DNA of 64,000 nucleotides from positions 24,620 to 88,619 of the forward strand of contig JAZRUV010000008.1 in assembly GCA_045652705.1 (NCBI GenBank). Reading direction: 5' to 3'. Below the pieces are notes generated by a model. It searched no databases. It was given only the letters and a program-made list of their open reading frames with translations, and was not told the origin of the DNA. The position numbers were made by a program, and so were the translations under genes. Shown here in pieces: positions 1 to 64,000 of this stretch. How positions within the stretch are numbered: position 1 is the stretch's first letter; every line of letters begins with the position of its first letter. The DNA comes from Clostridia bacterium. Its GTDB lineage: Bacteria > Bacillota > Clostridia > TANB77 > CAG-465.

Positions 1-99
1 ACTTTCATTTTCTTGGATGAAATAGTATAGGTAGGGTGGTAGGCAAGTATTGCTTATCGCCTTTTTCTTGATTAAATATTAAATAAAGGGGGTATTTTA

Positions 100-540
100 A
101 TGTTAACACCAGTAGATGTTGAAAATAAGGTTTTTAAAAAAACTAAAATCGGAGGATATGACATTAATGATGTTGAAGATTTTTTAGAAAAGTTAATAGT
201 GGATTATGAGGCTGTATTTAAAGAGGTAACAGAATTAAAAGATAAATGTGAGAACCTTCAAGAATCAGTTAAATATTATAAATCATTGGAACAAGGAATT
301 GAACAAAGTATTAATAACGCAAGAGACGAAGCAGAACAAATAAAAGCAAGAGCATTAGATGAGGCTCAGGAAATTAGAGAAAGAAAAGAAAAAGAATACA
401 AAAACAGATTATCTGAACTAGACTTAGAAGTTAAGAGAAAAGAATATGATTTAGAAGAAATAAAAAAAGAGATGCAAATATATAAAATTAAAGTTAAATC
501 TATGCTTGAAGCACAACTTAAAATATTAGATGAAGAATAA
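100..540 (+). CDS. divIVA: DivIVA-domain cell-division protein
   Basis: N-terminus MLTPVDVENKVFKKTKIGGYDINDVEDFLEKL matches the conserved DivIVA N-terminal pattern (LTP.D...K.F....GYD..EV..FL). An E/K-rich coiled-coil-like region follows. G-rich RBS upstream. Confidence 0.8.
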   Translation: MLTPVDVENKVFKKTKIGGYDINDVEDFLEKLIVDYEAVFKEVTELKDKCENLQESVKYYKSLEQGIEQSINNARDEAEQIKARALDEAQEIRERKEKEYKNRLSELDLEVKRKEYDLEEIKKEMQIYKIKVKSMLEAQLKILDEE

Positions 541-558
541 AAATGTAAAAATAATATG

Positions 559-599
559 ACAAACAAAGTAGTATATACTATTTTGTTTGTTGTTTGTTT
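559..599 (+). terminator. Putative rho-independent terminator after divIVA
   Basis: acaaacaaa (559-567) pairs with tttgtttgt (582-590), followed by T-rich tgtttgttt. The 14-nt loop is rather large. Confidence 0.4.
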
Positions 600-623
600 A
601 GGGGGTGGAATTTACATATTTTC

Positions 624-651
624 TTGACTTTTCACACATTTGTGGTAATAT
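624..651 (+). promoter_or_regulatory. Sigma-A-type promoter upstream of small ORF/valS
   Basis: TTGACT (624-629), 16-nt spacer, TAATAT (646-651) with a TGg extended -10. Confidence 0.4.
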
Positions 652-686
652 TATATATGTAATATTTTAGTTTTTAGGGTGAAATA

Positions 687-860
687 ATGAGTGAAAGTAT
701 AATAAATATATTAGCACTAATATTTTTATGTGTTGGTGTTTTTTGTATATTTTGGAAAAGAGACATATTAAAGGATAAAACTAGTAATAAATTTTTGACT
801 ACTAGTGGTTTTGTCGTCTCTGTCATTTCGCTTGTAGTAATATATTTTGTAAATTATTAA
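687..860 (+). CDS. Small hydrophobic membrane protein (57 aa), not in ORF track
   Basis: Hand translation: MSESIINILALIFLCVGVFCIFWKRDILKDKTSNKFLTTSGFVVSVISLVVIYFVNY*. It has two hydrophobic segments and lies between the promoter and valS. RBS is weak (agggtgaaataATG). Confidence 0.35.
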   Translation: MSESIINILALIFLCVGVFCIFWKRDILKDKTSNKFLTTSGFVVSVISLVVIYFVNY

Positions 861-886
861 TTTAATTAGGTAAAGGAGTAAATAAA

Positions 887-3484
887 ATGAATTTAGGAAC
901 TAGATATAACCCAGGAGAAATAGAAGAAAGAATATATGAAAATTGGGAAAGTAAAGGGTATTTTAAACCACAAATAGATAAGAATGTAAAACCATATACA
1001 ATAGTTATCCCACCACCAAATGTAACAGGACAACTACATATGGGACACGCATTAGATGATACGATACAAGACGTATTAATAAGATATAACAGAATGAAAG
1101 GTGTTCCAACGTTATGGGTACCAGGAACAGACCACGCAAGTATAGCAACAGAAGTTAAAGTTGTTGAAAAACTAGCAAAAGAAGGTAAGACTAAAGAAGA
1201 ATTAGGTAGAGAAGGGTTCCTTAAAGAAGCTTGGGCTTGGAAAGAACTTTATGGTGGAAGAATTACAACTCAACTTAGAAAATTAGGTTGTTCTTGTGAT
1301 TGGTCGCGTGAGCGTTTCACAATGGATGAAGGACTAACAAGAGCTGTTGAATATGTATTCGTTAAATTATATGAAAAAGGCCTTATATACCAAGGTAAGA
1401 GAATAGTTAACTGGTGTACTTGCTGTAAAACATCAATTTCAGATAATGAAGTTGAATATGAAGCAGATAAATCCCATTTATGGCATATTAGATACCAAGT
1501 AGAAGGAACTAACGATTATGTTGTAGTTGCAACTACAAGACCTGAAACAATGTTAGGTGATACAGCTGTTGCAGTACATCCTGAAGATGAGAGATATGAA
1601 GCAATTGTTGGTAAGAATGTTATTCTTCCAATAATAAATAAGGCAATACCAGTTGTTGCAGATACATATGTTGAGAAAGATTTTGGAACAGGTGCGGTTA
1701 AGATTACTCCAGCTCACGACCCTAATGACTATGAATTGGGACTAAGACATAATCTAGAAGTTATTTCTGTAATAAATGAAGATGGAACTATTGCTGAAGG
1801 TTATGGTAAATATACAGGTATGACTCGTGAAGAGGCTAGAGTAGAAATAGTTAAAGAACTTGAAGAAATTGGGGCTTTAGTTAAAACGGAAGATTATGAA
1901 CACAACGTTGGTAAATGCTATAGATGTAAAACAATAGTAGAACCATATGCTTCAAAACAATGGTTTGTAAAAATGGAAGAGCTTGCTCGTCCTGCAATTG
2001 AAGCGGTTAAGAATAAGGAAACAAGATTTATACCAGAGAGATTTGAAAAAATATATATGAATTGGATGGAAAACATTCGTGACTGGTGTATTTCAAGACA
2101 ACTATGGTGGGGCCACAGAATCCCAGCATATTACTGTGAAAAGTGTGGAAAAACTATAGTACAAATGGGACATCCTGTTCAGTGCAGTTGTGGTGGAAAC
2201 CTTGTTCAAGATGAAGACTGTTTAGATACTTGGTTTAGCTCAGCGCTATGGCCATTTAGTACACTAGGTTGGCCGGATAAAACAGAAGATTTAGAATATT
2301 TCTATCCTACAACAACCCTTGTTACTGGTTATGATATTATAACATTCTGGGTATCTAAAATGATATTTAGCGCTATAGAGCATACAGGTGAAGTACCATT
2401 TAAAGATGTATTTATTCATGGACTTGTTAGGGATGCTCAGGGAAGAAAAATGTCTAAGAGCTTAGGTAACGGAATTGACCCACTTGAAGTTATGAAAGAA
2501 TACGGAACAGATGCATTAAGGTTTTCATTAATACAAAACATAGCGCCAGGTAATGATATTCGTTATATACCGGAAAAGGTTGAAGCAGGACGTAACTTTG
2601 CAAATAAACTTTGGAATGCTTCAAGATTCAGTCTAACATATATTGAGAAAATGCCAAACGTAGAGATAGATGAAACTAAACTTTATCCAGAAGACAAATG
2701 GATTTTAAGCAAACTATCTCAAACAATAACAAGTGTTAGAGAAAATATTGAAAAATATGAAATAGGTGTTGCATTAAATACAATATATGATTTTGCTTGG
2801 TCAGACTTCTGTGATTTATATATAGAAATGGTTAAACCAAGATTATATAACGAAACAAGTGAAGGATACGAAGCGGCGGTTGCTACATTAAAATATGTGT
2901 TAGTTAATATATTAAAATTAATACATCCATATATGCCATATATAACAGAAGAGATATATTCTAATTTAGAGACAGGAGATGAAGCGTTAATAATCGCTAA
3001 ATACCCTGAAGCTAAATATAACTTTGAACAAGATGAAAAGTTTGAACAAGAATTAATTGATGTAATACGTGAAGTTAGAAATGCTCGTGCAAATGCTGGG
3101 CTTACAAACTCTAAAAAGATAAATATGACTATATATAGCGAAAACTATTTAGAGAATATTGAAAAATCTGTAGAAATGCTTAAAAAGTTGCTATCTGTTG
3201 ACGAATTAACTATAGCAAAAACTACCGGGCTTGAAGGAGAACATATACATACGCAAAACATAGATCTAGTAGTTGACTTATCTGTTGGAGTAAACAAAGA
3301 GGAGCAAATTGCTAAAGTTAAAGCTGAAATAGCTAAAGCGCAAGGCGAACTAAAAAGAGCACAAGGTATGCTTGCAAATGAAAAATTTGTATCTAAAGCA
3401 CCTGCAGAATTAATTGAAGCAGAAAAAGAAAAAGTTAAGAAATATACTGAGCTTATAGCAAAACTGGAAGATAGTATAAAATAA
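887..3484 (+). CDS. valS: Valine--tRNA ligase
   Basis: 865 aa. Class I HIGH motif (PPPNVTGQLHMGHAL), KMSKS motif (KMSKSLGN) and the C-terminal coiled coil typical of ValRS. AAAGGAG RBS. Confidence 0.97.
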   Translation: MNLGTRYNPGEIEERIYENWESKGYFKPQIDKNVKPYTIVIPPPNVTGQLHMGHALDDTIQDVLIRYNRMKGVPTLWVPGTDHASIATEVKVVEKLAKEGKTKEELGREGFLKEAWAWKELYGGRITTQLRKLGCSCDWSRERFTMDEGLTRAVEYVFVKLYEKGLIYQGKRIVNWCTCCKTSISDNEVEYEADKSHLWHIRYQVEGTNDYVVVATTRPETMLGDTAVAVHPEDERYEAIVGKNVILPIINKAIPVVADTYVEKDFGTGAVKITPAHDPNDYELGLRHNLEVISVINEDGTIAEGYGKYTGMTREEARVEIVKELEEIGALVKTEDYEHNVGKCYRCKTIVEPYASKQWFVKMEELARPAIEAVKNKETRFIPERFEKIYMNWMENIRDWCISRQLWWGHRIPAYYCEKCGKTIVQMGHPVQCSCGGNLVQDEDCLDTWFSSALWPFSTLGWPDKTEDLEYFYPTTTLVTGYDIITFWVSKMIFSAIEHTGEVPFKDVFIHGLVRDAQGRKMSKSLGNGIDPLEVMKEYGTDALRFSLIQNIAPGNDIRYIPEKVEAGRNFANKLWNASRFSLTYIEKMPNVEIDETKLYPEDKWILSKLSQTITSVRENIEKYEIGVALNTIYDFAWSDFCDLYIEMVKPRLYNETSEGYEAAVATLKYVLVNILKLIHPYMPYITEEIYSNLETGDEALIIAKYPEAKYNFEQDEKFEQELIDVIREVRNARANAGLTNSKKINMTIYSENYLENIEKSVEMLKKLLSVDELTIAKTTGLEGEHIHTQNIDLVVDLSVGVNKEEQIAKVKAEIAKAQGELKRAQGMLANEKFVSKAPAELIEAEKEKVKKYTELIAKLEDSIK

Positions 3485-3492
3485 ATATAAAA

Positions 3493-3522
3493 GAAACGAC
3501 CTCAAATTAATGAGGTCGTTTT
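3493..3522. terminator. Bidirectional terminator shared by valS and the convergent 190-aa gene
   Basis: acgacctca (3496-3504) pairs with tgaggtcgt (3511-3519). Flanked by an A-run and a T-run. The stop codon of the minus-strand gene lies in the loop/stem. Confidence 0.75.
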
Positions 3523-4079
3523 GTGGGCCATTCAACAGAATGGTTCCGGTTGATGATAGTCAAATCTCTACTATATGCATCACACACAAGAATGTAGTTG
3601 AAGATGTGGTAATGAGCCAAACAGTACTTTGTAATCTCTTCTGTGTAGAATTTATGGTTTTCTAGAGCTTCGTCATTACGGGCGATTCTAAACTCGACGT
3701 TGTAGCAGGGGGTGTAGTGCACAAATATGGTTTCGCCAAGCCGCTTTCCGAAGTTTTTAGCATATATATTGCATAGAGTTTTGGCAACTTTTTTTAAGAA
3801 TTTGTTATTCTTAAAAGCTGGAGGAATTTCTGCAAAGAGTAGGGGGATGCTATCAACGGTCATTCTTTCATTATCGTTGGTGATCCACCACGCTGTCCGA
3901 ATGTTATTTGTGTTGATAAAATGAATGCCGTAAGTAACAGCCTGTTCATAGTCTTTCTTAGGGACGTATAATGTGTCGTATCCAAGATAATTGTCGCGCT
4001 CTACCTTGAATTGGTTTGCCAGGAACCGTTCGACTTTTTTGCAATCATCCCGGTTAATGAACATAAAACAAAGTTTCAT
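3507..4079 (-). CDS. Hypothetical protein (190 aa), GC-richer orphan
   Basis: Long ORF with AAAGGAG RBS, its own TTGACA-17-TATAAT promoter and a terminator. I recognise no family motif. Confidence 0.6.
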   Translation of the reverse strand: MKLCFMFINRDDCKKVERFLANQFKVERDNYLGYDTLYVPKKDYEQAVTYGIHFINTNNIRTAWWITNDNERMTVDSIPLLFAEIPPAFKNNKFLKKVAKTLCNIYAKNFGKRLGETIFVHYTPCYNVEFRIARNDEALENHKFYTEEITKYCLAHYHIFNYILVCDAYSRDLTIINRNHSVEWPTKRPH

Positions 4080-4130
4080 AGTAAATACTCCTTTATAGTT
4101 AAAAAGATTTTAAGTGTGTTCAACAATTAA

Positions 4131-4159
4131 ATTATACCATAAAATTAAATTTATGTCAA
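4131..4159 (-). promoter_or_regulatory. Sigma-A promoter for the 190-aa gene
   Basis: On the minus strand: TTGACA (4154-4159), 17 nt, TATAAT (4131-4136) with a TGg extended -10. Confidence 0.55.
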
Positions 4160-4163
4160 CTTA

Positions 4164-4202
4164 ACAAAAAAATACACCTTAATCATTAGATTAAGGTGTA
4201 TT
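4164..4202 (-). terminator. Rho-independent terminator of the 118-aa gene
   Basis: Perfect 14-bp stem aatacaccttaatc / gattaaggtgtatt (4171-4202) with loop atta. Followed on the minus strand by a T-run (rc of aacaaaaaa). Confidence 0.75.
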
Positions 4203-4220
4203 GCAGCATGGTAGCTCATA

Positions 4221-4577
4221 TTATTCTTCCAATTCGAGGTTGGAAATGAGAGGCCATTCTTCTTCGACGAAGTAGTTTCCAGCATCATAAGAATGCTTGT
4301 TAGCATGGGGTACAACTTCAACGATTACTTCGGGGTGCCAAATACCGGCACAGTAGCGTTTGGTGTGCACGACAGAGACGACATCATAGGAATGTTCGCT
4401 ATCAATGCAAACGGTTTCGCCTATTCTAGGGATGATATCCAAAGAGTATGACATAAATCCTTCGATATGGCGTGCTTTCATTTTGACTATTTTCTTAAAA
4501 TTGGGTGATGCGGGGTCAAGACATCTTTCTACTATCCGTTCCCTCAAAGTTACGAATAACATTTCTTTTTCCTCCAT
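4221..4577 (-). CDS. Hypothetical protein (118 aa), GC-richer orphan
   Basis: ORF with GGAGG RBS (taatGGAGGaaaaagaaATG on the minus strand) and its own terminator. No recognisable motif. Confidence 0.55.
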   Translation of the reverse strand: MEEKEMLFVTLRERIVERCLDPASPNFKKIVKMKARHIEGFMSYSLDIIPRIGETVCIDSEHSYDVVSVVHTKRYCAGIWHPEVIVEVVPHANKHSYDAGNYFVEEEWPLISNLELEE

Positions 4578-4682
4578 TATAAATTATTATTTTTGGTTGA
4601 CGTCAAAAAGCATACATATTATATCATATGTGTCAAGCACCCAAAATATTCCAAAAAATAGAAAAATAGCAAAATAAATTTG

Positions 4683-5552
4683 CTATATTCCCGGCATTCC
4701 TTCTCTATACTGACCTCTAGTTTGTACACCACCAATACCTTTTAAACCTTCACGAGTATTTGAAATTATACTAGCTAAAGGTGCAAACTTATCTACTGGA
4801 GTGTATGCAACTGTTTGCGCTACTATTATAGGGTCAAGCATATCTATTAAAACTCGTTTAGGGGCACTTGCAAAATTAGCTCCTGCACTTATAATAGCCT
4901 CATAATATGACTGACAAGCACCAGCAAATATTACAAGGTTGTCTAAAGAATGTTCGTATCGTCTAGCTTCTAGTACGCTTTCTATAAAATACCTAGAGTT
5001 TTTGTAATTATCTATATTATATATATCACTTTTTTTTCGGATAAATGCATCGTGGCCAGTAAGAACTAATATATTTGGCCTAATTCTCGTTAGAAGACTA
5101 TAAATATGCTTAGGCTGTTCTTGTTCTTTAATGTTATATACATGAGCTACGATTCCCATTTTCTTATACATATCCTTACACTTTAATGCATATTCTGGGT
5201 CGCCATCAATATGTAATACTACTCCGGGTTTTTTCAAAATTTCATCTTTAGAATACATATAAGAAGGATTATCTCTACTCGTATAATAACTATTTCTAAT
5301 ATTAAATCTATTTGTAACTCCCGAATATGAACGAGAGAGTCTTGTTCTAGAGTTTTTTTCTATATCACTAAGCATACGTTTAGCTTCATTATCCGTTATA
5401 AGTCTAAGATCATATATAGGGGCGTCGGCAAGTATTCTGACAGTAATTCCAACAAGGTCTGCCATATCACCATTTAATCGTTGTATTTTAAATAAAACAT
5501 CATAGTTATATGATTTTCTTGCTACAATATCTCCAATTTTAAAATTCGGCAT
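4683..5552 (-). CDS. yabG: Sporulation-specific protease YabG (peptidase U57)
   Basis: MPNFKIGDIVARKSYNYDVLFKIQRL...LADAPIYDLRL matches the YabG N-terminus and the length is typical. I place the start at the ATG at 5552 (AGAGGTGA RBS), not the track start at 5603. Confidence 0.8.
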   Translation of the reverse strand: MPNFKIGDIVARKSYNYDVLFKIQRLNGDMADLVGITVRILADAPIYDLRLITDNEAKRMLSDIEKNSRTRLSRSYSGVTNRFNIRNSYYTSRDNPSYMYSKDEILKKPGVVLHIDGDPEYALKCKDMYKKMGIVAHVYNIKEQEQPKHIYSLLTRIRPNILVLTGHDAFIRKKSDIYNIDNYKNSRYFIESVLEARRYEHSLDNLVIFAGACQSYYEAIISAGANFASAPKRVLIDMLDPIIVAQTVAYTPVDKFAPLASIISNTREGLKGIGGVQTRGQYREGMPGI

Positions 5553-5611
5553 AAAAATCACCTCTAAGGTATTGTATGCTAAATTTTTAAATTTGCTATA
5601 CAAACAAAATG

Positions 5612-5641
5612 AAAGACGGTTAGCATTTGCTAACCGTCTTT
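5612..5641 (-). terminator. Terminator downstream of the zinc-ribbon gene
   Basis: aaagacggttagca / tgctaaccgtcttt near-perfect palindrome, followed on the minus strand by cattttgtttg. Confidence 0.6.
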
Positions 5642-5648
5642 ATAGGGA

Positions 5649-6071
5649 TTACTTATTCAGTTTTGTGCCACACTTGTGACAGAAATCATTTTCCTTAGGC
5701 TGGGGGGTGCCGCACTTGTGACAGAAGCAGTTTGCTGTAGGAACTTGTTCCTCTGCTTCTGGCTGCAGATCAATATCCGGTTCCTCTTGGGGAGCAGTAA
5801 TCTCTTCATACTGTTCTTCCAAAGCAGCAAGCTTAGCTGCCGCCGCGGCGATATCTGCCGTGATCTCCGGCTTGGGGCGTACGCCTGCCAGTTCTGCGTT
5901 GCCGTGATAAGTCAAGCGACCGAGTTCAGCAAACAGATCATTGACTGCAAGCTTCTGAGCCTGGATATCCTGACTCAGCTGAAACCGTTCACAACCATTT
6001 TCCACTGCTGTCTGAGCCTTAGAGAAAAGACTTTCAGCCTTTTTGCCCAAATCCTCAAAAAATTTACCCAT
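5649..6071 (-). CDS. Zinc-ribbon domain protein (helical N-terminus, acidic linker, C-terminal double CxxC)
   Basis: C-terminus CFCHKCGTPQPKENDFCHKCGTKLNK has two CxxC knuckles. Very GC-rich relative to the backbone: my hand count for the 60-nt line starting at 5821 is 38/60 G+C. GGAGG RBS. Confidence 0.7.
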   Translation of the reverse strand: MGKFFEDLGKKAESLFSKAQTAVENGCERFQLSQDIQAQKLAVNDLFAELGRLTYHGNAELAGVRPKPEITADIAAAAAKLAALEEQYEEITAPQEEPDIDLQPEAEEQVPTANCFCHKCGTPQPKENDFCHKCGTKLNK

Positions 6072-6121
6072 AATTTATTCCTCCTAAAATTTTATTTGGT
6101 TTTTGAGTTGTGCTGATAAAT

Positions 6122-6150
6122 ATTATATCACAAAACCCTTGATGAATCAA
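6122..6150 (-). promoter_or_regulatory. Putative promoter for the zinc-ribbon gene
   Basis: Minus strand TTGATT (6145-6150), 17 nt, TATAAT (6122-6127), preceded by TGTGA (TRTGn extended -10). The -35 overlaps the stop codon of the 1542-aa gene. Confidence 0.45.
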
Positions 6151-9100
6151 GACTTGATGTACATATACGCCTTGTCTTTGCTGCAGATGACGAACCTATT
6201 TGCTTTACGTTCAATTAAACAGCCTTGGGCTGCAAACTGAGATGTAAACTCTTTCTTAGTACCATCTATTACGTTATAGAAGTAAATAGTATCGCCAATC
6301 ATATAGTACAGCGTATTCTTGTAGAAGCAACTAGTGTTAGAAATCTCTTCTTTCAAGTTGAATACTGAATGTGAACCATCACTTGAAATCAAAACACCTT
6401 TTGTTTGATGACAGCCAGAAAGGAGTACTAAATAGTTACCAGACTCACTATCATAAAACAGACGTGATTGCATATTTTCACCTAAGCCTATGGTATCAAC
6501 TGAGGTCAACTGTTCCAAGTTACAATAAATGTGAACAAAGAATCTATCCTTTACCAAGAAGATAAACTTACGCTCATCTGTTACTAAGAAATCGAAAGGT
6601 GACAGAGTCGATGAGTTAACAACAATTCCGTCAGATTCCTGTTGTGACCTGCTACCGATTTGTTTTACGTGCACATTATTATCCGAAGAAGAAATGTAGT
6701 ATAGATTATTATTTGATGCATATACAACATCTTCTTTTGAAAGAGCACTATAGATATTGAATTTACCAGTAGTATCATTTAAAACAACGGAGTTATTAGG
6801 CGTGGTGAGAATGATGTAGTTGCCTGTTATTTTGCAAGAAATTGTACCAGAGGAAAATCTCAACAATTTGCGTTCGCACCATAAGAGGTAGCCAGAAGTA
6901 TCAATATAAGTGTGATAACTTAGGGCAAAACGACAAGGAGATAAACGCTTAACTTCTGTAAATTTCATTGCGTTGCTAGGGTTAGGGGTATCCAGTGAGG
7001 TTTTGAATTGTTCAAGGATAGCTCGCATACTTTCACGCTTTTTGCCTTCAAAAGTACTCTTAAAAAACTGAACAAGTTGTCTTGGCATGAAGTCCCAACC
7101 AATACTAATGTTAGGAACTTTAATACCATGATTTCCTAGTACAGATTTTCTGAGTTTCATTCTTGTTATTTCATCAGAGGGCACAAATTTAGAGCTAGAA
7201 ATGCCTCTAAACGGGTGCGAATAGGTGAAATAATAGAATGCTTGAATGGCAAGAGAATACCAATCATCAGCCTTTGTGATGTTTTTGTTTTCAGCTGATG
7301 GCGGGTATATATACATGTCTGTAAATACGAAATTCTTGACATTATCAAAACTCATACCGTCCATATCGATAAAGTAGACAGTCTTACCTTTTATTAAGAT
7401 ATTACCACCATTGAGGTCACCGATATATCCACCAATAGAATGGAGAAATTCGATGCCTATGCATACTTTAATGAGAATATCTACGATGTCAGCTCTAGTA
7501 TAACCTTTGCTTGCAACAAAATCCTTATCTTTAAGACAAGAAATTTTGAAAGACCCATCAATATCCTGTTGGACAAATCCTTTGAGTTTTATACTAGTTC
7601 CATTTGACTCATACTGTACCTCGTCAATGGTAACAAACTTAATATCAGAATGCTCATCGTTAAACGACTTAAACTGAGCTCTTTTTTGAAGTGCCTTTCC
7701 AAGTATTTTAGACTTGAATACTAAATCAACACCGGGTTTAAATAACTTTACAATCTTTCCGCCCTTATAGGGGTAGAGTGTCGCTTCTCCTCCTTCAAAA
7801 GCTGGCTTGTCTTTTTGGAACTGTTCGAAATGACTTGCTGGAAAAACAATAATGTCATCAACACTAATGCCGTCAGCAAGACACAAAGGACAGAGCGTAT
7901 TTTTGCTTGAAAATGGAATGTTGTGTACATTACAAAAAGCAGAAATGCACTCTTCCAAGATGGAGGTAGTGAACTTCAAATTTTCGATGTCTTGAATAAG
8001 ATTATATACCTCAGAACCTTTTACAGTACTGGTAGTATTTAGCATCGAATCAGACATAATGTAACCCACTAAGAATTCACCAAACGCCAATAATGTTTTG
8101 TGCATTGCATCTTTATCTTTAGCTAAAATAGCTTCACAATTCATAAAGGGGAGTTTGAAAATGATAAGTTCACCCTTATAATCTTTGTGCATACAAATAG
8201 AACTAAAGAAATCCTTATCATCAGTGATGCATGAACCGTTCAAGATGAGCGGAAGCAACTTCTTGTACATAACAAGTATGACTTGAAGTCGTTGCCTAGA
8301 TTCAAATAAGGATATTGGCAAAATGTTTTCAAAGTTAAATCTTGCCTTCTCAAAGTACACTACGCCAACAACTTTGTTGCCTTTAAGCGCTAACGAATCG
8401 GGCTGAAAGAAGAAGTGGTTAAACAAACCATGTTCAATACCAATTTTACACTGTTTAATAATCCTAGGATTCAGTGTTAAACCAAAGTGGTTACCAATAA
8501 GTGAATTACGGTAATTTGTTTCATGAAAATGCCACTCATCGTCACCGTAAATCTGGCGTGACGAGAATTGGTTAGTAACACAAAAAATCTTTCTACATTC
8601 AGGGCAAAGAGAACCTTCAATGTAGTACAGATTATGCTCTTTGCAAAGCAAAACGTTATTTGCTGTACTCCTATGACCATTATCGTAAAGTTCGCTATAC
8701 GAAAAAACTTCAAATGGCATATTTGTATCGCGATGGAAGTTTAACGCATTAAACAGATTTTTAAAGTGAGTCTCAAGATTAATTCCTGCGTTATATTGAG
8801 AATGCTTTAGCCAGTTGTTATTAAGGAAAACATTGTAATCCGGATCTACTAACATTTGGCATATATTGCTTTCATCAATTATCCAACCGTGATTTTGTTG
8901 GATAGATAACAAAGAAGAGAGCAACTTATAAAAAACTGCAGTGTCAACTTTACCATCTTGGATGAGCTTACCTATAGTGGTAAGATTTAACTTGTTCCAA
9001 ACAACGCCAACAATTTGGTAGCTATTTGCAACACATAAATCTCTACTTACAATCACTTTGGAAGGATGCAAGTAAAAGTCTTCTGTGTTGGCAAATATTT

Positions 9101-10775
9101 TTGCAAGAGTATCATCTGTAAGCTCTAGACCAATATCACTGATATACTGCAAACATTCAGAGGAGTTAATATAGTCATTTTCAAGATGCAAAGATTTCTT
9201 GGAAATGATTTTTTGCACTCTGTCATCTGACTGAACATTTGGGAAAAATGTGATTAAGTCAGGAACAATCTGTTTAAGATTGTGTAAAAAACGTATATTG
9301 TGAAGGTTGTCATAGCTCAACACATTACCCCAGTTATCTGTGTTTTCATCTAAAAGCGTACCGCTTTCAAGATAGCTAATAACATTTTTAGCAAAATTAG
9401 GAGGCAAAATCTTCATAAAACTATAAGTGAAAATGTTATCTACTTTTACTTTTCGAGATTTTGCGTACTTTTGTATAATGCTTAAAATAATCAGCTTGTA
9501 GTCTAGAACTGTATCCTTGTTCTCAAAATCCAATTGGTGGATATAAAGAGGATCAAGATAAAGTGTGGTATCAATGTTATAAAAACACTTTAAGACGGGT
9601 GCGCTAGGCTTAAAGGAAAAATCCCAGTGCCTTTTAGAAAGAGCCTGAATTGTTGATGTAATAGCTTCACATGTGTCAGTAGCAACCTTATCTTCCAAAG
9701 AGAAGGCATTAGGCACACTAAAAAAGAGATAGACGGCATCCTTTGTAATGTTTGGAACAACACACCACCTGTATATAAAACCAGAAGTGGCACAGTTAGA
9801 TATATTATCTAAATATACATCTGCATGCTGCACGTCTTTTATTTTAATTACAATGTGTTTGTCGCTATCCCAACTCTTCTTTACTGTGTAGGTTGTCATC
9901 TCAGCATAATTACTCTCAAGTTTTAAATTACCCTCAAGAATCTTTTCGTCAAAGACAAAATCAAAGGGCTCAACATTTTGTAAAACTGAGAGAGAACTAT
10001 TCGTATCATGTTCTCTAAAGAACTCGTCATAGCTACTAAACGAATTATTGTCATAAATATACCGAAGCATATTTATACAAATATTACGTGGCCAATTAGA
10101 GCCGTTAAAAAACGCATCTAAAGAACGCAGATACATACCGGGTAATTGAGTGTGCAGTTCGAAAGAAAGCTTATCACAAGACAAAAACAGATCTATGATT
10201 CTTTTCAATTCATGTGGCGAGAATAAATATTCATCACCAATAATAGAAGTGAAAAAGGAAGTCAAGAAAGATGTCTTATGTGTGCTCCATAAAAATGTGC
10301 GGAACAAGTTATAATAATCTACATGAACAGTATGCTCACTTGTTGAAAATAGAGCTATAAGTTCAAGCAAATTATCATAAGCTTTACTCAAGAAGTCTCT
10401 GCTTCTATCTAGCCTACAGTTATAATACACAAAAGAAACTTCGCGCTTCTTCTTGTTAATGAAAAATTTCATATCGCTAAAACACTCGATTTGAGCATAA
10501 GCAGTATTCAGTTTCTCATTAAAATCCTCACTTGTGACAGCAACATAAAGTATGTTAGCAAGTGAAGAGTCGTTTATAGTGACTATTGTGCCATTACAAG
10601 CTGTAGCAGAAGCTAGATTACCGGGACGGTTAGAATACGAATACTCATCCTGCAGTTTTTGCCTGATTACATTCGCAACTCTCGTGTTTATTTTTGTTAG
10701 CTGTTTGCTTTTTGCCAAATATCTCTCTAAATTGAATGATTTAGGAGCTAACGAGGCTGAAAAGTTTTCAAACAT
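6147..10775 (-). CDS. Giant (1542 aa) multidomain protein with an atypical Ser/Thr protein-kinase-like core
   Basis: Kinase-like segment at about aa 990-1212 (nt about 7140-7810). It has a G-loop/Lys region EGGEATLYPYKGGKIVKLFK, a catalytic loop LHSIGGYIGDLNGGNILI (Asp and Asn kept), a DFG-equivalent YFIDMDG, and WYSLAIQAFYYFTYSHPF. Two Cys knuckle pairs: CKEHNLYYIEGSLCPECRK and CNVHNIPFSSKNTLCPLCLADG. About 700 aa at the N-terminus are unassigned. The C-terminal ~270 aa are beta-strand-rich and repetitive. Confidence 0.75.
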   Translation of the reverse strand: MFENFSASLAPKSFNLERYLAKSKQLTKINTRVANVIRQKLQDEYSYSNRPGNLASATACNGTIVTINDSSLANILYVAVTSEDFNEKLNTAYAQIECFSDMKFFINKKKREVSFVYYNCRLDRSRDFLSKAYDNLLELIALFSTSEHTVHVDYYNLFRTFLWSTHKTSFLTSFFTSIIGDEYLFSPHELKRIIDLFLSCDKLSFELHTQLPGMYLRSLDAFFNGSNWPRNICINMLRYIYDNNSFSSYDEFFREHDTNSSLSVLQNVEPFDFVFDEKILEGNLKLESNYAEMTTYTVKKSWDSDKHIVIKIKDVQHADVYLDNISNCATSGFIYRWCVVPNITKDAVYLFFSVPNAFSLEDKVATDTCEAITSTIQALSKRHWDFSFKPSAPVLKCFYNIDTTLYLDPLYIHQLDFENKDTVLDYKLIILSIIQKYAKSRKVKVDNIFTYSFMKILPPNFAKNVISYLESGTLLDENTDNWGNVLSYDNLHNIRFLHNLKQIVPDLITFFPNVQSDDRVQKIISKKSLHLENDYINSSECLQYISDIGLELTDDTLAKIFANTEDFYLHPSKVIVSRDLCVANSYQIVGVVWNKLNLTTIGKLIQDGKVDTAVFYKLLSSLLSIQQNHGWIIDESNICQMLVDPDYNVFLNNNWLKHSQYNAGINLETHFKNLFNALNFHRDTNMPFEVFSYSELYDNGHRSTANNVLLCKEHNLYYIEGSLCPECRKIFCVTNQFSSRQIYGDDEWHFHETNYRNSLIGNHFGLTLNPRIIKQCKIGIEHGLFNHFFFQPDSLALKGNKVVGVVYFEKARFNFENILPISLFESRQRLQVILVMYKKLLPLILNGSCITDDKDFFSSICMHKDYKGELIIFKLPFMNCEAILAKDKDAMHKTLLAFGEFLVGYIMSDSMLNTTSTVKGSEVYNLIQDIENLKFTTSILEECISAFCNVHNIPFSSKNTLCPLCLADGISVDDIIVFPASHFEQFQKDKPAFEGGEATLYPYKGGKIVKLFKPGVDLVFKSKILGKALQKRAQFKSFNDEHSDIKFVTIDEVQYESNGTSIKLKGFVQQDIDGSFKISCLKDKDFVASKGYTRADIVDILIKVCIGIEFLHSIGGYIGDLNGGNILIKGKTVYFIDMDGMSFDNVKNFVFTDMYIYPPSAENKNITKADDWYSLAIQAFYYFTYSHPFRGISSSKFVPSDEITRMKLRKSVLGNHGIKVPNISIGWDFMPRQLVQFFKSTFEGKKRESMRAILEQFKTSLDTPNPSNAMKFTEVKRLSPCRFALSYHTYIDTSGYLLWCERKLLRFSSGTISCKITGNYIILTTPNNSVVLNDTTGKFNIYSALSKEDVVYASNNNLYYISSSDNNVHVKQIGSRSQQESDGIVVNSSTLSPFDFLVTDERKFIFLVKDRFFVHIYCNLEQLTSVDTIGLGENMQSRLFYDSESGNYLVLLSGCHQTKGVLISSDGSHSVFNLKEEISNTSCFYKNTLYYMIGDTIYFYNVIDGTKKEFTSQFAAQGCLIERKANRFVICSKDKAYMYIKS

Positions 10776-10791
10776 ACTCTAAACCTCCAGG

Positions 10792-10820
10792 GCTTAGGCG
10801 GAGGCATGCTCCGCCTAAGC
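10792..10820 (-). promoter_or_regulatory. GC-rich perfect hairpin between the vWA and kinase genes
   Basis: 12-bp perfect stem gcttaggcggag / ctccgcctaagc with a 5-nt loop. No T-run follows. On the mRNA strand it ends 1-2 nt before the GGAGG RBS of the 1542-aa gene. Confidence 0.5.
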
Positions 10821-10831
10821 GGTAATGTTAA

Positions 10832-11539
10832 TTAGATATTAAAGAAACTATCTGCTACAACTTTTTTAGCTTCAGGTGAAGCTTCAGCAGATGCATCAGT
10901 CGCAGCCTTAGAGAAGAACTTAGACTTAAGAGAAAAAGCGCTTCGAGACTGCTCAACACAGCTTTGAGAGAGTTCTGTTCCGAGACACGAAACTAGCTCT
11001 TTTGCAGAGGTGATATCTCTAATACAAGAGAATCCCAAAAGTTCACCATCTTTTGCCGCAATAGCCTCACCAAATGCAACAAATACGGTAGTTGCATCAA
11101 GACTGTTAAGTTTAGCAACCATATCCTTGGCAGCGTCGATTTCACTTTTGAAGTTGCAATTATCAAGGCCGTCGGAGAACACCAAAAATGTGATTCTGGG
11201 TCTGATGTTAAGACGACTTTCGATTTCTTGGAAGTATGCAATAGTTTCTTCGCCCACTTCAACAACTGCTCTGTATAACCTAGTTCCACCATCAGCATAA
11301 TAGTTTGTAGAAAAATCCTTAACCGGTCCAAAACTTGTCATTTTGACATGTTCGGCAAACATAGCTTTTGCGATTGCTACGGAACCCTTTTCTTCAAAAC
11401 GAGAAAAGTCTTCATAGAAAGCTTTGTTTGCCTCAACAATTGCTTTAACGTAGTCTTTCATAGAGCCAGAACAGTCATAAATCATAACGAAGATATTGAC
11501 AACGTCAGAAGAAAACGAATAAAGGTGATTATCCATCAT
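10832..11539 (-). CDS. von Willebrand factor type A (TerY-like) protein
   Basis: Intact MIDAS elements: IFVMIYDCSGSM (DxSxS), YYADGGTRLY (GT) and LVFSDGLDN (DG). 235 aa, the size of TerY-like vWA proteins. Confidence 0.8.
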   Translation of the reverse strand: MMDNHLYSFSSDVVNIFVMIYDCSGSMKDYVKAIVEANKAFYEDFSRFEEKGSVAIAKAMFAEHVKMTSFGPVKDFSTNYYADGGTRLYRAVVEVGEETIAYFQEIESRLNIRPRITFLVFSDGLDNCNFKSEIDAAKDMVAKLNSLDATTVFVAFGEAIAAKDGELLGFSCIRDITSAKELVSCLGTELSQSCVEQSRSAFSLKSKFFSKAATDASAEASPEAKKVVADSFFNI

Positions 11540-11557
11540 AGCACTTATTCCTCCAGT

Positions 11558-13042
11558 TTAAATAGTAATGTGATTTGCAAACATAGTTTCAAGGTTGGAA
11601 AAACCATTGAAATACGAATGGTGAAGATAGATTGCGTCGTCGATAACTACAAAGTCTAAATACAGGTTCATGAATTCTGTCGTAACAACTGCGTTATCCA
11701 CTTGCCCTGCTCTAAAAAGCAAAACATACTTTTTCTTCTGACCGCCCTTATAGTTTAAAAGCTTAGTTTTGTACTTCGTAATATATTCTTCAGAATACTC
11801 GGGATATTTATTATCCAAGCTTGTAAAATTATCCGAAATACAGGAAAACACAGTGCTTCTTGCCACCTTTACAACGCTATCGTAAAGGTCAAAAATTTTG
11901 CATAGGAAGTAAAATTCTTCCCACGTGATATTAATGGTAAACCCACTAATAAGGGTTTGCAAAATATTAGCAATGTTGTTATGGATAAGCTTTAACACAG
12001 CTATGGCCATTTCGTTTACATTAGTGGTACTAATAGTTTTGGGTGTACCAAAAATGTTAGGCAGAAAAACAACAAAGTCCTGACCGACAGTTTTTGCTGC
12101 TTCTTCAAGAGTGTTTTCTAACTTCAAGAGACCGTCAAAATAGGCAGAATCCAAATTTGATTGCAAAAATTCTCTAGTACTTGTTTTTAATTTATCACAA
12201 GATTGGAGTAGAAAGTCGTAACATTCATAATTTTGCAATTTAGACATTACGAAATTCTCCACCTGTTCTAAATCTTGTACTAAGAATTTAAACAGCAACT
12301 TGTCGTAATCTGCTTCTACGAAGAAGGAGCTAAGTTTTGAAGTGCCGTTCTTGTAATCACTTAAATTGCTACAAAAGTTGTATCTTAAGGCTGTTTTAAA
12401 GAGCATGTAGTCACAGTAAATGACATAGTTTAAAATCTCTTCGCGACGTCTAGAATCTTTTGTAAAGAATGTTAAAGGCTGTACTTCGGCAATTAGCTCT
12501 CTTGCTTTTTCAGATGCATTCAAAAATTGTTTGTGTACCTTTTGCCGATCTATATGACAATTCACAATTGTATTGTAGAATTCATTAAGACGGGAACATA
12601 GGGTAACAAATTTTTTCTTGTGCATCTCAAAGTATACAACAAAATCCACGAAGTGATTAATTTTACCTTCTAGAGAAAGTACAGTAATATAATAGTTATC
12701 CCGTTCGGGGTCGATTGCGAAAGTAATATTACCTTCTAGTCCCTTAAGATAGCTTTCTAACTGCTCTTCATATTCTCTTCTTTGAGTAGTAATGAGTTGC
12801 AAAAACTGCTTATACTCATTAGGAAAAGTCGTTGCGAAAGATTTAATGTATTCTTCAAGATAATTTAGTTTTTCAAGAACAACATTCTCTACTTGAAATT
12901 TCGCGATACCTTCACCAAGCTTTTGAATTTCTTCCACAATTTTCTCTGGGTCGTCTAAGGAGTCGTCTTTTACTATTTGTATAGGCTGAACGACGGGCCT
13001 TTCGGAACCAAAGAGATTCTTTATCCAACTTATAAAAGCCAT
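11558..13042 (-). CDS. Hypothetical, predominantly helical protein (494 aa)
   Basis: Tightly packed in the operon, with an 11-nt gap to the upstream gene and an 18-nt gap to the downstream gene. I recognise no motif. Confidence 0.6.
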   Translation of the reverse strand: MAFISWIKNLFGSERPVVQPIQIVKDDSLDDPEKIVEEIQKLGEGIAKFQVENVVLEKLNYLEEYIKSFATTFPNEYKQFLQLITTQRREYEEQLESYLKGLEGNITFAIDPERDNYYITVLSLEGKINHFVDFVVYFEMHKKKFVTLCSRLNEFYNTIVNCHIDRQKVHKQFLNASEKARELIAEVQPLTFFTKDSRRREEILNYVIYCDYMLFKTALRYNFCSNLSDYKNGTSKLSSFFVEADYDKLLFKFLVQDLEQVENFVMSKLQNYECYDFLLQSCDKLKTSTREFLQSNLDSAYFDGLLKLENTLEEAAKTVGQDFVVFLPNIFGTPKTISTTNVNEMAIAVLKLIHNNIANILQTLISGFTINITWEEFYFLCKIFDLYDSVVKVARSTVFSCISDNFTSLDNKYPEYSEEYITKYKTKLLNYKGGQKKKYVLLFRAGQVDNAVVTTEFMNLYLDFVVIDDAIYLHHSYFNGFSNLETMFANHITI

Positions 13043-13053
13043 ACTAAGCCTCC

Positions 13054-14085
13054 TTACTCATAAAAGTCTGAAATAATATGCCCTATGACGGGGAAGCCCA
13101 AAGCAGATACTCTTATAGCATCAGAATCTTTTATACAAAAATATTTAAAAGCTTTAAGCTTAGACATATTTTGCAGTTTTGAAATGCAAGAAGAGATTAT
13201 CTTGATTGAATCTTCGCTTTGGGTACACGCGCCTGTACCAATACAAACAACCGAGCAATTTCCGAGTTTATACTTTACTTTGCCAAAGGAAAAAGTATCT
13301 GCCGCGAAAACGTTTAAGTTGTTTACAAGATAAAAAAGAGCGCTTGCAAGATTTGGTGCTTCGTTTTCCTCGGAAGCTGTAAGAAGAGAGGAAATAATAT
13401 TTTTCTCTTTTACAGATGTATAATCCATGGGGATAAACGGTGTTTGCCCATTTCCAACTTTAACGAATAGGAAAATAGCGTCTTTTTTATTTTCCACTGC
13501 CTGTGAAATTATATTAGTGATATTTTCTTTTTGTTTCAGAGTTTCAGTGGAGTTTTCGACAAGAAAGGCAAAAACGTCTTTTTGTTGAAATTTAGGCACA
13601 GCAGGTTTCCAATAGTAAGGCTTTGTGCCAAAAGTGGGGGCAGAAGGTCTACCCTTATAACCAAATCCGTCATCATATCTAGCCCCATTTGGTAAACTTC
13701 CTTTAACAGGGGTAAGAGGTGGGACATCCGGTCCATTCGGAACTTTAGGTCTCGGCGGTATATTGGGTTTGCCACTTACCGGATGATTGGCCTTAGAAAC
13801 ATCCTCGTCGTTATCTTGGGTCCAAGAAGAATAAGCTATATCTTCAGCGTCTACAGGAGGTTCACTAAAGCTTTTAGGAACATTATCCTGTGATGCAGGA
13901 GGTGGCGTATTTTCTTTTGCATCAGGAATAACAAGAGGTGGCATACCCCCGTTTACAGATTTCAACATATCATCAGCTGTCTTGCCCGATGCTTTCAGCT
14001 TTGAATAGTAATCGTAGTCTGAATCAGACGGACGAATATCATAAGGTGATGGCTTTTTACCAAACAACATATCAAAAAATGACAT
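13054..14085 (-). CDS. Pro-rich protein with a C-terminal degenerate vWA-like domain (343 aa)
   Basis: The N-terminal ~165 aa are low-complexity and Pro-rich (PPLVIPDAKENTPPPASQ...PNIPPRPKVPNGPDVPPLTP). The C-terminal half begins DVFAFLVENSTE, where a vWA DxSxS would sit, then alternates beta/alpha-like segments. The vWA assignment is pattern-based only. Confidence 0.5.
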   Translation of the reverse strand: MSFFDMLFGKKPSPYDIRPSDSDYDYYSKLKASGKTADDMLKSVNGGMPPLVIPDAKENTPPPASQDNVPKSFSEPPVDAEDIAYSSWTQDNDEDVSKANHPVSGKPNIPPRPKVPNGPDVPPLTPVKGSLPNGARYDDGFGYKGRPSAPTFGTKPYYWKPAVPKFQQKDVFAFLVENSTETLKQKENITNIISQAVENKKDAIFLFVKVGNGQTPFIPMDYTSVKEKNIISSLLTASEENEAPNLASALFYLVNNLNVFAADTFSFGKVKYKLGNCSVVCIGTGACTQSEDSIKIISSCISKLQNMSKLKAFKYFCIKDSDAIRVSALGFPVIGHIISDFYE

Positions 14086-14096
14086 ATATAATCTCC

Positions 14097-14762
14097 TTAA
14101 AATAGAATTGTGACATCATCATAGAACACGGACCTGTTAGAATTAATAACACCTTCCGGCTTATAGTTTGTTTTTGTACCTAGGAAAAATGCATCAAAAG
14201 GTTGATTAAGCTGCTTATCCACAATTGGTGCGAGACCATCGGAAGCAATGCCAACCTTTATGAAATCTTGTTTGCTAAATTCGAAAGTTTTAAACTTGAG
14301 CGGCCTAGGGTAATTATCTGTTTCAAGTTTATTGTATGAATAGTAGGGGGGAGCTTTTCCATAAAAAAGCCTAATATAACTTAACAAATTATGTTTGTTA
14401 ACTGTTATAATATAGCCATCCCCAATAAATTTTACAACAAACTTATCTTCTAACTCGAAGCATGCGATAATAGTGAAAAGCATGTTGTTTATTATAAATG
14501 TATCAAAATCCTTTCCGGATTTAGTGCCTGCAAAATTACATACTTTAGCAAATGCTTTCTCAACGTTTTGCTCGAATTTGTCAATGTCTAGTCTTGTGTC
14601 AAGTCTCGAAAAAGCTTGTGCAAAAAGCCGAGTACCTACTTCAGAGAACAGACCGTCGCTACAGCCATCTGTAATAATCTTGAGATTGCCTTCTTCAAAA
14701 AAGAAGTCCTGATTATTTAGGCCATCTAAATAATGGCCGTTCCCTTGTCTACATATTTGCAT
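14097..14762 (-). CDS. PP2C-like protein phosphatase
   Basis: GNGHYLDGLNNQDFFF...KIITDGCSDG...FIGDGYII...GIASDGL. This is the G.H...NQD / DG.S.G / DG pattern of the bacterial PP2C-like family found in TerY-P triads. Confidence 0.7.
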   Translation of the reverse strand: MQICRQGNGHYLDGLNNQDFFFEEGNLKIITDGCSDGLFSEVGTRLFAQAFSRLDTRLDIDKFEQNVEKAFAKVCNFAGTKSGKDFDTFIINNMLFTIIACFELEDKFVVKFIGDGYIITVNKHNLLSYIRLFYGKAPPYYSYNKLETDNYPRPLKFKTFEFSKQDFIKVGIASDGLAPIVDKQLNQPFDAFFLGTKTNYKPEGVINSNRSVFYDDVTILF

Positions 14763-14817
14763 GTTGACTCCTCCTATAAATTAAATATAATTTTATACTA
14801 ATATAGAGATCGCACAA

Positions 14818-14846
14818 ATTATATCACAGAAACGGTCGAAAAACAA
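14818..14846 (-). promoter_or_regulatory. Promoter of the PP2C-to-kinase operon
   Basis: Minus strand TTGTTT (14841-14846), 17 nt, TATAAT (14818-14823), preceded by TGTGA (perfect TRTGnTATAAT). Confidence 0.5.
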
Positions 14847-14880
14847 TAGTTATGTTGTCTAAAATACCAAAAAGAGCAAG

Positions 14881-14914
14881 AAAAAAGAGCAAAGCATATT
14901 GCTTTGCTCTTTTT
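14881..14914. terminator. Bidirectional terminator after telA
   Basis: Perfect 11-bp stem agagcaaagca / tgctttgctct with a 3-nt loop, flanked by an A-run and a T-run. Confidence 0.75.
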
Positions 14915-14918
14915 GGGA

Positions 14919-16133
14919 CTAGAATGTCATATCTGTGCTCGAAGAAGTCTTAGTCTGAAGGGCCTCGGGCTTGGCCTCGGGAAGGGCACCTACGATAGGT
15001 GCAAGTTCCTGGATCAAAGACTGAAGTTTGCTAAATTCTTCCGAAATATGGCCGGACTGTTTGTCGTCAAACTCATCCATAGCGTTACAACACTGGACTA
15101 CAGTTTTTGCAGCTGCAAGGCCAATTTCGATAGAATAAACGCTGTTAAGCAACAACTTTTCAGCTTCTTGCTCTGTGGGCAGGAGGCCAGCGCTTACCTT
15201 TGTAATGAGTTCGTCGTTGAGAGAAGTAATGGAACGTTGACCTTCCAAAATCTCACGGTTTTGCGCAGTCAAAACAGAAGCCATAATTTGTTGGGCGGCT
15301 GTAGTCATACTGTTTGTCGCTTGGAAGTTGATAGCCAGTTGAAGCTTTTTGTTAGTTTCACGCTGGATTCTCAACTGTCCGAGGTGCAAAAGATATGATT
15401 CGCGCGACTTTTCCAAGTTGAGAAGGGACAGTTGGAAGGCAGAAAAACCTTCTTTGGAAGCTTCGTAAAGCTCGCTGTTGTCCATCAACCCACCTTGTTC
15501 GTATGCTTCTCTTTTTTGCTCCAGCTCGCCTTCGATTCGCTTTTCTGCAATTCGACCAGCAACCAGATACCTTTCGATAAGAGAACCGTTGGTAACAACA
15601 TCCCTAATTGCATCAGAGATAATGTTATAATTGTCCTGCAAAATCTCTTCCCAGTTTTTACAATTTTCTTTAAGCTTCAAAAGAATCTTGTAGCAACTGA
15701 GAGCAATTACTTTGGCGTCATCGTTACGCTTATCTTTGAGAGACGTAAAGATGTTCATCAAAAAGCGCTGGAACGGGTTTGGTTCTTGGATTGCGACACT
15801 GAGTTCGTTTTGCTTTTTGCTTGCCTGCTCGGAGAGCTTAGCGATTTCATCTGCTACGGTCCGGTCTACAGTGGTACCCTCAATTGTCTTCATAAATTCC
15901 ATAGCGAAATCGAAAGAACGCTCCAACGGGATACTACCAAAGGATTTAATTTTGTCTAACTGAAGGGGATCTACCTGGTCAGCCACACGCATAATTTCTG
16001 CTTGGGTAGCAGCATCATAACGTTGGATGTCTTCAGCACAAATAGGTGCGATTGCGTTTTTCTGAGCAGGCTCAGGGGTAGCTACCATACTGGTTCCTTG
16101 CTGGATAACGGGTGTTACATTTGTATTGTCCAT
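14919..16133 (-). CDS. telA: TelA/YaaN-family (toxic anion resistance) protein
   Basis: 404-aa helical protein. Segments RVADQVDPLQLDKIKSFGS, YLVAGRIAEKRIEGEL and LGQLRIQRETNKKLQLAINFQ align in order with my recollection of B. subtilis YaaN/TelA. Hand counts on two sampled 60-nt lines are high: 26/60 G+C for the line starting at 15001 and 35/60 for the line starting at 14941. Confidence 0.75.
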   Translation of the reverse strand: MDNTNVTPVIQQGTSMVATPEPAQKNAIAPICAEDIQRYDAATQAEIMRVADQVDPLQLDKIKSFGSIPLERSFDFAMEFMKTIEGTTVDRTVADEIAKLSEQASKKQNELSVAIQEPNPFQRFLMNIFTSLKDKRNDDAKVIALSCYKILLKLKENCKNWEEILQDNYNIISDAIRDVVTNGSLIERYLVAGRIAEKRIEGELEQKREAYEQGGLMDNSELYEASKEGFSAFQLSLLNLEKSRESYLLHLGQLRIQRETNKKLQLAINFQATNSMTTAAQQIMASVLTAQNREILEGQRSITSLNDELITKVSAGLLPTEQEAEKLLLNSVYSIEIGLAAAKTVVQCCNAMDEFDDKQSGHISEEFSKLQSLIQELAPIVGALPEAKPEALQTKTSSSTDMTF

Positions 16134-16183
16134 TGTTCATCCTCCATAATAATAAAATGAGAGTTAAAATTTTCGCTGGACAT

Positions 16184-16212
16184 ATTATATCACGAAAAAA
16201 GATTATTGTCAA
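16184..16212 (-). promoter_or_regulatory. Promoter of telA
   Basis: Minus strand TTGACA (16207-16212), 17 nt, TATAAT (16184-16189), preceded by CGTGA. Confidence 0.6.
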
Positions 16213-16261
16213 CCAAAAACGAAAGAAATACTTAGTGATACGTTTGAAATCAAATAGACAT

Positions 16262-16296
16262 AAAAACAAAAAGAAAAATCCGGCTTAACCGGATTT
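16262..16296 (-). terminator. Terminator of rpsT
   Basis: aaatccgg / ccggattt stem (16276-16296), followed on the minus strand by tttctttttgttttt. Confidence 0.75.
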
Positions 16297-16298
16297 AA

Positions 16299-16553
16299 TT
16301 ATTTTGCTAATAATTTTGCAAGATGAGCTTTTTTTCTGTCAGCAGTGTTTCTTTTTAAAACACCTTTAGACCAAGCTTTATCTACTTCAGAAACTGCTTT
16401 TTTGTGAAGATCTTCTAGATTTTTTTCACCGTTAGCTACTGCAGCTTCGAAAGCTTTAACAGCATCTCTGTATGCTTTTCTAACTTTTTTATTTTCAAGA
16501 CGATTAGCTTCGTTAACTAATACTCTTTTTTTAGCTGATTTAATATTTGGCAT
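16299..16553 (-). CDS. rpsT: 30S ribosomal protein S20
   Basis: MPNIKSAKKRVLVNEANRLENKKVRKAYR is the canonical S20 N-terminus. 84 aa. Confidence 0.95.
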   Translation of the reverse strand: MPNIKSAKKRVLVNEANRLENKKVRKAYRDAVKAFEAAVANGEKNLEDLHKKAVSEVDKAWSKGVLKRNTADRKKAHLAKLLAK

Positions 16554-16698
16554 GTTTTTCCCTCCCTTTTGAGTACATATAATTTTTTACAAAGCATATT
16601 TTAACATAATATTTTAAGAAAATCAAGAAAAAGATAAAATATTTTGAACTACTTGAAAAAATAGTTGAAAATATACGGAAGAAATAATTAAATTTTTG

Positions 16699-16727
16699 TT
16701 GACAAACTATCGGTACGGTGGTATAAA
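16699..16727 (+). promoter_or_regulatory. Sigma-A promoter upstream of the tmk leader
   Basis: TTGACA (16699-16704), 17 nt, TATAAA (16722-16727) with a TGg extended -10. It leaves a leader of about 270 nt before tmk. Confidence 0.5.
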
Positions 16728-17006
16728 TATGACAAATTTAGATTAAGGTAGCAAAACAGTTTTGGCTAAAGAATAATAAATATAATAAGTAAGTAAGAAA
16801 GTTGGAATTGAAAAAGGTTAGAATCAATTGAAAGGAGCATATTATGGAAAGGGAATATGCTAAATCAAATGGTGATAAAAAAGATTTAGACCGAATAGAG
16901 AACAGGTAAGATTAAGAAATGTAAGAAGAGACGAGAAGGTTAGTTCTCAAAGAGAAGAAAAAGCAAAAACAATAAAAAACAAAGAAAATAATGGAGGGAA
17001 TAAATT

Positions 17007-17708
17007 ATGTCTTTGAATGGTAAAATTATTGTTATTGAAGGAACAGATGGTAGCGGTAAACAAACCCAAGCACAAATTTTGAGAAAAAGACTTGAGCAGG
17101 AAGGGTATACTGTTTACTCTGCATCTTTTCCTAATTATCCTAGCGATTCTTCTGCAGCGGTGAGGATGTATCTTAATGGGCAGATAAAAAAGGAACCTAA
17201 AGATGTAAGTGCTAAAGCAGCATCAACTTTTTATGCTGTAGATAGATATATTACATATAAGAGAGAAATCGAACCGATTTATAAGCAAGGTGAAAGTGTT
17301 ATTGTATTTGACCGTTGGGTTGAGTCTAACATTATTCGCCAGGGTGCAAAGTTTATTGCAAATAAAACATGTGAACCCGAAAGAAGTGATAGACTAGAGG
17401 ATTTTATTTATTGGCTTAAAAATTTGGAGTATGGAGATTTCGAAGTTCCCAAACCTTACATGACAATCTATTTGAATGTTCCTATAGATTATACAATGGC
17501 TCTTAGAAAGAACAGAGCAAATAAAATTACTGGCGGTGAAAAACAAGATATACATGAAGCAAGCGAAAAACATCTTATTGATGCGAGTATGACAGGACTG
17601 CTTGCGGCAGATATTTTGAATTGGGAGGTTATTGAATGTGTTAAAGATGGTCAAATGAGAACTATCGACGATATCGCAAAAGAAGTTTGGCAAAGAGTAA
17701 ACAAGTAA
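17007..17708 (+). CDS. tmk: Thymidylate (dTMP) kinase family protein
   Basis: P-loop IVIEGTDGSGKQTQ and FPNYPSDSSAAVRMYLNG, the Thymidylate_kin pattern. 233 aa. GGAGGG RBS. Confidence 0.8.
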   Translation: MSLNGKIIVIEGTDGSGKQTQAQILRKRLEQEGYTVYSASFPNYPSDSSAAVRMYLNGQIKKEPKDVSAKAASTFYAVDRYITYKREIEPIYKQGESVIVFDRWVESNIIRQGAKFIANKTCEPERSDRLEDFIYWLKNLEYGDFEVPKPYMTIYLNVPIDYTMALRKNRANKITGGEKQDIHEASEKHLIDASMTGLLAADILNWEVIECVKDGQMRTIDDIAKEVWQRVNK

Positions 17709-17732
17709 TAAGTAATAAGTAATAAGTAAATA
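17704..17732. repeat. Heptanucleotide tandem repeat (AGTAATA)x3 plus one imperfect copy
   Basis: agtaata agtaata agtaata agtaaata. It overlaps the tmk stop codon and places stop codons in several frames. Confidence 0.9.
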
Positions 17733-17761
17733 ATCTAAAATAACAATAGGAGGATTTTGTT

Positions 17762-18970
17762 ATGGAAATTAGACTTGTTAGCACAAACCCTGGAATCGAT
17801 TTGTACATTGCTCGGGATACTACGCCGAGTAAAGAAGAAAAAATCAAAGAAATTGTTCGTGAACTTTCTATGTTTGCTGGCAAGGTCGGAGGAGAATGTT
17901 ATTCTTCTGACAGTTTAGAACACATTATGAATGAAAGTGAGAAGGAAACCCGGGGAAGAATGAACTTCTGCCTTAATAAGAAACATCACAGTATTTTTGA
18001 ACACCCTAAGCTTACTTTTGAGTTTGTAGGAGTTCCCAAGTTTATTTTCATGATGCTGAACAATCAGTATGTATATACTACTTCGGAAAGAAGTGCGAGA
18101 TATACTAATTTCAGCGAACTTATTGAAACTCGAGAAGAGTCTCAACTTTATGCTAAATGGACGGATAAAATTAGTCGTGCAATCAAGGAGTTCTACGGAG
18201 ATAAGTTCACAGACAAGGAAGTTCAGAAGCTGGCTCAAGAAAATGCTCGTTATATGATTTCTGTATTCGTTCCCAGTTCTATGGTGCACACCATCTCTCT
18301 TAAGGATTTGAACTATACACTATATTTGCTTGAAGAATTTTTGAAGAGCGACTGGGAAAGAAAAACAGCAGTAACTGAACTCTTTATGAGTATTTTGCGT
18401 CCGAAGTTGGAAGAGTTTCTAAAGGAAATGGCGCCTTACAGACTTCCGGGTCTTGAACCTAAGTTTGTAAGAGAGATTGCGATTTTCAAAACACCGCTTA
18501 GCCGAGAAAATCAGGCTGATGCAACGTATCGCTTGAACTATGATATGTCTTTTGCAGCATTTGCACAGGCTCAGCGTCATCGTAGCATTAGATATTCTAT
18601 TGAGCTTAAGAGGCCTACTCCATATATTCCGCCTATTATCAGCGCAGCTGGGCTTGAGACAGAGTGGGTAGCAGATATGATTAGTATTTGCGATAGATTC
18701 CCTCAAGGTCTTATGGTAAATGTTACTGAGACTGGTGAAATTGAGGATTTTGTAGGCAAGTGCTATGAGAGATGTTGTGGCAGAGCGCAACTGGAAATTC
18801 AGGAGAATACGTGTAATTCTTTGGCTTATCTTAGAACTTCTGAAAATGCTGAGGTTGTCAAATATTTAAAAGAGACAACCGGTGATTCTTTTGCAAGATG
18901 TGGTTTTCCTGGCTATCACTGTGTGGAAGTTTGTAAATTTGGCAAGAACCAGCGTGAAAGAAAAATTTAA
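17762..18970 (+). CDS. Divergent ThyX-like (flavin-dependent thymidylate synthase family) protein, 402 aa
   Basis: KKHHSIFEHPKLTFEFVGVPKFIFMMLNNQYVYTTSERSARY aligns to the ThyX core H.(S/T).FEH...TF......F.......RHR..S..E.S.RY, but the RHR is replaced by NNQ. A separate QRHRSIRYS lies about 190 aa later. A C-terminal GRAQLEIQ resembles the ThyX AQ.EIR element. About 1.7 times normal ThyX length. Confidence 0.5.
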   Translation: MEIRLVSTNPGIDLYIARDTTPSKEEKIKEIVRELSMFAGKVGGECYSSDSLEHIMNESEKETRGRMNFCLNKKHHSIFEHPKLTFEFVGVPKFIFMMLNNQYVYTTSERSARYTNFSELIETREESQLYAKWTDKISRAIKEFYGDKFTDKEVQKLAQENARYMISVFVPSSMVHTISLKDLNYTLYLLEEFLKSDWERKTAVTELFMSILRPKLEEFLKEMAPYRLPGLEPKFVREIAIFKTPLSRENQADATYRLNYDMSFAAFAQAQRHRSIRYSIELKRPTPYIPPIISAAGLETEWVADMISICDRFPQGLMVNVTETGEIEDFVGKCYERCCGRAQLEIQENTCNSLAYLRTSENAEVVKYLKETTGDSFARCGFPGYHCVEVCKFGKNQRERKI

Positions 18971-18977
18971 TATAAAA

Positions 18978-19008
18978 TTAGAGGGTGCCTTATTAGGCAT
19001 CCTCTAAT
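18978..19008 (+). terminator. Terminator after the ThyX-like gene
   Basis: ttagagggtgcct / aggcatcctctaa stem (one G.U pair), followed by tttg. Confidence 0.55.
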
Positions 19009-19031
19009 TTGTCAGTTCTGAAAAGAAAAAA

Positions 19032-19060
19032 TTGCAAATGTTTAATATAGATGATATAAT
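19032..19060 (+). promoter_or_regulatory. Promoter of the HipA-like kinase gene
   Basis: TTGCAA (19032-19037), 17 nt, TATAAT (19055-19060), preceded by ATGA. Confidence 0.5.
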
Positions 19061-19077
19061 GTGAAAGAGGTGAAATT

Positions 19078-20139
19078 ATGATTAATTTGACTTTTGATCA
19101 AATAACTAAACATAAGGATGAAGATGGATTTGTGCATTTAGATGAACTCTTTGTAAATTCGGATTCTGAACGTGAAGTAAGAGGAAATATAAATAGAGAT
19201 AAAAGATGGTTTAAGATAGATGATGGAACTGCTATGTTTAAATCTAATACTGAGCAAGCGTTATACGCACACTATTCAGAGTTAATATGTACAGAACTTG
19301 CAAAACAAGCAGGACTGGATGCTGCGGAATATGATATAGCAAAATGTAATGGTCAAACGGGAATAATAACCAAAAATGCTTGTAAACCCGGCGAAGAAAT
19401 GTTAACTATAAATGAATTAATAGGAGACGGGCCAACATACGAAGATTACCCAGATAATACAGATATATATTTTGTTTTCGATTCATTAGAAGAGAAGCTA
19501 CTAGCTGATGGATATAATGAGGAAATGATAGATAGTTGTATATTGCAGCTAAGGAAACAACTTCTTTTTGATTTATATATAATGGAAACAGATAGACATA
19601 CTGAAAATATATCTTTTATTATAGGAAGAGATGCCGAAACGGGAAGACCACATATACGATTGGCTCCTATGTATGATACGGAATCGGCACTGTTGCTTTA
19701 CGACGATGCTGAACACATGAAGAAAGTGTGGACAAGCAGGGCGGTAACACATAGTATAACTAATTTACAGGAACCTAAAATATGTGTAATACCTGAAGGT
19801 GATAGTGACCCGGAACAAAGCGGAATGGATAGAGGCTTGTTTGAGTTTCTTCAAGCTCAAGTTGGCACAGCATACGATACTCCTAGTGAAGAAATATGGA
19901 AATCTACATTAGACTTTTTAGTTGAAGATGAGAGAACGTATGAATTTTCTGAGAATGTTTTAAATGGGTTAGATATATCTAAGGCTATTGAAAATGTAGA
20001 AAGAAATAAAAAGTGTACAATACCTGAAGAAGTAAAGCAAATGGCAAGAGCTTGTTTTGGCGTAAGACAAACAGAAATTGCGTTTGAATTAGGTTTGGAT
20101 TTAAAAGAACAAAACATAGCAGAAAAAGAGTTGACATAA
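19078..20139 (+). CDS. HipA-C-terminal-like Ser/Thr kinase (HipT-like), 353 aa
   Basis: LYIMETDRHTENISFII...RLAPMYDTESAL matches the HipA catalytic motif (D.H..N.SF...LAP.YD). Upstream, WFKIDDGTAMFKSN...YSELICTELAKQAGL resembles the ATP-binding lobe. It lacks the HipA N-terminal subdomain. Confidence 0.65.
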   Translation: MINLTFDQITKHKDEDGFVHLDELFVNSDSEREVRGNINRDKRWFKIDDGTAMFKSNTEQALYAHYSELICTELAKQAGLDAAEYDIAKCNGQTGIITKNACKPGEEMLTINELIGDGPTYEDYPDNTDIYFVFDSLEEKLLADGYNEEMIDSCILQLRKQLLFDLYIMETDRHTENISFIIGRDAETGRPHIRLAPMYDTESALLLYDDAEHMKKVWTSRAVTHSITNLQEPKICVIPEGDSDPEQSGMDRGLFEFLQAQVGTAYDTPSEEIWKSTLDFLVEDERTYEFSENVLNGLDISKAIENVERNKKCTIPEEVKQMARACFGVRQTEIAFELGLDLKEQNIAEKELT

Positions 20140-20159
20140 ATCTAAAGTTGTGTTATAAT
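20131..20159 (+). promoter_or_regulatory. Promoter of the HipS-like small gene
   Basis: TTGACA (20131-20136), 17 nt, TATAAT (20154-20159). The -35 overlaps the end of the kinase CDS. Confidence 0.5.
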
Positions 20160-20212
20160 GTTAGTGCGTAAGCATAAAAACTTTCCACTAACTATGTGAA
20201 GGGGTGATAACA

Positions 20213-20497
20213 ATGATTAAGTACAATGTGTTTTACAAGGAAAATCGTATTGGCAAGCTGTACATCAATGAAGATGGTCAGTACAAGTATGTTGCAGATG
20301 AGGCGGCTATTAAGGAAGTTGAGGAAAACGAAAACGTATGCATCTATGCAGACGCAAGAAACAGCCGTGACTGGGGTGAACCCATCGCCTTCTTTGACAG
20401 CCGTATTGAAAACTGCAAGAGATTTGGTGAGACGGATACTGTAAAGTATCCTAATAGTGACTACTATTTCATCAAAGATAACCACCACAGAGAATAA
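20213..20497 (+). CDS. HipS-like / HipA N-terminal-subdomain-like small protein (94 aa)
   Basis: MIKYNVFYKENRIGKLYINEDGQYKYVAD...PIAFFDSRIEN resembles the HipA N-terminus (V....n...vG.L......g...F.Y ... FF.NLLP). I place the start at the ATG at 20213 (GAAGGGG RBS) rather than the track GTG at 20204. Confidence 0.45.
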   Translation: MIKYNVFYKENRIGKLYINEDGQYKYVADEAAIKEVEENENVCIYADARNSRDWGEPIAFFDSRIENCKRFGETDTVKYPNSDYYFIKDNHHRE

Positions 20498-20500
20498 ATT

Positions 20501-20529
20501 AAGCGAGTATAAAAATACTCGCTTTTTTC
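20501..20529 (+). terminator. Rho-independent terminator
   Basis: aagcgagta / tactcgctt stem with loop taaaaa, followed by tttttt. Confidence 0.8.
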
Positions 20530-20868
20530 TTTAGTATGTTTTCTGTATAAGACATACTTGTCGGTAAAATCAACTGTGATTTTAACTGTCCGACCAAATC
20601 CAAGAAGTTTGTATTAAGATTAGGGTAGCTCTAAATACAAAACTTAAATTTATGCGCATAATAAAGTTTATCCCTCTTGGTATAACACAATACTACTATT
20701 ATATACAAAAAATGTCAATAACAGACAAATTAAAATTTGGTTACATTTTTGTTACAAATAGCCGATAGATAATTCATATTAAAATAAGGTGAGTTTTCAA
20801 AAATGTACCTATTATATATAAATAATAAAAATTATTTCAAAAATATTGCAAAATATTTCAAAAAACAC

Positions 20869-20897
20869 TTGCATTCCATATATTTGTGTGTTACAAT
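20869..20897 (+). promoter_or_regulatory. S10 operon promoter, followed by a ~200-nt structured leader
   Basis: TTGCAT (20869-20874), 17 nt, TACAAT (20892-20897), preceded by TGTGT. Several short inverted repeats follow before rpsJ. Confidence 0.6.
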
Positions 20898-21106
20898 ATC
20901 TGTGTTGATTTGCGTTGAAGTGGTAGATGGCTATGCATAGACATAGGGAACTTCCATGGAGCATGTCTGATTTGAAATCGGGCGGCAAGTATTGAATTTG
21001 TATTTGCCAAATGTTAATTTGGCTTTATATTATGTCACAAATTTGAAACACACGGGGTAGTGTAAAACTTGCAAGTCCTTGAAATTATAGTAAAGGAGTG
21101 AAAAAT

Positions 21107-21424
21107 ATGGCAAAAACAAATGTATCAAAAATGAGAATAAGATTAAAAGCTTATGATCACGTAGTGCTAGAACAAACTGCGGCAAAGCTAGTTGAAGTAG
21201 CTAGAAATTCAGGAGCAGAGGTATCAGGTCCTGTACCACTACCAACTAGAAAAGAAATCGTAACTATTCTTCGTTCACCACACAAGCACAAAGATTCTAG
21301 AGAACAATTTGAAATAAGAACACACAAGAGAGTTATCGATGTTAAAGCACCAAATCAAGCAACAGTTGATGCGCTTATGGCAATAGATATGCCAGCTGGT
21401 GTTGAAATCGAAGTTAAACTTTAA
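21107..21424 (+). CDS. rpsJ: 30S ribosomal protein S10
   Basis: [18 protein letters not shown]...PLPTRKE. Start moved to the ATG at 21107 (AAAGGAG RBS 8 nt upstream). Confidence 0.97.
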
Positions 21425-21537
21425 TAATATTTAGTAGCAATCCTTGAGTCTCAAGGCAAGTGCATACCCTATACTAGATATGGCAAAATGGTTTTAACTT
21501 AAAAAGTTTAGTAAATTTTAAAGGGAGGAAAACAAAA

Positions 21538-22164
21538 ATGAAAGAACTTTATGGTAAAAAGTTAGGTATGACTCAAATTTTTAACGAAGACGGAACAGTT
21601 ATACCAGTAACAGTTATCGAAGCATACAAACTTGTGGTTGTTGGTAAAAAGACAGCTGACAAAGAAGGTTATAATGCAATCGTTGTTGGTTTCGGTGATG
21701 TTAAAGAAAACAGAGCAAACAAACCTCAAAAAGGTGTATTTGCAAAAGCAGGGGTACCTGTTAAAAAATACATAAAAGAAATTAAAGTAGAAAATCCAGA
21801 TGAATTCGAAATTGGTTCTGAAGTTACTTTAGAATGTTTAGAAGCTGGAGACCACGTAGATGTACATGGTATATCTAAAGGTAAAGGATTCCAAGGACCA
21901 ATCCACAGACATGGGTTACATAGAGGACCATCTACACACGGTTCTAACTATCACAGAAGACCAGGTTCTATGGGCGCTGGTACAAACCCAGGTAGAGTAT
22001 TCAAAGGTAAAAAACTAGCAGGTCATATGGGACATGTAAATCGTACAGCACTAAACCTTGAAGTAGTAAGAGTAGATATAGACAAAAATGCAGTATTAGT
22101 TAAAGGTTCTGTACCTGGAGCTAAGGGAGCAACTCTAAATATTACTAAGAGTGTAAAAGCTTAG
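21538..22164 (+). CDS. rplC: 50S ribosomal protein L3
   Basis: GKKLGMTQIFNEDG...GKGFQG is the L3 signature. Operon order fits. Confidence 0.97.
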   Translation: MKELYGKKLGMTQIFNEDGTVIPVTVIEAYKLVVVGKKTADKEGYNAIVVGFGDVKENRANKPQKGVFAKAGVPVKKYIKEIKVENPDEFEIGSEVTLECLEAGDHVDVHGISKGKGFQGPIHRHGLHRGPSTHGSNYHRRPGSMGAGTNPGRVFKGKKLAGHMGHVNRTALNLEVVRVDIDKNAVLVKGSVPGAKGATLNITKSVKA

Positions 22165-22181
22165 GAAAGGAGAAATAAGAA

Positions 22182-22802
22182 ATGCTTAAAACAGACGTAT
22201 TAGATATAACAGGAAAGAAAGTATCTGACATTGAGTTAAACGAAGCTGTTTTTGGAGTTGAAGTTAACGAAGTAGTAGTACACCAAGTACTAGTAAACTA
22301 CCTAGCTAATCAAAGACAAGGAACACAATCAACAAAAACTCGTGCAGAAGTACGTGGTGGTGGTATAAAACCATGGAGACAAAAAGGAACTGGTAGAGCA
22401 AGACAAGGTTCAATAAGAGCACCACAATGGATAAAAGGTGGTATCGCTTTAGGACCTAAACCTAGAGATTACAGATACAAATTACCTAAAAAAGTAAGAG
22501 CACTAGCTATAAAATCTGTTCTTACATCAAAACTTGCTGACAACAAACTTGTAGTAGTAGACAAAATGGAACTTAACGAAATTAAAACAAAAGAAATGGT
22601 TAAAGTATTAAATAACCTAAAAGCTGAAAAAGCATTAGTTGTTTTAAATGAAAAGAACCTAAATGTTCAAGCTTCTACAAGAAATATCGAAAAAGCTAAA
22701 GCAATAACAGTTAATACAATCAACATATATGATTTATTAAGATTTGAAACTTTAGTACTTGATGTAGAATCAGTTAAAAGATTAGAGGAGGTGTACGCTT
22801 AA
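22182..22802 (+). CDS. rplD: 50S ribosomal protein L4
   Basis: [33 protein letters not shown] is the L4 signature. Confidence 0.97.
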
Positions 22803-23173
22803 TGTTATACGCAGAAGATGTTATAATCAAGCCTATAATAACTGAAAAAAGTTATATGGAAATGGCTAATGGAAAATACACTTTCCAAACAAAAATAGAT
22901 GCAACTAAAATAGATATAAAGAATGCAGTTGAAACATTATTTAATGTTAAAGTGTTAAAAGTTAACACAATGAGATATGATGGAAAATCAAAAAGAGTTG
23001 GAGTACACCAAGGTAAAACAGCTGCTTGGAAAAAAGCAATTGTTACAATAGATACAAATCCTAAGGATGAAAAATATCTAGCTAAAGGTGGAAAAGAAGT
23101 TAAGCTTGGTAAAAAATACAACACAGAAATAGCAGAAATAAGCTCAGCATTCGCAAACGAGGGAGGAAACTAA
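22802..23173 (+). CDS. rplW: 50S ribosomal protein L23 (with a ~30-aa C-terminal extension)
   Basis: [10 protein letters not shown]...[12 protein letters not shown]...WKKAIVT is the L23 core. TAATG overlap with rplD. 123 aa, longer than the ~95-100 aa I expect. Confidence 0.93.
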
Positions 23174-23174
23174 T

Positions 23175-24008
23175 ATGGGAATAAAAACATTTAGACCAAC
23201 AACTCCGTCTAGAAGAAATATGACAGCGCTTACTTATGATGAAATAACAAAATCATCTCCAGAAAAATCTCTTCTTACTACATTAAAGAAGAATGCTGGA
23301 AGAAATAACACAGGTAAGATAACTGTTAGACACCACGGTGGCGGACAAAGAAGAAAATATAGAATAATAGATTTTAAAAGAAATAAAACAGATATGTTTG
23401 CTACAGTTATTGGTATCGAATACGATCCAAACAGAAGTGCAAATATAGCATTAATTGAATATGAAGATGGAACAAAATCTTACATATTAGCACCAAAAGG
23501 TTTAACTGATGGAATGCAAGTTATATCTTCTGAAAAAGCAGATATAAAACCAGGAAACTGTTTACCAATAAGTGCAATTCCAGTTGGTACAGAAATACAC
23601 AACATAGAATTACACAAAGGTAAAGGTGGACAATTAGTAAGAACAGCAGGAGCAGCTGCTCAACTTATGGCTAAAGAAGGAAAATATGCTCACGTGAGAA
23701 TGCCATCTGGAGAAATGAGACTTATACCAGTTGTATGCTTTGCAACAGTTGGTGTGCTTGGAAATTCAGATCATGAAAACGTATCATATGGTAAAGCCGG
23801 AAGAACAAGACATATGGGTATAAGACCAACAGTAAGAGGATCTGTAATGAACCCTAACGATCACCCACACGGTGGTGGTGAAGGTAGAGCTCCAGTTGGA
23901 CACGCAGGACCTATGACTCCTTGGGGTAAACCAGCTTTAGGTTACAAGACTCGTAAGAAAAACCATAGAACAGATAAGTTCATAGTTAAGAGAAGAAATA
24001 GAAAGTAG
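23175..24008 (+). CDS. rplB: 50S ribosomal protein L2
   Basis: [16 protein letters not shown]...[13 protein letters not shown] is the L2 signature. Confidence 0.98.
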
Positions 24009-24021
24009 GAGGTAACACACT

Positions 24022-24300
24022 ATGTCAAGATCACTAAAAAAAGGACCTTATGTAGATGCTAAACTTTTAGCTAGAATAGAAAAAATGAACGAAAATGACG
24101 AAAAAGTAGCACTTAAGACATGGTCAAGATCATCTACTATATATCCTCAAATGATAGGTCATACAATTGCAGTTCACGACGGAAGAAAACACGTACCTGT
24201 ATATGTAACTGAGGAAATGGTAGGACACAAACTAGGCGAATTCGCTCCAACAAGACTTTTCAGAGGTCATGCAGGAGACAAAAAGAGCAAAGTTAGATAA
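24022..24300 (+). CDS. rpsS: 30S ribosomal protein S19
   Basis: [12 protein letters not shown]...[13 protein letters not shown]...[11 protein letters not shown]. Confidence 0.98.
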
Positions 24301-24321
24301 TAAATTAGGAGGAAACAAGAA

Positions 24322-24657
24322 ATGGAAGCAAGAGCTGAATTAAAATTTGCAAGAATAAGTGCAAGAAAAGCTAAAATTGTTTTGGACCTAATTAAGGGAA
24401 AAGATGCTCATGAAGCGCTAGCAATACTTAAATATACAAACAAAGCTGCTAGCCCTATAGTTTCTAAAATCCTTAAATCTGCTATGGCTAACGCAACAAA
24501 CAATCATTCAATGAATGAAAACAAATTAGTAGTTGCTGAAGCTGTTGCAAATCAAGGGCCAACAATGAAAAGAATAAGTCCAAGAGCTCAAGGTAGAGCA
24601 TATAGAATAAGAAAAAGAACTAGCCATATAAGAATAGTTCTTAAAGAAGTAGAATAG
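24322..24657 (+). CDS. rplV: 50S ribosomal protein L22
   Basis: [18 protein letters not shown]...[16 protein letters not shown]. Confidence 0.97.
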
Positions 24658-24668
24658 GAGGAAACACG

Positions 24669-25328
24669 ATGGGTCAAAAAGTAAGTCCTCATGGTTTAAG
24701 AGTAGGCATAATAAAAGACTGGTCTTCTAAATGGTATGCAAACAAACAAAACTTTGCAGATTACCTAGTTGAAGATAACAAAATTCGTAAATATCTTAAA
24801 GAGACTTTAAAAACTGCTGGAATTTCTTCTATTAACATAGAAAGAAAATCATCAGAAGTAAAAGTAAACGTAGCTACTGCTAAGCCTGGTATGATAATAG
24901 GTAAAGGTGGTTCAGCTATAGAAGAACTTAAAAAGAAATTAGAAAAAATGACAGGTAAAACTGTATCATTAAATATCGAAGAAATCAAAAACATAGATAT
25001 GGATGCAACTTTAGTTGCTGAATCTATTGCTTCTCAATTAGAAAGAAGAATATCTTTTAGACGTGCAATGAAACAAGCAATGTCTAAAACTATGAAAGCT
25101 GGAGCTAAGGGTATAAAGACACAAGTGTCTGGACGTCTTGGTGGAGCTGAAATAGCAAGAGCTGAACACTACAGCGAAGGAACTATTCCTCTACAAACTT
25201 TAAGAGCAGACATAGATTATGGTTTTGCAGAAGCATTAACTACTTATGGTATCATAGGTGTTAAGGTATGGATATACAAAGGTGATATACTACCTGCAAA
25301 AAAAGAATCAAAAGGGGGTAACAAATAA
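24669..25328 (+). CDS. rpsC: 30S ribosomal protein S3
   Basis: [18 protein letters not shown]...[10 protein letters not shown]. Confidence 0.98.
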
Positions 25329-25765
25329 TGTTAGTACCTAAAAGAACAAAATTCAGAAAGATGCAAAAAGGTAGAATAAGAGGAAATGCTACTAGAGGAA
25401 CAAAACTAGTACATGGTGATTACGGAATAGTGGCTTGTGAGCCATCATTCATCACTAACAACCAAATAGAATCTGCCAGAGTTGTACTTTCAAAATACAC
25501 TAAAAAATACGGTAAAACTTGGATAACAATATTCCCAGATAAACCAATAACTAAAAAACCTGCAGAAACAAGAATGGGTTCTGGTAAAGGTAACCCAGAA
25601 TATTTCGTAGCAGTTGTTAAACCTGGAAGAGTAATGTTTGAAATAAGCGGCCTAGATGAAGCTACTTCAAGAGAAGCTTTAAGAAAGGCAATCCAAAAGC
25701 TTCCTATAAAATGTAAGATACTTACAAAGGAAGAAAGCTTAGGAGGTAACGACAGTGAAGAATAA
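25328..25765 (+). CDS. rplP: 50S ribosomal protein L16
   Basis: [16 protein letters not shown]...[14 protein letters not shown] overlap with rpsC. Confidence 0.98.
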
Positions 25766-26066
25766 TAGATTAAATGATTACAAAAAAATGGATGAAGCAG
25801 CACTTTTAGAAGAGCTTAAGGCTTTAAAATCTGAACTTTTCAAATTGAGACTTTCTCATGCAATGAATGGTTTAGATAATCCAAACAAAATAACAGAAAC
25901 TAAGAGAAATATAGCAAGAGTTAACACAATACTTACTATCAAGAAAAATGGTGGTGAAGTTGTAGTTAAAGAAGCTACAAAAAAAGCACCTGCTAAAAAA
26001 GCAGCGGCTAAAAAAACAACTAAAGCAGCAAAAACAGAAAAAGAAGCTGCAAAGTCAGAAGAGTAG
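25755..26066 (+). CDS. rpmC: 50S ribosomal protein L29 with a Lys/Ala-rich C-terminal tail
   Basis: [28 protein letters not shown]...IARVNTIL is the L29 core. It is followed by [30 protein letters not shown] start after AGGAGG. 103 aa against the ~65 aa I expect. Confidence 0.9.
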
Positions 26067-26078
26067 GAGGATAAACTA

Positions 26079-26333
26079 GTGGAAAGAAATGCAAGAAAAA
26101 CTAAAATAGGTAAAGTAGTTTCAAATAAAATGGATAAAACTATAGTTGTAAGAATTGACACTAAGTTTAAACATCCACTTTATAACAAAATCATGAACAA
26201 AACTTTAAAAGTAAAAGCTCATGATGAAGAAAATGTTTGTGGTATCGGTGATACAGTTGAAATAATGGAAACTAGACCACTAAGCAAAGATAAAAGATAT
26301 AGACTAGTTAGAATAGTAGAAAAAGCTAAATAA
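26079..26333 (+). CDS. rpsQ: 30S ribosomal protein S17
   Basis: [14 protein letters not shown]...[26 protein letters not shown] start. Confidence 0.97.
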
Positions 26334-26351
26334 TGAAAAGGAGGAACTACT

Positions 26352-26720
26352 ATGATACAACAACAATCAGTTGTTAATGTCGCTGATAACACAGGAGCAA
26401 AAAAATTAATGTGTATTAGAGTTCTTGGTGGACACCATAGAAAATGGGGTAACATCGGAGACGTAATCGTAGCTTCTGTTAAACAAGCAACACCAGGTGG
26501 CGTTGTAAACAAAGGTGACGTTGTAAAAGCAGTAATTGTAAGATCTAAAACAGGACTTAAACGTGCTGATGGATCATATATAAAATTTGATGAAAATGCA
26601 GCTGTTATAATAAAAGATGATAAGACTCCAAAAGGAACTCGTATCTTTGGACCAGTTGCAAGAGAGCTAAGAGATAAAGATTATATGAAAATTATATCTC
26701 TAGCACCTGAAGTACTTTAG
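26352..26720 (+). CDS. rplN: 50S ribosomal protein L14
   Basis: [27 protein letters not shown]. Confidence 0.98.
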
Positions 26721-26733
26721 GAGGTAAAGCATA

Positions 26734-27072
26734 ATGGTTAAGAATATTAAAAACGAAGCTAAAATCAAACTTAATGTTGACGATACTGTTATCGTAAACA
26801 CTGGTGTAGATAAAGGCAAAAAAGGTAAAATACTAAAAGTACTAAGAGCAGACAACAAAGTAATTGTTCAAGGTGTTAACGTTAGAACAAAACACGTTAA
26901 ACCTAGAAAACAAGGTCAAGAATCTGGAATACTTAAAGTTGAATCTCCAGTTCATGTTTCTAAAGTAAATTACTACTGTCCAAAATGTGAAAAAGGTGTA
27001 AAACTTGGAGTTAAAGTTGTTGACGGTAAGAGAATAAGAGTATGCAGAAAATGTAATACTGAAATTAAATAA
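26734..27072 (+). CDS. rplX: 50S ribosomal protein L24 (C-terminal CxxC...CxxC variant)
   Basis: KOW-like VIVNTGVDKGKKGKILKV...VQGVNVRTKHVKP. C-terminal CPKCEKG...CRKCNTE. Confidence 0.93.
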   Translation: MVKNIKNEAKIKLNVDDTVIVNTGVDKGKKGKILKVLRADNKVIVQGVNVRTKHVKPRKQGQESGILKVESPVHVSKVNYYCPKCEKGVKLGVKVVDGKRIRVCRKCNTEIK

Positions 27073-27085
27073 GGAGGACGCATAA

Positions 27086-27625
27086 ATGGATCTTAAAGAA
27101 AGATACATAAAAGAAGTTGTACCTGCATTAATGACTAAATTTAATTACAAATCTGTAATGCAAGTACCTAAACTAGAAAAAATAGTTATAAATATGGGTG
27201 TTTCTGACGTTAAAGATAACTCAAAAGCATTAGATATTGCAATGAAAGATCTTGAAACAATAACAGGACAAAAACCTCTTGTAACAAAAGCTAGAAAATC
27301 TATAGCTGCCTTCAAATTAAGAGAAGGAATGAATATCGGATGCAAAGTAACTCTAAGAAGAGAAAAAATGTACGATTTCGCTACAAGATTATTTAATGTT
27401 GCACTTCCAAGAGTAAGAGATTTCAAAGGTGTACCTGCAAAATCTTTTGACGGAAGAGGAAACTATGCTTTTGGTATCAAAGAGCAAATGATATTCCCAG
27501 AAATTGAATTCGATAAGGTAGATAAAGCACGTGGTATGGATGTTATATTCGTGACAACTGCAAAATCTGATGAAGAAGCTAAAGCTTTATTAGAACTATT
27601 AGGACTACCTTTCGCAAAGAATTAA
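27086..27625 (+). CDS. rplE: 50S ribosomal protein L5
   Basis: [16 protein letters not shown]...[18 protein letters not shown]. Confidence 0.98.
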
Positions 27626-27637
27626 GGAGGAATTAAG

Positions 27638-27823
27638 ATGGCTAAAAAATCAATGATAGCTAAACAACAAAGAACACCTAAGTTTAGCACAAGATATTAC
27701 AATAGATGTAAATTGTGCGGAAGACCACATGCCTATATAAGAAAATATGGTATCTGCCGTATATGCTTTAGAGAATTAGCATACAAAGGTGAAATACCAG
27801 GTGTTAAAAAGGCTAGCTGGTAG
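27638..27823 (+). CDS. rpsZ: 30S ribosomal protein S14, type Z (zinc-binding)
   Basis: 61 aa with [23 protein letters not shown] (CxxC...CxxC). Confidence 0.97.
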
Positions 27824-27840
27824 TAAGGAGGAACGTAAAA

Positions 27841-28236
27841 ATGAATTTAACAGATCCTATAGCAGATATGTTAACAAGAATAAGAAACGCAGTTAGAGCA
27901 AAACATACAACAGTTGACGTTCCTTATTCTAAAGTTAAAAACGAAATAGCTAAAATTCTACTTGATGAAGGTTTTGTAGCTGACATCGAAACAGTAGAAA
28001 ATGGGGTAAACAAAAATATAAGAATAACTCTTAAATATAAAGATTCTAAATCTGTAATTCAAGGTCTTAAGAGAATATCTAAACCAGGTCTAAGAATATA
28101 TGCAGAAAAAGAAGAATTACCAAGAGTATTAAATGGACTAGGAATTGCAATTATTTCTACATCAAAAGGAATTGTTACAGATAAAGTAGCAAGAAATAAC
28201 AACGTTGGTGGCGAAGTAATGGCATACATCTGGTAG
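27841..28236 (+). CDS. rpsH: 30S ribosomal protein S8
   Basis: [13 protein letters not shown]...[12 protein letters not shown]...GGEVMAYIW. Confidence 0.98.
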
Positions 28237-28254
28237 TAAGGGAGGAAAAGTATA

Positions 28255-28791
28255 ATGTCTAGAATAGGAAATAAACCTATAACACTTCCAGCAGGTGCAG
28301 AATGTACAGTTACTGGAAATCACGTTGTAGTAAAAGGACCAAAAGGAACTCTAGAAATGGACGCTGTAAAAGAAATTGCAGTTAAAGTTGAAGGTTCTGA
28401 AATTATAGTTACTAGAGATAGTGACGCACACAAAGCATTACATGGACTAACTAGATCCCTTATAGCAAATATGGTTACTGGTGTAACTGAAGGTTTCGAA
28501 AAGAAACTTGAAATAAACGGTGTTGGTTACAGAGCAGCTAAACAAGGAAACAAACTTGTTTTAACTCTAGGATACTCTCATCCAGTTGAAGTTGAAGATA
28601 CTGCAACTGTTAAAACTGAAGTACCTGACCCTAACACAATACTTGTTAAAGGAATCAACAAACAAGAAGTTGGTCAATTTGCAGCAGAAATCAGAGAATA
28701 CAGATTACCTGAACCATACAAGGGCAAAGGAATCAAATATTCTGATGAAAGAATAAGAAGAAAAGAAGGAAAAGCCGGCGGCAAGAAGTAA
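28255..28791 (+). CDS. rplF: 50S ribosomal protein L6
   Basis: [14 protein letters not shown]...GVGYRA...LGYSHPV. Confidence 0.98.
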
Positions 28792-28803
28792 GGAGGATAA
28801 AAA

Positions 28804-29163
28804 ATGAGAAGTAGAGATAGCAAAGAGTCAAAAAGACTTGCAAGACAAAAAAGAGTAAGAGCTACTGTTAAAGGTACATCTTCTAGACCAAGACTTTGCG
28901 TATTTAAAAGTTTAACTAATATATACGCACAAGTTATAGATGATGAAAACCAAGTTACACTTGTTTCTGCCTCAACTTTGGATGCCGACGTAAAAACTAA
29001 AGCTTCTAACGTTGAAGCAGCTAAAGAAGTGGGAACACTTGTTGCAAAACGTGCACTAGAAAAGAAAATAGATACAGTAGTATTTGATAGAAATGGTTAC
29101 TTATACCATGGAAAAGTTAAAGAATTAGCAGAAGCTGCAAGAGCAGCAGGACTTAAGTTTTAA
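28804..29163 (+). CDS. rplR: 50S ribosomal protein L18
   Basis: [31 protein letters not shown]...[20 protein letters not shown]. Confidence 0.97.
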
Positions 29164-29183
29164 GGTTAGGAGGAAAATGTGTA

Positions 29184-29717
29184 ATGACTGATACAAAGAA
29201 ACAAAGCAGACCACGTAGAGAAAGAAGAGAAGAAGTTAAACCTGAATTCAAAGAAAAAGTTGTTTACGTTGGCCGTGTAGCTAAAGTTGTTAAAGGTGGA
29301 AGAACTTTTAGATTTAGCGTACTTGTAGTTGTTGGTGATGAAAAAGGAAGAATTGGTGTTGGTTCAGGAAAAGCGTCAGAAGTTCCAGAAGCAATCAAAA
29401 AAGCTACAGATGCAGCTAAGAAAAATCTAGTAAACGTTCCTATCGTTAAAGGAACAGTACCTCACGAATATACTAAAAAACTTGGTTCTTCAATAGTAAT
29501 TATCAAGCCAGCTCCAGAAGGTACAGGTGTTATCGCTGGTGGAGCAGTAAGACCAGTTCTTGAACTTGCAGGAGTTAAGAATGTTACAGCTAAAACATTA
29601 GGTTCTCGTAACAGCAGAAACGTAGTACTTGCTACAGTAGCAGCACTTCAAGAAATGAGAACAGCTGAACAAGTGGCTGAAGCTAGAGGAATTACAGTAG
29701 AAAAATTATTCAAATAA
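29184..29717 (+). CDS. rpsE: 30S ribosomal protein S5
   Basis: [44 protein letters not shown]. Confidence 0.97.
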
Positions 29718-29742
29718 TAGTGTAGGAAGGAGGATTACCTAA

Positions 29743-30180
29743 ATGGAAATGCATGATTTAGGACCAGCTGTAAAAGCTAAATCTCGCAGTAGAGTTGGTC
29801 GTGGAATTGGTAGCGGTAACGGAAAAACTGCTGGTAAAGGACACAAAGGTCAAAAAGCTAGAACAGGTGGAAAAATAAGAAGAGGATTCGAAGGAGGACA
29901 AACTCCTTTATACAGAAGAATTCCAAAACGTGGATTCAACAATATATTTAGTATCGAATATGCAACTGTTAATGTTTCAGATTTAGAAAGATTTGAAGAA
30001 GGAACAGTAGTTAATATGGAACTTCTATTAAATGAAGGAATAGTAAGAAAAGAATTAGCAGGACTTAAAGTTCTAGGTAATGGAAACTTAACTAAAAAAC
30101 TTACAGTTGAAGCTAAAAAATTCACAGCATCAGCTAAAGAAAAGATAGAAGCAGTAGGTGGAAAGATAGAGGTGAAATAG
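29743..30180 (+). CDS. rplO: 50S ribosomal protein L15
   Basis: [24 protein letters not shown]...[18 protein letters not shown]. It starts 25 nt after rpsE, leaving no room for rpmD. Confidence 0.97.
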
Positions 30181-30181
30181 T

Positions 30182-31492
30182 ATGTTTGATACTCTAAAAA
30201 AGATGTTTACAGTAAAAGACATCAGAAAAAAAATACTATACACAATATTTATTATTATATTATTCCGTATAGGTACATATATAACTGTACCAGGAATAAA
30301 TAAACTTGCATTCGTAGAAGCAGTAGAGGCACAATCTGGAGGAATATTAGGTACAATTAATATTATTTCCGGTGGTGCGTTCAACAGACTTTCTATATTT
30401 GCAATGACAATATCACCATATATTACTGCATCGATCGTATTAAACCTTTTGCAAACAGTAGTACCGTCTTTAGAAAAACTTGCTAAAGAAGGTGAAACTG
30501 GTAGACAAAAGCTAGCACAATACACAAAGTTATTAACAATAGCATTTGCAGTAGTTGAGGCGATAGGATTATACTTAAATTATAAAACATATTTATTACC
30601 AGCTATGTCATATGGTATTTACCAAGTGTTTGGTATGATATTATTTGTAGTTTGCTTAACAGCTGGTACAGCACTACTTATGTGGTTATCAGATAAAATT
30701 ACAGAAAACGGAATTGGTAATGGTACTTCAATGATTATCTTCGTTGGTATCGTATCTGGAGCACCAGGTGCAATTACAGCATTATCTGCTTTTGCAGCAC
30801 AAAGTAAATGGAACATTTTACTTGTTATAGCGGTAGTTATAGCATTTGTAATACTTCTTGGTGGAGTAATATTTGTACAACAAGCTGAAAGAAGAATACC
30901 AGTAAACTATGCAAAAAGAGTTGTTGGTAGAAAAATGTTTGGTGGACAAAACACTCATATACCACTAAAAGTGGCTATGGCGGGAGTTATGCCAATAATA
31001 TTTGCTATGTCATTTATGATGATACCAGCAACAATAATACAACTTGTAACTAAAGGTGCAGCAACAGGATTTTGGGGAGCAGTTCTTAAAGTTTGTTCAG
31101 CATCTACAGAATCAATTTGGTACTTAGTTGCTTATGCAGTAATTTACATGTTATTAATAGTAGGATTTACATTTGTATACACAATGTTTACTGTGAATCC
31201 TGTGGAAATGTCTAACAATTTAAAACAAAATGGTGGATTCATTCCTGGAATTAGAGCAGGTAAAAATACAGCAGAATATATAAACAAAGTACTAAAAAAT
31301 ATAACTTGGGCAGGAGCAGTGTTCCTAGCACTAGTTGCGGTATTACCAGTTGTATGTCAAGCAGCAATGCCAAGCTTAAGTATATCTTTTGGAGGAACAT
31401 CAATACTTATCGTAGTAAGTGTTGCATTAGAAACTCTTAAAGTTATTGAATCACAAATGGTAAGCAGACATTATGATGGTTTCTTAAACTAA
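30182..31492 (+). CDS. secY: Preprotein translocase subunit SecY
   Basis: 436-aa polytopic protein. RIGTYITVPGIN...FAMTISPYITASIV...GIGNGTSMIIF are SecY signatures. Confidence 0.97.
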   Translation: MFDTLKKMFTVKDIRKKILYTIFIIILFRIGTYITVPGINKLAFVEAVEAQSGGILGTINIISGGAFNRLSIFAMTISPYITASIVLNLLQTVVPSLEKLAKEGETGRQKLAQYTKLLTIAFAVVEAIGLYLNYKTYLLPAMSYGIYQVFGMILFVVCLTAGTALLMWLSDKITENGIGNGTSMIIFVGIVSGAPGAITALSAFAAQSKWNILLVIAVVIAFVILLGGVIFVQQAERRIPVNYAKRVVGRKMFGGQNTHIPLKVAMAGVMPIIFAMSFMMIPATIIQLVTKGAATGFWGAVLKVCSASTESIWYLVAYAVIYMLLIVGFTFVYTMFTVNPVEMSNNLKQNGGFIPGIRAGKNTAEYINKVLKNITWAGAVFLALVAVLPVVCQAAMPSLSISFGGTSILIVVSVALETLKVIESQMVSRHYDGFLN

Positions 31493-31693
31493 CACTCAAG
31501 TGTGAGTAAGTATAATATATACAAAAATATAATAAAAAAGGTTGTTCGAGGTTTATACTTTGGGCATCTTTTTTTGTCGAAAATCATCTGTTTTTGCAAG
31601 TTTTATGTAATCTATTTACTTTTCTTCCTTACTGTGATATAATATATAAAGTTGATTTTATGCTCTAAAATAAATATTATAGGAGGAACAAGA

Positions 31694-32038
31694 ATGTTAG
31701 ACACTAAAGTTAAAGCAAGAGATGAGGGTGAGAATAACAAATCAATGCTTCGAGCTGTAGGGGTAGCAACATGTATTCGGCCCGCTGCAAATGTTTCCGG
31801 TATTCGGAAAGCAATGAACGGGTTGGCTGTTGTAGCATGCGGTATGCAGTATGGCGTTAACGCTGGTGAACGTATTGTGCTAGCTCCACAGTTCGAATCA
31901 GTTATTCTTTTGGAAAACGGTTGGATGGTGGCGTCCAGATATGGTATTTATAATATATACGACCGGGAGGGAAACATCTATAAAGGCCTTTCATTTCTTA
32001 AGGAGGAAAATGCAATTAAGTTTGCTAAAACTCTTTAA
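31694..32038 (+). CDS. Hypothetical protein (114 aa), GC-richer orphan inside the ribosomal locus
   Basis: ATG at 31694 follows an AGGAGG RBS; the track start at 31652 has none. Own TGTGATATAAT -10 element (31633-31643) and a strong terminator. The tail ENGWMVASRYGIYNIYDREGNIY is faintly WG/KWG-repeat-like. Confidence 0.55.
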   Translation: MLDTKVKARDEGENNKSMLRAVGVATCIRPAANVSGIRKAMNGLAVVACGMQYGVNAGERIVLAPQFESVILLENGWMVASRYGIYNIYDREGNIYKGLSFLKEENAIKFAKTL

Positions 32039-32040
32039 AA

Positions 32041-32075
32041 ATATGATGGTGAGAATTCACCATCATATTTTTTTC
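32041..32075 (+). terminator. Rho-independent terminator
   Basis: Perfect 12-bp stem atatgatggtga / tcaccatcatat with loop gaat, followed by ttttttt. Confidence 0.85.
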
Positions 32076-32199
32076 CACAACTTCACACATTTAAATTGTA
32101 ATTGGTACAAAATTATATCGTATAATGTAGGTGTAGTAAGCAGTTACTACATTCATACACAAATGAATACATTTTCCCCTTAAGAGAGCAGCTGCTCTC

Positions 32200-32715
32200 T
32201 TAAATTTTGTTTAGATACATAGTTATCAAATAGTTATATTTTATAGCATGTTTCATTTCATCGGTCATAATATATAAAATTTTGTTATACAGTTCTTTGT
32301 TTGGCATATATGTTAAAATTTCTCTATATTTTTCTACAGCTTTTAATTCTCCCATAAAAGCCTTTTTAATACCATCTATATATGTTATCTTTGGATAATT
32401 TGTAGTTTCTGGCAAATTTGGTAAAACTACACCAGTAAGTTCTGTAAATACCTCCCTAAGTATTCTATTATGTATTTTTTCATCATCTCTTATGTTTGTT
32501 ATAATTTCTTTTGCTTCTTCTGTTGGTGCCATATTAATTAAGACTTCGTACATAGCTGCATCTTCTGCTTCGTCTGAAATAGAGTTCTTTACCATAGTAA
32601 CTGCAGTATTTAAATTGTATTGAGTACTTTTGTTTGTAAAATCTAATATCCAAGGTAGATTTTGCCTTGTTATATAATAATCGTCATAATTTGAATAATA
32701 GTTAAAGTAATCCAT
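32200..32715 (-). CDS. Ferritin-like / rubrerythrin-family di-iron four-helix-bundle protein
   Basis: Paired motifs DEAEDAAMY...DDEKIHNR and GELKAVEKY...TDEMKHAIKY (E...ExxH twice). Low GC like the backbone. Antisense to the ribosomal operon. Confidence 0.6.
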   Translation of the reverse strand: MDYFNYYSNYDDYYITRQNLPWILDFTNKSTQYNLNTAVTMVKNSISDEAEDAAMYEVLINMAPTEEAKEIITNIRDDEKIHNRILREVFTELTGVVLPNLPETTNYPKITYIDGIKKAFMGELKAVEKYREILTYMPNKELYNKILYIMTDEMKHAIKYNYLITMYLNKI

Positions 32716-32818
32716 AATATACCTCCAATTTATATTATGATACCTCTTTTAATATTGTTACTTTTCTTTACTTTAGCATAAAATTATTATATAATATTAA
32801 AGTGTTCAGGAGGTATTT

Positions 32819-33475
32819 ATGGTAATAGTAATGCTTGGTGCTCAAGGAAGCGGTAAAGGTACAGTAGGCGTGGCTCTTGCAGAAGAGTTAAAGCTTGTGT
32901 ACATATCTACAGGAGAAATATTTAGAGAACATATACAAAAAGAAACTGGATTAGGAATAGAAGCTAATAAATATATATCGGCTGGTAATTTAGTTCCAGA
33001 TGAACTTACTACAAGAATATTGCAAGACAGACTTTCAAAACAAGATGTAATAGATAATGGAGCACTAATAGATGGATATCCAAGAACAGAAGAACAATGC
33101 AAAAAGCTAGATGAGATGTTAGAAACACAAAATAAAAAAGTGGATTTAGCCATTAATTTATCTGTAGATTATGACGAGCTAATTAGAAGAATTACAAACA
33201 GAAGACTATGTAAAGCTTGTAAGAAAGGTTATAATATAGAATATAATCCGCCAAAAGTCCAAGGTGTTTGTGATTTGTGTGGTGGAGAAGTTATACAAAG
33301 AGCCGACGACATTCCAAGCGCAGTTAAGAATAGATTAGATATTTACTATTCAAATGAAAAACCTGTTTTAGAGTATTACAAAAACAGTGGAGTGCTTAGA
33401 ATAGAAAAAGCAGGAGATAAAGTAGGAAGAACATCTAAAGATGTAACTGAAGATTTATTAAAAGAGTTAAAGTAG
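32819..33475 (+). CDS. adk: Adenylate kinase (zinc-lid type)
   Basis: P-loop GAQGSGKGT. Lid with CKACKKG...CDLCGG. AGGAGG RBS. Confidence 0.96.
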   Translation: MVIVMLGAQGSGKGTVGVALAEELKLVYISTGEIFREHIQKETGLGIEANKYISAGNLVPDELTTRILQDRLSKQDVIDNGALIDGYPRTEEQCKKLDEMLETQNKKVDLAINLSVDYDELIRRITNRRLCKACKKGYNIEYNPPKVQGVCDLCGGEVIQRADDIPSAVKNRLDIYYSNEKPVLEYYKNSGVLRIEKAGDKVGRTSKDVTEDLLKELK

Positions 33476-33487
33476 AGGAAGATAATA

Positions 33488-34252
33488 ATGATATATATAA
33501 AATCTAAAAAAGATATTGAAGCTATGAAGGTCCCAGCAGAAATAATGAAAGAAGTTTTAAAAGAGATAGAAAAAAATATACGTGAAGGTGTTACGACAGC
33601 ATATTTAGATTATGTTGCGGAAAACGTAATGCTAAAACATGGGGCAATTCCATCTTTTAGAGGTGTAGAATGTCCATATAAAGGTGGCAAAACATATACA
33701 CACGCTACTTGTATAAGTGTAAACGAAGATATAATACACGGAATACCAAATTCAAAACCTTTAAAAAAAGGCGATGTTGTAAGCGTAGATGTTGGAGTAT
33801 ATAAAGGTGGGTTCCATGCAGATGCTGGCCGTACATTTATAGTAGGAGAGGGCTCTGCACTTGCTAAAAAATTAGTTAAAGTAACAGAGCAAGCATTCTT
33901 TGCTGGAGTAGATCAAGCAGTAGCAGGTAATAGAATTGGAGATATTTCAAACGCTATACAAACAGTAGTAGAAAATGCTGGATTTAATCTTTTAAGAGAA
34001 TATCAAGGACATGGAATAGGAAGGGAAATGCATGAAGACCCGGGTGTACCAAACATTGGTAAAAAAGGCAGAGGAGAGAGACTACAAGTTGGCATGGCTT
34101 TAGCCATTGAACCGATGGTTGTAGTAGGCTCGCCAGAAATTGTTGTAGGAAAAGATAAATGGACTGTTTCTACAAGAGATAGAAAACTATCTGCATATTA
34201 CGAAAACACAATTGTAATAACAGAAGATGGAGCAGAAATATTAACATTGTAA
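33488..34252 (+). CDS. map: Type I methionine aminopeptidase
   Basis: Metal ligands in context: VSVDVGV..GGFHADAGRTF, GHGIGREMHE, LAIEPM, YENTIVIT. Confidence 0.96.
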   Translation: MIYIKSKKDIEAMKVPAEIMKEVLKEIEKNIREGVTTAYLDYVAENVMLKHGAIPSFRGVECPYKGGKTYTHATCISVNEDIIHGIPNSKPLKKGDVVSVDVGVYKGGFHADAGRTFIVGEGSALAKKLVKVTEQAFFAGVDQAVAGNRIGDISNAIQTVVENAGFNLLREYQGHGIGREMHEDPGVPNIGKKGRGERLQVGMALAIEPMVVVGSPEIVVGKDKWTVSTRDRKLSAYYENTIVITEDGAEILTL

Positions 34253-34404
34253 TTTAAAAGTAGCGTGTATTTGAGTAATCTTATGCACGTTATTTGCTGA
34301 GAAAATTAACATCACCTGTTGACTTTCATTTTTGTTTAGTATAAACTAAATACATAATAAAGGGGAATAAAACAAATGAGAAATGTTGAAAGCCTTGGGG
34401 CTGT

Positions 34405-34430
34405 AGAGAGAGAGAGAGAGAGAGAGAGAG
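34405..34430. repeat. (AG)13 dinucleotide microsatellite
   Basis: Uninterrupted agagag... from 34405 to 34430. It lies 127 nt upstream of the ATG at 34557. Confidence 0.98.
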
Positions 34431-34482
34431 AACACTAACTAATAGTGTTCTAAGTTGTCGTACCCTAAATAGTAAAATAAAA

Positions 34483-34529
34483 AGCAAGGTTAGCATAGAG
34501 TAAATATCTATGTTGGCTTTGCTCTTTTT
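34483..34529 (+). terminator. Terminator-like hairpin immediately upstream of the RBS of the 420-aa gene (possible attenuator)
   Basis: agcaaggttagcatag / ctatgttggctttgct (with G.U pairs) and loop agtaaatat, followed by cttttt. The AGGAGGAGG RBS starts about 12 nt later. Confidence 0.45.
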
Positions 34530-34556
34530 GCATGCAAAAAAGGAGGAGGTAAAAAT

Positions 34557-35819
34557 ATGCAAAACAAAAAGGCGGTATCATTAGTGGTACTAGTAATAAC
34601 AATAATAGTAATGATAATACTAGCAGGAACAATTATTCTATCAATAAACAACAGTGGAATAATAGAAAAAGCACAAAATGCAGTAGATGAAACAAATCTA
34701 CAAGAAGTGCAAACGTTAGCATCATTAAAGTGGGCAGAAGCATTCGTGGATGGTAATATAACACAAGAACAATTAGAAGAGGAAGTATTAAAAAGATTAA
34801 ATGAGGAAAATTTAGATTTAACACCATATGAAATAACAGTAACAGAAGATGGAGTAACAGTTGCTTTAAAAGGAAGTACAAAAGCATTTTGGGTACAAGA
34901 AGGACTAACAGTAACAAATGGGACAAATGTATTAACAATAGGAGATACAATAGCATATGATGAAACAAATGGAGGAAGCATAACAGGACTAACAGATGTA
35001 GAGTGGGCGGTATTAGGTGCAAATGATAAAGGCGAACTATTAATAATGTCAACAAGTAATGTAGTATCCTCATATAGATTAGGCTATGAGTCAACAATCA
35101 CAGACAGTGCAGCACAATTAGAAGAAAACCAAAATGATTGGTTAACTGGACCACAACAATTAGACAAACTTTGCGCGCCATATGGAAAAGGAGAAGGAGC
35201 AACAAGTGCAAGAAGCATAAGAGTAGAAGATATAAATAAAGTGACAGGATATGACCCGGAAACGGCGGGATTTGGAGAAGGCGAACTATCTGAATATGGA
35301 AACGAAGTAACATATTCATATAATGGGACAACAAATCCAGCATATTCAGGAAGTAATGGAGTGGCAGGAACATTAACTGATACGCACAATAATTTCTATT
35401 ATTATGACGGAGAAAAATTTGTAACAATAAGTGACTTAACGACAGGAACAAGTGGAACAACATTTGCAACGTTAAAGTCAATTAGTTATTCCTACTATCC
35501 AACGACTCTAACAAACAGTTCAGCAGGAGAGTTAAAAGGGATAGGCAAAGATACAAAAGCATATATAATGTTATTTAGAAATAGTGAAAACACATCAAAC
35601 GTGAACTATTGGCTTGCCTCTCCTTGTGTTTATACGGCCTTTTTCAATGTTATGTTCAGCATGAGATATCTGTATGACGGTCATGTCAGTGGGCATAGAT
35701 TGTGGGATTCGGATGGGTACGCCCTCTACGACTTAGATTCTCATGGCGTGCGTGCGGTAGTTTCTTTGAGCTCAGATATCCAGCTTGCAGGAGCGTCTGA
35801 TACAGGATGGAGTTTCTAG
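34557..35819 (+). CDS. Pilin-like-N-terminus surface protein (420 aa), compositionally mosaic
   Basis: N-terminus MQNKKAVSLVVLVITIIVMIILAGTIILSINNSGIIEKAQNA is a short polar leader, a ~22-aa hydrophobic helix, then an N.G..I..AQ motif like the 183-aa protein at 56598. The middle is T/G/S/N-rich. The C-terminal YWLASP...GVRAVVSL resembles a module I know from Firmicute surface proteins. G+C jumps near 35.59 kb. Confidence 0.6.
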   Translation: MQNKKAVSLVVLVITIIVMIILAGTIILSINNSGIIEKAQNAVDETNLQEVQTLASLKWAEAFVDGNITQEQLEEEVLKRLNEENLDLTPYEITVTEDGVTVALKGSTKAFWVQEGLTVTNGTNVLTIGDTIAYDETNGGSITGLTDVEWAVLGANDKGELLIMSTSNVVSSYRLGYESTITDSAAQLEENQNDWLTGPQQLDKLCAPYGKGEGATSARSIRVEDINKVTGYDPETAGFGEGELSEYGNEVTYSYNGTTNPAYSGSNGVAGTLTDTHNNFYYYDGEKFVTISDLTTGTSGTTFATLKSISYSYYPTTLTNSSAGELKGIGKDTKAYIMLFRNSENTSNVNYWLASPCVYTAFFNVMFSMRYLYDGHVSGHRLWDSDGYALYDLDSHGVRAVVSLSSDIQLAGASDTGWSF

Positions 35820-35848
35820 TGCTTGGACAGCCGTAAAATAGGATGGTT

Positions 35849-35889
35849 AAAACTCGAAGGTTAAGGAGGAATCCATACCTTCGAGTTTT
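35849..35889 (+). terminator. Rho-independent terminator
   Basis: aaaactcgaaggt / accttcgagtttt 13-bp stem. The T-run is part of the 3' arm. Confidence 0.75.
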
Positions 35890-35981
35890 GCGTTGCGAAC
35901 TTGCAAACGTTACATAATTATGATATACTATTGTGGTATACTAGATAATTCCTAAAATAATTATTGAAAGGAGTATTTGTT

Positions 35982-36356
35982 TTGAACAAAGCTGTACTTA
36001 TAGAAGAATTGGACCGTGTTGGTGTTATCGTGACTTCGTATGAATTTACTGCGTCAGGATATGTACTGGAGCTCAAACTGGATTGGAGAAAAGCCACTGG
36101 CTGGGAAGAACTTGAACACCTGCCAATTGTGGGAATAGAACTGGCTAAGATTAGATATACAGGTGCGTATACACGGAAAGTGCTGTTCGTTCCTAGCAAC
36201 AGCAAAGAATTTAAAGACTACGTTAACAAGCATATAAAATATTTTGGATTGGGAAAGCAGAAAGCGCTTAGCGATTTGCAAGAAACGGTTGAAAAGTTCG
36301 GTAAGAAATATACAAAAGTAGAGCTTTCTAATTATATTAAAAGGGTTGGAAAGTAA
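35982..36356 (+). CDS. Hypothetical protein (124 aa), GC-richer orphan
   Basis: TTG start at 35982, 8 nt after AAAGGAG; the track start at 35964 overlaps that RBS. No motif recognised. Confidence 0.5.
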   Translation: MNKAVLIEELDRVGVIVTSYEFTASGYVLELKLDWRKATGWEELEHLPIVGIELAKIRYTGAYTRKVLFVPSNSKEFKDYVNKHIKYFGLGKQKALSDLQETVEKFGKKYTKVELSNYIKRVGK

Positions 36357-36457
36357 CAGATTTAACAAAAATGTAATATATGTGGGTACAAAATTTGTGC
36401 CCATATATTTTTTGCTAATTTTTTTGCTACAAATTCACATAAATTTGTAGCAAAACG

Positions 36458-36486
36458 TTGACTTTGCAGCTCAAATACGTTATAAT
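36458..36486 (+). promoter_or_regulatory. Promoter re-initiating infA-rpmJ-rpsM-rpsK-rpsD-rpoA-rplQ
   Basis: TTGACT (36458-36463), 17 nt, TATAAT (36481-36486). A perfect 12-bp hairpin ttgctacaaatt/aaatttgtagcaa lies just upstream. Confidence 0.6.
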
Positions 36487-36559
36487 TTACTTGTTAAGTT
36501 ATGCAAACTGGAGAAGTTTGCTAAATTAATGTTAAAACTCTAGAAAATAGGAGGAAAAT

Positions 36560-36778
36560 ATGGCAAAAGATGACGTTATAGAAGTTGAAGGAACAGTAGT
36601 AGAATCAATGCCTAATGCAGTATTTAAAGTTGAACTAGAAAACGGACATGTAGTAACAGCACATATTTCTGGAAAACTTAGAATGCATTATATTAAAATT
36701 TTACCAGGAGATAAAGTAAAATTAGAGCTTTCTACATACGACCTTACAAAAGGCAGAATAGTATGGAGAGACAAATAA
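36560..36778 (+). CDS. infA: Translation initiation factor IF-1
   Basis: [30 protein letters not shown]...[16 protein letters not shown]. 72 aa. Confidence 0.98.
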
Positions 36779-36892
36779 TTTAATGTTGGTATAATCAAAC
36801 GCTAGAGCGGCTGTATGAGTAGGGTGTACAACTCATATATTTAGTGTTTGTTATATATATACACAGATAGTGGTTTAAGGAGGAAATACAAA

Positions 36893-37006
36893 ATGAAAGT
36901 AAGACCATCTGTAAAGAAAATTTGCGAAAAGTGCAAAGTAATCAGAAGAAATGGTGTGGTTAGAGTTATATGCGAAAACCCTAAACACAAACAAAGACAA
37001 GGTTAG
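36893..37006 (+). CDS. rpmJ: 50S ribosomal protein L36 (not in ORF track)
   Basis: Hand translation [47 protein letters not shown]. Confidence 0.97.
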
Positions 37007-37018
37007 GAGGAGCTTAAA

Positions 37019-37390
37019 ATGGCACGTATAGCAGGAGTAGATTTACCTAAAAATAAAGTTGTTGAAATTGGTTTAACAGCAATATATGGTATAGGTAGAA
37101 CATCAGCAAAAAAAATAATGGCTGAAGCAAATATCGATTCTTCAAAAAGAATTAAAGATTTAACTGAAGAAGAAGAAGCTAAAATAAGAGAGATAATCGA
37201 AAGAGATTATCTTGTAGAAGGAGACCTTAAGAGAGAAGTTTCTTTAAATATTAAGAGACTTATGGAAATTGGTTGCTACAGAGGAATCAGACACAAAAGA
37301 AAACTTCCAGTAAGAGGTCAAAGAACTAAAACAAATGCAAGAACAAGAAAAGGCCCTAGAAAAGTAGTGGCTAATAAGAAAGGAGTATAA
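37019..37390 (+). CDS. rpsM: 30S ribosomal protein S13
   Basis: [13 protein letters not shown]...[10 protein letters not shown]...[23 protein letters not shown]. Confidence 0.98.
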
Positions 37391-37393
37391 GAC

Positions 37394-37786
37394 ATGGCAC
37401 CAGCAAAGAAAAAAACAACTAAAAGAAAAGTTAAGAAGAACGTTGCAAGTGGTGTTGCACACATCCATTCATCATTCAACAATACTATCGTTAGCATGAC
37501 TGATGAACAAGGTAACTTATTATCTTGGTCAAGTGCAGGTTCGCTTGGATTTAAAGGTTCTAGAAAAAATACTCCATTTGCAGCAAGTGAAGCAGCAACA
37601 GTTGCAGCTACTGCAGCAAAAGAACATGGTTTAAGAAAAGTATCAGTAAATATTAAGGGGCCTGGAGCTGGACGTGAAGCAGCAATTCGTGCGCTTCAAA
37701 CAGCAGGATTGGAAATAGATACAATTAAAGACGTAACTCCAATACCTCACAATGGTTGCAGACCACCTAAGAGAAGAAGAGTTTAG
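37394..37786 (+). CDS. rpsK: 30S ribosomal protein S11
   Basis: [20 protein letters not shown]...[14 protein letters not shown]...[18 protein letters not shown]. Confidence 0.98.
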
Positions 37787-37801
37787 TGGGGGTGAAGAAA
37801 A

Positions 37802-38431
37802 GTGGCAAGATATACAGGAGCAAGTTGTAAGAGATGCAGACGCGAAGGACAAAAATTGTTCTTAAAAGGAGCAAGATGTAACACAGGTAAATGTGCTATA
37901 GAAAGAAGAAATTATGCACCAGGACAACACGGAAAAAACAAAGTGAAATTATCTGAATATGGTTTACAACTTCGTGCTAAACAAAAAGCTAAAGTTTACT
38001 ATGGAGTAAGTGAATCACAATTCGTTAAATATTATGAAGAAGCATTTAGAAGAGAAGGAGTTACTTCAGACATTCTATTTGGATTACTTGAAACAAGACT
38101 AGATAACGTATGCTACAGAATGGGTATAGGAACATCTAGACGTGAAAGCCGTCAATTAGTTGGATATGAAATGATTACTGTAAATGGTAAAAAAGTAAAT
38201 ATCCCATCTTACCAAGTTAGAGTTGGTGATGTTATAGCTATAAGAGCAGACAAAAAAGATAATAGTACAATGAAAATTATGGCTGAAAATGTTAAAGCTA
38301 AAAATATAGTTCCATGGTTAGAAATGGACAAAGAAAAATTAGAAGCTAAAGTATTAAGAATACCAGCAAGAGCTGACGTAGATCTTGAAGTAGCTGAGAA
38401 CCTAATTATTGAGTTATACTCTAAGAACTAG
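37802..38431 (+). CDS. rpsD: 30S ribosomal protein S4
   Basis: MARYTGASCKRCRREGQKLFLKG.RC...YGLQLRAKQK. S4 RNA-binding domain. GTG start. Confidence 0.97.
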   Translation: MARYTGASCKRCRREGQKLFLKGARCNTGKCAIERRNYAPGQHGKNKVKLSEYGLQLRAKQKAKVYYGVSESQFVKYYEEAFRREGVTSDILFGLLETRLDNVCYRMGIGTSRRESRQLVGYEMITVNGKKVNIPSYQVRVGDVIAIRADKKDNSTMKIMAENVKAKNIVPWLEMDKEKLEAKVLRIPARADVDLEVAENLIIELYSKN

Positions 38432-38504
38432 TAAATAGATAAATTTTTAAAACTAACAAAATTATGTGTACGTGTAATCAGAGCGTACAGATAGGAGGAT
38501 TAAT

Positions 38505-39464
38505 ATGTTAGAAATGAAAAGACCAGAGATAAATTGTGTTGAAATAGATGTAGACACATATTATGCTAAGTTCGTTGTAGAACCACTTGAAAGGGGATTT
38601 GGAATTACCTTAGGTAATTCACTAAGAAGAATACTTCTTTCATCACTTCCAGGATATGCAATAAATACTTTGAAAATAGACAAAGTAGCACATGAATTTT
38701 CAACAATTCCAGGTGTATCTGAAGATGTTACAAATATAATTCTTAATTTAAAAGAAGTATGTTTAAAAGCTCTAAATCCTGAAGATACTGATGTTAAAAC
38801 ATTAAAAATATCTAAAAAAGGAGCTGGCGAAGTAACAGCAGCAGATATAGTTACTGATGGAACACTTGAAGTTATAAACCCAGATTTACATATAGCATAC
38901 CTTGATGATGATGGCGAACTTGAAGTAGAGATGACTGCAATAAAAGGTAGAGGATATATTTCTGGAGACAAAAATAGAGATGAAAACGGTGGAGCAATAA
39001 ACACTTTACCAATAGATTCTTTATTTACTCCAGTTAGAAAAGCAAACTTCATAGTAGATAAAACAAGAGTTGGTCAAGAAATAGATTTCGATAAACTTAC
39101 ACTTGAAATTTGGACTAATGGAGTTATAGAGCCATATGAAGCATTATCTATGGCTGCAAGAATACTAAATGAACATTTAGAGTTGTTTATAGACTTATCT
39201 GACATTGCTAAAAACATGTCAATAATGTCTCAAAAAGAATTATCTGAAAAAGATAAAATGCTTGAAACTCCAATTGAAGATTTAGAATTCTCAGTAAGAT
39301 CATACAACTGCTTAAAGAGAGCAGGAATACATACTGTTGCAGATATATTATCTAGAACAGAACATGATATGATGAAGGTTAGAAACCTTGGTAAGAAATC
39401 TTTAGATGAAGTAGTAGCAAAAGTTGCTTCTCTAGGATTATCTTTCAAAAAACCAGAAGAATAA
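38505..39464 (+). CDS. rpoA: DNA-directed RNA polymerase subunit alpha
   Basis: FVVEPLERGFGITLGNSLRRILLSSLPG. C-terminal IEDLEFSVRSYNCLKRAGI (alpha-CTD helix-hairpin-helix). Confidence 0.98.
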   Translation: MLEMKRPEINCVEIDVDTYYAKFVVEPLERGFGITLGNSLRRILLSSLPGYAINTLKIDKVAHEFSTIPGVSEDVTNIILNLKEVCLKALNPEDTDVKTLKISKKGAGEVTAADIVTDGTLEVINPDLHIAYLDDDGELEVEMTAIKGRGYISGDKNRDENGGAINTLPIDSLFTPVRKANFIVDKTRVGQEIDFDKLTLEIWTNGVIEPYEALSMAARILNEHLELFIDLSDIAKNMSIMSQKELSEKDKMLETPIEDLEFSVRSYNCLKRAGIHTVADILSRTEHDMMKVRNLGKKSLDEVVAKVASLGLSFKKPEE

Positions 39465-39482
39465 TAGTAGGAGGAAAATAAA

Positions 39483-40007
39483 ATGCCAGGAACAAATAGA
39501 CTATCAAGAACAAAAGGAGCTAGGGATGCACTATTAAAAGGGCTAGTTACACAACTAATACAAAATGGTAAAGTTGAAACTACTCTTGCTAAAGCTAAGG
39601 AAGTTAAACCATTAGCAGATAGCATAATTAGTCTTGCAATTAAAGAGGCACCTAATTTTGAATCAAAGGAAAAAACAGTATCTAGAGCAAAATTAGATAA
39701 AAACGGTAAAAAAGTTAAAGTAGAAAAAACTTCTAAAAACGGTAAAAAATATCAAGTAGTAGATAGAGAAATCGTAAAAGCCACTGTTAAAGTAGACAAA
39801 CCATCTAAACTAGCTGCTAGAAGAAAAATGTTTAAATTAATAAACAAAATCCACGATTCAAAAGGAAATACTATAGATTTAACAGACAAATTGTTTGATG
39901 AAATCGCTCCTAAATACGAAGCAGGTAAAGGTGGTTATACAAGAATCACTAAACTTGTTGCTAGACGTGGCGATGCAGCTGAAATGGCTATAATCGAATT
40001 AATATAA
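39483..40007 (+). CDS. rplQ: 50S ribosomal protein L17 (with a ~50-aa K-rich internal insertion)
   Basis: The ends match L17 ([21 protein letters not shown]...ETTLAKAKE and [25 protein letters not shown]). 174 aa against ~115-125 aa typical. Confidence 0.93.
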
Positions 40008-40020
40008 TAAGTACACAGAG

Positions 40021-40048
40021 ACGGGTTACATTATGTAGCCTGTTTTTC
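40021..40048 (+). terminator. Terminator of the alpha operon
   Basis: gggttaca / tgtagcct stem (two G.U pairs), followed by gtttttctt. Confidence 0.55.
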
Positions 40049-40124
40049 TTGCAATTGCAGGATATCTGTGATATAATACGGAAGAAATAAACTAAACCTA
40101 AAAATAATTATTGGAGGGAAATGT

Positions 40125-40604
40125 ATGATTGTTCTAATTCTTGGTTGTGTGCCCTTGCTGTTGGCATTTAGTTGGCATTGGATAGCGGGAGTTGTAGTAA
40201 GCGCAATATGTCTTTTGTTGCTTTTGCTTCCTATAGAAGGTTTTGAAGAAACAGAAAAAGACGACATTGAACTTATAAGATTAAAGAGAGGCAAAAATGA
40301 TCACACCTATTATATTGAGATAATTGGTAAAAACAAGGTTATCTTCGCTTATGATAATAGCGATATGTATGATTTAAATGGCGGAGCCTATGAAGAAGAT
40401 TTTAGAAAAGGTAAGATTAAAGTATATGAATCAAGCGAGTGTGAAGAACCTATTTTAAGAAGCTATACAACTAGACCTTCAAGAGAGTTCTTTACATTTG
40501 CACCGTTTTCTACCAAAAGAGAGTATGTTTTTTATGTGCCTGAAGGAACAGTTATTAATTATCAATACAAACGTTTTGAAACAAATCATGAAGAGGTAGT
40601 ATGA
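40125..40604 (+). CDS. Membrane-anchored hypothetical protein, paralog 1 (159 aa)
   Basis: Two N-terminal hydrophobic helices, then YYIE...FAYDNSDMYDLNGGAYEED...KVYESSECEEPIL...EYVFYVP. TGTGATATAAT -10 at 40067-40077. GGAGGG RBS. Confidence 0.6.
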   Translation: MIVLILGCVPLLLAFSWHWIAGVVVSAICLLLLLLPIEGFEETEKDDIELIRLKRGKNDHTYYIEIIGKNKVIFAYDNSDMYDLNGGAYEEDFRKGKIKVYESSECEEPILRSYTTRPSREFFTFAPFSTKREYVFYVPEGTVINYQYKRFETNHEEVV

Positions 40605-40645
40605 ACTATTTTAAAATGCATAACAAGTATTAGGAGGAATGATTT

Positions 40646-41125
40646 GTGATTACTATACTAATAGGAATTATTTTAATTGTTTATCTAATAAAGAATGCTC
40701 ATAAATTAGATGAAGTACTAATTGCTTTGGGGTGTGTTGTCTCAATAGTAATTATAATTTGCGGTATCCTTGTTCCTATGGCTGGATATACCGAACCTAT
40801 GGTAGAGACTATAGAGCTTATGCCACTTAGATTAGAGCAAGCAACAGATAAAGTATATTACATTAAGGAAAAGGATAACTATTACTATTATGCCTATGAT
40901 AATAGTGAAGAGTATGGTTTGGCAGGAGGAGCATATGAGGAAAGCAGTGTATATAAAGGGTCGACTGTAAAATTGTACGAATCGGAAGAGTGTGTTACAC
41001 CTCTGCTGAAAGTGTTCAAGACCAAATCTAAAGTTTCTTGGTATACGTTTGCAGGTATGTGGGAAGAGGAAGAATATGTATTTTATATTCCTTTAGCCAC
41101 AAAACATGTAGTCGAAGAAGAGTAG
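40646..41125 (+). CDS. Membrane-anchored hypothetical protein, paralog 2 (159 aa)
   Basis: Same architecture and length as paralog 1: YYIKE...YAYDNSEEYGLAGGAYEES...KLYESEECVTPLL...EYVFYIP. GTG start after AGGAGG. Confidence 0.6.
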   Translation: MITILIGIILIVYLIKNAHKLDEVLIALGCVVSIVIIICGILVPMAGYTEPMVETIELMPLRLEQATDKVYYIKEKDNYYYYAYDNSEEYGLAGGAYEESSVYKGSTVKLYESEECVTPLLKVFKTKSKVSWYTFAGMWEEEEYVFYIPLATKHVVEEE

Positions 41126-41157
41126 ATGTGTGCTAAATATAGCACACATCTATTTTT
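41123..41157 (+). terminator. Rho-independent terminator
   Basis: Perfect 12-bp stem tagatgtgtgct / agcacacatcta with loop aaatat, followed by ttttt. Confidence 0.85.
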
Positions 41158-41190
41158 ATGTATTTAACCTTCACAAATGTTTACATAAAT

Positions 41191-41219
41191 TTGACATCTG
41201 CACAAAAATATGGTATAAT
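41191..41219 (+). promoter_or_regulatory. Consensus sigma-A promoter with no downstream ORF
   Basis: TTGACA (41191-41196), 17 nt, TATAAT (41214-41219) with a TGg extended -10. Confidence 0.6.
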
Positions 41220-41225
41220 TTAAAT

Positions 41226-41570
41226 GTGCAAAACATTGAATAAGTAATAACTATTACAAAAAGATATAGTCAGATAGTCTAAATGACTAATGTTATATAA
41301 ATGCCAAATTGAAAAATAGAGTGTTTCATCGAAAGATATAATATATACGTTAGTATTGATGTACTAAATAAGCATAATATATCATATCCAAGTAAGGATA
41401 AACGTAGCTGGTTTTACACAGTTTATGCTAGTTTAAACTGGCACCGCATCCTAGATAGTTAAGCTATCTGGATTGGCGTTGTAGATGTGATCAGAGGCTC
41501 GTCTACACAGCTATAGTAATATATCCGAAACAACTCGCGTAAGCATATGAAATCAATAATAAATATAAAA
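41226..41570 (+). ncRNA. Candidate non-coding transcript (~350 nt), identity unknown
   Basis: It lies between a consensus promoter and a terminator. Only ORFs of 7 codons or fewer begin at its ATGs. Local hairpins include ctagatag/ctatctgg and tgtaga/tctaca. Confidence 0.25.
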
Positions 41571-41597
41571 ATACAACCTTTGACTCTAAGGTTGTAT
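41571..41597. terminator. Bidirectional terminator (candidate ncRNA / tmcAL)
   Basis: atacaacctt / aaggttgtat perfect 10-bp stem with T-rich flanks on both strands. The tmcAL stop codon lies in the loop. Confidence 0.7.
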
Positions 41598-42788
41598 TAT
41601 TTTATTTGTATAATCTAAATTACTTTCATTAAATAAATTATGTGCAAGTATATCTAGTTTAAGACTTTCAGAGATGTTTTTGTCTAAGCTCTCAATAAGG
41701 TCGTCGGTTATTTTAGATATAATAGTATTGCAAGCTTTTTTAGATATTTCGGACAGAAGATTTGAAGAGCCTCTTTTTACTTTTAATATTCTTGCGTAGT
41801 TAACATTTTTTAGATTGATCATTTTTTCCTTTGTAATTCCCAAAAGAATGTATACACAAATCCTTTTTATTTTGCTTAATGTATAACGTTTGCTTTTTAT
41901 ACTGAAAATATATTCGTTATAACTTTGGCAATTTAAAGCTTGTTTGTATAGTTTGTTTTCTAAACCTTCCGTGACCTCATAAATATCTTTAAGGCCAAAA
42001 GTATTTAATCTAATTATTTCATACTTTAAAATATCCCATAGATTTTCTGTTGTATTATAGTCATTATTAGATAGATAATTAAGAGTGTTGTTTGGAACAA
42101 CATTACCTATTTTTTTAAATTTATAATCATTAGACATGTTAGTATCTGAAAGGACATTTCTAATGCTTGTAGAACTTGCAAATTCGCTAGCATTTGAAAT
42201 TTTTGTATCTAAATGGCTAGAGGCTTGCCTGTGAACTAAAACTGGCTCAATTTGGCTCTTAAGAGAAGTTAAAGCCTTCAAATATTCTATGGCTAAAATG
42301 TTGTTAGGAAGCATTAAATCTGCCGGAACATCTCCTAAAAACTTATATAGAGAACTTGTATATGCATCCCCACTATTAATTCCTTGTTTTGTATATTTTT
42401 TAATATTTTGTATTATTTCATCTTTGTTATTAAGATAAACATTTGCAACTTTTTTTAGTAAATTTATATCTTGAGTTTCAGACCCAAATACTAGATGAGT
42501 AACAACTCCCAAACTATTTAAAATATTTACTGCACCAAATGCAAAGTTTTCTGCACTTGAGGTTGCATATACAATTGGTAATTCTATAACCATATCTGCG
42601 CCGTTTTCTATTGCAATAGTAGCTCTATCAAATTTATTAATGCAAGCAATATTTCCTTGTTCTGTAAAACTACCAGACATTATTACTATAACATAATCTG
42701 CATTTGTAAGTTCGCGAGCACGCTTAATGTTATATATATGTCCGTTATGCATTGGGTTATATTCTGCAATTATACCAACAACATTCAT
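41586..42788 (-). CDS. tmcAL: tRNA(Met) cytidine acetate ligase (YlbM/UPF0348 family)
   Basis: MNVVGIIAEYNPMHNGHIYNIKRARELTNADYVIVIMSGSFTEQG closely parallels the B. subtilis YlbM N-terminus (EYNPFHNGH...MSG.F.QRG). 400 aa. Confidence 0.85.
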   Translation of the reverse strand: MNVVGIIAEYNPMHNGHIYNIKRARELTNADYVIVIMSGSFTEQGNIACINKFDRATIAIENGADMVIELPIVYATSSAENFAFGAVNILNSLGVVTHLVFGSETQDINLLKKVANVYLNNKDEIIQNIKKYTKQGINSGDAYTSSLYKFLGDVPADLMLPNNILAIEYLKALTSLKSQIEPVLVHRQASSHLDTKISNASEFASSTSIRNVLSDTNMSNDYKFKKIGNVVPNNTLNYLSNNDYNTTENLWDILKYEIIRLNTFGLKDIYEVTEGLENKLYKQALNCQSYNEYIFSIKSKRYTLSKIKRICVYILLGITKEKMINLKNVNYARILKVKRGSSNLLSEISKKACNTIISKITDDLIESLDKNISESLKLDILAHNLFNESNLDYTNKIIQP

Positions 42789-42865
42789 ACTTTACTCCTT
42801 TACAATTTTTTTTACTTATTATATAATACCATAAAATACGGTGTTTAGCAATAAAGGAGAATATT

Positions 42866-43921
42866 ATGGAAAAGACAAAAGTAACAATTTATACAGATGG
42901 AGCTTGTAGTGGTAATCCTGGCCCTGGTGGCTATGCAGCAATAATAATGGCAGATGGAAATAAAAAAGAAATATATGGAGCTGAGAAAGACACTACAAAT
43001 AACAAAATGGAGTTAATGGCCGCAATAGAAGGATTAAAAGCTTTGAAGAGACCTTGTGAGGTAACACTTTATTCAGATAGTGCTTATCTTGTAAATGCAT
43101 ATAACAACGGTTGGATATATGGTTGGAAGAAAAATGGTTGGAAGACTTCTAGTAAAGAACCAGTAAAAAATATAGACTTATGGCAGGAAATAGAAGCGTT
43201 AAGGCAAATTCATACAATTACATTTGTAAAAGTAAAAGGCCATGCAGATAACGAATATAACAATAGATGCGATGAATTAGCGGTAGCAGCAATACAAAAA
43301 CTTCAAAATGGTGAGTTGGATACAAATTCAAATATCAATGAGCAAGAACAAACTAATATTCAAAGAGTGTTTGGAGGTTTACCAACATTTGAGACAGAAA
43401 GATTAAAAATACGTCTATTTAATGAAAATGATGTAGATGATTTATATGAATATTGTTCGGATGATGAAGTAACAAAATATTTAATATTTCCAACATATAG
43501 GTCGAGACAAGATGCTATAGATAGAATAAATTATTGTAAAGAAGGATATGAAAGACTTGAAGCGCCAATACTTTGGGCTATTGAATATAAAGAGGACGAA
43601 AAACTTATTGGCGGTATAGATTTCGTAAAATGGGATGAAGCAAATAATAAAGCGGAGATAGGGTATTTACTTAGTAGAAAGTATTGGAATAAAGGAATTA
43701 TGACGGAAGCTTTAGCTGCTATTATAGAATTTGGCTTTGAAAAAATGGGACTTAACAGAATTGAAATTTGTTGCGATGAAAGAAATATTGGTTCTGCCAG
43801 AGTAATGGAAAAGAATGGGTTGAAGTATGAAGGGACACTAAGACAAGAGAGATTTCAAAAAGGTGAATACGTAAATGTAAAATACTATTCTATTCTTAAA
43901 GACGAGTATAAAAACAGATAA
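42866..43921 (+). CDS. rnhA: RNase HI fused to a GNAT (RimJ/RimL-like) N-acetyltransferase
   Basis: N-terminal VTIYTDGACSGNPGPGGYAAII...NNKMELMA...YSDS...KGHADNEYNNRCDELA carries the RNase H DEDD residues. From about aa 175, FETERLKIRLFNENDVDDLYEY...NKGIMTEAL..IIEFGF...RIEICCDERNIGSARVMEKNG is a GNAT core. Confidence 0.8.
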   Translation: MEKTKVTIYTDGACSGNPGPGGYAAIIMADGNKKEIYGAEKDTTNNKMELMAAIEGLKALKRPCEVTLYSDSAYLVNAYNNGWIYGWKKNGWKTSSKEPVKNIDLWQEIEALRQIHTITFVKVKGHADNEYNNRCDELAVAAIQKLQNGELDTNSNINEQEQTNIQRVFGGLPTFETERLKIRLFNENDVDDLYEYCSDDEVTKYLIFPTYRSRQDAIDRINYCKEGYERLEAPILWAIEYKEDEKLIGGIDFVKWDEANNKAEIGYLLSRKYWNKGIMTEALAAIIEFGFEKMGLNRIEICCDERNIGSARVMEKNGLKYEGTLRQERFQKGEYVNVKYYSILKDEYKNR

Positions 43922-43958
43922 AACATAAATTGCTTAGAATGTACATAATATGTTCTAG

Positions 43959-44576
43959 GTGATTTTTATGCTAAAGAAGTGGATTAAAGAGTATATTACT
44001 ATAAATAAAAGGGATATATTGATAGTAGTAGGATTACTTCTTTTGGGGGTTGTCATAGGAATAGGAGTATATGTATTTTCTTCTGAAGAAGTAAAGCAAA
44101 TAGTAATAACAAGTGTTAGACAAGTTTTAGATATTTCTAAAAAGGATACGTATGTAAAAACAAATATAATTAAAAATGGAATAAAAACAAATTTAATAAC
44201 AATATGTTTATTAGCTACACTTTCAGTAATGCTTTTTGGGAAATATGTAATATACTGTTTAACGATTTTAAAGGGTGCTGCGATAGCTGTATATACTCTG
44301 GTCATATTCAATATTTTTGGGGCATTATGGGGTATAGTTGTTACACTTCTTTTAGTAATACTCATAAACATATTATATATACCGGCCTTTATATATCTAG
44401 TAATAAGTTTTTTGGAACTAAACTTTAATATATTTAAGGTAAAGTTAAATGCAAATGGATATGGAGTATATAAATTATTGTTAGCCATTTTTATTTGCTC
44501 AATATTAATGTTTTCGAGTGTAATAGTAGAACAAATTGCCGGTAATGTGGTGCTAAATATATATAGTAAAATGTGA
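43959..44576 (+). CDS. spoIIM: Stage II sporulation protein M
   Basis: ~200-aa polytopic protein. The N-terminus KKWIKEYITINKRDILIVVGLLLLGVVIGI is typical of SpoIIM, and xerD is the expected neighbour. The start is ambiguous (GTG 43959 or ATG 43968). Confidence 0.7.
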   Translation: MIFMLKKWIKEYITINKRDILIVVGLLLLGVVIGIGVYVFSSEEVKQIVITSVRQVLDISKKDTYVKTNIIKNGIKTNLITICLLATLSVMLFGKYVIYCLTILKGAAIAVYTLVIFNIFGALWGIVVTLLLVILINILYIPAFIYLVISFLELNFNIFKVKLNANGYGVYKLLLAIFICSILMFSSVIVEQIAGNVVLNIYSKM

Positions 44577-44762
44577 CTTGATAATTAAATAAAAACATAT
44601 TATATTATTTTTAAGTATGTGTTTTATACCTTTCTTTCTCTCGGTAATAAAAATGCATAATGATTACATAAAAAAATGAAAAAAGACTTGCAAATCTGTT
44701 AAAAGTAGTGTAAAATAGTAGCAGTTAAAAAATTATGTAATACACATTTACGGGGGTATGAG

Positions 44763-45641
44763 ATGGAACTTATTATTCAAGACTTTATAGATTACTTAGA
44801 AAGCAAACAAGTATCTAAAAACACACTTTTGTCGTATAAGAGAGATATCAATCAATTATACGCATATTTAGAACAAATAGGCAAAAAAATGTTTGAAGCA
44901 ACTGAGGAAGACTTAACAGCATATATTGCATATATGCAAACATTAGAAAAATCTAATGCAACAATTTCTAGAAATATAGCTTCTATGAAAGCTTTTTATA
45001 GATATTTGTTAAAACTAAAATTAGTAGAAAAGAACATCGCAGAAAAATTAACTTCTCCAAAAGTTGAGAAGAAAGAATTATCTATACTTTCAGTTACTGA
45101 GGTTGAAAACTTATTAGAACAACCTAGTACTAGTGACCTTAAAGGGCAAAGAGATAAAGCTATGCTTGAAGTGTTATATGCTACAGGTATTAGAGTTACA
45201 GAATTAATATCTCTTAACTTAAGTGACGTTAATTTAAATGCAGGTCATATTAAAGTCAAGAAGAAAAATAAGGAAAGAATAATACCACTTGGAAATACAA
45301 CTTTAAGATATTTAAAAGAATATGTTGAAAATGTAAGACCGCTATTAATAAAAACAGAGGAAGAACCATCTCTATTTATTAATGCGAATGGTCAAAAAAT
45401 GACTAGACAAGGATTTTGGAAAATACTTAAACAATATAAAGAGCAAGCTAAAATAGATAAAGAGCTTACTCCACACACCATAAGGCATTCATTTGCTGTG
45501 CACATGTTACAAAATGGTGCTGAAATAAAAACAGTACAAGAATTACTTGGACATACTGACGTAGCATCAACATTAATGTATACACATGTTGCAGATATGA
45601 AATTAAGGGATGAGTATTTAAAAGCTCATCCAAGAGTGTGA
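44763..45641 (+). CDS. xerD: Tyrosine recombinase XerD
   Basis: N-terminal SAM-like domain (FIDYLESKQVSKNTLLSYKRDI). Catalytic ATGIRVTEL (Arg), HTIRHSFAVH, LLGH and MYTHV (Tyr). Confidence 0.8.
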   Translation: MELIIQDFIDYLESKQVSKNTLLSYKRDINQLYAYLEQIGKKMFEATEEDLTAYIAYMQTLEKSNATISRNIASMKAFYRYLLKLKLVEKNIAEKLTSPKVEKKELSILSVTEVENLLEQPSTSDLKGQRDKAMLEVLYATGIRVTELISLNLSDVNLNAGHIKVKKKNKERIIPLGNTTLRYLKEYVENVRPLLIKTEEEPSLFINANGQKMTRQGFWKILKQYKEQAKIDKELTPHTIRHSFAVHMLQNGAEIKTVQELLGHTDVASTLMYTHVADMKLRDEYLKAHPRV

Positions 45642-45655
45642 TAAATGAAATTTAG

Positions 45656-45679
45656 GCGAATACTTAGGTATTCGCTTTT
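45656..45679 (+). terminator. Terminator of xerD
   Basis: gcgaatac / gtattcgc stem with loop ttag, followed by tttt. Confidence 0.8.
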
Positions 45680-45729
45680 CTAAAATAATAAATATATAAA
45701 TATACAAAACGCATTACGGGAGAAAAAAC

Positions 45730-46464
45730 ATGAGAAATTTAAAATTAACTATAGAATATGATGGAACAAATTTTAATGGTTGGCAAATACAAAAAGATAA
45801 AAGAACGGTACAAGAAGAAGTACAAGTAGCTTTATCTAAAATACTAAAGGAAGAAGTTACAATAATTGGTTCGGGTAGAACTGATGCAGGGGTGCATGCT
45901 TTAGGGCAAATTGCAAATTTTAAAACGGAAAAAACAATTAAACCACAAGAATTGTTATTTGGTATAAATACAATGTTACCTATAGATATAGTGGTAACAA
46001 ATGTTCAAGAAGTAGACGAAGAATTTAATGCAAGAAATAGTGCTAAAAAGAAACATTATAGATATGTTATAAACAATGGAAAATTTCCTTCTGCTTTAAA
46101 TGCAAATAGGGAATATCACTTTAAGTATTTTTTAGATACTGAAGCAATGCAAATGGCCGCTGATGACCTTGTGGGAGAGCATAATTTTAAAGCGTTTGCT
46201 GCAGCCGGAAGTACGGTAAAGGATACAACAAGAACAATTTATTTATTAAAAGTAAATAGACTTGGAGATAGAGTTATTATTGATGTTGTGGGTAATGGTT
46301 TTTTATACAATATGGTAAGAATAATAGTGGGTACGCTTTTAGATATAGGTTCAGGGAAATTAGATATATGTGTAATGAAAAACATGATAGAAACGGGTGA
46401 TAGAGCACTAGGTGGCAGAACAGCAGGGCCGGAAGGTTTGTATCTAGTAGATGTTGAGTATTAG
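45730..46464 (+). CDS. truA: tRNA pseudouridine(38-40) synthase
   Basis: LTIEYDGTNFNGWQIQ...GSGRTDAGVHALGQ (catalytic Asp). Confidence 0.95.
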   Translation: MRNLKLTIEYDGTNFNGWQIQKDKRTVQEEVQVALSKILKEEVTIIGSGRTDAGVHALGQIANFKTEKTIKPQELLFGINTMLPIDIVVTNVQEVDEEFNARNSAKKKHYRYVINNGKFPSALNANREYHFKYFLDTEAMQMAADDLVGEHNFKAFAAAGSTVKDTTRTIYLLKVNRLGDRVIIDVVGNGFLYNMVRIIVGTLLDIGSGKLDICVMKNMIETGDRALGGRTAGPEGLYLVDVEY

Positions 46465-46560
46465 TAAAGATCAAAATTTATAATTTGTTTAGTGTGCATA
46501 TATTTTAGTTATTGACAAAACATGACATGTTTAGTAGAATGAACATGAGGAGGTTATATT

Positions 46561-46941
46561 ATGATAGAAGCATATAAAAAGTATTTTATAAACTATACAA
46601 ATTTCAAAGGCAGATCGTCAAGAAGCGATTACTGGTGGGTAATATTAGCAAACTTTATAATAGGACTAGCTTTTGGATGCTTAGGCGAATTTGGTGAAAC
46701 GTTATCTACGCTATATTCAGTTATAACATTAGTTCCAGGAATAGCATTAATAGTTAGAAGATATCACGATATAAACAAATCTGGTTGGAACTATTTGTTT
46801 ATACTTATTCCATTTGTTGGCTGGATTGTTGTATTAGTGGATTTCTGTACAAAGAGTGTAAATGAAAACAACAAATATGATGAAAAAAGTAGAAAGTGTT
46901 GTAAATGCAGTAAAATAAAAGATGAGAGCTTAACTGTTTGA
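46561..46941 (+). CDS. DUF805-family inner-membrane protein
   Basis: GRSSRSDYWWVILANFIIG...RRYHDINKSGWNYLFILIPFVGWIV is the characteristic DUF805 pattern. Confidence 0.75.
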   Translation: MIEAYKKYFINYTNFKGRSSRSDYWWVILANFIIGLAFGCLGEFGETLSTLYSVITLVPGIALIVRRYHDINKSGWNYLFILIPFVGWIVVLVDFCTKSVNENNKYDEKSRKCCKCSKIKDESLTV

Positions 46942-47083
46942 AGTTGAGTTCTTTTATGTATGAACAAACTCTTTAAAGGTTTACATTTATGTTAACATGT
47001 GATATAATTATTCATGAAGATTACGTGAGTAGCCTTCCAAAATTGGAGGGCTATTGCCCTTCTTAAACTTAAGGAGGAAAGTT

Positions 47084-47641
47084 ATGTTAGCAGCAAAATT
47101 GAATTCGTGTACGTGGAGTAGAGTACCTACGTGGGTTAATATGAGATGTAGCGATCCTGGGGATGAGTATTTAGAAAATCAGTATAGTGAATCTGATTTT
47201 GATAATTATGTAGAGCTTCTCTTTAGAGAGGTTGCAGAACAAATGAAGGTAAACTACAGCGGGGTTAAAGATATCCTATATGGCCATAATACTAGGTTCT
47301 TTGAGGAAAAGGCGCGCTATTTTAGTAATTACGATTTTATGGGAGTGCGTGAAGATGAGTTTGAAAGTTTAACTAGTAAATTGCTATTACCGAGTATCTT
47401 TGAACTTGAAAAGAAGAGTACAGTCCAAGCATTTTTGGATAGCTTTGATATGCTTGAGCTTAAAGACAAAGTAGAAATACTAGATAGGCTTTCTATGGCA
47501 AAAATAGACTTTGGACAACTTAATATTGGCCCAGCTAATAGTGTAGGAAAAACGATAGTTTCTTTATCTGAAGAGACCAAGTATCGATTAGTAAAAAGTG
47601 TTTTTGAAGCAGAAGTGGACATTGATATTGAACTAAAATAA
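47084..47641 (+). CDS. Hypothetical protein (185 aa), GC-richer orphan
   Basis: ATG at 47084 follows AAGGAGG; the track start at 47054 has no RBS. TGTGATATAAT -10 at 46998-47008. Confidence 0.55.
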   Translation: MLAAKLNSCTWSRVPTWVNMRCSDPGDEYLENQYSESDFDNYVELLFREVAEQMKVNYSGVKDILYGHNTRFFEEKARYFSNYDFMGVREDEFESLTSKLLLPSIFELEKKSTVQAFLDSFDMLELKDKVEILDRLSMAKIDFGQLNIGPANSVGKTIVSLSEETKYRLVKSVFEAEVDIDIELK

Positions 47642-47663
47642 TTATAAAAAGGGGATAATACAA

Positions 47664-48113
47664 ATGACTAAAACACAATTTTTGGAAGTTCTTTCAACTC
47701 AAGGTGTTCGCTTTAACAGAGTAAATGGATTTAGCTTAAGCTATGAGAACACAGTGGTTTTAAGAGGGCGTATTCCACTTGCGCTTGCAAGAAAAATACG
47801 AGACATAGAAGACAATGGTAAATTGGGTATATCCTTTGGAGCCTCATATGTAGAACAACCTGACGAATGGGCAACCAATGCCGATTTGGAAGATATGCTA
47901 TCTGAAGCGATTGCAGATATGTCAGAGCTTTCTAAGGCGGGAACCATATATGAAACTAAAAGGATAGAATATATTAAGAAAGCTGAACAAAAAGGAAAGC
48001 TTGACGATATTTATGTTTTGTCTGTTTATGTAGATACAGCTCAGGGATTACGGCATATCATACGTACCATTCGAGAAAGTGGATATATCAACCAATGTGT
48101 TTGGCGTAGGTGA
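47664..48113 (+). CDS. Hypothetical protein (149 aa), GC-richer orphan
   Basis: AAGGGG RBS. Co-oriented with the previous gene, 22 nt downstream. A strong terminator follows. Confidence 0.55.
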   Translation: MTKTQFLEVLSTQGVRFNRVNGFSLSYENTVVLRGRIPLALARKIRDIEDNGKLGISFGASYVEQPDEWATNADLEDMLSEAIADMSELSKAGTIYETKRIEYIKKAEQKGKLDDIYVLSVYVDTAQGLRHIIRTIRESGYINQCVWRR

Positions 48114-48120
48114 TTAATAA

Positions 48121-48159
48121 AAAATACTACCAGAGTTAATTAATTCTGGTAGTATTTTT
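48121..48159 (+). terminator. Rho-independent terminator
   Basis: aaaatactaccag / ctggtagtatttt 13-bp stem, followed by a T-run. Confidence 0.8.
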
Positions 48160-48164
48160 ATGTA

Positions 48165-48200
48165 TAAAATAAAAAAGCACGAATTTTTACGTTCGTGCTT
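48165..48200 (-). terminator. Terminator downstream of tRNA-Leu
   Basis: aagcacgaa / ttcgtgctt stem, followed on the minus strand by ttttttatttt. Confidence 0.8.
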
Positions 48201-48205
48201 ACACG

Positions 48206-48292
48206 TGGTGGGAAAGACCGGAATCGAACCGGTACGAGTGTTACCTCGCAGGATTTTAAGTCCTGTGCGTCTGCCAGTTCCGCCACTATCCC
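48206..48292 (-). tRNA. tRNA-Leu (anticodon UAA), CCA encoded
   Basis: Reverse complement GGGATAGTGGCGGAACTGGCAGACGCACAGGACTTAAAATCCTGCGAGGTAACACTCGTACCGGTTCGATTCCGGTCTTTCCCACCA. It has a 7-bp acceptor stem (one mismatch), anticodon loop CTTAAAA, a long variable arm and a GGTTCGATTCC T-loop. Confidence 0.93.
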
Positions 48293-48413
48293 GTGCAAGT
48301 AATATATTAACATTTTTTTTGCTTGCTGTCAAGGAGTTTATTAAAAATATTTTTCTTAATTCATATTTTTCTAATAGTTGCCATATATTGTAACAAGGTT
48401 AAGGGGGAAAACT

Positions 48414-49682
48414 ATGCTAAATTTAAGAAAAATATTAGTAGTATTTTTAATAATTATAATGCTATGTAGTGTAATTATGCCAATAAGTATATATGCCATG
48501 CCAGATTTTGCTATAGTTGAAAGCAATAGCGAAAATATTGAGACACAAACTAAAAACTATAAAACAGCAGAGTCTTCTATACAAACAGCAGCAGCGCCTG
48601 CTTTTAATTTTCAGTCAGCTTCCCAAGTGTTGATGGAAGCAACGACAGGTGAAATAATATATGCTAATAACGAAAATGAGAGATTGCTTCCGGCATCTGT
48701 TACTAAAATAATGACACTTCTTTTGGTTATGGAACAAATAGATAACGGGAGTTTAAGATACACAGATACAGTAACTTGCACAAGTAATGCGTCTGGAATG
48801 GGTGGTTCTCAGATTTGGTTTAAAGAAGGAGAGACTTTAACGGTTGATGAAGCTTTAAAATGTATTTGTGTAGTTTCTGCAAATGATGTAAGTGTTGCTA
48901 TGGCTGAACTTGTAGGGGGAAGTCATGAAAATTTTGTAGCTATGATGAATGCTAAGGCAAAAGAACTAGGGATGGAAAACACTAACTTTATGAATGCTCA
49001 CGGAATAGACGAGGAAGGGCATTATACAACAGCTAAAGATATAGCTATAATGTCGCGTGAGTTGATGGTAAGACATCCGGGTATAAAAAAATATACAACA
49101 ATATGGATGGATAGCATAAGAGGCGGAACGTTTGAACTTGCCAATACAAACAAATTATTAAAAACATATAAAGGAATGACTGGGCTAAAAACAGGTTCTA
49201 CGTCGCAGGCGTTGTTTAATTTATCCGCTACAGCGGAAAGAGAAGGTTTGTCTTTGATTGCAGTAGTAATGAAAGCACCAACGAGCAAGGTAAGAAATGA
49301 AGAGATAACAAGCCTTTTAAATTATGGTTTTTCAGCATATACAAGTAGTAAGATAGCAGCAGCAGGAGATGTAGTAGAAAAAATAAAAATAAGTAAGCAT
49401 ATAACGAAAGAGGTAGATGTTGTATTGGAAAAAGATGAGTATTTAATTAGTAAGAAAGGTGAAGCTAAAGAATACACAAAAGTTGTAAAATATAACGATA
49501 ATCTTAAAGCTCCAATAAATAAAAATACACCTATAGGCAAGCTGCAATTTCTAGCCAATGATGGAAGCGTTTTACGAGAAGCTAATCTAATGCTAACAGA
49601 AGATGCGTATAAATCTAACTTGTGGGAATATATAATGCACATTGTAGATCTATTTACTATGAAGGGTATGAAAACAAAGTAG
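48414..49682 (+). CDS. Serine-type D-Ala-D-Ala carboxypeptidase (PBP5/DacB/DacF-like)
   Basis: Signal/TM segment, then SxxK (ASVTKIMT), SxN (VSANDV) and KTG (LKTGST). Start at the ATG at 48414 after AAGGGGG. Confidence 0.88.
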   Translation: MLNLRKILVVFLIIIMLCSVIMPISIYAMPDFAIVESNSENIETQTKNYKTAESSIQTAAAPAFNFQSASQVLMEATTGEIIYANNENERLLPASVTKIMTLLLVMEQIDNGSLRYTDTVTCTSNASGMGGSQIWFKEGETLTVDEALKCICVVSANDVSVAMAELVGGSHENFVAMMNAKAKELGMENTNFMNAHGIDEEGHYTTAKDIAIMSRELMVRHPGIKKYTTIWMDSIRGGTFELANTNKLLKTYKGMTGLKTGSTSQALFNLSATAEREGLSLIAVVMKAPTSKVRNEEITSLLNYGFSAYTSSKIAAAGDVVEKIKISKHITKEVDVVLEKDEYLISKKGEAKEYTKVVKYNDNLKAPINKNTPIGKLQFLANDGSVLREANLMLTEDAYKSNLWEYIMHIVDLFTMKGMKTK

Positions 49683-49720
49683 ATAAATGTAGTATAATAG
49701 CATAAAATAAATGGTTTAGG

Positions 49721-49753
49721 AACGTAATATTTCGGAAATATTACGTTTTTTTT
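49721..49753 (+). terminator. Rho-independent terminator
   Basis: aacgtaatatttc / gaaatattacgtt stem, followed by tttttt. Confidence 0.85.
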
Positions 49754-49848
49754 ACATTTGTGTTAACAGCGCTACAAATCAATGATTTCAGTTGACTATT
49801 TAACTAGTTTGTTATATTATTTTCACAGTATTATGGAGGTTTGTACAT

Positions 49849-50961
49849 ATGATAGGAATGAATCAAATAAAGAAAAGATTAATTCATGGAATTTTAATAG
49901 GTCTAGCAATAGGATTAGTATTTGTAATTATTACAATTATAATATCTAACAATATTGTTACGGGATATAAGGAAGGAACAAATAAAACATTTTTAGAAAG
50001 GTATACATCTGATGTTGTAACTTTTACAAGGGATGTTGTTCAAGGTGAAACAATTACACCTGACATGCTTCAAACAACTACAATACACATAAATACAGTT
50101 CCAAGTAATGCATATACTTCAGTTGGGGCGGTAGTTGGTCAGGTAGCAAAGTATAACATAGTAAGAAATTCTACAGTTGTGTCTTCTATGGTATCAGATA
50201 AAATAATATCGCAAGATATGAGAATACAAGAAATAAATGCTGTAGTACTTCCAACTGACCTTATGGTAAATGATTTTATAGATATAAGATTAATGTATCC
50301 AAGTGGTGTTGAATATACAGTGCTTGCTCAAAAGCAAGTTACAAAAATAGTTGGAACAACAATATGGATGGATATGTCTGAAGAAGATACACTTATGCTT
50401 AACAGTGCTATAGTAGATTCGTATTTAACAGATGGAACGAAATTATATGCAGTTAGATATACAGATCCAACTACGCAAATAAAATTAGGGGAGTCAGAAG
50501 CAGCTGCAAGTTCTGCTAGACTATGGCTAAAAGACGAAATAGGAAAAAAGTTAGCACAGTTTAATAGTATTGACGAGGTATATGTGACTGAAAACAGACC
50601 TACAGGTAATGTTAATATATATGGTGAGGCTGAAACAACACCTGTAGCTACTGCAAAAGATAAAATAATAGACATGGTAACAGATTATGCTATAGAGTAT
50701 AGATATTATGTTGAGTCGTTCAATAAAACAAAAGTAACATATCAACCTAATGCTCAAGTAATGGCATATATGAAAAATGAGGATAATTATATCGTTGAAA
50801 AAGCTAAAGAAAGATTAAGTGCTACTGCAAGACAAAATATCGAAAGAAACATTGCGTTATTTGAAAATTCAAATGCTGAAGGATATTCAAATGTAGTTTC
50901 AGGAATAAACACATCAATAACTGCACAACAAACTCTAAGAAATCAGGCGTTAGGACAATAA
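49849..50961 (+). CDS. CpaB/RcpC-like pilus assembly protein (TM + SAF-like domain)
   Basis: N-terminal TM helix LIHGILIGLAIGLVFVIITIII. The segment VVTFTRDVVQGETITPDMLQ...VGQVAKYNIVRNSTVVSSMV resembles the SAF/CpaB N-domain. First gene of the locus. Confidence 0.6.
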   Translation: MIGMNQIKKRLIHGILIGLAIGLVFVIITIIISNNIVTGYKEGTNKTFLERYTSDVVTFTRDVVQGETITPDMLQTTTIHINTVPSNAYTSVGAVVGQVAKYNIVRNSTVVSSMVSDKIISQDMRIQEINAVVLPTDLMVNDFIDIRLMYPSGVEYTVLAQKQVTKIVGTTIWMDMSEEDTLMLNSAIVDSYLTDGTKLYAVRYTDPTTQIKLGESEAAASSARLWLKDEIGKKLAQFNSIDEVYVTENRPTGNVNIYGEAETTPVATAKDKIIDMVTDYAIEYRYYVESFNKTKVTYQPNAQVMAYMKNEDNYIVEKAKERLSATARQNIERNIALFENSNAEGYSNVVSGINTSITAQQTLRNQALGQ

Positions 50962-50975
50962 TTTAGGAGGAACAA

Positions 50976-51701
50976 ATGCAAAAGGTAATAGGTTTAGTAG
51001 GATATGTAAACAAAACAGAATATGTTATAAATCTAGCAAAAGTATTATCAATTACAGGCAAATCAGTGCTTGTAATTGATGGTACTGTTGAAGAACGTTT
51101 AAGATATTCTATACCAGCCTTTAATAATTCAGAGAAAGAATATTTAGTACATTTTGATACAGTAGATTACGCACTAGGTTTTAGAAGTATTGAAAGTATA
51201 AAAGAATATATTTGCAAGAAAACATCTAACGCAGATAACTATGATATTATACTAATAGATATAGATAACGTCAGTGCTTACGAAGATTTCAGACAAGAAA
51301 ATTTTTCCAAGACATTCTTTTTCTTAGAATATTTAAATATTTCAATGGCAAAAAATGAAGAGCTTTTAAAAGCAATAGCAAGCTATGAAGCAGTAGATAG
51401 AAAACCGGTCCTTTCAAGGGTGATATTTAAGCAATATGTAACAAGAGCAAGTGAAAAATATTTTGAAAACAAAATATTAAATTTCCCAATAGAGTGGAAT
51501 GAAGTTGCATATGAACTTCCTTATATGGACCAAGATAAAATTGCGGATATAGAATTTGAACAAAGTGGTTATATAGATATGAATAGACACACTAAAGTGT
51601 ACTTAAATTTAGTAACAGATATGGCGTCAGATATAATTGGAGACGTACAAGCAGGAGATATAAGAAAAATGGTTAAAATGTATACAAGGGGGAGAGCGTA
51701 A
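50976..51701 (+). CDS. ParA/MinD-fold protein with a degenerate P-loop (TadZ/CpaE-like candidate 1)
   Basis: KVIGLVGYVNKTEYVINLAKVLSITGKSVLVIDG aligns to kvIav.s.KGGvGKTT...La..g.kVlliD, with GYVNKTE in place of KGGVGKT. DIILIDID is Walker-B-like. Confidence 0.45.
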   Translation: MQKVIGLVGYVNKTEYVINLAKVLSITGKSVLVIDGTVEERLRYSIPAFNNSEKEYLVHFDTVDYALGFRSIESIKEYICKKTSNADNYDIILIDIDNVSAYEDFRQENFSKTFFFLEYLNISMAKNEELLKAIASYEAVDRKPVLSRVIFKQYVTRASEKYFENKILNFPIEWNEVAYELPYMDQDKIADIEFEQSGYIDMNRHTKVYLNLVTDMASDIIGDVQAGDIRKMVKMYTRGRA

Positions 51702-52507
51702 TGCCAAAGATAGTTTTTTGGAGTCCAGTAGCAACTTCCATAGGGCAAACACACGCTAGTGTGGCAGTAAGTACTTTGATGGCAATAGAAGAAGATTTTT
51801 CAAACATTCTTCTACATGGGCATTGGCAAGCCAAGAAAATAGAGAGTTCCTTTACAGATTATGAGTCTTTAAAGGCTCAAAACGTCTTTAACAGTTCTAG
51901 TATGGGTATTACTGCTTTAGCAAGACTTGTAGAGAGCAATAAATTAACGCCTGAGAGTATTAGGAATTATGCAAAACCAGTTTTGAAACAAAGATTGGAT
52001 GTAATGTATGGCACTAACGTTGCAAGTAGAGAACAATTTAGTCAACTTACAAATAGCTTGTCTATGGTTATTGGGAAAGCAAATGAAACTTATGATTTAG
52101 TATGGGTTGACCTTCCTAAAGGAACAGAAAAGACATATATTACAGATGCTTTAGAAAGTGCGGACTATATAGTATGTACTATAAATCAAGAAGAAGTATT
52201 TTTAGAAGAGGCAATAGAAAAATATCTTGCAAATGATATTATAAAAAAGAAACCAAGAATGTTACTTATGTGTAATTATGAACAAAAATCTAAATATAAT
52301 ATACCAAATATTCGCAGAAAATATGGAATAAAAGAAGCGATACACGCAATACCACATAATTACGTGTTTACGGATGCATGTAATGATGGTTCGGTTATAG
52401 ATTTCTTTTATAAAAATATCGCAGCAGATAAAACTGATTATAATGGCGAATTTATACACGAAATAAGAAGTATAACAAAAACAATATTAGATCATGTAAA
52501 AATATAA
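51701..52507 (+). CDS. ParA/MinD-fold protein with a degenerate P-loop (TadZ/CpaE-like candidate 2)
   Basis: KIVFWSPVATSIGQTHASVAVSTLMA has Gln at the Walker-A Lys position. YDLVWVDLPKG is Walker-B-like. TAATG overlap with the previous gene. Confidence 0.45.
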   Translation: MPKIVFWSPVATSIGQTHASVAVSTLMAIEEDFSNILLHGHWQAKKIESSFTDYESLKAQNVFNSSSMGITALARLVESNKLTPESIRNYAKPVLKQRLDVMYGTNVASREQFSQLTNSLSMVIGKANETYDLVWVDLPKGTEKTYITDALESADYIVCTINQEEVFLEEAIEKYLANDIIKKKPRMLLMCNYEQKSKYNIPNIRRKYGIKEAIHAIPHNYVFTDACNDGSVIDFFYKNIAADKTDYNGEFIHEIRSITKTILDHVKI

Positions 52508-52525
52508 TGTAAGGAGGAAAGAGCT

Positions 52526-54418
52526 TTGTCACTATCATTAATATTGAACTTAATATTAACTTTTGTCATATTAGCAATTGTTGTTGCTGGAATATATTAT
52601 GCCGCAACAAGCAAGAAAGACACAGATTCGGTTGATGAAGTTGAGCGTGAAAGACAACGTTATAGTATCAAAGGAATGACCGAATTTATAAAACATGAAT
52701 TTGATGAAATAACAAGAATGAATTTGTATGATCTTGCTCTTTCTGAAGATGAATTTGAAAGAAGAAAGAATACAAAATATGATTTAAAGAAAGCATTAAA
52801 AGGCGCTGGCTATGCTTCAGCAAACGACAAAAAGTATGTAAAAACTTTAATGTTCGACCTTTTAAGAAACCAATATAAAGTAACAGATAGAAACTTAAAT
52901 TATGCTATACCTTTTGATAATAAAGATAAAATGACAGCACAAGATAAGTTTGATATCTTACTTCACATGTATAAGAAAAAATACAAATCAAATGCTTTAA
53001 ATCAAATAATATCTAAATATAGATTAGATGAACCCAAGTTTGAATTTGACTCAGCGGTTCCTTCGTATGTTATAACACCTCAAGAAATTGAGCATATATA
53101 TGAAGAAGAACTAGCAGGAACAATTATAGATTTTGATGATAAACTAGAAATAGTAGTTCAAAGAATATATCAAGGATATAAAGGATTTAGTGTTATAGAT
53201 GATATACGTGACCAAAACATAGATGGTGTTTCAGGAGGAGTATCAGGTATACCACCGAGCTTCTTAGACCAAGTTGGTGATATGGAAGATTACCTTGACC
53301 AAACAGGAAAACTTAACATACCAATGTCTTATGACTCAATATGGATTTTCTATAAAGGTAAATCGATGTACTTATCTTTCCTATCATTTGGTAGTGAAGC
53401 GGAGCTAAGAAGAGTTTGTCAAAACATATACAAATTTAATAATCCTGGACAATTGTCTGAATCTGTTGGTTACAAAATCAACGAAATGAAAGATGGTTCC
53501 AGAATAGTTGTATTAAGACCAAACTTTGCAGAATCGTGGGCGTTCTTCGTAAGAAAATTTGCACCACCAACATTGATAGATACAGAACAATTATTAGTAC
53601 ATAAAAATAAAGAGCCAGTAATAGAGCTATTAAAATATTTAATAAGAGGAGCTCGTGTTACAGCAATAACAGGTGAACAAGGTTGCGGTAAAACTACACT
53701 TCTTATGGCTATAATGAAATATCTTTATCCAACAATAACGATGCGTGTTCAAGAAACTGCATTCGAACTTCACTTAAGAAAAATTTATCCTAGAAACAAC
53801 ATCTTGTCTTTAAGAGAAACCGATACAATAACAGGTCAAGAAGGTCTTGACGTTCAGAAAAAGACAGATGGTGGTGTTAACATCCTAGGAGAGGTTGCAA
53901 CTGATCCGGTTGCAGCTTGGATGATACAAATGGCGCAGGTTGCATCTAAATTTACATTATTTACACACCACGCAAAAACATTCCCTAACCTAATAACTGC
54001 ATTAAGAAACTCACTTTTAAAAATAGGTATGTTCAATAACGAAGATGTTGCAGAAGTACAGGTTGTAAATGTTATAAACTTTGACGTTCACCTAAAAAGA
54101 GGTGTTGACGGAACAAGATATATAGAAAGAATAACTGAATGTGTTCCAAAAGAGAAAGCATTTAAATACCATGAGGGATATAAAACAGCTAAAAGTATGG
54201 AACACAAATGGGAAGCTTTTATGGATAATGCTACCGAATATTTTAGACACATGACTCAAACTTCAAACTATGATTATCATAATATAGTAGAGTTTAAAGA
54301 CGGTGAATATGTATTTGTACATCAACTTTCCGAAGCTAACGTACAAGCTATGCGTGAAAACATGTCTGATGAAGATATCAAAGCTTTTGATAAATTCTTA
54401 GACACGGCTTGGGGGTGA
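52526..54418 (+). CDS. CpaF/TadA-family secretion ATPase with an N-terminal TM anchor
   Basis: Walker A ITGEQGCGKTTLL, RVQETAFEL (Asp-box position), GGVNILGEVAT (Walker B position) and FTHHAKT (His box). The N-terminus LILNLILTFVILAIVVAGIYY is hydrophobic. TTG start after AAGGAGG. Confidence 0.75.
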   Translation: MSLSLILNLILTFVILAIVVAGIYYAATSKKDTDSVDEVERERQRYSIKGMTEFIKHEFDEITRMNLYDLALSEDEFERRKNTKYDLKKALKGAGYASANDKKYVKTLMFDLLRNQYKVTDRNLNYAIPFDNKDKMTAQDKFDILLHMYKKKYKSNALNQIISKYRLDEPKFEFDSAVPSYVITPQEIEHIYEEELAGTIIDFDDKLEIVVQRIYQGYKGFSVIDDIRDQNIDGVSGGVSGIPPSFLDQVGDMEDYLDQTGKLNIPMSYDSIWIFYKGKSMYLSFLSFGSEAELRRVCQNIYKFNNPGQLSESVGYKINEMKDGSRIVVLRPNFAESWAFFVRKFAPPTLIDTEQLLVHKNKEPVIELLKYLIRGARVTAITGEQGCGKTTLLMAIMKYLYPTITMRVQETAFELHLRKIYPRNNILSLRETDTITGQEGLDVQKKTDGGVNILGEVATDPVAAWMIQMAQVASKFTLFTHHAKTFPNLITALRNSLLKIGMFNNEDVAEVQVVNVINFDVHLKRGVDGTRYIERITECVPKEKAFKYHEGYKTAKSMEHKWEAFMDNATEYFRHMTQTSNYDYHNIVEFKDGEYVFVHQLSEANVQAMRENMSDEDIKAFDKFLDTAWG

Positions 54419-54424
54419 GTATAG

Positions 54425-56494
54425 GTGGCAAGTAATATATGGTATATAGTTGGTGGAATGGTAGGATTTGCTTTTATAGGATTACTTGCTGTTATAATAT
54501 ACTACCAAGCTACCAAGAAAAAATATGCGGGTAATAAAAAGCTTTATCAAAAAGATCAAATAGTTGTAAAAAATAAAACAAGTATTAGAGATATTTTTGA
54601 TAGAATTTATCAAGTAGCATATTTAGCGCTTGTAAAAATCCCAATAATAAAACATTATACTAAAAAGACAAGACTTAAACTGGAAATGGTAAATGATTAT
54701 ACAGAGTATGAAATAAGAAAGAAAACAGGTTCAATAATGTTAGGCTCACTCTTATTTATATTTGCCGCGTTATTTGTTTTCTTGAATGTAGTTTCAGATT
54801 TATATATGGCAGCAGTAGTAACTCTGATGGTATTTGTAATAAATGATGTAATGATTAACTCAAGGGTTAATAAGGTTGCAGATAAAATAATGAGACAATT
54901 ACCAGAAGTGTTTACTGAAATAAGACACTCATTCCATGAACATGGTATGATAGAAGAAGCATTCAACGATGCTATTGAGGAACTTGAAGATAAAGAGATA
55001 ATGCCTCAAATAAGAAAAATACGTGATGCAATACTATCAGATAATCCTGAAGTTCAACTTGAAAAATACTATGACACAGCACCAAATAAATTCTTAAAAT
55101 TATTTGCAGGTGTATCTTATCTTACAATGGAACTTGGAGATAGAGAGGTAAATGGAGTGTCGGTATACTTGAAAAACTTAAACAATATATTAAATGATGT
55201 TTACCTTGAAATTCTAAAAAAAGATAAAATAAACTATATGTTTAGAAGCTTAACGGGAATAGCAATAGCACCAATATTCTTCATACAAATAGTAGAAAAT
55301 TGGGCTATATCTAACTTCCCAGCACTTATAAACTTCTATTCAAGTAGTTTTGGATTTATAGTACAAGCAGTACTCATGATATCAATATTCTTGGCATACT
55401 TCTTGCTTAAAGTAATAAGAGAAGATGCAAATGAGATTAAATTTGATAGAATAGTTACTCAAAAGTGGCAAGATAAGGCGTATAAAATACCTTTAGTTAA
55501 ATTTTTAGTAAATGGATTTATGCCAAGAGAACACACTAAAAAATACCAAATGCTTTCTGATAGGATAAAATCTACAAACTCATTCTTAACAATGCCATGG
55601 TTTTATATAAACAAGTTTATGTATGCAATAGTAGCATTTGTAGCGATGTTTGTTCTACTTATAAACATACATCTAATAGATTTAAATAGTATATATAACG
55701 ATATTAGTGAAGAGTTTATAGGGCTTGGAACGTTGTCTGCAGAAGATCAAAAAGCAGCAGAAGCAATGAATGCCAAGGATAAAGAGATTGTAGACAAATT
55801 GAAAGGTGAGCAAAAGGTAACTAAGGAAGATGTAAAAGCAGAATTAGAAAAACAACAAGGCGGTAAAGTTACAGATACGGACGTAGACAGAGTATTTGAA
55901 AAGATAGAAGGAGTTAAAAACAACTTCTTCAAATTTTGGGAAGTAATTATAGCACTTCTTGCAGCTTGGATAGCATACTTTATTCCAAATATAACGTTAT
56001 TTATTAAAAATAAAATAAGGGCTTTGGAAAAAGAAGATGAAGTAATGCAATTCCAGTCAATAATCTTAATGCTTATGTATATAGAGCGTATAGATGTACA
56101 GACAATACTAGAATGGCTTGAAAGATATTCTTATGCATACAAAGAGCCAATAGCAACAGCATTAAACAACTATGAAGCGGGAGCTTTAGAAGCTTTAGAA
56201 GATTTAAAAGATGCTGTACCACAAAAAGATTTTAAGCGTATAGTAGAAGCATTAATATCTGCCGTTGAAAGAATTCCTATTAAGGACGCTTTCGATGAGC
56301 TAGAAACAGAAAGAAGTTTCCAATACGAAAGAAGGAAAGATACCAATGAAAGAATCATACAAAAGAAAACATCTCTTGGAAAAACAATTGGATTTGCTCC
56401 TTTGATAATATTGGTAGCTGGATATTTTGTAGGACCATTGTTACTTGTAAGTATAATGCAACTTATGACTTACTTCAGTACAATGCAATTCTAA
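54425..56494 (+). CDS. Large polytopic membrane protein, candidate fused TadB/TadC-like platform
   Basis: 689 aa with at least 7 hydrophobic segments separated by large soluble helical regions. It directly follows the ATPase. The assignment rests on position and topology only. Confidence 0.45.
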   Translation: MASNIWYIVGGMVGFAFIGLLAVIIYYQATKKKYAGNKKLYQKDQIVVKNKTSIRDIFDRIYQVAYLALVKIPIIKHYTKKTRLKLEMVNDYTEYEIRKKTGSIMLGSLLFIFAALFVFLNVVSDLYMAAVVTLMVFVINDVMINSRVNKVADKIMRQLPEVFTEIRHSFHEHGMIEEAFNDAIEELEDKEIMPQIRKIRDAILSDNPEVQLEKYYDTAPNKFLKLFAGVSYLTMELGDREVNGVSVYLKNLNNILNDVYLEILKKDKINYMFRSLTGIAIAPIFFIQIVENWAISNFPALINFYSSSFGFIVQAVLMISIFLAYFLLKVIREDANEIKFDRIVTQKWQDKAYKIPLVKFLVNGFMPREHTKKYQMLSDRIKSTNSFLTMPWFYINKFMYAIVAFVAMFVLLINIHLIDLNSIYNDISEEFIGLGTLSAEDQKAAEAMNAKDKEIVDKLKGEQKVTKEDVKAELEKQQGGKVTDTDVDRVFEKIEGVKNNFFKFWEVIIALLAAWIAYFIPNITLFIKNKIRALEKEDEVMQFQSIILMLMYIERIDVQTILEWLERYSYAYKEPIATALNNYEAGALEALEDLKDAVPQKDFKRIVEALISAVERIPIKDAFDELETERSFQYERRKDTNERIIQKKTSLGKTIGFAPLIILVAGYFVGPLLLVSIMQLMTYFSTMQF

Positions 56495-56597
56495 ACAAGG
56501 TTAAAACGCATTAGGCGTTTAACATATATAATGGTTATATCACGTAAAGTGAATAACAATATATTATAATATATTATCTATAAAGGAGGTTAAAAAT

Positions 56598-57149
56598 ATG
56601 GATAATGCACAAAAAGCGATTATGATTGGTGTTGGACTTTTCATTACAATCATAATCATATCTGCAGTACTATTAATAACAAACCTAGGTACTGGTTTAA
56701 TAAGTAATGCTCAAGGACAATTGTCTAACATATCTAAATCATTACAAAACCAAGTAACAGCAGCATACGATGGAAAAACTATGACAGGTGCTGATGTTAT
56801 AGCAGCAGTTCAACAATATGAAAATTCTGAAATGTCTGTAACTATAAATAATGGTTCGCAAGATTACTATTCTGGAAAATATAAAGTACCTACAACAAGC
56901 CTTAGAGTAGAAAAAGAATTAGCTGCTGGCGTAACAGACGGTACAGCTATAGGAAGAGCAAGTTCACATCCAGGTGGCGTATATTTTGCTGGAACATTAA
57001 GCGAATTACAATCTTCCGACAAAACTAATGTTACTCAATTACAAGCAACAACTGGTGGTGGAGTAAGTGCTGTAAAAACATACTATAGCTCTATTGTAAA
57101 AGATGCAACAACAGATACAGTTATAGGAATTGTATTTATGCAAAAATAA
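56598..57149 (+). CDS. Candidate major filament subunit (183 aa) with a pilin-like N-terminal helix
   Basis: MDNAQKAIMIGVGLFITIIIISAVLLITNLGTGLISNAQGQ, then a T/S/G-rich globular part. It has the strongest RBS in the locus (AAAGGAGG) and its own terminator. Confidence 0.5.
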   Translation: MDNAQKAIMIGVGLFITIIIISAVLLITNLGTGLISNAQGQLSNISKSLQNQVTAAYDGKTMTGADVIAAVQQYENSEMSVTINNGSQDYYSGKYKVPTTSLRVEKELAAGVTDGTAIGRASSHPGGVYFAGTLSELQSSDKTNVTQLQATTGGGVSAVKTYYSSIVKDATTDTVIGIVFMQK

Positions 57150-57167
57150 TTTAAAAGTCCAAAACTT

Positions 57168-57199
57168 AAAAGGCATATAATTATGTTGTATGCCTTTTT
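57168..57199 (+). terminator. Terminator/attenuator after the candidate major subunit gene
   Basis: aaaaggcata / tatgcctttt 10-bp stem with an 11-nt loop; the T-run is in the 3' arm. Confidence 0.7.
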
Positions 57200-57331
57200 A
57201 AGTCTATTTTAAGATATGTTAAATTTTAGTTAAAAATTACTAATTATTTATATTAAATTAACAAATAAAAGAAGATTTTTGGGATTAGTTATAATCTTTT
57301 TCTACTTGTTAATTTATGAAAGGAGAAAGCT

Positions 57332-57778
57332 ATGGAAGACTTTAGTATTAGGGCGATAGTTATTGGTGTGTCGTTATTTGTAACAATGCTTACACTTACA
57401 GCTATTTTAATGTATTTTAATACCGCTAGAAGTATTGCAGATGAAGTTAATAAAAGAACAGATATAGCTAGCTCTTATGATTATATTATGAATGCTGATG
57501 TTGTTGATGATGAACTTACTGGGGTAGAAGTACGTTCTCTAATACATAAATATGCATCAAGTGACAGAGTAACAATCAATATAACTATAGTTAATAATGG
57601 CGTAAAAAAAGAATATAGAGATATAAATAATTCTTGGCTAAAAAAAATAAATGACAACGCATATTTAATAAGTGAAGTAGAGCTGGATAAGATAAATACA
57701 GCCTCAAAATACAATGTGAATAAAGTGGAAAACCAAGGCAGAACAATCCTAAATATCAATTCAATTGTGGAAGATTAA
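57332..57778 (+). CDS. Pilin-like protein (148 aa)
   Basis: MEDFSIRAIVIGVSLFVTMLTLTAILMYF shares the N-terminal signature A-I-x-I-G-V-x-L-F-x-T. Confidence 0.45.
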   Translation: MEDFSIRAIVIGVSLFVTMLTLTAILMYFNTARSIADEVNKRTDIASSYDYIMNADVVDDELTGVEVRSLIHKYASSDRVTINITIVNNGVKKEYRDINNSWLKKINDNAYLISEVELDKINTASKYNVNKVENQGRTILNINSIVED

Positions 57779-57790
57779 GGTGAGAAACAA

Positions 57791-59614
57791 ATGGAAGACA
57801 ATATACAAACAATTATTGTAGTTATAATATCTGCATTTCTTCTTTTTATATTTCCTGTATATATGGCTTATGAAAAGAAGGATGATATTTCTTACGCTCT
57901 TGCAATGAGATATACTCAAGACTTAGTAGATGAAGTAAGAAGTAAGGGTTATTTAACTAAAAATATGTATGAAGATTATAGGGCAAAGCTAAAGCTTACA
58001 GGTAATACCTATGATATCCAAATGACACACGAATATAACAGATATGACCCTATAACCAATTATTATAAAGTAGAAAATGAACAATATGTACTTGTAAAGA
58101 CAACCACTCACGAGGATAGAAAAATATATGAACATTCAGTATTAGAGGAAGGAATAGAATTAGGAAAGATTAACGAACAGTCCTCAGAAAAAGAGAAACA
58201 ACGTTATTTAGAAAGTGTATATAAACAAAATGGTATAGATAAGGTGGAAGAAACATATCAACTGTCTAAAGAGGTATATACATCAAATCACATAGTAAAT
58301 GTTTTAAACAGTGAAAGAAAATTACAACTTAATTCAACTTCAGATAATGTTAAGTGTAGTGATGTTTATGATGCAGATGATGGTTGTCAATATGCATACA
58401 TTATGAATGTTGACGACAACTTTAATATAACAATAAAAAATACAAATATAACTTTAGCAACAGTAATATACAATATGGTTACAGCAAATACTTTGGATGA
58501 TAACACGAGAATATATGTAAATTATGGTGGAGCAATTCTTGCAAATAAATGGTATGCAAATGTAGATTATGCTAAAATGAAACATGACAGTTTAAGTTTA
58601 AATAAGTTTACAGAAAAGATAATATTTACTCCAGAAAGACATTTTTACATTACAGTAGAAGGGGGGATTTATCCAACAACAAATAAAGCTGAGGATAATT
58701 CTCCAATAATAAATAGTTGTGATGGGCCATATGTATTAGACTTTGATGTAAAACCTCAAGAGGTAACAGAACTTAAAGAAAAGGGCGCAATTAGAACAGC
58801 GGATTATTCTAGATATAACTTTGCTATAGGAAATGATAAACAATATAACAATGAAAGTATGATGTCAGTAAGTGTTGGAATAAATGGTATTTCTTTAATA
58901 GTAAATGAAACAAAAAATTATAGGGTAAACACATCAAGTTTAGTAAATTTACCATCATATCAAAAGAAAATAGAAAAAACTCGTGTTGTCCAAGAAGAAT
59001 ATGTGTATATAGATGAACAAACGGGAGAAGAAAAAATAGGCTTAAGGGATAAGGTAGAAACATATTTTGAATATATTACAGAGCAAAGAAAAATAACGGA
59101 TTATTCTAAATTGGTATTAAATTATGTTTCAAAAGGAAAGATAAAAGTTACTCTTAGTGGAAAAAGTGGTGTGCCAGCTTTTGAAGAAAATATATTGGTT
59201 ATAGATGATAATAATTTGTTACAAGGGCTAAACAATATAGTAATACAAAATCCAATAGTTAATACATATACAGGAAATATAGGACAAGCAAGTAATAAAA
59301 GAGGAACTAACGTAAATTATAGTATAAATGTAACAGACACTACAATAGGAATTACTGCTGGAAAATATGTTTCGGAAGAACTTACAATTCTTTCATATCC
59401 ATTTACTATTAATGACTATGTAAATGTTAGAATAGAATTGGAACAAAATAAAAACAAAAATTATCAAGCAATACTTTTTGTTGATGATGAAAAAGTGGAT
59501 GAGAGTATTGAAATGGAAACACTTCCAAAGATTAGTGTAATAGGAAAAACATTTATAGGAAATGAAGAAAGATTTTTTGATGGGTATTTAAGAAACATAA
59601 AAATGTATAACTAA
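57791..59614 (+). CDS. Large pilin-like protein (607 aa) with a C-terminal LamG/ConA-like tail
   Basis: N-terminus MEDNIQTIIVVIISAFLLFIFPVYMAYEKKDDISY...VDEVRSKGYL...GNTYDIQ is paralogous to the N-terminus of the ORF at 60541. The C-terminal end FIGNEERFFDGYLRNIKMYN matches the LamG-type ending F.G.i..v.iYN. Confidence 0.5.
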   Translation: MEDNIQTIIVVIISAFLLFIFPVYMAYEKKDDISYALAMRYTQDLVDEVRSKGYLTKNMYEDYRAKLKLTGNTYDIQMTHEYNRYDPITNYYKVENEQYVLVKTTTHEDRKIYEHSVLEEGIELGKINEQSSEKEKQRYLESVYKQNGIDKVEETYQLSKEVYTSNHIVNVLNSERKLQLNSTSDNVKCSDVYDADDGCQYAYIMNVDDNFNITIKNTNITLATVIYNMVTANTLDDNTRIYVNYGGAILANKWYANVDYAKMKHDSLSLNKFTEKIIFTPERHFYITVEGGIYPTTNKAEDNSPIINSCDGPYVLDFDVKPQEVTELKEKGAIRTADYSRYNFAIGNDKQYNNESMMSVSVGINGISLIVNETKNYRVNTSSLVNLPSYQKKIEKTRVVQEEYVYIDEQTGEEKIGLRDKVETYFEYITEQRKITDYSKLVLNYVSKGKIKVTLSGKSGVPAFEENILVIDDNNLLQGLNNIVIQNPIVNTYTGNIGQASNKRGTNVNYSINVTDTTIGITAGKYVSEELTILSYPFTINDYVNVRIELEQNKNKNYQAILFVDDEKVDESIEMETLPKISVIGKTFIGNEERFFDGYLRNIKMYN

Positions 59615-59626
59615 GGTGGTGATTTT

Positions 59627-60067
59627 GTGGATGATATTACAACGAGGACAATTGTTATAGCAGTAAATATATTTATAACTATAACAATAGTGTCATTAGT
59701 AATTATAATGTTTTTTCAAATGCAAGAAATATATGGAATAGTCGCAACAACGGACACGTCAATATATAATAAATTTGACGATATATATTCTATGTATCAT
59801 GGAAAAGCTGAAACTGGTGTAGGCCTCTTAAATACACTTAAGAGATACGAGGAGCAACCAGACGATCAAGTTATAATAACTTATGACAATTACCAAGAAA
59901 TAAGAAGCAAATTAGGAGAAAATGAAAGAGAAGTAGTTAAAATTAAAGAATTAATGACAGAAGGAAAAGACTATAATTTTGAAGATAAATACAGTGTCAC
60001 CGTATCTGATGGTGAGGATGGGACTGTAATAATAGATTTTAATAGAACAGTGCAAGTTAAAAAATAG
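59627..60067 (+). CDS. Pilin-like protein (146 aa)
   Basis: MDDITTRTIVIAVNIFITITIVSLVIIMF. GTG start after AAGGTGG. Confidence 0.45.
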   Translation: MDDITTRTIVIAVNIFITITIVSLVIIMFFQMQEIYGIVATTDTSIYNKFDDIYSMYHGKAETGVGLLNTLKRYEEQPDDQVIITYDNYQEIRSKLGENEREVVKIKELMTEGKDYNFEDKYSVTVSDGEDGTVIIDFNRTVQVKK

Positions 60068-60088
60068 GTTTGAAAGGAGTATAAGCAT

Positions 60089-60523
60089 ATGGAGCAATCA
60101 GCATTTGAAGCTGTAATGACAGGTGTAAATGTATTTGTGTTTATTGTTGCACTTTCAGCGGCAATATTATTAATGTCAAATGTAATTGACATGGTTAATT
60201 TTGCAAATGAGAGAGCTATAACTGGTATGAATGGTACTATTGCTGAAAATGTAGGCGTAGTAAATGATAGAATTTATACTGGGGCTCAAATGCTTACATA
60301 TTATAAAAATCAAATGCAGAGACTTGAATCAGAAAGACAACCACTTGACTATGAATTTAATGTCCGATTAACTGAATTGGGAGATGAATATCCACTTGCA
60401 AGTTATGTACAAACAGAGAGTTTAGAAAACTATATAAACGAGGAGTTTATACTAGAGTACAAAGGTGAAATACAAGGTAAAAAAGTATATATATTTGCCT
60501 TAAGACAAGAAAGCGAAGTATAG
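60089..60523 (+). CDS. Pilin-like protein (144 aa)
   Basis: MEQSAFEAVMTGVNVFVFIVALSAAILLM. AAAGGAG RBS. Confidence 0.45.
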   Translation: MEQSAFEAVMTGVNVFVFIVALSAAILLMSNVIDMVNFANERAITGMNGTIAENVGVVNDRIYTGAQMLTYYKNQMQRLESERQPLDYEFNVRLTELGDEYPLASYVQTESLENYINEEFILEYKGEIQGKKVYIFALRQESEV

Positions 60524-60540
60524 AAAGGTAGAGTAAATGA

Positions 60541-63500
60541 ATGAAAGATAATATAAGCATTATATTTACTGCAATTATTGGTACATTTCTTATAGTACTA
60601 TTGCCATTATATAGCATATTAGATAGACAAGATAGCATGTCATATAATGTTGTTCTTACAGAGACTACAAAATTCGTAGATAATATAAGAAATAATGGTT
60701 TTGTGGATAAGGAAGCATATTACAATTATATATCTGCTTTAGCTAGTACTTCAAATACGTATAAAGTTACACTAGAGGCATATAGAAGAAAGCTAATACG
60801 CCAAACGGATGAATACGGTAATATTATTCCGGATCAATATGTAGAACAAATTGAATTATACAACACTAAAGATATCCTAGAGATATTAGAGGAGGAAAAT
60901 AAGCAAAATATAGACAATGCAAATATAAAAAATAATGTATACTTGTTTAACGAAAATGATGAAATATACGTCAAAGTATATAATACAAATATAACAGCTG
61001 GTAGTCTAATATATAATGTTATAGCGGGTGAATCAAATACTAAAATAATAAATGTAAGTTATGGTGGAATAGTAAATAGAGTTAATTGGGAATTATACGA
61101 TAGACTTCAATCAGAAACAAATCAAGTTCCGGAAGTTGTAATGTCAGTACCTGTTAATGGGGTAAATAATACAAACATAAAGAAATTAACAAAAAATGCA
61201 ATATTGGAAGATATAGACTGTTCAATAGAAAATTTAGACGAATATATTGGAGAAGTTAACATTCAAGAATTATGTGGTGACGAAATATATAGTCTAAGTG
61301 GAGAAGATTATACGTATTTGTATGATTTGGCTATAGAAGAGAACAGAACAATAAGAGTAGCATTAGAGTTAAGAAGATTTGATAGTATTAATACTGGAAG
61401 AAATAATGATGGTGAAGATATATACACTAAGATAGAGCAACTTGATAAATCGGATTTTGAAAATTCAAATAGTATTAGATCAAGTGTGGAATCATACATA
61501 ATAAATAATTTTATACGTCTTAACGGAATGTATGCAGACATTGATTTAAAATTAAGACAAGTTGGTGATTATTATGTCTTTGATATCATACTTACCAATG
61601 TAAGAATGTCAGAGCTTGATTATATTTCTAGTTTTGCCAGTATAACTATCTTACCAGGATTAGGTCAAGATAAAGATAATACGTTGTCGCTCGGTAATGA
61701 AACAGTAGAAATTGAATTAACAGATGCTACAGCGGTTAATGCGGTAACTATATCTATGCCACATATTTGGGATAAAATGATAAAAACAAAAAATCCAACA
61801 GATGCTAGAATATTAGATGGTACAGTTTATGCTAATGAAGATATAGCTTTCATTATATCTTATACAGGTATAAATAATCAAACAGATGAAGATATTATAG
61901 AGGCAATTAGGGAAAATCTAAAAATATATATAAATGAAGCTCAGTATTCAAATTTAGAACTGCTTACTGCAAAAGAATTGAATGACAATTATGGTATAAA
62001 TATAATGACTGATTCAGCAGGACATGTAATTGTAAAATTTAGATATACTGAAGCAAATAACAGTAGATATAACTATATAGAGTTATTAGATGGTTGGATA
62101 GCAACTAATATAGAAGATGTTGTAGACGCAGAACAAAATGAAGAATTATTATTATATGCTAATGGCTCGAGAAGTAGTGAATATGCAGTGTTGCTTGATG
62201 ATTTACCACCACTTGAACCTAGTATTGAACTTGAAGGGGTTGTTGGAGATAATGGATGGTTTACATCAAATGTAACGTTGAATTTGATCTCATCTACATC
62301 AGATACTGTAAGAAAGAGTATTGTGGTAGAGGATGATGATGGAAATAAAACAGTTATACAAAACGAACAACTTGGTGGAAGTGGCGTATATAAAAACACA
62401 GTATCTGTTGAAGGAGCAATTACTATAACAGAACAAGAAACAACAAAATTAAACCTTGAAACGGATGGAGTAAGTTATGCTATAGGCAGTGCGTATGATT
62501 ATGTAGGCAATAAGGTTCAAACTAGTAAAAAACAAATAAAAATAGATAAGACAAAACCTACTACACCTAAAATTGTATTATATGGTGATGAAGGTGAAAA
62601 CGGTTGGTATAAATCTAATGTTAAAATAGAAATAACTCCAGGAACTGATTATATAAGTGGAGTAGATAGGACTACATATACAATAGAAGGCGCAAATAAA
62701 TTAGGGGAGACAGAAGGAACTGCTTATACATTAACTAAAGAGGGGACTAGTACCGTAATAGCGACTACTTATGATAAAGCAGGTAATAAAACGGAAACTA
62801 AAGTAGATGTATATATAGATAAAACCATACCACCTGATGCAACAATTACTGTTATAGAAGGTAAGAAAAATAGCCCAGATAATGAATGGTATTGTTCTAA
62901 CGTTAAGTTAAAAATTAATGTAGATGCCACAGATTCAATATCTGGATTGGGAACATCTAGTTATAGAATAACAGGGAGTAGTGAAGTTCCTACAACAAAA
63001 TTTACCGGAGCAGAGAAGGAAATTATAATCGATACAAATGGTACTCATAATGTTACAGTATATACATATACTCAAGCCGGTAATTTTAAGGAAACAAAAT
63101 ATACAGTAAAGATAGATAAAGATGCGCCAAATGCACCAAGTGTGTCAATAAGTGGAACAAATGGGGAAAATGGTTGGCATACTTCTAATGTTGTAGTTAA
63201 TGTACAATCTAATGGAGACGTAGGAACATCTCAAGAAAAAATAATAACATATGAAATAACCAAAGATGGAATAACAGGAAATGAAATACAAATAGCTGGT
63301 GATGGAAAGATTAATTTGAATGAAGAAGGAGAATATTTACTAAAAATATATTCTAGGGATACTGCTTTAAATAAAGTTGTTGTGGAAAGAGCAGTAAAAA
63401 TAGACAAAACAAATCCTATTCCAGCAGATTTTGCAATAACAGGTAATACAGGTATAGATGATTGGTATATTTCTGACGTAAATATATCGTATACCGGCGG

Positions 63501-64000
63501 TATGGATAGTATAAGTGGTGTACAAAGTATTAATTTGTCTCATGACCAAATAACAGAAAATACAATTGGCACAAAAGTTACATTAACAACCAAAGATTTT
63601 GCGGGACATGAAGTAACAAAACAAGTTATTATAAAACTAGATAAATCTGTGCCGACAGCTCCAGTAATAAAATTCAATGTTGAGCCTAGTGGGGATGGAT
63701 TATTTGGGACACTGCTATATAATCAAGATGTGAGTGTAACAGTTATTCCAGGAAGAGATTATTTTATTGAAGGAATAGATAATTTATACAAAACAACTTT
63801 TGAGATTACAGCTGACAGTGGCAATGAAGTTATATTAGCTGAAACAGAGCAAACAAGCTTTGCTATAACACAAGAGGGAATAATTACAATTACTGCGAGG
63901 ACCTATGACAAAGCTGGAAATGTAACTAAAGCATCAAACGTAATTTGGATAAATAAATCTAAGCCGCAGACCCCTAAAATAATTACCATTAATGGAATAA
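60541..64000 (+). CDS. Giant pilin-anchored adhesin-like protein (>1153 aa, 3' end outside the window; not in ORF track)
   Basis: My hand translation from the ATG at 60541 found no in-frame stop through 64000. N-terminus MKDNISIIFTAIIGTFLIVLLPLYSILDRQDSMSY. From about aa 553 there are tandem ~80-104-aa modules with DK(T/S/D)xP linkers. Confidence 0.7.
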   Translation, partial: MKDNISIIFTAIIGTFLIVLLPLYSILDRQDSMSYNVVLTETTKFVDNIRNNGFVDKEAYYNYISALASTSNTYKVTLEAYRRKLIRQTDEYGNIIPDQYVEQIELYNTKDILEILEEENKQNIDNANIKNNVYLFNENDEIYVKVYNTNITAGSLIYNVIAGESNTKIINVSYGGIVNRVNWELYDRLQSETNQVPEVVMSVPVNGVNNTNIKKLTKNAILEDIDCSIENLDEYIGEVNIQELCGDEIYSLSGEDYTYLYDLAIEENRTIRVALELRRFDSINTGRNNDGEDIYTKIEQLDKSDFENSNSIRSSVESYIINNFIRLNGMYADIDLKLRQVGDYYVFDIILTNVRMSELDYISSFASITILPGLGQDKDNTLSLGNETVEIELTDATAVNAVTISMPHIWDKMIKTKNPTDARILDGTVYANEDIAFIISYTGINNQTDEDIIEAIRENLKIYINEAQYSNLELLTAKELNDNYGINIMTDSAGHVIVKFRYTEANNSRYNYIELLDGWIATNIEDVVDAEQNEELLLYANGSRSSEYAVLLDDLPPLEPSIELEGVVGDNGWFTSNVTLNLISSTSDTVRKSIVVEDDDGNKTVIQNEQLGGSGVYKNTVSVEGAITITEQETTKLNLETDGVSYAIGSAYDYVGNKVQTSKKQIKIDKTKPTTPKIVLYGDEGENGWYKSNVKIEITPGTDYISGVDRTTYTIEGANKLGETEGTAYTLTKEGTSTVIATTYDKAGNKTETKVDVYIDKTIPPDATITVIEGKKNSPDNEWYCSNVKLKINVDATDSISGLGTSSYRITGSSEVPTTKFTGAEKEIIIDTNGTHNVTVYTYTQAGNFKETKYTVKIDKDAPNAPSVSISGTNGENGWHTSNVVVNVQSNGDVGTSQEKIITYEITKDGITGNEIQIAGDGKINLNEEGEYLLKIYSRDTALNKVVVERAVKIDKTNPIPADFAITGNTGIDDWYISDVNISYTGGMDSISGVQSINLSHDQITENTIGTKVTLTTKDFAGHEVTKQVIIKLDKSVPTAPVIKFNVEPSGDGLFGTLLYNQDVSVTVIPGRDYFIEGIDNLYKTTFEITADSGNEVILAETEQTSFAITQEGIITITARTYDKAGNVTKASNVIWINKSKPQTPKIITINGI
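62197..64000 (+). repeat. At least 6 tandem Ig-like/beta-sandwich protein modules in the giant ORF
   Basis: Module starts fall at nt 62197, 62545, 62818, 63115, 63403, 63640 and 63952. Shared signature: DKxxP...G..G.NGW(Y/F/H).SNV.......D..SG.....Y.I.G.....(Y)D.AGN. The copies are divergent at the DNA level. Confidence 0.75.

Follow-up and report, generated by a model that had tools for sequence, protein, structure and literature searches.

The window analyzed here, a stretch of 64,000 nt from a Clostridia bacterium, carries on its reverse strand (as with all features given below) an operon coding for a TelA-family protein, a PP2C-type phosphatase, a vWA-like protein, a protein of ~500 aa, a vWA protein, and a giant multidomain kinase. 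The earlier note had linked the kinase to two vWA proteins and a PP2C-like protein; the operon does contain vWA proteins, PP2C, and TelA besides the kinase, and the six genes are kept together in relatives down to a clade with ~19% identity. The first gene (14919..16133) codes for a TelA-family protein of 404 aa (Pfam TelA, 38.1 bits, gathering score 30), with a perfect −35/−10 match at 16212–16184 and a hairpin terminator at 14914–14882, and its position is kept in L002–L004, L021, L022, and L024. The phosphatase (221 aa, 14097..14762; Pfam PP2C_2, PF13672, 33.8 bits, gathering score 24) is present in all loci examined. It is followed by a 343-aa protein (13054..14085) with no Pfam match and a Pro-rich N-terminal half; the C-terminal half, which contains a degenerate MIDAS motif (ENSTE), is vWA-like in our reading, and in relatives a protein of 248–294 aa takes this slot. 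The 494-aa protein (11558..13042) has no match in Pfam, NCBIfam, PADLOC, or PDB, and its slot is kept in every locus, as a protein of 494–511 aa. The 235-aa vWA protein (10832..11539) has an intact DxSxS MIDAS (DCSGSM) and Pfam matches below the gathering scores (VWA_CoxE, E = 0.0049; PF00092 VWA, E = 0.0019, for the L022 orthologue), and a PDB search with it returned no match. The intergenic gaps from the phosphatase to the kinase are of 11–56 nt.

The kinase gene (6147..10775) starts with ATG, codes for 1542 aa, and has full-length relatives. After it comes a gene for a 140-aa Ala/Glu-rich protein (5649..6071) ending in a double CxxC zinc ribbon (Pfam Zn_Ribbon_1, 27.1 bits, gathering score 25), the last one before a strong terminator at 5641–5612. 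The zinc-ribbon gene is present in near clades and absent in L022 and L024, where prfB is found instead; in L022, a ToxN toxin gene adjoins the operon.

A family of giant kinases

A family search with aa 1–960 of the kinase matched 36 cluster representatives (50% clustering) among 1.84 billion proteins, with lengths from 1537 to 1694 aa, nearly all between 1540 and 1690 aa. The full-length architecture is repeated in these 36 representatives and in 19 GTDB loci, and its recurrence exceeds chance. The hosts are uncultured Clostridia in all sampled genomes, mostly from animal guts, and the reach of the finding is limited by the small size of the family and by this confinement. The profile search with aa 1–960 was exhaustive and returned family members only, so that the N-terminal half takes no name from an outside relative.

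Pfam Pkinase covers aa 1089–1204 alone, and scores 30.2 bits on the whole protein (gathering score 31.7). Hence, about 1300–1400 aa are without assignment, in agreement with the ~1300 aa of the earlier note. When six separate segments were searched with Pfam at E up to 10, there was no match outside the kinase core, and six distant orthologues have one Pfam kinase domain apiece and nothing more. NCBIfam gives only a 17.7-bit match to the kinase region of LanKC, the 4-Cys prefix model having no match.

The region aa 985–1262 (6990..7823) is a Hanks-type kinase. As an isolated domain it scores 32.0 bits with Pfam Pkinase (gathering score 31.7), and the orthologues L021 and L022 score 38 bits. 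A PDB profile search aligns its C-lobe with RSK, PKC, and PknB (E = 8e-5). The AF2 model has pLDDT of 80–94 for aa 985–1150 and aa 1226–1262, with an activation segment of low confidence, and Foldseek matches it to LRRK2, BRAF, Lck, and Src. The bilobal kinase fold proposed for aa ~990–1212 is thus present in the predicted structure. The core motifs are G995-G996-E997, K1010, D1120, N1125, D1137-M-D1139-G1140, T1152, YPP (1157–1159), D1171-W-Y-S, E1243, and R1247. In 37 sequences with ~19–30% overall identity, the GGE G-loop, K1010, D1120, N1125, D1137, D1139, and G1140 are 100% conserved, and T1152, YPP, the αF D1171-W-Y-S, E1243, and R1247 are also invariant.

The three motifs singled out from the sequence at the outset are all where they were said to be. 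In GGKIVKLFK (aa 1005–1013), K1010 is the only family-invariant residue; in GDLNGGNIL (aa 1119–1127), D1120 and N1125 are invariant; and in IDMDG (aa 1136–1140), D1137, D1139, and G1140 are. The catalytic loop reads I-G-D1120-L-N-G-G-N1125, and its Asp and Asn align to YRDLKPEN of RSK in the PDB profile search; the canonical His, Arg, and Lys are replaced (HRD by IGD, Lys by Asn). At the DFG position the family has D1137-(M/F/I/L)-D1139-G1140, with D1137 aligned to the Asp of DFG, and the most divergent sequences (P0043, P0044, and L018–L024) have DFDG. The APE position reads Y-P-P (aa 1157–1159), hence its Glu is lost. For the αC Glu, there is no conserved acidic residue at aa 1018–1041, where only K1021 and N1039 are conserved.

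The core is therefore atypical, as first described, and on the strength of its invariant residues it is predicted to be probably active. Phosphotransfer by aa 985–1262 is plausible but unproven because the αC acidic residue, the His and Arg of HRD, the catalytic-loop Lys, and the Glu of APE are missing. These same losses, together with a whole-protein Pfam score just below the gathering score and the low confidence of the modeled activation segment, would suit a catalytically dead scaffold, in which aa 985–1262 binds nucleotide or partners and the phosphatase serves the phosphates of another kinase. We regard this as unlikely. K1010, D1120/N1125, D1137, and the GGE loop are strictly invariant over deep divergence while their surroundings drift, and such invariance of catalytic and metal-binding residues is the pattern one would expect of an enzyme. 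The dedicated phosphatase in the operon of the kinase also argues for phosphate turnover.

The C-terminus, aa 1278–1542 (6150..6944), is confidently modeled as a compact β-propeller of six to seven blades, which bears out the propeller-like end suspected from short strand repeats. The AF2 model is all-β, with pLDDT of 84–92, and the 27 strands that it has at aa 1281–1540 form seven groups. The best Foldseek match is the kinase and WD40 region of LRRK2 (E = 7.5e-9, about 690 columns), and other propellers matched, among targets of six to eight blades, are Pizza6 (TM 0.57), Cj1041c (0.5), and BT4673. None of the seven proteins, zinc-ribbon protein included, has a hydrophobic segment of transmembrane level outside the buried αE helix, which places the propeller in the cytoplasm.

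Zinc knuckles and probable kinase-like modules ahead of the core

Two C-x2-H…C-x2-C knuckles precede the core at the positions originally reported. Knuckle 1 (aa 708–730; 8586..8654), modeled as a short β hairpin, is C711-x2-H714-x9-C724-P-x-C727, its ligands spanning nt 8595–8645. Knuckle 2 (aa 946–968; 7872..7940) is C948-x2-H951-x10-C962-P-x-C965, with ligands at nt 7881–7934. All eight putative zinc ligands are 100% conserved in the 37 sequences, and hhalign with 10 close sequences aligns the two knuckles with each other. A vestigial knuckle before aa 545 (S-P-E-C541; CPEC in P0003) was dropped, being limited to the close clade.

The region between the two knuckles, aa 731–945 (7941..8585), is the best-supported dead kinase-like domain according to the models. 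AF2 gives it a pLDDT of about 90 and a kinase-like order of secondary structure, and Foldseek yields alignments of 638–648 columns, given without query ranges, to the pseudokinase-kinase pair of JAK and to the duplicated EGFR kinase (EGFR-KDD). The Lys/Asp/Asn catalytic triad is not conserved in this region, where only P792, I844, and D909 reach 90% conservation.

Further upstream, aa 481–705 (8661..9335) would be a degenerate, N-lobe-poor kinase-like module including the motif QNHGWIIDES…VD. Its model is weak (pLDDT 60–75, <50 at aa 488–598) and contains β4/β5-like strands (571–593) and an αE-like helix (612–628), followed by a loop and two short strands. The preceding segment, aa 281–480 (9336..9935), is a probable degenerate module, modeled with pLDDT of 70–89 in the order β1 β2 β3 αC β4 β5 αD αE β7 β8 αF; the family alignment has no conserved catalytic residue in it. 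The N-terminal α/β region, aa 1–280 (9936..10775), is family-specific and possibly a further degenerate kinase-like N-lobe. It has no Pfam or PDB match, and its pLDDT is about 70–88 at aa 13–180 and <50 at aa 184–276.

Profile comparisons by hhalign link some of these segments. The alignment of aa 481–705 with aa 728–945 scores 30.2 (P = 5.6e-4; maximum of 24 reversed controls, 20.9), and the one of aa 281–480 with aa 481–705 has P = 0.0026, above all 24 reversed controls. The two are co-linear, and their registers agree around β4-β5-hinge-αE. Between aa 62–117 and aa 307–351, P is 0.007, marginally above controls. With 10 close sequences there was no repeat besides the knuckles, with 22 the outcome was marginal, and with 37 the first two of these alignments were alone in exceeding the reversed controls. 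None of the upstream modules aligned with the active kinase domain above controls (P = 0.04–0.06), and when AF2 secondary structure was added, this link was still absent and P was worse.

A second, degenerate catalytic loop, QNHGWIIDESNICQMLVDPDYNVFL (aa 626–650), had been read in the sequence, and from it a tandem of pseudokinase and kinase. The loop does lie inside aa 481–705, the module weakly homologous to aa 731–945, but its motif is confined to the close clade: H629, W631, D634, and N637 are conserved there only. The family-wide threshold of 90% conservation is reached within aa 577–710 by S577, Y586, and G590, which all lie outside QNHGWIIDESNICQMLVDPDYNVFL, and within aa 2–576 by no residue. 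The tandem itself holds in that the models place a dead kinase-like domain ahead of the kinase; the strongest candidate is, however, aa 731–945, which the note had overlooked, and not aa 626–650.

The upstream 960 aa might instead be family-specific α/β domains unrelated to kinases, the Foldseek matches being artefacts of generic α+β topology and of a poor model. One would then expect what is seen in the empty Pfam search and in the PDB profile search of aa 1–960, which gave no meaningful match, in the comparison with the real kinase domain, which falls within the null range, and in the lack of any catalytic remnant conserved family-wide. The model of aa 1–800 is also poor as a whole, with a mean pLDDT of 57.6 and TM-scores of 0.3–0.47 for matches whose query region was not located. 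Yet Foldseek with this model returns almost only protein kinases from PDB (CK2, TkArkI, and PRPK, E about 1e-4) and again almost only kinases from BFVD. Furthermore, the well-modeled aa 731–945 is aligned together with the kinase domain to targets having two kinases, and the internal alignments are mutually consistent. An upstream region free of kinase repeats thus seems improbable to us. By the models, there is apparently at least one dead kinase copy ahead of the apparently working kinase, and the degenerate modules may be three or four rather than one.

Comparison with known systems and proposed function

Bacterial Hanks kinases usually have a single catalytic domain and sensor repeats, and PknD of M. 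tuberculosis is a bacterial sensor kinase with an NHL propeller. Decayed copies before a live kinase, and a propeller at the end, make up a design of the sort seen in JAKs, LRRK2, and plant tandem kinases. The literature searched contains no description of a bacterial kinase with decayed copies before a live one and a propeller. As in LRRK2 and other ROCO proteins, the propeller comes directly after the kinase domain in one cytoplasmic chain. In contrast with these, Pfam finds no ROC GTPase, COR, LRR, ankyrin, or armadillo here, and sequence identity amounts to about 10%; the resemblance is one of architecture and is no sign of shared ancestry. The predicted dead domain directly N-terminal to the active one recalls JAK JH2-JH1, plant tandem kinase proteins, and EGFR-KDD. 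Unlike these, the giant kinase is bacterial, lacks FERM and SH2 domains, has a CHCC knuckle before each unit and maybe more than one dead copy, and its copies have almost lost their sequence similarity. Propeller sensors also occur in the threat-sensing pathways of MoxR, vWA, and kinase/phosphatase proteins (PMC13622651). The present system differs from both these and PknD, as its propeller is cytoplasmic and its operon has neither a MoxR ATPase nor an FHA protein.

The passages of PMC11090510 citing Anantharaman et al. 2012 and Gao et al. 2020 describe the TerY-P triad as three proteins: one is a TerY-like vWA protein, another a phosphatase of PP2C type, and the third a Ser/Thr kinase whose C-terminus carries a zinc ribbon (or OB fold). 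What the operon has in common with the triad is a PP2C phosphatase, a protein with a MIDAS motif that is probably of vWA type, a Hanks-type kinase with associated zinc knuckles, and, through TelA, a link to a tellurite-resistance family. The kinase, however, has about 1540 aa and one to four putative dead modules, its C-terminal propeller stands where the triad has the zinc ribbon (or OB fold), and its knuckles are N-terminal to the kinase-like domains, with a zinc ribbon on a separate downstream protein. The module also has two extra conserved partners, the ~500-aa protein and the second, vWA-like, protein, and a core-genome setting. In PADLOC searches of the seven operon proteins (E up to 0.01), there was no TerY-P match; the vWA protein, PP2C, and TelA matched nothing, and the kinase had only weak generic matches to the kinases mad6, PD-T4-6, and MkoA. 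Of the parts that define the triad, PP2C is clearly present, and the 235-aa protein, with DCSGSM and vWA matches below the gathering scores, is a candidate for the TerY-like vWA protein. Since both the C-terminal fusion and a PADLOC match are missing, the system is better called TerY-P-like.

TerY-P-like modules protect against phage according to the part of PMC11090510 that cites Gao 2020. The operon could then be an anti-phage defence system of TerY-P type, in which the dead modules or the propeller would lure phage proteins and TelA would be the membrane effector. The triad that defines TerY-P, the weak matches of the kinase domain to PADLOC defence kinases, and the ToxN neighbor in L022 all fit such a role, which we consider possible but rather doubtful. 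Against it, no protein has a PADLOC TerY-P match, the inheritance of the operon appears vertical in one lineage and not patchy, and the surroundings belong to the core genome in every locus examined. In the window, the operon adjoins rpsT and the S10 operon, and in the loci of relatives the flanks are sepF-divIVA, a class I tRNA synthetase, yabG, secA-prfB, and ftsY. As these are housekeeping genes, context does not indicate a role in defence.

The explanation we favor, with some confidence, is that of a soluble cytoplasmic multidomain kinase of the Ser/Thr Hanks type, with dead modules and a propeller, acting as the kinase arm of the six-gene module. The order of domains would be the family-specific aa 1–705, in which between one and three kinase-like modules have decayed, a CHCC knuckle, the pseudokinase (aa 731–945), the second CHCC knuckle, the sole domain with catalytic residues (aa 985–1262), and the propeller. 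The units of knuckle and kinase-like domain may derive from internal duplication, with catalysis lost in all copies except the last. The module would operate like the phosphorylation switch of TerY-P. The propeller and the dead modules would bind a signal or partner proteins, and binding would release or position the single active domain. This domain could then phosphorylate itself and the vWA, TelA, or ~500-aa partners, until the phosphatase resets the switch. Precedents are the TerY-P triads of vWA, PP2C, and STK (PMC11090510) and, in C. difficile, tellurite-resistance proteins that are phosphorylated in an STK-dependent manner (PMC9674922). If true, this would attach a concrete signaling enzyme to TelA and vWA proteins, and should the dead modules act on the live domain as regulators or baits, the family would be a compact model, in bacteria, of control by pseudokinases.

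A bolder version, to which we give little credence, takes the protein as a bacterial counterpart of the eukaryotic integrated-decoy or allosteric tandem kinases. Three or four knuckle-prefixed pseudokinase modules, derived from internal duplication, and the cytoplasmic propeller would be baits or allosteric gates for one live kinase, which would control a membrane-stress or abortive-infection response through TelA and vWA proteins. Bacteria would in that case have evolved regulation by multiple pseudokinases on their own.

The giant kinase and its probable catalytic domain

The giant kinase gene (6147-10775, minus strand, ATG start) codes for 1542 aa. Its Pfam protein kinase match is confined to aa 1089-1204 and scores 30.2 bits for the whole protein, against a gathering score of 31.7, and 32.0 bits when the kinase domain is cut out alone. 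The first relatives (n = 10) are full-length, with 36-100% identity. Scanning a single genome for each species gave 19 loci with the gene, and every one of them lies in a MAG that carries the label Clostridia, Clostridiaceae or Clostridium. Complete copies of the gene at these loci are ORFs of ~1500-1620 aa; the named samples are guts of sheep, buffalo, human (Hadza), mouse, and rabbit. The gene is no assembly accident, and its family is narrow. An exhaustive search of 1.84 billion representatives with a profile of aa 1-960 returned 36 proteins, all of them members of the family or their fragments, and HMMER found no match outside it. Hence, within the reach of HMMER, this region is restricted to the family and always accompanied by the kinase. 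In one metagenome contig (L005, 4050-8838) the gene is called as two ORFs (302 and 1273 aa), probably because of a frameshift or an error in sequencing and not because the isoform is shorter.

With a profile of aa 701-1542, the kinase C-lobe aligns to RSK, PKC-theta, and PknB (E down to 8e-5). The alignment places IGDLNGGNILI over YRDLKPENILL, D1137-M-D1139-G over DFG with one residue inserted, F-T1152-D-M-Y1155-I-Y-P-P over G-T-x-x-Y-M-A-P-E, and D1171-W-Y-S over the D-W-W-S of alpha-F. Each of the motifs quoted in the earlier note is found at its given position. Conservation was assessed in an alignment of 37 sequences, down to ~19% overall identity. Strictly conserved (100%) are G995, G996, E997, K1010, and K1021; D1120, L1121, N1122, G1123, N1125, D1137, D1139, G1140, and M1141; and T1152, P1158, D1171-S1174, H1187, P1188, G1191, E1243, and R1247. 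In the most divergent sequences (P0043, P0044, and those of loci L018-L024) the DFG position reads DFDG. The domain is noncanonical in having IGD for HRD, Asn for the catalytic-loop Lys, and Pro for the Glu of APE. The test for the alpha-C Glu failed, as the predicted alpha-C (aa 1018-1041) has no conserved acidic residue among the 37 sequences. By fold and core residues, aa ~985-1262 is a Hanks-type kinase. Because the phosphotransfer residues are frozen in the alignment while the remainder drifts, this domain is likely to be catalytically competent.

Modules surrounding the kinase domain

Two zinc knuckles, C711-x2-H714-x9-C724-P-x-C727 and C948-x2-H951-x10-C962-P-x-C965, align to one another (hhalign), and each is directly followed by a kinase-like domain. 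Both had been pointed out in the earlier note; they are invariant in 37/37 sequences and are predicted to bind zinc.

The region between the knuckles (aa 731-945) was modelled with AF2 as part of aa 701-1542 (15 input sequences, mean pLDDT 82.7) and has a pLDDT of ~90. The model orders its elements like those of a small kinase: first three strands and a helix, then two strands, a long helix, and a short hairpin, and finally a long central helix with three further helices behind it. In Foldseek, the alignment with a JAK chain, which has a pseudokinase and a kinase, spans 648 columns, and that with the 545-residue EGFR kinase-domain duplication spans 638; such lengths are not easily accounted for by a query lacking two consecutive kinase-like domains. 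No catalytic residue of aa 731-945 is conserved among the 37 sequences, and D909 appears to stand at the spacing expected of the structural alpha-F Asp. The assignment of this region as a pseudokinase is well supported and likely. The pseudokinase-kinase tandem proposed in the earlier note would hold in that a predicted pseudokinase precedes the kinase, at aa 731-945.

The tandem had been suggested from a motif further upstream, QNHGW...VD, read as a degenerate catalytic loop. This motif lies within aa 481-705, and its conservation is confined to the close clade. Family-wide, no residue within aa 2-576 is ≥90% conserved, and in aa 577-710 only S577, Y586, and G590 are, none of them in the motif. 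The region containing it does align with aa 728-945 (hhalign score 30.2, P 5.6e-4), as does aa 281-480 with aa 481-705 (score 25.1, P 2.6e-3), both with the 37 sequences; the maximum score among 24 reversed templates used as controls was 20.9. These internal alignments are co-linear and mutually consistent around elements that they share, namely a P-x-K-V/I strand, an h-x-G-h-h strand, a hinge, a long helix, and a loop-hairpin. Between the upstream modules and the active kinase domain, hhalign gave P 0.04-0.06, inside the null range, and adding secondary structure made this link no better. A separate AF2 model, of aa 1-800, is on the whole of low quality (mean pLDDT 57.6), the ordered parts being aa 13-180, 280-480, and 600-690; its significant matches in the PDB are nearly all protein kinases (CK2alpha, TkArkI, PRPK), as they are again in BFVD, the matching residues being unreported in both. 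Within this model, the elements of aa 281-480 form a complete b1-b2-b3-aC-b4-b5-aD-aE-b7-b8-aF series, and the block is Bud32-sized. This module is quite probably kinase-like, and aa 481-705 is, with modest confidence, probably a decayed homologue of aa 731-945. What the earlier note observed is real and confirmed; its interpretation is partly supported, and now extended.

At the C-terminus, aa 1281-1540 form 27 strands in seven groups (AF2, pLDDT 84-92). The best Foldseek matches of the aa 701-1542 model are to LRRK2 kinase+WD40 (E 7.5e-9, ~690 columns), followed at lower rank by designed 6- and 8-bladed propellers (Pizza6, TM 0.57), Cj1041c, and the BT4673 sensor propellers. The propeller-like region noticed earlier is thus borne out by the model, which predicts six or seven blades. 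Since neither the giant kinase nor its six neighbours have a segment of transmembrane-level hydrophobicity, save the buried alpha-E helix, the propeller would be cytoplasmic. The order kinase then propeller is that of LRRK2, and dead then live kinase that of JAK and other tandem kinases, in both cases a likeness of architecture only. This architecture is unusual among bacteria.

The operon and its resemblance to TerY-P

All genes of the operon lie on the minus strand, in the order TelA (14919-16133), PP2C (14097-14762), a 343-aa protein (13054-14085), a 494-aa protein (11558-13042), a 235-aa probable vWA protein with the motif DCSGSM, the giant kinase, and a 140-aa zinc-ribbon protein. From PP2C through the kinase, neighbouring genes are 11-56 nt apart. 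A six-gene core is kept in every relative examined, the ~19% identity clade included. The 343-aa protein has no database match; its residues 1 to ~160 are low-complexity sequence rich in Pro, Ser, and Asp, and its C-terminal half resembles a vWA fold whose MIDAS is degenerate (ENSTE, not DxSxS). The 494-aa protein has no match in Pfam, NCBIfam, PADLOC, or PDB. Its slot is kept in all relatives (494-511 aa), and the protein counts as an orphan partner of the giant kinase.

The sequence upstream of TelA matches TTGACA-17-TATAAT perfectly and has an extended TG (16184-16212, minus strand); directly past the TelA stop codon comes a 15-bp hairpin with a T-tract (14882-14914, minus strand). TelA and PP2C-to-kinase may be separate transcripts, or read-through may be attenuated at the hairpin. 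The zinc-ribbon gene is followed by a 13-bp hairpin terminator (5612-5641, minus strand); only ~10 nt beyond it, the YabG peptidase ORF (4683-5603) has its listed TTG start.

The combination of vWA, PP2C, and STK defines TerY-P, which is viewed as a signalling switch that depends on phosphorylation (PMC11090510). In C. difficile, tellurite-resistance proteins are known to be phosphorylated in an STK-dependent manner (PMC9674922). The TerY-P kinase has a C-terminal zinc ribbon or OB fold, whereas the giant kinase has neither, and PADLOC gave no TerY-P match for the operon proteins. The system is TerY-P-like, not a member of TerY-P. We infer all function of the operon: the module might act in the manner of the TerY-P switch, with the propeller and the dead kinase modules as binding surfaces gating the single live kinase domain. 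Its substrates could be the vWA proteins, TelA, or the ~500-aa protein, and PP2C would reset the switch.

Genomic surroundings

The operon is flanked by housekeeping genes throughout, though not by the same ones: L002-L004 have sepF-divIVA with a class I tRNA synthetase, L021 has sepF-divIVA with ftsY, and L022 and L024 have secA and prfB. In the window the flanks are divIVA, a class I tRNA synthetase, yabG, rpsT (16299-16553, minus strand), and an S10 leader. The operon looks like a vertically inherited part of the core genome rather than a defence island. A ToxN gene (type III toxin-antitoxin/abortive infection) lies two genes upstream of TelA in the distant relative L022 (1138-1668), the sole defence-type neighbour seen.

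GC skew is near zero at 3500-16600 and ~+0.2 in the rest of the window, and these 13 kb are its sole long minus-strand stretch. That the operon of L002-L004 has the same direction as sepF-divIVA and the synthetase suggests an inversion in the window's clade. The S10-Clostridia ribosomal leader (Rfam RF03136, 20907-20988, plus strand, 40 bits) suggests that the stretch from ~21 kb is the S10 ribosomal-protein region; many small ORFs and a strong purine skew are found there. The core of a Clostridia chromosome is indicated both by the family of this leader and by YabG. Just past rpsT are three ORFs (17007-20139, plus strand), thymidylate-kinase-like (233 aa), ThyX-like (402 aa, unusually long), and HipA_C-like kinase (353 aa), a trio odd beside a ribosomal-protein region. 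The -35/-10 consensus, again perfect and with an extended TG, recurs at 4131-4159 (minus strand), upstream of a 190-aa ORF (3507-4079).

Follow-up and report, generated by a model that had tools for sequence, protein, structure and literature searches.

The kinase gene and its small neighbour

The window, a 64,000-nucleotide stretch of a contig from a Clostridia bacterium, carries a gene for a HipA-type kinase followed on the same strand by a gene for a 94-aa protein, with promoters assigned to both and an intrinsic terminator behind the second (Table 1). The small ORF was read from an ATG, as all its homologues begin with MIKY and a ribosome-binding sequence (GAAGGGG) lies 8 nt upstream; the mechanical ORF list puts the start at a GTG at 20204 instead. 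The pair has as neighbours tmk, a ThyX-like gene and the S10-Clostridia leader at 20907-20988. An earlier note, made from the letters of this DNA, had seen no HTH (HipB) gene here, and the analysis agrees: no HTH or HipB gene was found near the pair; neither was a HIRAN or resolvase partner found at the locus. The host genome is of 1.28 Mb, and the cassette occupies a conserved core-gene slot in it. A mobile-element origin was considered and rejected, since the GC content of the cassette is that of its flanks and the search for relatives on phages, plasmids and viral contigs returned none except a distant hipIN of Nostoc on a plasmid.

Table 1. Positions of the genes and associated features in the window.
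Feature	Position	Strand	Description
Kinase gene	19078..20139	+	353 aa; HipA_C-family Ser/Thr kinase, predicted toxin
Small gene	20213..20497	+	94 aa; HipS-like, predicted kinase inhibitor / antitoxin
Promoter P1 (kinase gene)	19032..19060	+	TTGCAA-17-TGaTATAAT; 10/12 consensus positions plus TG
Promoter P2 (small gene)	20131..20159	+	TTGACA-17-TGnTATAAT; 12/12 consensus positions plus TG
Predicted 5' UTR of the small gene	20166..20212	+	inferred from the position of P2
Intrinsic terminator after the small gene	20501..20531	+	stem-loop 20501-20524 plus T-run; 10-bp stem, 4-nt loop
Extent of the presence/absence polymorphism	19008..20489		blastn, thyX-S10 spacer of genome G073 vs window

The proposal that the small gene has its own TTGACA-17-TATAAT promoter overlapping the kinase stop, and that each gene has one, holds for both genes. 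P2 is the only perfect promoter match in the region, and its -35 hexamer is laid over the last kinase codons and the TAA stop. An equivalent of P2 (TTGACA/TTGAAA-16/17-TGnTATAAT/TATACT) was present in the spacer between kinase and small gene in all 18 loci inspected, and this conservation reaches down to 30% kinase identity. The kinase promoter of the relatives shows a good extended -10 and a poor -35, such that P1 is predicted to be weaker than P2. No terminator was found between the two genes, therefore transcripts initiated at P1 should also cover the small gene. Besides the ribosome-binding sequence, the 5' UTR of the small gene contains a CACTAA(C/T)TATGTGAAAGG element, which is conserved in loci L001 and L002 and partly in those of slot B. 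The conserved promoter of the partner gene is, for a module of this kind, a new observation.

The kinase

The motif on which the catalytic assignment was first based is in place, with TDRHTENISF at residues 171-180 and LAPMYD at 195-200, and Pfam HipA_C (PF07804) matches residues 50-211 with 37 bits, above the cut-off of 30.5; PF07804 was found in all 50 kinase homologues, and the family ranges from 322 to 386 aa. In the hhalign comparison, D172/H174/N177, D200 and K55 align to TDAHAKN, LAPLYD and HILKP of HipA, respectively. The Gly-rich loop begins as early as residue 33 and K55 is placed opposite the HILKP lysine (position 185 in the aligned HipA), such that about 130 N-terminal HipA residues are absent; the earlier note had likewise seen the N-terminal subdomain to be lacking. 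The classification as a HipA-family core kinase without N-subdomain-1 is thus confirmed at the level of sequence. Residues E33, G36, K42, W44, E68, D172, H174, N177 and D200 do not vary across 49 homologues, and K55 is retained in 47 of them. The loop reads E33-x-R35-G36-x3-R40-x-K42-x-W44 and aligns to the loop of HipI. No conserved Ser/Thr was found in or beside it in the 49 aligned homologues, so control by autophosphorylation of the HipA/HipT type is not expected. HipG, too, is reported to have no autophosphorylated Ser/Thr at this loop (Gerdes et al., PMC8262856).

The AF2 model of the kinase (pLDDT 87.5) retrieved CtkA first in Foldseek (E 7e-9), followed by HipA and HipT. By hhalign, the kinase is nearer to HipI of Nostoc (E 2e-12, Gly-rich loop included) than to the clade I HipA (E 4e-9), and tblastn aligned it with the same HipI at 28% identity (E 1e-7). 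Of the designation "HipT-like kinase", the HipA-family part therefore stands, but HipT is not the closest type, the kinase being closer to HipI and CtkA, that is, to the clade XI type. The kinase also matched the PADLOC model PDC-M03A (E 6e-22) and a PHROG family without assigned function.

The small protein

The 94-aa protein is acidic (pI 5.1) and has no domain match. At the level of HMMER, nothing significant was found in Pfam, NCBIfam, PADLOC, PHROGs or PDB sequences with either the single sequence or a profile of 75 members. Weak Pfam matches to Couple_hipA appeared in two of the 75 family members, and the PDC-M03 models, the PADLOC partner model among them, matched none. The profile search that had been suggested for the pair was therefore positive with HipA_C for the kinase and negative with the couple_hipA type of profile for its partner. 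The likeness emerges from structure and from profile comparison. With the AF2 model (pLDDT 84) against 350,542 PDB chains, the best 19 Foldseek matches were all HipA N-termini or HipS proteins, from four proteins (HipA of E. coli and Shewanella, HipS of E. coli and Legionella), at E 0.2-1; the best-scoring of them span just 28 residues, and the TM-scores at full length are 0.47-0.52. The small-protein profile was widened through a search of 1.84 billion proteins, and hhalign became informative only afterwards; the narrow profile of 26 sequences had given E 0.13 over 27 columns against HipA N1, which is not significant. The wide profile gave P 0.0036 against HipA N1 and E 2.3e-4 against the HipS-like N-domain of HipN. 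Both comparisons are colinear and align two motifs, an IGxL...Y.Y hairpin and PIPFFxxRI, the latter opposite FF/LLP. W53, F59/F60 and R63 of the small protein are invariant. Stand-alone homologues of 60-130 aa number 25 close and about 75 distant ones. Giant repeat proteins also entered the wide search; they match the hairpin alone (positions 12-45) and were treated as spurious.

It could be argued that the small protein is unrelated to HipS and serves the kinase as, for instance, substrate, adaptor or sensor, the likeness being no more than that of a common beta-hairpin. The silence of HMMER, the short span and modest TM-scores of the structural matches, and the hairpin repeats collected by the profile search all point that way. 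Nevertheless, we consider this reading very unlikely: four independent HipA/HipS proteins fill the top of the structural search, the same two motifs come out in the same order in two profile comparisons that are independent, and the partner of the nearest plasmid-borne relative of the kinase is itself a HipS-like::HIRAN protein. The resemblance to the missing HipA subdomain, as it was first proposed, is thus supported at the level of remote homology, where the evidence is weak but consistent, and finds no counterpart in HMMER-level searches. That the homology lies below the significance of ordinary sequence methods does count against a toxin-antitoxin reading of the pair.

Pairing, slots and evolution of the cassette

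Each of the 39 distinct kinases examined in the family is directly followed, on the same strand, by a HipS-like gene, a pairing far beyond chance. The partner is A4-type in 22 cases and M105-type in 10, and both occur together in seven. M105 denotes a second, paralogous HipS-like partner of about 105 aa, translationally coupled, which in some relatives gives a three-gene arrangement kinase-M105-small gene (e.g., loci L058 and L060). Stand-alone small genes also occur (5/27), with intact ORFs and promoters of their own. One genome (G022) has the small gene and no detectable kinase of the family, and in two others decayed kinases with five (G016) and two (G042) stops adjoin small genes that are still open. 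In type II toxin-antitoxin systems a toxin is never without its antitoxin and orphan antitoxins are allowed, and the counts found here follow that rule; such an asymmetry would be expected of a toxin/antitoxin pair.

Nine of the 13 genomes of the genus have the pair; kinase and small gene are either both there or both missing. A close relative, G073, shows a clean deletion of the cassette: by blastn, its thyX-S10 spacer matches the window as far as 19007 and resumes at 20490, 25 unrelated bases standing in between, and the terminator is kept as a relic in the empty site. Between the window and the L002 locus, both kinase and small protein are 51% identical whereas the flanking genes are 86-96% identical, which indicates fast evolution of the cassette. 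In some relatives a single genome has several paralogous copies. Within the ribosomal super-operon the cassette is found upstream of S10 or between map and infA; a further position in relatives is upstream of der, and in a sister genus a related pair lies about 4.4 kb downstream of frr. Kinases of slot A and slot B form sister clades (support 99/99), and the genomes that bear the cassette are small (1.1-1.4 Mb). More distant members adjoin NAD metabolism genes or the gene of a TPR protein, or sit between ypeB and pcrA, which weakens the idea of a general functional link to ribosomal genes. Taken together, the cassette is accessory, fast-evolving, vertically inherited and repeatedly lost in gut Clostridia of small genome. 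The asymmetry between kinase and partner, the paralogous partner of about 105 aa and the residence in two slots are new findings.

These data also bear on the possibility that the pair is a split regulatory kinase and not a toxin, in which the small protein would serve in trans as the obligatory structural lid (N-subdomain-1) that the kinase requires to fold, to choose its substrate or to be active. Such a pair would adjust translation or growth, acting as a regulator resident in the ribosomal gene cluster. The homologous subdomain of HipA is built into the active kinase, and a translationally coupled paralogue of the small protein, found in many relatives, is as expected of a stoichiometric subunit; the conserved slots beside translation genes, the vertical inheritance seen in the sister clades and the retention of the cassette in such small genomes would fit as well. 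We find this unlikely, however. The pair is dispensable, being absent from four of 13 genomes of the genus and cleanly excised in G073, its distant members have unrelated neighbours, and it evolves much faster than the genes around it. Moreover, small genes without kinase occur and the reverse never does, which fits an inhibitor better than an activator, and a perfect separate promoter, with the excess it implies for a mere subunit, would be left unexplained.

Comparison with known Hip systems

The closest layout is that of hipJS (kinase, downstream HipS, no HipB), a predicted arrangement which accounts for two of the 1,239 modules of the genome surveys; there, hipJS and hipIN are predicted to work like HipS-HipT, and the HipJ kinases are of 279-321 aa (Gerdes, Baerentsen & Brodersen 2021, PMC8262856). 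The "unusual bipartite arrangement" of the earlier note is therefore correct as to the kinase coming first and HipB being missing, but the layout had already been described. Shared with hipJS are a short kinase without N-subdomain-1 encoded by the first gene, a partner encoded by the second that is putatively HipS-only, the absence of an HTH/HipB or HIRAN component, and a function that is predicted. The kinase here is longer than HipJ, the partner family has diverged beyond the reach of Pfam Couple_hipA, its gene has a conserved consensus promoter of its own, and relatives of the locus add the second, coupled HipS-like paralogue. The likeness to hipJS is drawn from the layout; for a place of the kinase in the HipJ subclade of clade XI (a clade that includes HipI, HipJ, HipM, HipG and HipL), the one piece of support is that it is nearer to a HipI than to clade I HipA. 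The locus is thus not a new kind of system but an unannotated Clostridial variant of a predicted Hip module.

The closest annotated relative of the kinase is HipI of the hipIN module on plasmid pn5 of Nostoc sp. UHCC 0926, in which the partner HipN is a HipS-like::HIRAN protein. The gene order is the same, and in profile comparison the small protein matches the N-domain of HipN best; in contrast, the HIRAN domain is absent from our locus, the Nostoc genes overlap whereas those of the window are separated by a promoter-bearing spacer, and the PADLOC PDC-M03 partner model is unmatched although the A model is matched. HipBST of E. coli O127:H6 and Legionella pneumophila is likewise a split HipA, with a core kinase and a separate lid-like protein of about 100 aa, and chains of HipS and HipT are among the fold matches of the window proteins. 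In that system HipS is the antitoxin: it drives Trp65 as a wedge next to the Gly-rich loop of HipT, blocks that region and so neutralises the kinase (PMC10627512). PDB entries 7AB3 and 8EZR show HipS with HipT. The order hipB-hipS-hipT with an HTH HipB was not found at the locus; there the kinase precedes the small gene, its loop is without the conserved Ser, and in structure CtkA and HipA are closer to it than HipT is. Among solved structures, CtkA (JHP0940) of Helicobacter pylori (PDB 3AKJ/3AKK/3AKL) is the best match of the kinase model (TM 0.70 on the target). It too is a kinase of HipA fold that lacks N-subdomain-1, and the sequence identity is only 14-15%. Unlike classical type II modules, the window pair has no DNA-binding autoregulatory component: no DNA-binding domain was found in either protein, and the pI values are 5.1 and 4.5.

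A probable toxin-antitoxin-type module and its possible role

We favour, with a probability of roughly 0.6, the reading of the cassette as a two-gene toxin-antitoxin-type Hip module of hipJS layout. The kinase would be an active HipA-family Ser/Thr kinase core without the N-terminal lid and, by analogy with HipA, HipT and HipH, may stop growth by phosphorylating some part of the translation machinery. The 94-aa protein would be the free-standing, very diverged homologue of that lid and, judging from the HipS-HipT structures, may bind the kinase beside the Gly-rich loop and keep it inactive. The small gene is probably transcribed twice over, by read-through from the weaker P1 and from its own conserved P2, so the inhibitor should be in excess. 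Release of the kinase would require that the small protein is no longer made or is taken away, as might follow a shut-off of transcription or translation by phage or stress. With both proteins acidic and no HTH encoded, a DNA-binding partner would not be involved. For the toxicity, the binding and the target we infer from characterised Hip systems.

Several observations sit uneasily with this module. It is without the autoregulatory component just mentioned, the core-gene slots of a 1.28-Mb genome are less typical of mobile toxin-antitoxin or defence cargo, and the PDC-M03 partner model recognises none of the small proteins. The kinase loop offers no conserved Ser/Thr, relatives on mobile elements are few, and the base composition is that of the surroundings.

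The same module might serve in abortive infection, with shut-off of the host by a phage depleting the small protein and releasing the kinase; this concerns a role and not a mechanism different from that of the toxin-antitoxin reading. The matches of the kinase to the defence candidate PDC-M03A and to the PHROG family are consistent with it, as are the fast diversification, patchy presence and paralogue arrays, and a strong constitutive promoter of the inhibitor would make a sensor of shut-off. The cassette, however, is not in a defence island, being flanked by tmk, thyX and the S10 operon, and it has no partner of the PDC-M03B type, so that we hold an anti-phage role as a tentative and rather doubtful possibility.

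We would give little credence to a further, more speculative proposal, namely that the cassette is a lineage-resident translation brake and not a selfish toxin-antitoxin element, in which the kinase is joined by one or two lid proteins that are paralogous. The coupled paralogue of about 105 aa would be the stoichiometric lid, and the promoter-driven protein of about 90 aa, the type found in the window, would be a competing inhibitory lid. The action of the latter might extend in trans to paralogous kinases, and this would account for the orphan small genes. The slots in the ribosomal super-operon would be adaptive, tying release of the kinase to the state of ribosome synthesis in gut Clostridia of such reduced genomes.

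Meaning for Hip systems and for the host lineage

Hip kinases are model systems of persistence and toxin action. To our knowledge, experimental study of Hip systems is confined to HipBA and HipBST, and those two-gene layouts of clade XI that lack HipB are so far predictions. The locus belongs to a sizeable and wholly unannotated Clostridial branch, in which neither protein has a name in any database source; Pfam does not recognise the partner family, and thus current annotation and defence-finder pipelines miss it. The relatives provide a natural series (kinase with promoter-driven small protein, kinase with the 105-aa paralogue, kinase with both, and small protein alone) with which the lid role of a free HipS-like protein could be told from an inhibitor role without the complication of HipB. 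The cassette in the ribosomal cluster of genomes of 1.1-1.4 Mb, in turn, bears on where streamlined gut bacteria keep their accessory or defence genes.

Organization of the cassette

The kinase gene and the small gene form a compact plus-strand unit bounded on one side by a ThyX-like gene and on the other by the S10 ribosomal operon leader; the coordinates, motifs and small-gene promoter given in the earlier note were all confirmed. The -35 box of the small-gene promoter, P2, is built from the final kinase codons and abuts the TAA stop. There is no terminator between the two ORFs, so the small gene is expected to be transcribed from both P2 and the kinase promoter, P1. In each of the 18 loci inspected, with kinase identities as low as 30%, the kinase-small spacer contained a dedicated promoter of the P2 type, often the identical word GTTGACATAA. 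Kinase promoters combine a good extended -10 with a poor -35. Just 5' of the small-gene start codon (window 20185-20206), the word CACTAA(C/T)TATGTGAAAGG is conserved in loci L001 and L002 and partly in the leaders of slot B (see below); in the window, CACTAAC serves as the 3' arm, and GTTAGTG as the 5' arm, of an inverted repeat of 7 bp that begins at the predicted transcription start. This leader word may be a translational control element.

Coordinates of the cassette features in the window and of partner genes in relatives (L, loci of relatives)
Feature	Position	Strand	Detail
Promoter P1	19032-19060	+	TTGCAA-17-TGaTATAAT
353-aa kinase ORF	19078-20139	+	
Promoter P2	20131-20159	+	TTGACA-17-TGtTATAAT, 12/12 positions matched
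Small-gene leader, ~46 nt	between P2 and the 94-aa ORF	+	RBS GAAGGGG
94-aa ORF	20213-20497	+	
Intrinsic terminator with T-run	20501-20524 (stem-loop part)	+	closes the cassette
S10-Clostridia leader	20907-20988		Rfam, 40 bits
M105 genes	L029 6970-7284; L032 6887-7234 and 9902-10225; L033 7015-7326; L035; L056-L067		
Orphan small genes	L050 2535-2807 (-); L051 5399-5656 (+); L052 3092-3364; L053 3385-3678; L054 111-377		

The kinase

The profile comparison proposed in the earlier note placed the kinase above the Pfam HipA_C cut-off (37 against 30.5 bits, residues 50-211), and it also matched the PADLOC candidate-defence kinase PDC-M03A (E 6e-22). For an AlphaFold model built from 49 homologues (pLDDT 87.5), the closest solved structure was CtkA of H. 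pylori (E 7e-9, TM 0.70 on target), followed by HipA of E. coli and Shewanella and then by HipT of E. coli and Legionella. Profile-profile alignment with the clade I HipA sequences taken from Table S1 of PMC8262856 (E 4e-9) paired K55 with the lysine of HILKP, D172/H174/N177 with TDAHAKN and D200 with LAPLYD. The alignment with the HipI kinase of a Nostoc plasmid was better (E 2e-12) and took in the Gly-rich loop as well, where REVRGNINRDKRWF faces KEMMG--SKYKFWF. E33, G36, K42, W44, E68, D172, H174, N177 and D200 were invariant in 49/49 kinase sequences, among which no conserved Ser/Thr was found in or beside the Gly-rich loop; judged from this alignment, the kinase is one without the HipA/HipT autophosphorylation site. 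Together, the matches and the residue conservation point to a core kinase of the short type, probably active and nearer to HipI and CtkA than to HipT, which corrects the label HipT-like of the earlier note. It lacks N-subdomain-1 (N1), in line with the position of K55.

The small protein

HMMER-level searches with the 94-aa protein in Pfam, NCBIfam, PADLOC, PHROGs and PDB sequences gave no match, and Couple_hipA was out of reach. Resemblance to the missing HipA subdomain, or to HipS, was seen at the level of fold and profile. The 19 best matches of its AF2 model (pLDDT 84) among 350,542 PDB chains were all HipA N-termini (E. coli, Shewanella) or HipS (E. coli, Legionella), at E values of only 0.2-1 and full-length TM-scores to HipS of 0.47-0.52. 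A profile of 75 members, for which 1.84 billion representatives had been searched, was colinear with HipA N1 over 68 columns (P 0.0036), its IGxL...Y.Y hairpin and PIPFFxxRI motif standing opposite the corresponding HipA motifs, and it matched the HipS-like N-domain of cyanobacterial HipN proteins (E 2.3e-4). The fold, N1 and HipN comparisons, weaker than a sequence-level match, agree and make a HipS-like identity probable. With a pI of 5.1 the protein is acidic; no DNA-binding domain was found in it.

Linkage of kinase and partner

All relatives come from uncultured gut or rumen Clostridia MAGs, and neither protein has a name in any source. The window genome (1.28 Mb, 98.6% complete) holds a single HipA_C gene, this kinase. 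Among 39 distinct kinases gathered from metagenome contigs, species-representative genomes and the taxonomic family of the window, every one has a homologous small gene directly 3' on the same strand: the window-type family A4 (22), its paralogue M105 (10) or both (7), the last always in the order kinase-M105-small. In many relatives M105 (~105 aa; hhalign to A4, E 1e-6; no Pfam match) overlaps the kinase stop codon or lies directly against it, giving kinase-M105 and kinase-M105-small architectures, which sometimes stand in tandem arrays ending with a thioredoxin gene.

Small genes, in turn, lack an upstream kinase in 5 of 27 cases. These five orphans retain open frames and their own promoters, and two, in L050 and L051, are flanked by ypeB and pcrA, a position taken by ypeB-kinase-small-DUF6873-pcrA in L026, L031 and L034; in the genomes G016 and G042, decayed kinases adjoin open small genes. 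A kinase never alone and a partner sometimes alone is the pattern predicted by a toxin/antitoxin relation. The metagenomic protein P0099 (205 aa) resembles the kinase N-terminus over its first ~60 residues, including the Gly-rich loop (EASREIRGNSERFKNW), continues with a piece like the kinase C-terminus and closes with an entire small-protein domain. P0099 looks like a deletion fusion and may represent a decayed cassette whose kinase core was lost.

Genomic slots, loss and divergence

Kinase and small gene occur together in 9/13 genomes of the genus and are jointly absent from 4/13. Within the genus the pair sits at either of two sites in the ribosomal super-operon: slot A, 5' of the S10 leader (window, L001, L002, L045, L046), or slot B, between map and infA (L005, L012-L017 apart from L015, which has no flank coverage, L020-L025, L044). 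Slot A and slot B kinases are sister clades (99/99 support), for which a single relocation followed by vertical descent suffices. The close relative G073 (S10 99% and ThyX-like 88% identical to the window) has an empty site, with flanks alignable to the window as far as 19007 and from 20490 onwards; the site still contains the terminator 3' of the small gene, which indicates that the cassette was deleted. The window and L002 share 86-96% identity in flanking proteins and 51% in each of kinase and small protein. Cassette GC content equals that of the flanks; no relatives were found in phage records or viral contigs, and the only plasmid relative was a distant Nostoc hipIN. More distant family members adjoin der, mutS, NAD genes or ypeB-pcrA, and the tie to translation genes, striking inside the genus, is therefore not general.

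In the window, the map-infA slot holds a 420-aa ORF (34557-35819, +) with no Pfam or PADLOC match, 31% identical to a 441-aa ORF that separates the pair from the S10 operon in L001; L022 has a homologue flanked by map and the kinase, and the same accessory genes therefore shift between the same two slots. The secY-adk spacer of the ribosomal cluster also holds accessory ORFs: in the window (31652-32715) a 128-aa ORF without assignment and a minus-strand 170-aa rubrerythrin/ferritin-like gene, in relatives 506-aa and 167-aa ORFs without assigned function. Between tmk and the cassette/S10 position, the window (17762-18970), G073 and L046 carry a 402-aa ThyX-like gene with a Thy1 domain in its N-terminal part only and a score below the TIGR thyX cut-off; other species of the genus (compared: L002 6566-7911, L045, L042-L044) have thyA-folA instead, in what looks like a thymidylate-synthase replacement polymorphism.

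Interpretation and relation to known systems

A toxin-antitoxin-type pair of kinase and inhibitor is the best-supported reading of the cassette, given the intact catalytic set, the obligate kinase-partner linkage, the orphan asymmetry, a promoter arrangement favouring the small protein, the dispensability of the cassette and its rapid divergence. Its main rival, that the small protein is the activating lid of a non-toxic regulatory kinase, would suit a position among core genes and the existence of a coupled M105 paralogue; it does not fit the orphan small genes, the repeated cassette losses or the separate strong small-gene promoter. As a kinase inhibitor, by analogy with HipBST (PMC10627512), the small protein would bind at the N1 position and block the Gly-rich loop, and its loss would free the kinase to phosphorylate a translation component.

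The earlier note had called the bipartite arrangement unusual. Kinase first and no HipB both hold, with a probable HipS-like gene second, but this layout is not new, since hipJS had already been described as a module in which a short kinase precedes a putative antitoxin consisting of HipS alone and a DNA-binding partner is lacking (2 of 1,239 modules, predicted from genome surveys; Gerdes, Baerentsen and Brodersen 2021, PMC8262856). Compared with that published description, the order is the same, whereas the kinase is longer, the partner family lies beyond the reach of Couple_hipA, the small gene has a conserved dedicated promoter, relatives carry a second coupled paralogue (M105) and the chromosomal setting differs. 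The lack of HipB and the reversed gene order set the locus outside the definition of HipBST, and a partner that does not match sets it outside that of PADLOC PDC-M03. As a variant of a Hip kind that is itself experimentally unproven, the kinase-small cassette is a real, conserved and unannotated module.

Follow-up and report, generated by a model that had tools for sequence, protein, structure and literature searches.

A cluster of eleven genes from a member of the Clostridia appears, on comparison of its predicted proteins with known families, to encode a machine that is related to the Tad pilus apparatus of bacteria but has diverged very far from it. The locus probably specifies a machine for type IV filaments that belongs to a separate lineage related to Tad and is adapted to single-membrane hosts among the Firmicutes; that a filament forms and that its subunits are processed is inference only. 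Database annotation of the cluster reaches little beyond the motor: almost all of the core proteins are either missed or scored too low by Pfam and NCBIfam, and the platform and all subunits, which match neither collection, are entered by PGAP as 'hypothetical protein' in complete plasmid records. The features are listed below by their coordinates in the window, that is, the whole stretch of 64,000 nucleotides that was analysed.

49792..49820, + strand: promoter-like site TTGACT-17-TATTAT, 10/12 consensus match, 29 nt upstream of the first gene
49849..50961, + strand: CpaB/RcpC homologue, 370 aa
50976..51701, + strand: ParA/MinD-like protein 1, 241 aa
51701..52507, + strand: CpaE/TadZ-type ATPase-domain homologue, 268 aa
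52526..54418, + strand: motor ATPase, 630 aa, TTG start
54425..56494, + strand: predicted fused platform, 689 aa, GTG start
56598..57149, + strand: putative major subunit (family F1), 183 aa
57164..57203, + strand: terminator/attenuator-like hairpin followed by a U-rich tract, 3' of the 183-aa gene
57332..57778, + strand: pilin-like paralogue (F2), 148 aa
57791..59614, + strand: F3-family protein, 607 aa
59627..60067, + strand: pilin-like paralogue (F2), 146 aa
60089..60523, + strand: pilin-like paralogue (F2), 144 aa
60541..64000 and beyond, + strand: F3-family giant, >1153 aa, open at the window end

The eleven co-oriented genes described in an earlier note on this DNA were all found as + strand open reading frames (ORFs); the last runs off the window, beyond which lie at least three further genes of the locus. 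The promoter-like site is a consensus match only, such sites being no commoner across the region than in shuffled sequence. As that note had recognized, the layout is that of Tad/Flp (type IVc) pilus loci, for example Caulobacter Cpa and Aggregatibacter Tad, whose common order is CpaB - TadZ/CpaE - TadA/CpaF - TadB/TadC - subunits. The first five genes remain syntenic in 82 of the 83 related loci compared, which come from Clostridia and Bacilli, and the arrangement is therefore not due to chance. Each of the six downstream proteins begins with a short polar stretch followed by the N-terminal hydrophobic helix attributed to it. Profile-profile tests upheld the assignments of the individual parts, weakly for the first ParA-like protein and moderately for the platform.

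The 630-aa protein is a motor ATPase of the TadA/CpaF-archaeal group. By phmmer against the PDB it reached CpaF at 4e-7, and a profile of 51 diverse family members placed CpaF best (E=5e-27, 97 bits), ahead of FlaI (2e-15, 59 bits), Af GspE2 (2e-12, 50 bits), PilT/VirB11 (6e-10) and GspE/PilB (3e-9); the PilB/ComGA types as a whole lie at about 1e-8 to 1e-9. The catalytic motifs (Walker A/B, Asp box, His box) are all intact, with residues G388, K389, E414, E456 and H482 and arginines R296, R326 and R343 invariant. Pfam T2SSE is matched by 46 of the 51 members at E<=0.01. The N-terminal ~265 residues, including a hydrophobic helix, have no match among solved structures; the helix is a putative membrane anchor, read from sequence and a hydropathy count without topology prediction. 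In the ATPase tree the family forms its own clade (100/100) outside the canonical CpaF clade (100/100). Because its branch is very long (21% core identity to CpaF), its exact placement remains unresolved, which counts against our reading.

The 370-aa protein, with an N-terminal TM helix, a SAF domain, an RcpC-like part and a family-specific C-terminal region of ~180 aa, is a CpaB/RcpC homologue, an envelope protein type. It matches Pfam SAF at 2.3e-7 and TIGR03177 CpaB at 2.5e-7, the latter below cut-off, and in hhalign its family (83 sequences) aligned with 46 canonical CpaB sequences over columns 19-187 (Prob 97.6%, P=3.7e-12; reversed decoy P=0.059). Neither ParA-like protein has a canonical Walker A, in agreement with the 'ruined' P-loops described earlier. 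The 268-aa protein has neither an N-terminal receiver-like domain nor Walker A lysines (its P-loop is 'S-I-G-Q-T-H'), and its family aligned with 234 columns on the ATPase domain of 66 CpaE sequences (Prob 97.4%, P=1.2e-11; decoy 0.09); it is a CpaE/TadZ-type ATPase-domain homologue with a degenerate P-loop. The 241-aa protein, which retains G9 and K13 within 'G-x-x-[ND]-K-[TS]' (its own P-loop being G-x-x-N-K-T-E), is probably a second TadZ-like scaffold, on weak support that counts against our reading: AAA_31 (2e-4) and CbiA (2e-3) in Pfam are both below cut-off, the profile met MinD in the PDB at E=1e-3 across 30 residues, and hhalign placed 205 columns in register with CpaE at P=1e-3 (decoy 0.26). 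The canonical CpaE consensus built here itself reads KGGvGaT where a GKT Walker A is expected, and a deviant TadZ-type P-loop is therefore not unusual in itself.

No Pfam, NCBIfam or PDB sequence match was found for the 689-aa protein, HMMER and Foldseek being likewise empty. It contains 7-9 hydrophobic segments, and its AF2 model is all-helical (pLDDT 73.5). Its family aligned by hhalign with 65 TadB sequences over 196 columns (P=3.4e-6, 88-91%) and twice with 114 TadB+TadC sequences (P=9e-6 and 3.5e-5); reversed decoys gave >=0.012 and the unrelated CpaE 0.5. With moderate support, the single oversized platform proposed earlier consists of two TadB/TadC-like (T2SSF-like) halves, at about residues 80-336 and 507-687, equivalent to a fused TadB+TadC. 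The HH probability, only 72-91% overall, together with the empty HMMER, Pfam and Foldseek searches, is a further point against the filament interpretation.

With its gene order and four core homologues Tad-like, clear CpaB and CpaE homologies (P~1e-11 to 1e-12) and some ATPase orthologues labelled by PGAP 'Flp pilus assembly complex ATPase component TadA', the locus might be taken for a standard Tad (Flp) system in which the Flp pilin, the TadE/F pseudopilins and the TadV peptidase have escaped notice or are encoded just beyond the window. This reading is largely refuted, and we give it next to no weight. HMMs for Flp, TadE and A24, built from 80 canonical Tad loci, were run against all six-frame ORFs of the window and of 83 related loci with 10-kb flanks (1.75 Mb); there, the A24 HMM had 0 matches at E<=10 and the Flp and TadE HMMs 0 at E<=1, the A24 HMM giving 37 matches in canonical Tad loci as a positive control. 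All three had zero matches in three plasmid loci with 14-20-kb flanks. In the window, the G-x4-E[YF]+hydrophobic motif is absent from every ORF of at least 30 aa, and GxGD[..][KR] from all polytopic ORFs, so that the reported absence of Flp, a TadE/TadF-type leader and an A24 peptidase stands. Unlike Tad systems, the locus thus lacks a Flp pilin, TadE/F/G with a G/xxxxE leader and TadV/CpaA; it has one fused platform in place of two proteins, two short TadZ-like proteins without a receiver-like N-domain, an ATPase with an N-terminal TM helix and ~265 extra residues that falls in a separate clade, and subunits that, in contrast to Flp, measure 120-210 aa and carry a globular head. Nor do standard models call an ordinary Tad system, the window ATPase falling short of the cut-offs for Pfam T2SSE and NCBIfam TadA. 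The same searches also count against a filament: type IV filament systems count a dedicated peptidase among their defining components (PMC10191384), and no prepilin peptidase was found in or near any of 86 loci.

Other known systems resemble the locus only in part. The Gram-positive Tad variant of a B. cereus pXO1-like plasmid (locus L171) is likewise secretin-less, in a single-membrane host, and encodes CpaB and a CpaF-type motor along with a single short ParA-type ATPase. However, its motor is followed by two separate TadB/TadC-size proteins (310 and 288 aa, 'hypothetical protein'), its 68-aa pilins are Flp-sized with Gly before the hydrophobic stretch ('SSENG MLIALAV'; cleavage site by eye), and its ATPase core is 31% identical to canonical CpaF and only 18% to the new family. 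Archaeal type IV pili (Epd-like and others), from whose group Tad systems have been proposed to derive (Denise et al. 2019, PMC6668835), share a fused ~700-aa platform with two T2SSF domains (701 aa in Salinibaculum L087) and a subunit leader without Glu5; the K-A at -2/-1 in our locus fits the [KR]-[GAS] of the archaeal class III signal peptide, unlike the bacterial G/xxxxE. The hosts here, however, are Bacteria, CpaB and TadZ homologues are present and the ATPase profile favours CpaF (97 bits) over FlaI (59) and archaeal GspE2 (50); the locus had no match to the archaeal Pilin_N model, and no FlaK/PibD-type peptidase was found nearby. The Com pilus and type IVa pili of monoderms also combine an ATPase, a platform and major and minor pilins in a single-membrane cell, but their ATPases are of the PilB/ComGA type, to which our profile is much weaker than to CpaF, their PilC/ComGB platforms are Pfam-detectable, their pilins carry G/FTLxE and their peptidases are ComC/PilD.

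Four F1/F2 proteins are interpreted here as a new family of pilin-like subunits. The 183-aa protein (F1 HMM, 1.4e-41), whose ATG is preceded by a strong RBS, has a 7-aa polar start (MDNAQKA), a hydrophobic helix and a variable α/β head; its AF2 model (pLDDT 82.5) comprises a helix at 2-57 (56 residues) and a β-rich α/β head. Across 47 homologues the N-terminal 32 aa are nearly invariant and the C-terminus is hypervariable. The 148-aa (start MEDFSIRA, then a hydrophobic helix), 146-aa and 144-aa (start MEQSAFEA) proteins match the F2 HMM at 2.2e-32, 8.9e-31 and 2.1e-15 and the F1 HMM at 7.8e-13, 1.2e-12 and 8.8e-6, respectively; the two families align over 134 columns (Prob 99.4%, P~2e-21), the four paralogues being homologous over their full length. 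The shared, strongly conserved start is M-[DE]-N-A-[SQ]-K-A (N 100%, A 98%, K 88% and A 100% in a logo of 115 sequences), followed by ~22 hydrophobic residues. Against our reading, Gly-1 and Glu5 are absent from the subunits, no pilin family of Pfam or NCBIfam matches them, and Foldseek gave no significant match to solved pilins. The 183-aa gene had been credited with its own terminator, and the hairpin 3' of it folds at -18 kcal/mol (z about -4.8, -4.78; 0/200 shuffles fold equally well), although an automated terminator scan did not report it. As the first subunit gene, with a strong hairpin, it would be expressed more highly than the downstream genes.

The remaining two proteins belong to family F3, whose members are ~165-185 aa at most loci and are expanded in the window. 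The 607-aa protein (F3 HMM, 1e-33; no Pfam match) has an N-terminal helix with an FPxY...E[KR][KQ]DD[IM]SY motif and a large C-terminal extension. The giant (5.7e-51), a putative adhesin, has a C-terminal part of repeated segments with a recurring 'GENGWY.SNV', Ig-like by eye (Big_13 2e-3, below cut-off). Its 1202-aa orthologue in GCA_045604405.1 is 45% identical, while the ATPases are 93% identical; the surface proteins of the locus diverge much faster than the motor.

In the machine that we envisage, the two TadZ/CpaE-like ParA-fold proteins, in which the lysines for nucleotide binding have been lost, are probably scaffolds or positioning factors, and the motor would turn or push the platform such that the four pilin-like paralogues are drawn out of the membrane by the hydrophobic helices at their N-termini and stacked into a helical filament, the 183-aa protein as major subunit and the 148-, 146- and 144-aa paralogues as minor ones. 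The F3 proteins, with a conserved N-terminal helix and fast-evolving, repeat-rich C-termini, may be tip- or filament-associated adhesins. Leader cleavage, if any, would be performed by a peptidase encoded elsewhere; otherwise, the 7-residue start is never removed. The likely role is adhesion or surface colonisation.

The same parts could instead form a Tad-derived envelope machine without a long external pilus, either a short pseudopilus-type piston or an assembly and anchoring device that exports or displays the large surface proteins of downstream genes (the F3 giants; in Bacilli, DUF5704 and SLH proteins), in which the small N-terminal-helix proteins are membrane-anchored structural parts, not polymerising pilins. 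We hold this to be unlikely. In its favour, no locus has a peptidase, the subunits have no canonical processing site and a head without structural match to known pilins, and very large, fast-evolving surface proteins are always co-encoded. Yet the subunits combine a conserved N-terminus, a helix of 56 residues that is hydrophobic in its first half and a variable head, and a first-gene 'major' copy with its own hairpin is accompanied by several minor paralogues, which is the pattern of polymerising pilins; T2SS-like pseudopili, moreover, also count as filaments within this superfamily. No filament has been observed.

The filament machine that we favour is not restricted to its present host. Genomes of at least 517 species carry the module. 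It is also present, in many cases on megaplasmids, in Tumebacillus, Paenibacillus, Thermobacillus, Alkalihalophilus, Cohnella, Sporosarcina and Cytobacillus; gene order is identical on the three megaplasmids of cultured Bacilli examined. Of the 'undescribed branch in Clostridia' suggested earlier, we retain the distinct branch as our reading but not the confinement to Clostridia; 'undescribed' rests solely on our finding no description of the system in the searchable literature.

The plasmid records raise the further possibility, very improbable in our judgement, of a mating-pair or DNA-transfer apparatus that belonged to a class of conjugative megaplasmids in Firmicutes and was afterwards domesticated on chromosomes. 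In 34 plasmid records the match extends over at least 80% of the ATPase used as query; the best 12 of these (48-58% identity) are all large Bacilli plasmids. A replication-relaxation protein is encoded within about 13 kb of the locus on pTHECO01, together with a coupling-protein-like gene, and within about 9 kb on pPPM1a, a plasmid for which a TraG-like protein has been reported (PMC4117785); in NCBIfam the ATPase comes closest to the 'TadA family conjugal transfer-associated ATPase' model, with a score of 26 bits that falls far short of the cut-off. On pTHECO01, however, a transposase lies between the locus and the transfer genes, MOB-suite classes the three plasmids examined as non-mobilizable, and no relaxase or coupling protein was found in the 64 kb of the window, whose locus, like those of its gut relatives, is chromosomal and adjoins truA and dacB-type housekeeping genes. 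Downstream of the module in Bacilli come genes for a GGDEF cyclase, DUF5704 proteins and proteins with SLH or stalk domains, and adhesion is the role suggested by the GGDEF, SLH and adhesin-like genes encoded alongside.

The eleven plus-strand open reading frames (ORFs) of the locus are tightly packed, and each was recovered at exactly the coordinates that the earlier note had assigned to it. They encode, in order, a CpaB-like protein, two ParA-like proteins, a 630-aa motor ATPase, a 689-aa putative platform and six proteins with an N-terminal helix, namely a 183-aa putative major subunit, three pilin-like paralogues (148, 146 and 144 aa) and two larger proteins (607 and more than 1153 aa). 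The last ORF begins at 60541 and runs to the end of the window without reaching a stop codon.

49792-49820: promoter-like site (TTGACT-17-TATTAT), directly upstream of the first gene
49849-64000, + strand: the eleven ORFs
57164-57203: RNA hairpin (-18 kcal/mol, z=-4.8) followed by a U-rich tract, directly 3' of the 183-aa gene

The best-supported reading of this locus is a type IV filament machine belonging to a distinct Tad-related lineage. Sequence comparison has established homology for four of its core parts, along with conserved synteny, while the assembly of a filament is inferred, and a non-pilus envelope or display machine remains possible. That the genes might specify a conjugation apparatus is unlikely, because the locus in the gut lineage sits among chromosomal housekeeping genes: the window is chromosomal, its other genes including valS, the S10-spc-alpha ribosomal protein cluster, secY, adk, map, truA and a D-Ala-D-Ala carboxypeptidase gene.

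To standard family libraries the putative filament locus is nearly invisible. In Pfam, the SAF domain of the first protein is the sole match above cut-off; the two ParA-like proteins give AAA_31, CbiA and MipZ matches that are all sub-threshold, the motor on its own reaches 15.3 bits against T2SSE (cut-off 24.9), and neither the 689-aa protein nor any protein downstream of it has a Pfam match. NCBIfam returns CpaB at 30 bits (cut-off 71) and the TadA model TIGR03819 at 26 bits (cut-off 373). Because both libraries are so nearly blank, the locus escapes ordinary family assignment; the near-absence of matches shows divergence rather than missing homology. Family alignments built from 83 related loci were compared by hhalign with Tad references, using reversed-template decoys as controls. 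Just four to eight reference sequences proved too weak, and the references were enlarged so that four plasmid and 80 metagenomic Tad loci supplied alignments of TadB, TadC, CpaE, CpaB, Flp, TadE and TadV.

Profile comparisons of locus families with Tad references (query and template; probability; P value; aligned columns; decoy P value)
CpaB-like protein and CpaB; 97.6%; 3.7e-12; 164; 0.059
Second ParA-like protein and CpaE ATPase domain; 97.4%; 1.2e-11; 234; 0.09
First ParA-like protein and CpaE; ~21%; 1e-3; 205; 0.26
689-aa protein, N half (about columns 120-336), and TadB; 88-91%; 1e-6 to 3.4e-6; 196; 0.012
689-aa protein, C half (columns 507-681), and TadB+C; 83%; 9e-6; 169; 0.017
689-aa protein, N half (columns 122-329), and TadB+C; 72%; 3.5e-5; 190; 0.017

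The criteria for membership of the type IV filament superfamily follow the definition in PMC10191384, and the first of them, an extension ATPase of the PilB/GspE/TadA (T2SSE) family, is fulfilled by the motor. This protein has more than 7,400 homologous clusters at 90% identity and 334 clusters at 50% identity with E<1e-30, nearly all of about 600-650 aa. A profile built from 51 diverse members and compared with solved structures in the PDB matched CpaF best (5e-27, 97 bits), followed by FlaI (2e-15) and archaeal GspE2 (2e-12), with PilT and VirB11 (6e-10) and GspE and PilB (~3e-9) weaker, each of them significant; 46 of the 51 members match Pfam T2SSE at E<=0.01. Invariant throughout the family are G388 and K389 of Walker A, E414 of the Asp box, E456 of Walker B and H482 of the His box, as are the arginines R296, R326 and R343. 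The match to solved structures starts at about residue 265, the preceding stretch being family-specific, and a hydrophobic helix at the N-terminus is read, without a topology prediction, as a putative membrane anchor.

The earlier note had proposed that the locus may be an undescribed branch of type IV filament systems, to be examined through the phylogeny of its ATPase. In a neighbour-joining tree of a 308-column core, the motor family forms a monophyletic group (100/100) at the end of a very long branch, outside a likewise monophyletic clade of canonical CpaF (100/100); in the final matrix Haloferax contributed gaps only, and groupings labelled 'Arch' are to be disregarded. Core identity is 21% between the motor family and CpaF and 35% between CpaF and TrbB/VirB11. 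The family is a separate, fully supported clade in this tree and has CpaF as its best profile match; its exact placement stays unresolved owing to the very long branch and the low identity to CpaF.

The 689-aa protein is, with moderate support, a putative platform of the T2SSF family composed of two fused halves, an interpretation with which its position directly after the ATPase agrees. The fusion is deduced from T2SSF-like matches of both halves, the N half to TadB and to TadB+C and the C half to TadB+C; against the unrelated CpaE the same protein gives P=0.5. No direct detection of one half by the other was obtained (P=0.18), a HMMER profile of the platform found no match in the PDB or Pfam, and a Foldseek search of the PDB with its all-helical model, treated as uninformative, returned nothing significant. 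To our knowledge, few full-length platforms have been solved. In all 82 loci the platform is one gene of 685-790 aa with both halves T2SSF-like. Residues 167-179 (window 54923-54961) carry an invariant or nearly invariant motif, R-H-x-x-H-E-H-G-M-x-x-E-A, located in the first cytoplasmic domain inside the stretch aligned with the T2SSF region of TadB; it is unusually His-rich and may bind metal.

Could the locus simply be an ordinary Tad system? Two of the parts expected of one are in place. A CpaB/RcpC protein is indicated by the profile match (P=3.7e-12) together with the above-cut-off SAF domain, and the second ParA-like protein qualifies as the TadZ/CpaE ParA-family protein, although it is without the N-terminal receiver-like domain. 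The first ParA-like protein, with a P value of 1e-3 and a 30-residue MinD match (E=1e-3), is more weakly identified as a second TadZ-like paralogue. Both lack a working Walker A, and since the CpaE consensus in the reference alignment, KGGvGaT, is already deviant, their P-loops can be regarded as an extreme form of the deviant TadZ-type motif.

Other Tad parts are missing from the loci. Separate tadB and tadC genes, each encoding one T2SSF domain, are replaced by the single platform gene, and neither a Flp major pilin (~50-80 aa, G/xxxxEY) nor TadE/TadF pseudopilins were found: Flp and TadE HMMs gave zero matches at E<=1 in the window and related loci and none in three plasmid loci, and window ORFs of 30 aa or more contain no Flp-type motif. 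A dedicated A24 prepilin peptidase (an aspartic protease with two conserved Asp and GxGD), called for by the superfamily definition and, as TadV/CpaA, by Tad, is likewise lacking from the loci. The A24/TadV HMM, which as a positive control found 37 proteins in canonical Tad loci, had zero matches at E<=10 in the window and 83 related loci (1.75 Mb; loci only, not whole genomes) and zero at E<=1 in the three plasmid loci with 14-20-kb flanks, and the GxGD motif occurs in no polytopic ORF of the window and the 83 loci. The absence of Flp, TadE and A24 genes from these loci, which the earlier note had reported from inspection alone, is therefore a property of the family and not an artefact of the window, and an ordinary Tad system is essentially refuted. 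Systems without a peptidase of their own have a precedent in the MSH loci (PMC6668835).

The 183-, 148-, 146- and 144-aa proteins form one superfamily (HMM E-values 1e-41 to 2e-15), and the profile of the 183-aa subfamily aligns over its full length with that of the three smaller paralogues at 99.4% probability; their division into major and minor subunits is inferred. The major-type start, from 115 sequences in 69 loci, reads M-[DE]-N(100%)-A(98%)-[SQ]-K(88%)-A(100%) and leads into roughly 22 hydrophobic residues, and the minor-type start M-[DE]-[DE]-x(2-6)-[KRE]-A followed by hydrophobic residues. Among 47 homologues of the 183-aa protein, residues 1-32 are nearly invariant and the remainder is hypervariable, with insertions and deletions. 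Type 4 pilins are defined by a lollipop architecture and a class III signal peptide, a short hydrophilic leader followed by about 20 hydrophobic residues that constitute α1N (PMC10191384). The subunits have a 7-aa polar start and a hydrophobic stretch, without Gly-1 and without Glu5. An AlphaFold2 model of the 183-aa protein (pLDDT 82.5) predicts a helix at 2-57 with a small α/β head, which is the lollipop architecture; cleavage is not shown, and leader processing remains an inference. The subunits have no pilin match in Pfam or NCBIfam and no match to archaeal Pilin_N, their similarity to Flp and TadE profiles is confined to the hydrophobic helix (P>=1e-3), and a Foldseek search of the PDB with the model, a long helix carrying a small head, aligned it to no solved pilin significantly, an outcome treated as uninformative.

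The K-A that precedes the hydrophobic residues is similar, as a pattern only, to the class III signal peptides of archaea rather than to bacterial G/xxxxE. Archaeal type IV pili are characterised by a class III signal peptide with [KR]-[GAS] ahead of the cleavage site, a fused two-domain platform and a FlaI/PilB-arch type ATPase. The K-A residues of this locus (K at 88%, A at 100%) and its putative fused platform would agree with that description; the ATPase here prefers CpaF over FlaI, Pilin_N is unmatched and the hosts are bacterial.

Two further genes have pilin-like starts. One, flanked by map and rpsM within the cluster of ribosomal-protein genes (window 34557-35819, + strand), encodes a 420-aa protein without a Pfam match that starts 'MQNKKA VSLVVLVITIIVMIILAG' and has a pilin-like N-terminal helix preceded by Ala, not Gly, and lacking Glu5; it may be a further substrate of whichever peptidase recognises K-A in this organism. 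Directly upstream of the CpaB-like gene in the locus of one relative (L073, 7000-7350), a 116-aa protein has a more canonical prepilin-like start, 'KENG ITLISLVVTIILMMIL', from which it follows that these lineages carry G-type pilin-like genes too.

The 607-aa and >1153-aa proteins share a second conserved N-terminal module, helix-FP[LM]Y...ERQDD[ILM]SY (HMM 1e-33 and 6e-51), which measures some 170 aa in the majority of relatives and is extended in the window proteins. The suggestion that the sequence beyond 64000 be inspected was followed in GCA_045604405.1, a close relative whose ATPase is 93% identical and whose locus is syntenic with the window (truA, a dacB-type gene, then the module); the continuation is thus taken from that genome and not from the window's own contig. 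Its giant protein is 45% identical to that of the window, and beyond the point that corresponds to window 64000 the locus goes on (L173, 17352-20519), with genes for 404-, 439- and 1619-aa proteins in that order. The 404-aa protein represents a fourth conserved family, starting MK[IL]T[DH]FA[LI]IF..I.LP.

At least 517 confirmed species genomes carry the motor or module. Among the matches listed, most are uncultured Clostridia metagenome-assembled genomes from human, rabbit, ruminant and chicken guts, with Tumebacillus and Paenibacillus also represented. A tblastn search of plasmids gave 34 records with a query coverage of 80% or more for the ATPase; the best twelve listed (48-58% identity) come from Thermobacillus, Paenibacillus, Alkalihalophilus, Cohnella, Sporosarcina and Cytobacillus. 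On three megaplasmids of cultured Bacilli, pTHECO01, pBpOF4-01 and pPPM1a, the gene order of the module is unchanged, and downstream of it lie genes for an SLH or stalk-domain protein, a ~1,100-aa DUF5704 protein and a cyclase of the GGDEF type. On these plasmids PGAP assigns names only to the SAF protein, to the motor and to one ParA, leaving the platform and all subunits as 'hypothetical protein'. HD or HD-GYP genes also follow the module on two of the three, and relaxase or coupling-protein genes lie ~5-13 kb from it on two. A phage origin was ruled out, phage records giving just three weak partial matches.

'New Tad systems' of Bacilli and Clostridia have been reported from profile models by Denise et al. 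2019 (PMC6668835), and some of these may include the present module, its distinctive parts being undescribed there; no description of this system was found in the full-text literature searched. The tad locus of Bulleidia is of the canonical kind, with TadV and with pilins that are short (PMC12786226). A different Gram-positive Tad variant, on a B. cereus pXO1-like plasmid (L171, 3855-12804), comprises CpaB, a short AAA ATPase, a CpaF/VirB11 protein, two TadB/C-sized proteins, three tandem 68-aa pilins ('SSENG MLIALAV', no Glu5) and WxL/DUF916 surface proteins. The present module is read as a member of the type IV filament superfamily close to Tad; it has a new subunit family, a platform that is putatively fused, a motor whose N-terminal membrane anchor is read from its sequence, and no peptidase encoded in the locus.

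We propose tentatively, and with slightly less than even confidence, that the module constitutes a separate, unclassified type IV filament family, widespread in Firmicutes, where it is chromosomal in gut Clostridia and carried by megaplasmids in soil Bacilli. The subunits would start M-[DE]-N-A-x-K-A without Gly-1 or Glu5, and would either owe their maturation to a protease that is not a locus-encoded A24 enzyme or be assembled uncleaved. They would be driven by a membrane-tethered motor with a fused platform and two TadZ-like scaffolds devoid of catalytic activity. On this reading the module would be the first type IV filament of bacteria whose subunits are archaeal-style or peptidase-independent, and an independent branch near the Tad/archaeal split. 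As far as we know, the classification of type IV filaments (T4aP, T4bP, Tad, Com, MSH, T2SS and archaeal) is regarded as essentially complete. How Tad systems arose from archaeal pili is an open question, on which the locus bears by combining CpaB, TadZ and a CpaF-like motor, which are specific to Tad, with two traits that are archaeal-like, namely a fused platform and a K-A leader. Whether all such systems really need a prepilin peptidase and Glu5 is a further question that it raises.

Type IV filaments play central parts in adhesion, motility, DNA uptake and colonisation. The module is very common, with many carriers among uncultured gut and rumen Clostridia, yet annotation recognises no more than the motor and sometimes the SAF protein. 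If filaments are built, the module becomes a candidate for a major factor in adhesion or colonisation by gut Firmicutes, an adhesin function being inferred; fast evolution of the surface parts would fit host or phage pressure, for which there are no selection data. Cultured, tractable hosts exist in Paenibacillus polymyxa M1 and Alkalihalophilus pseudofirmus OF4.

Elsewhere in the window, the identification of 43959-44576 as SpoIIM was a guess without Pfam confirmation and was dropped. Two tandem paralogous 159-aa proteins with an N-terminal hydrophobic segment and similar C-terminal domains are encoded at 40125-41125 (+ strand). A minus-strand cluster at 6147-16133, with a GC skew unlike the rest of the window, encodes a 1542-aa protein, a vWA-like 235-aa protein with a 'DCSGSM' motif (10832-11539), and 494-, 343-, 221- and 404-aa proteins, no obvious function being apparent for any of these products.
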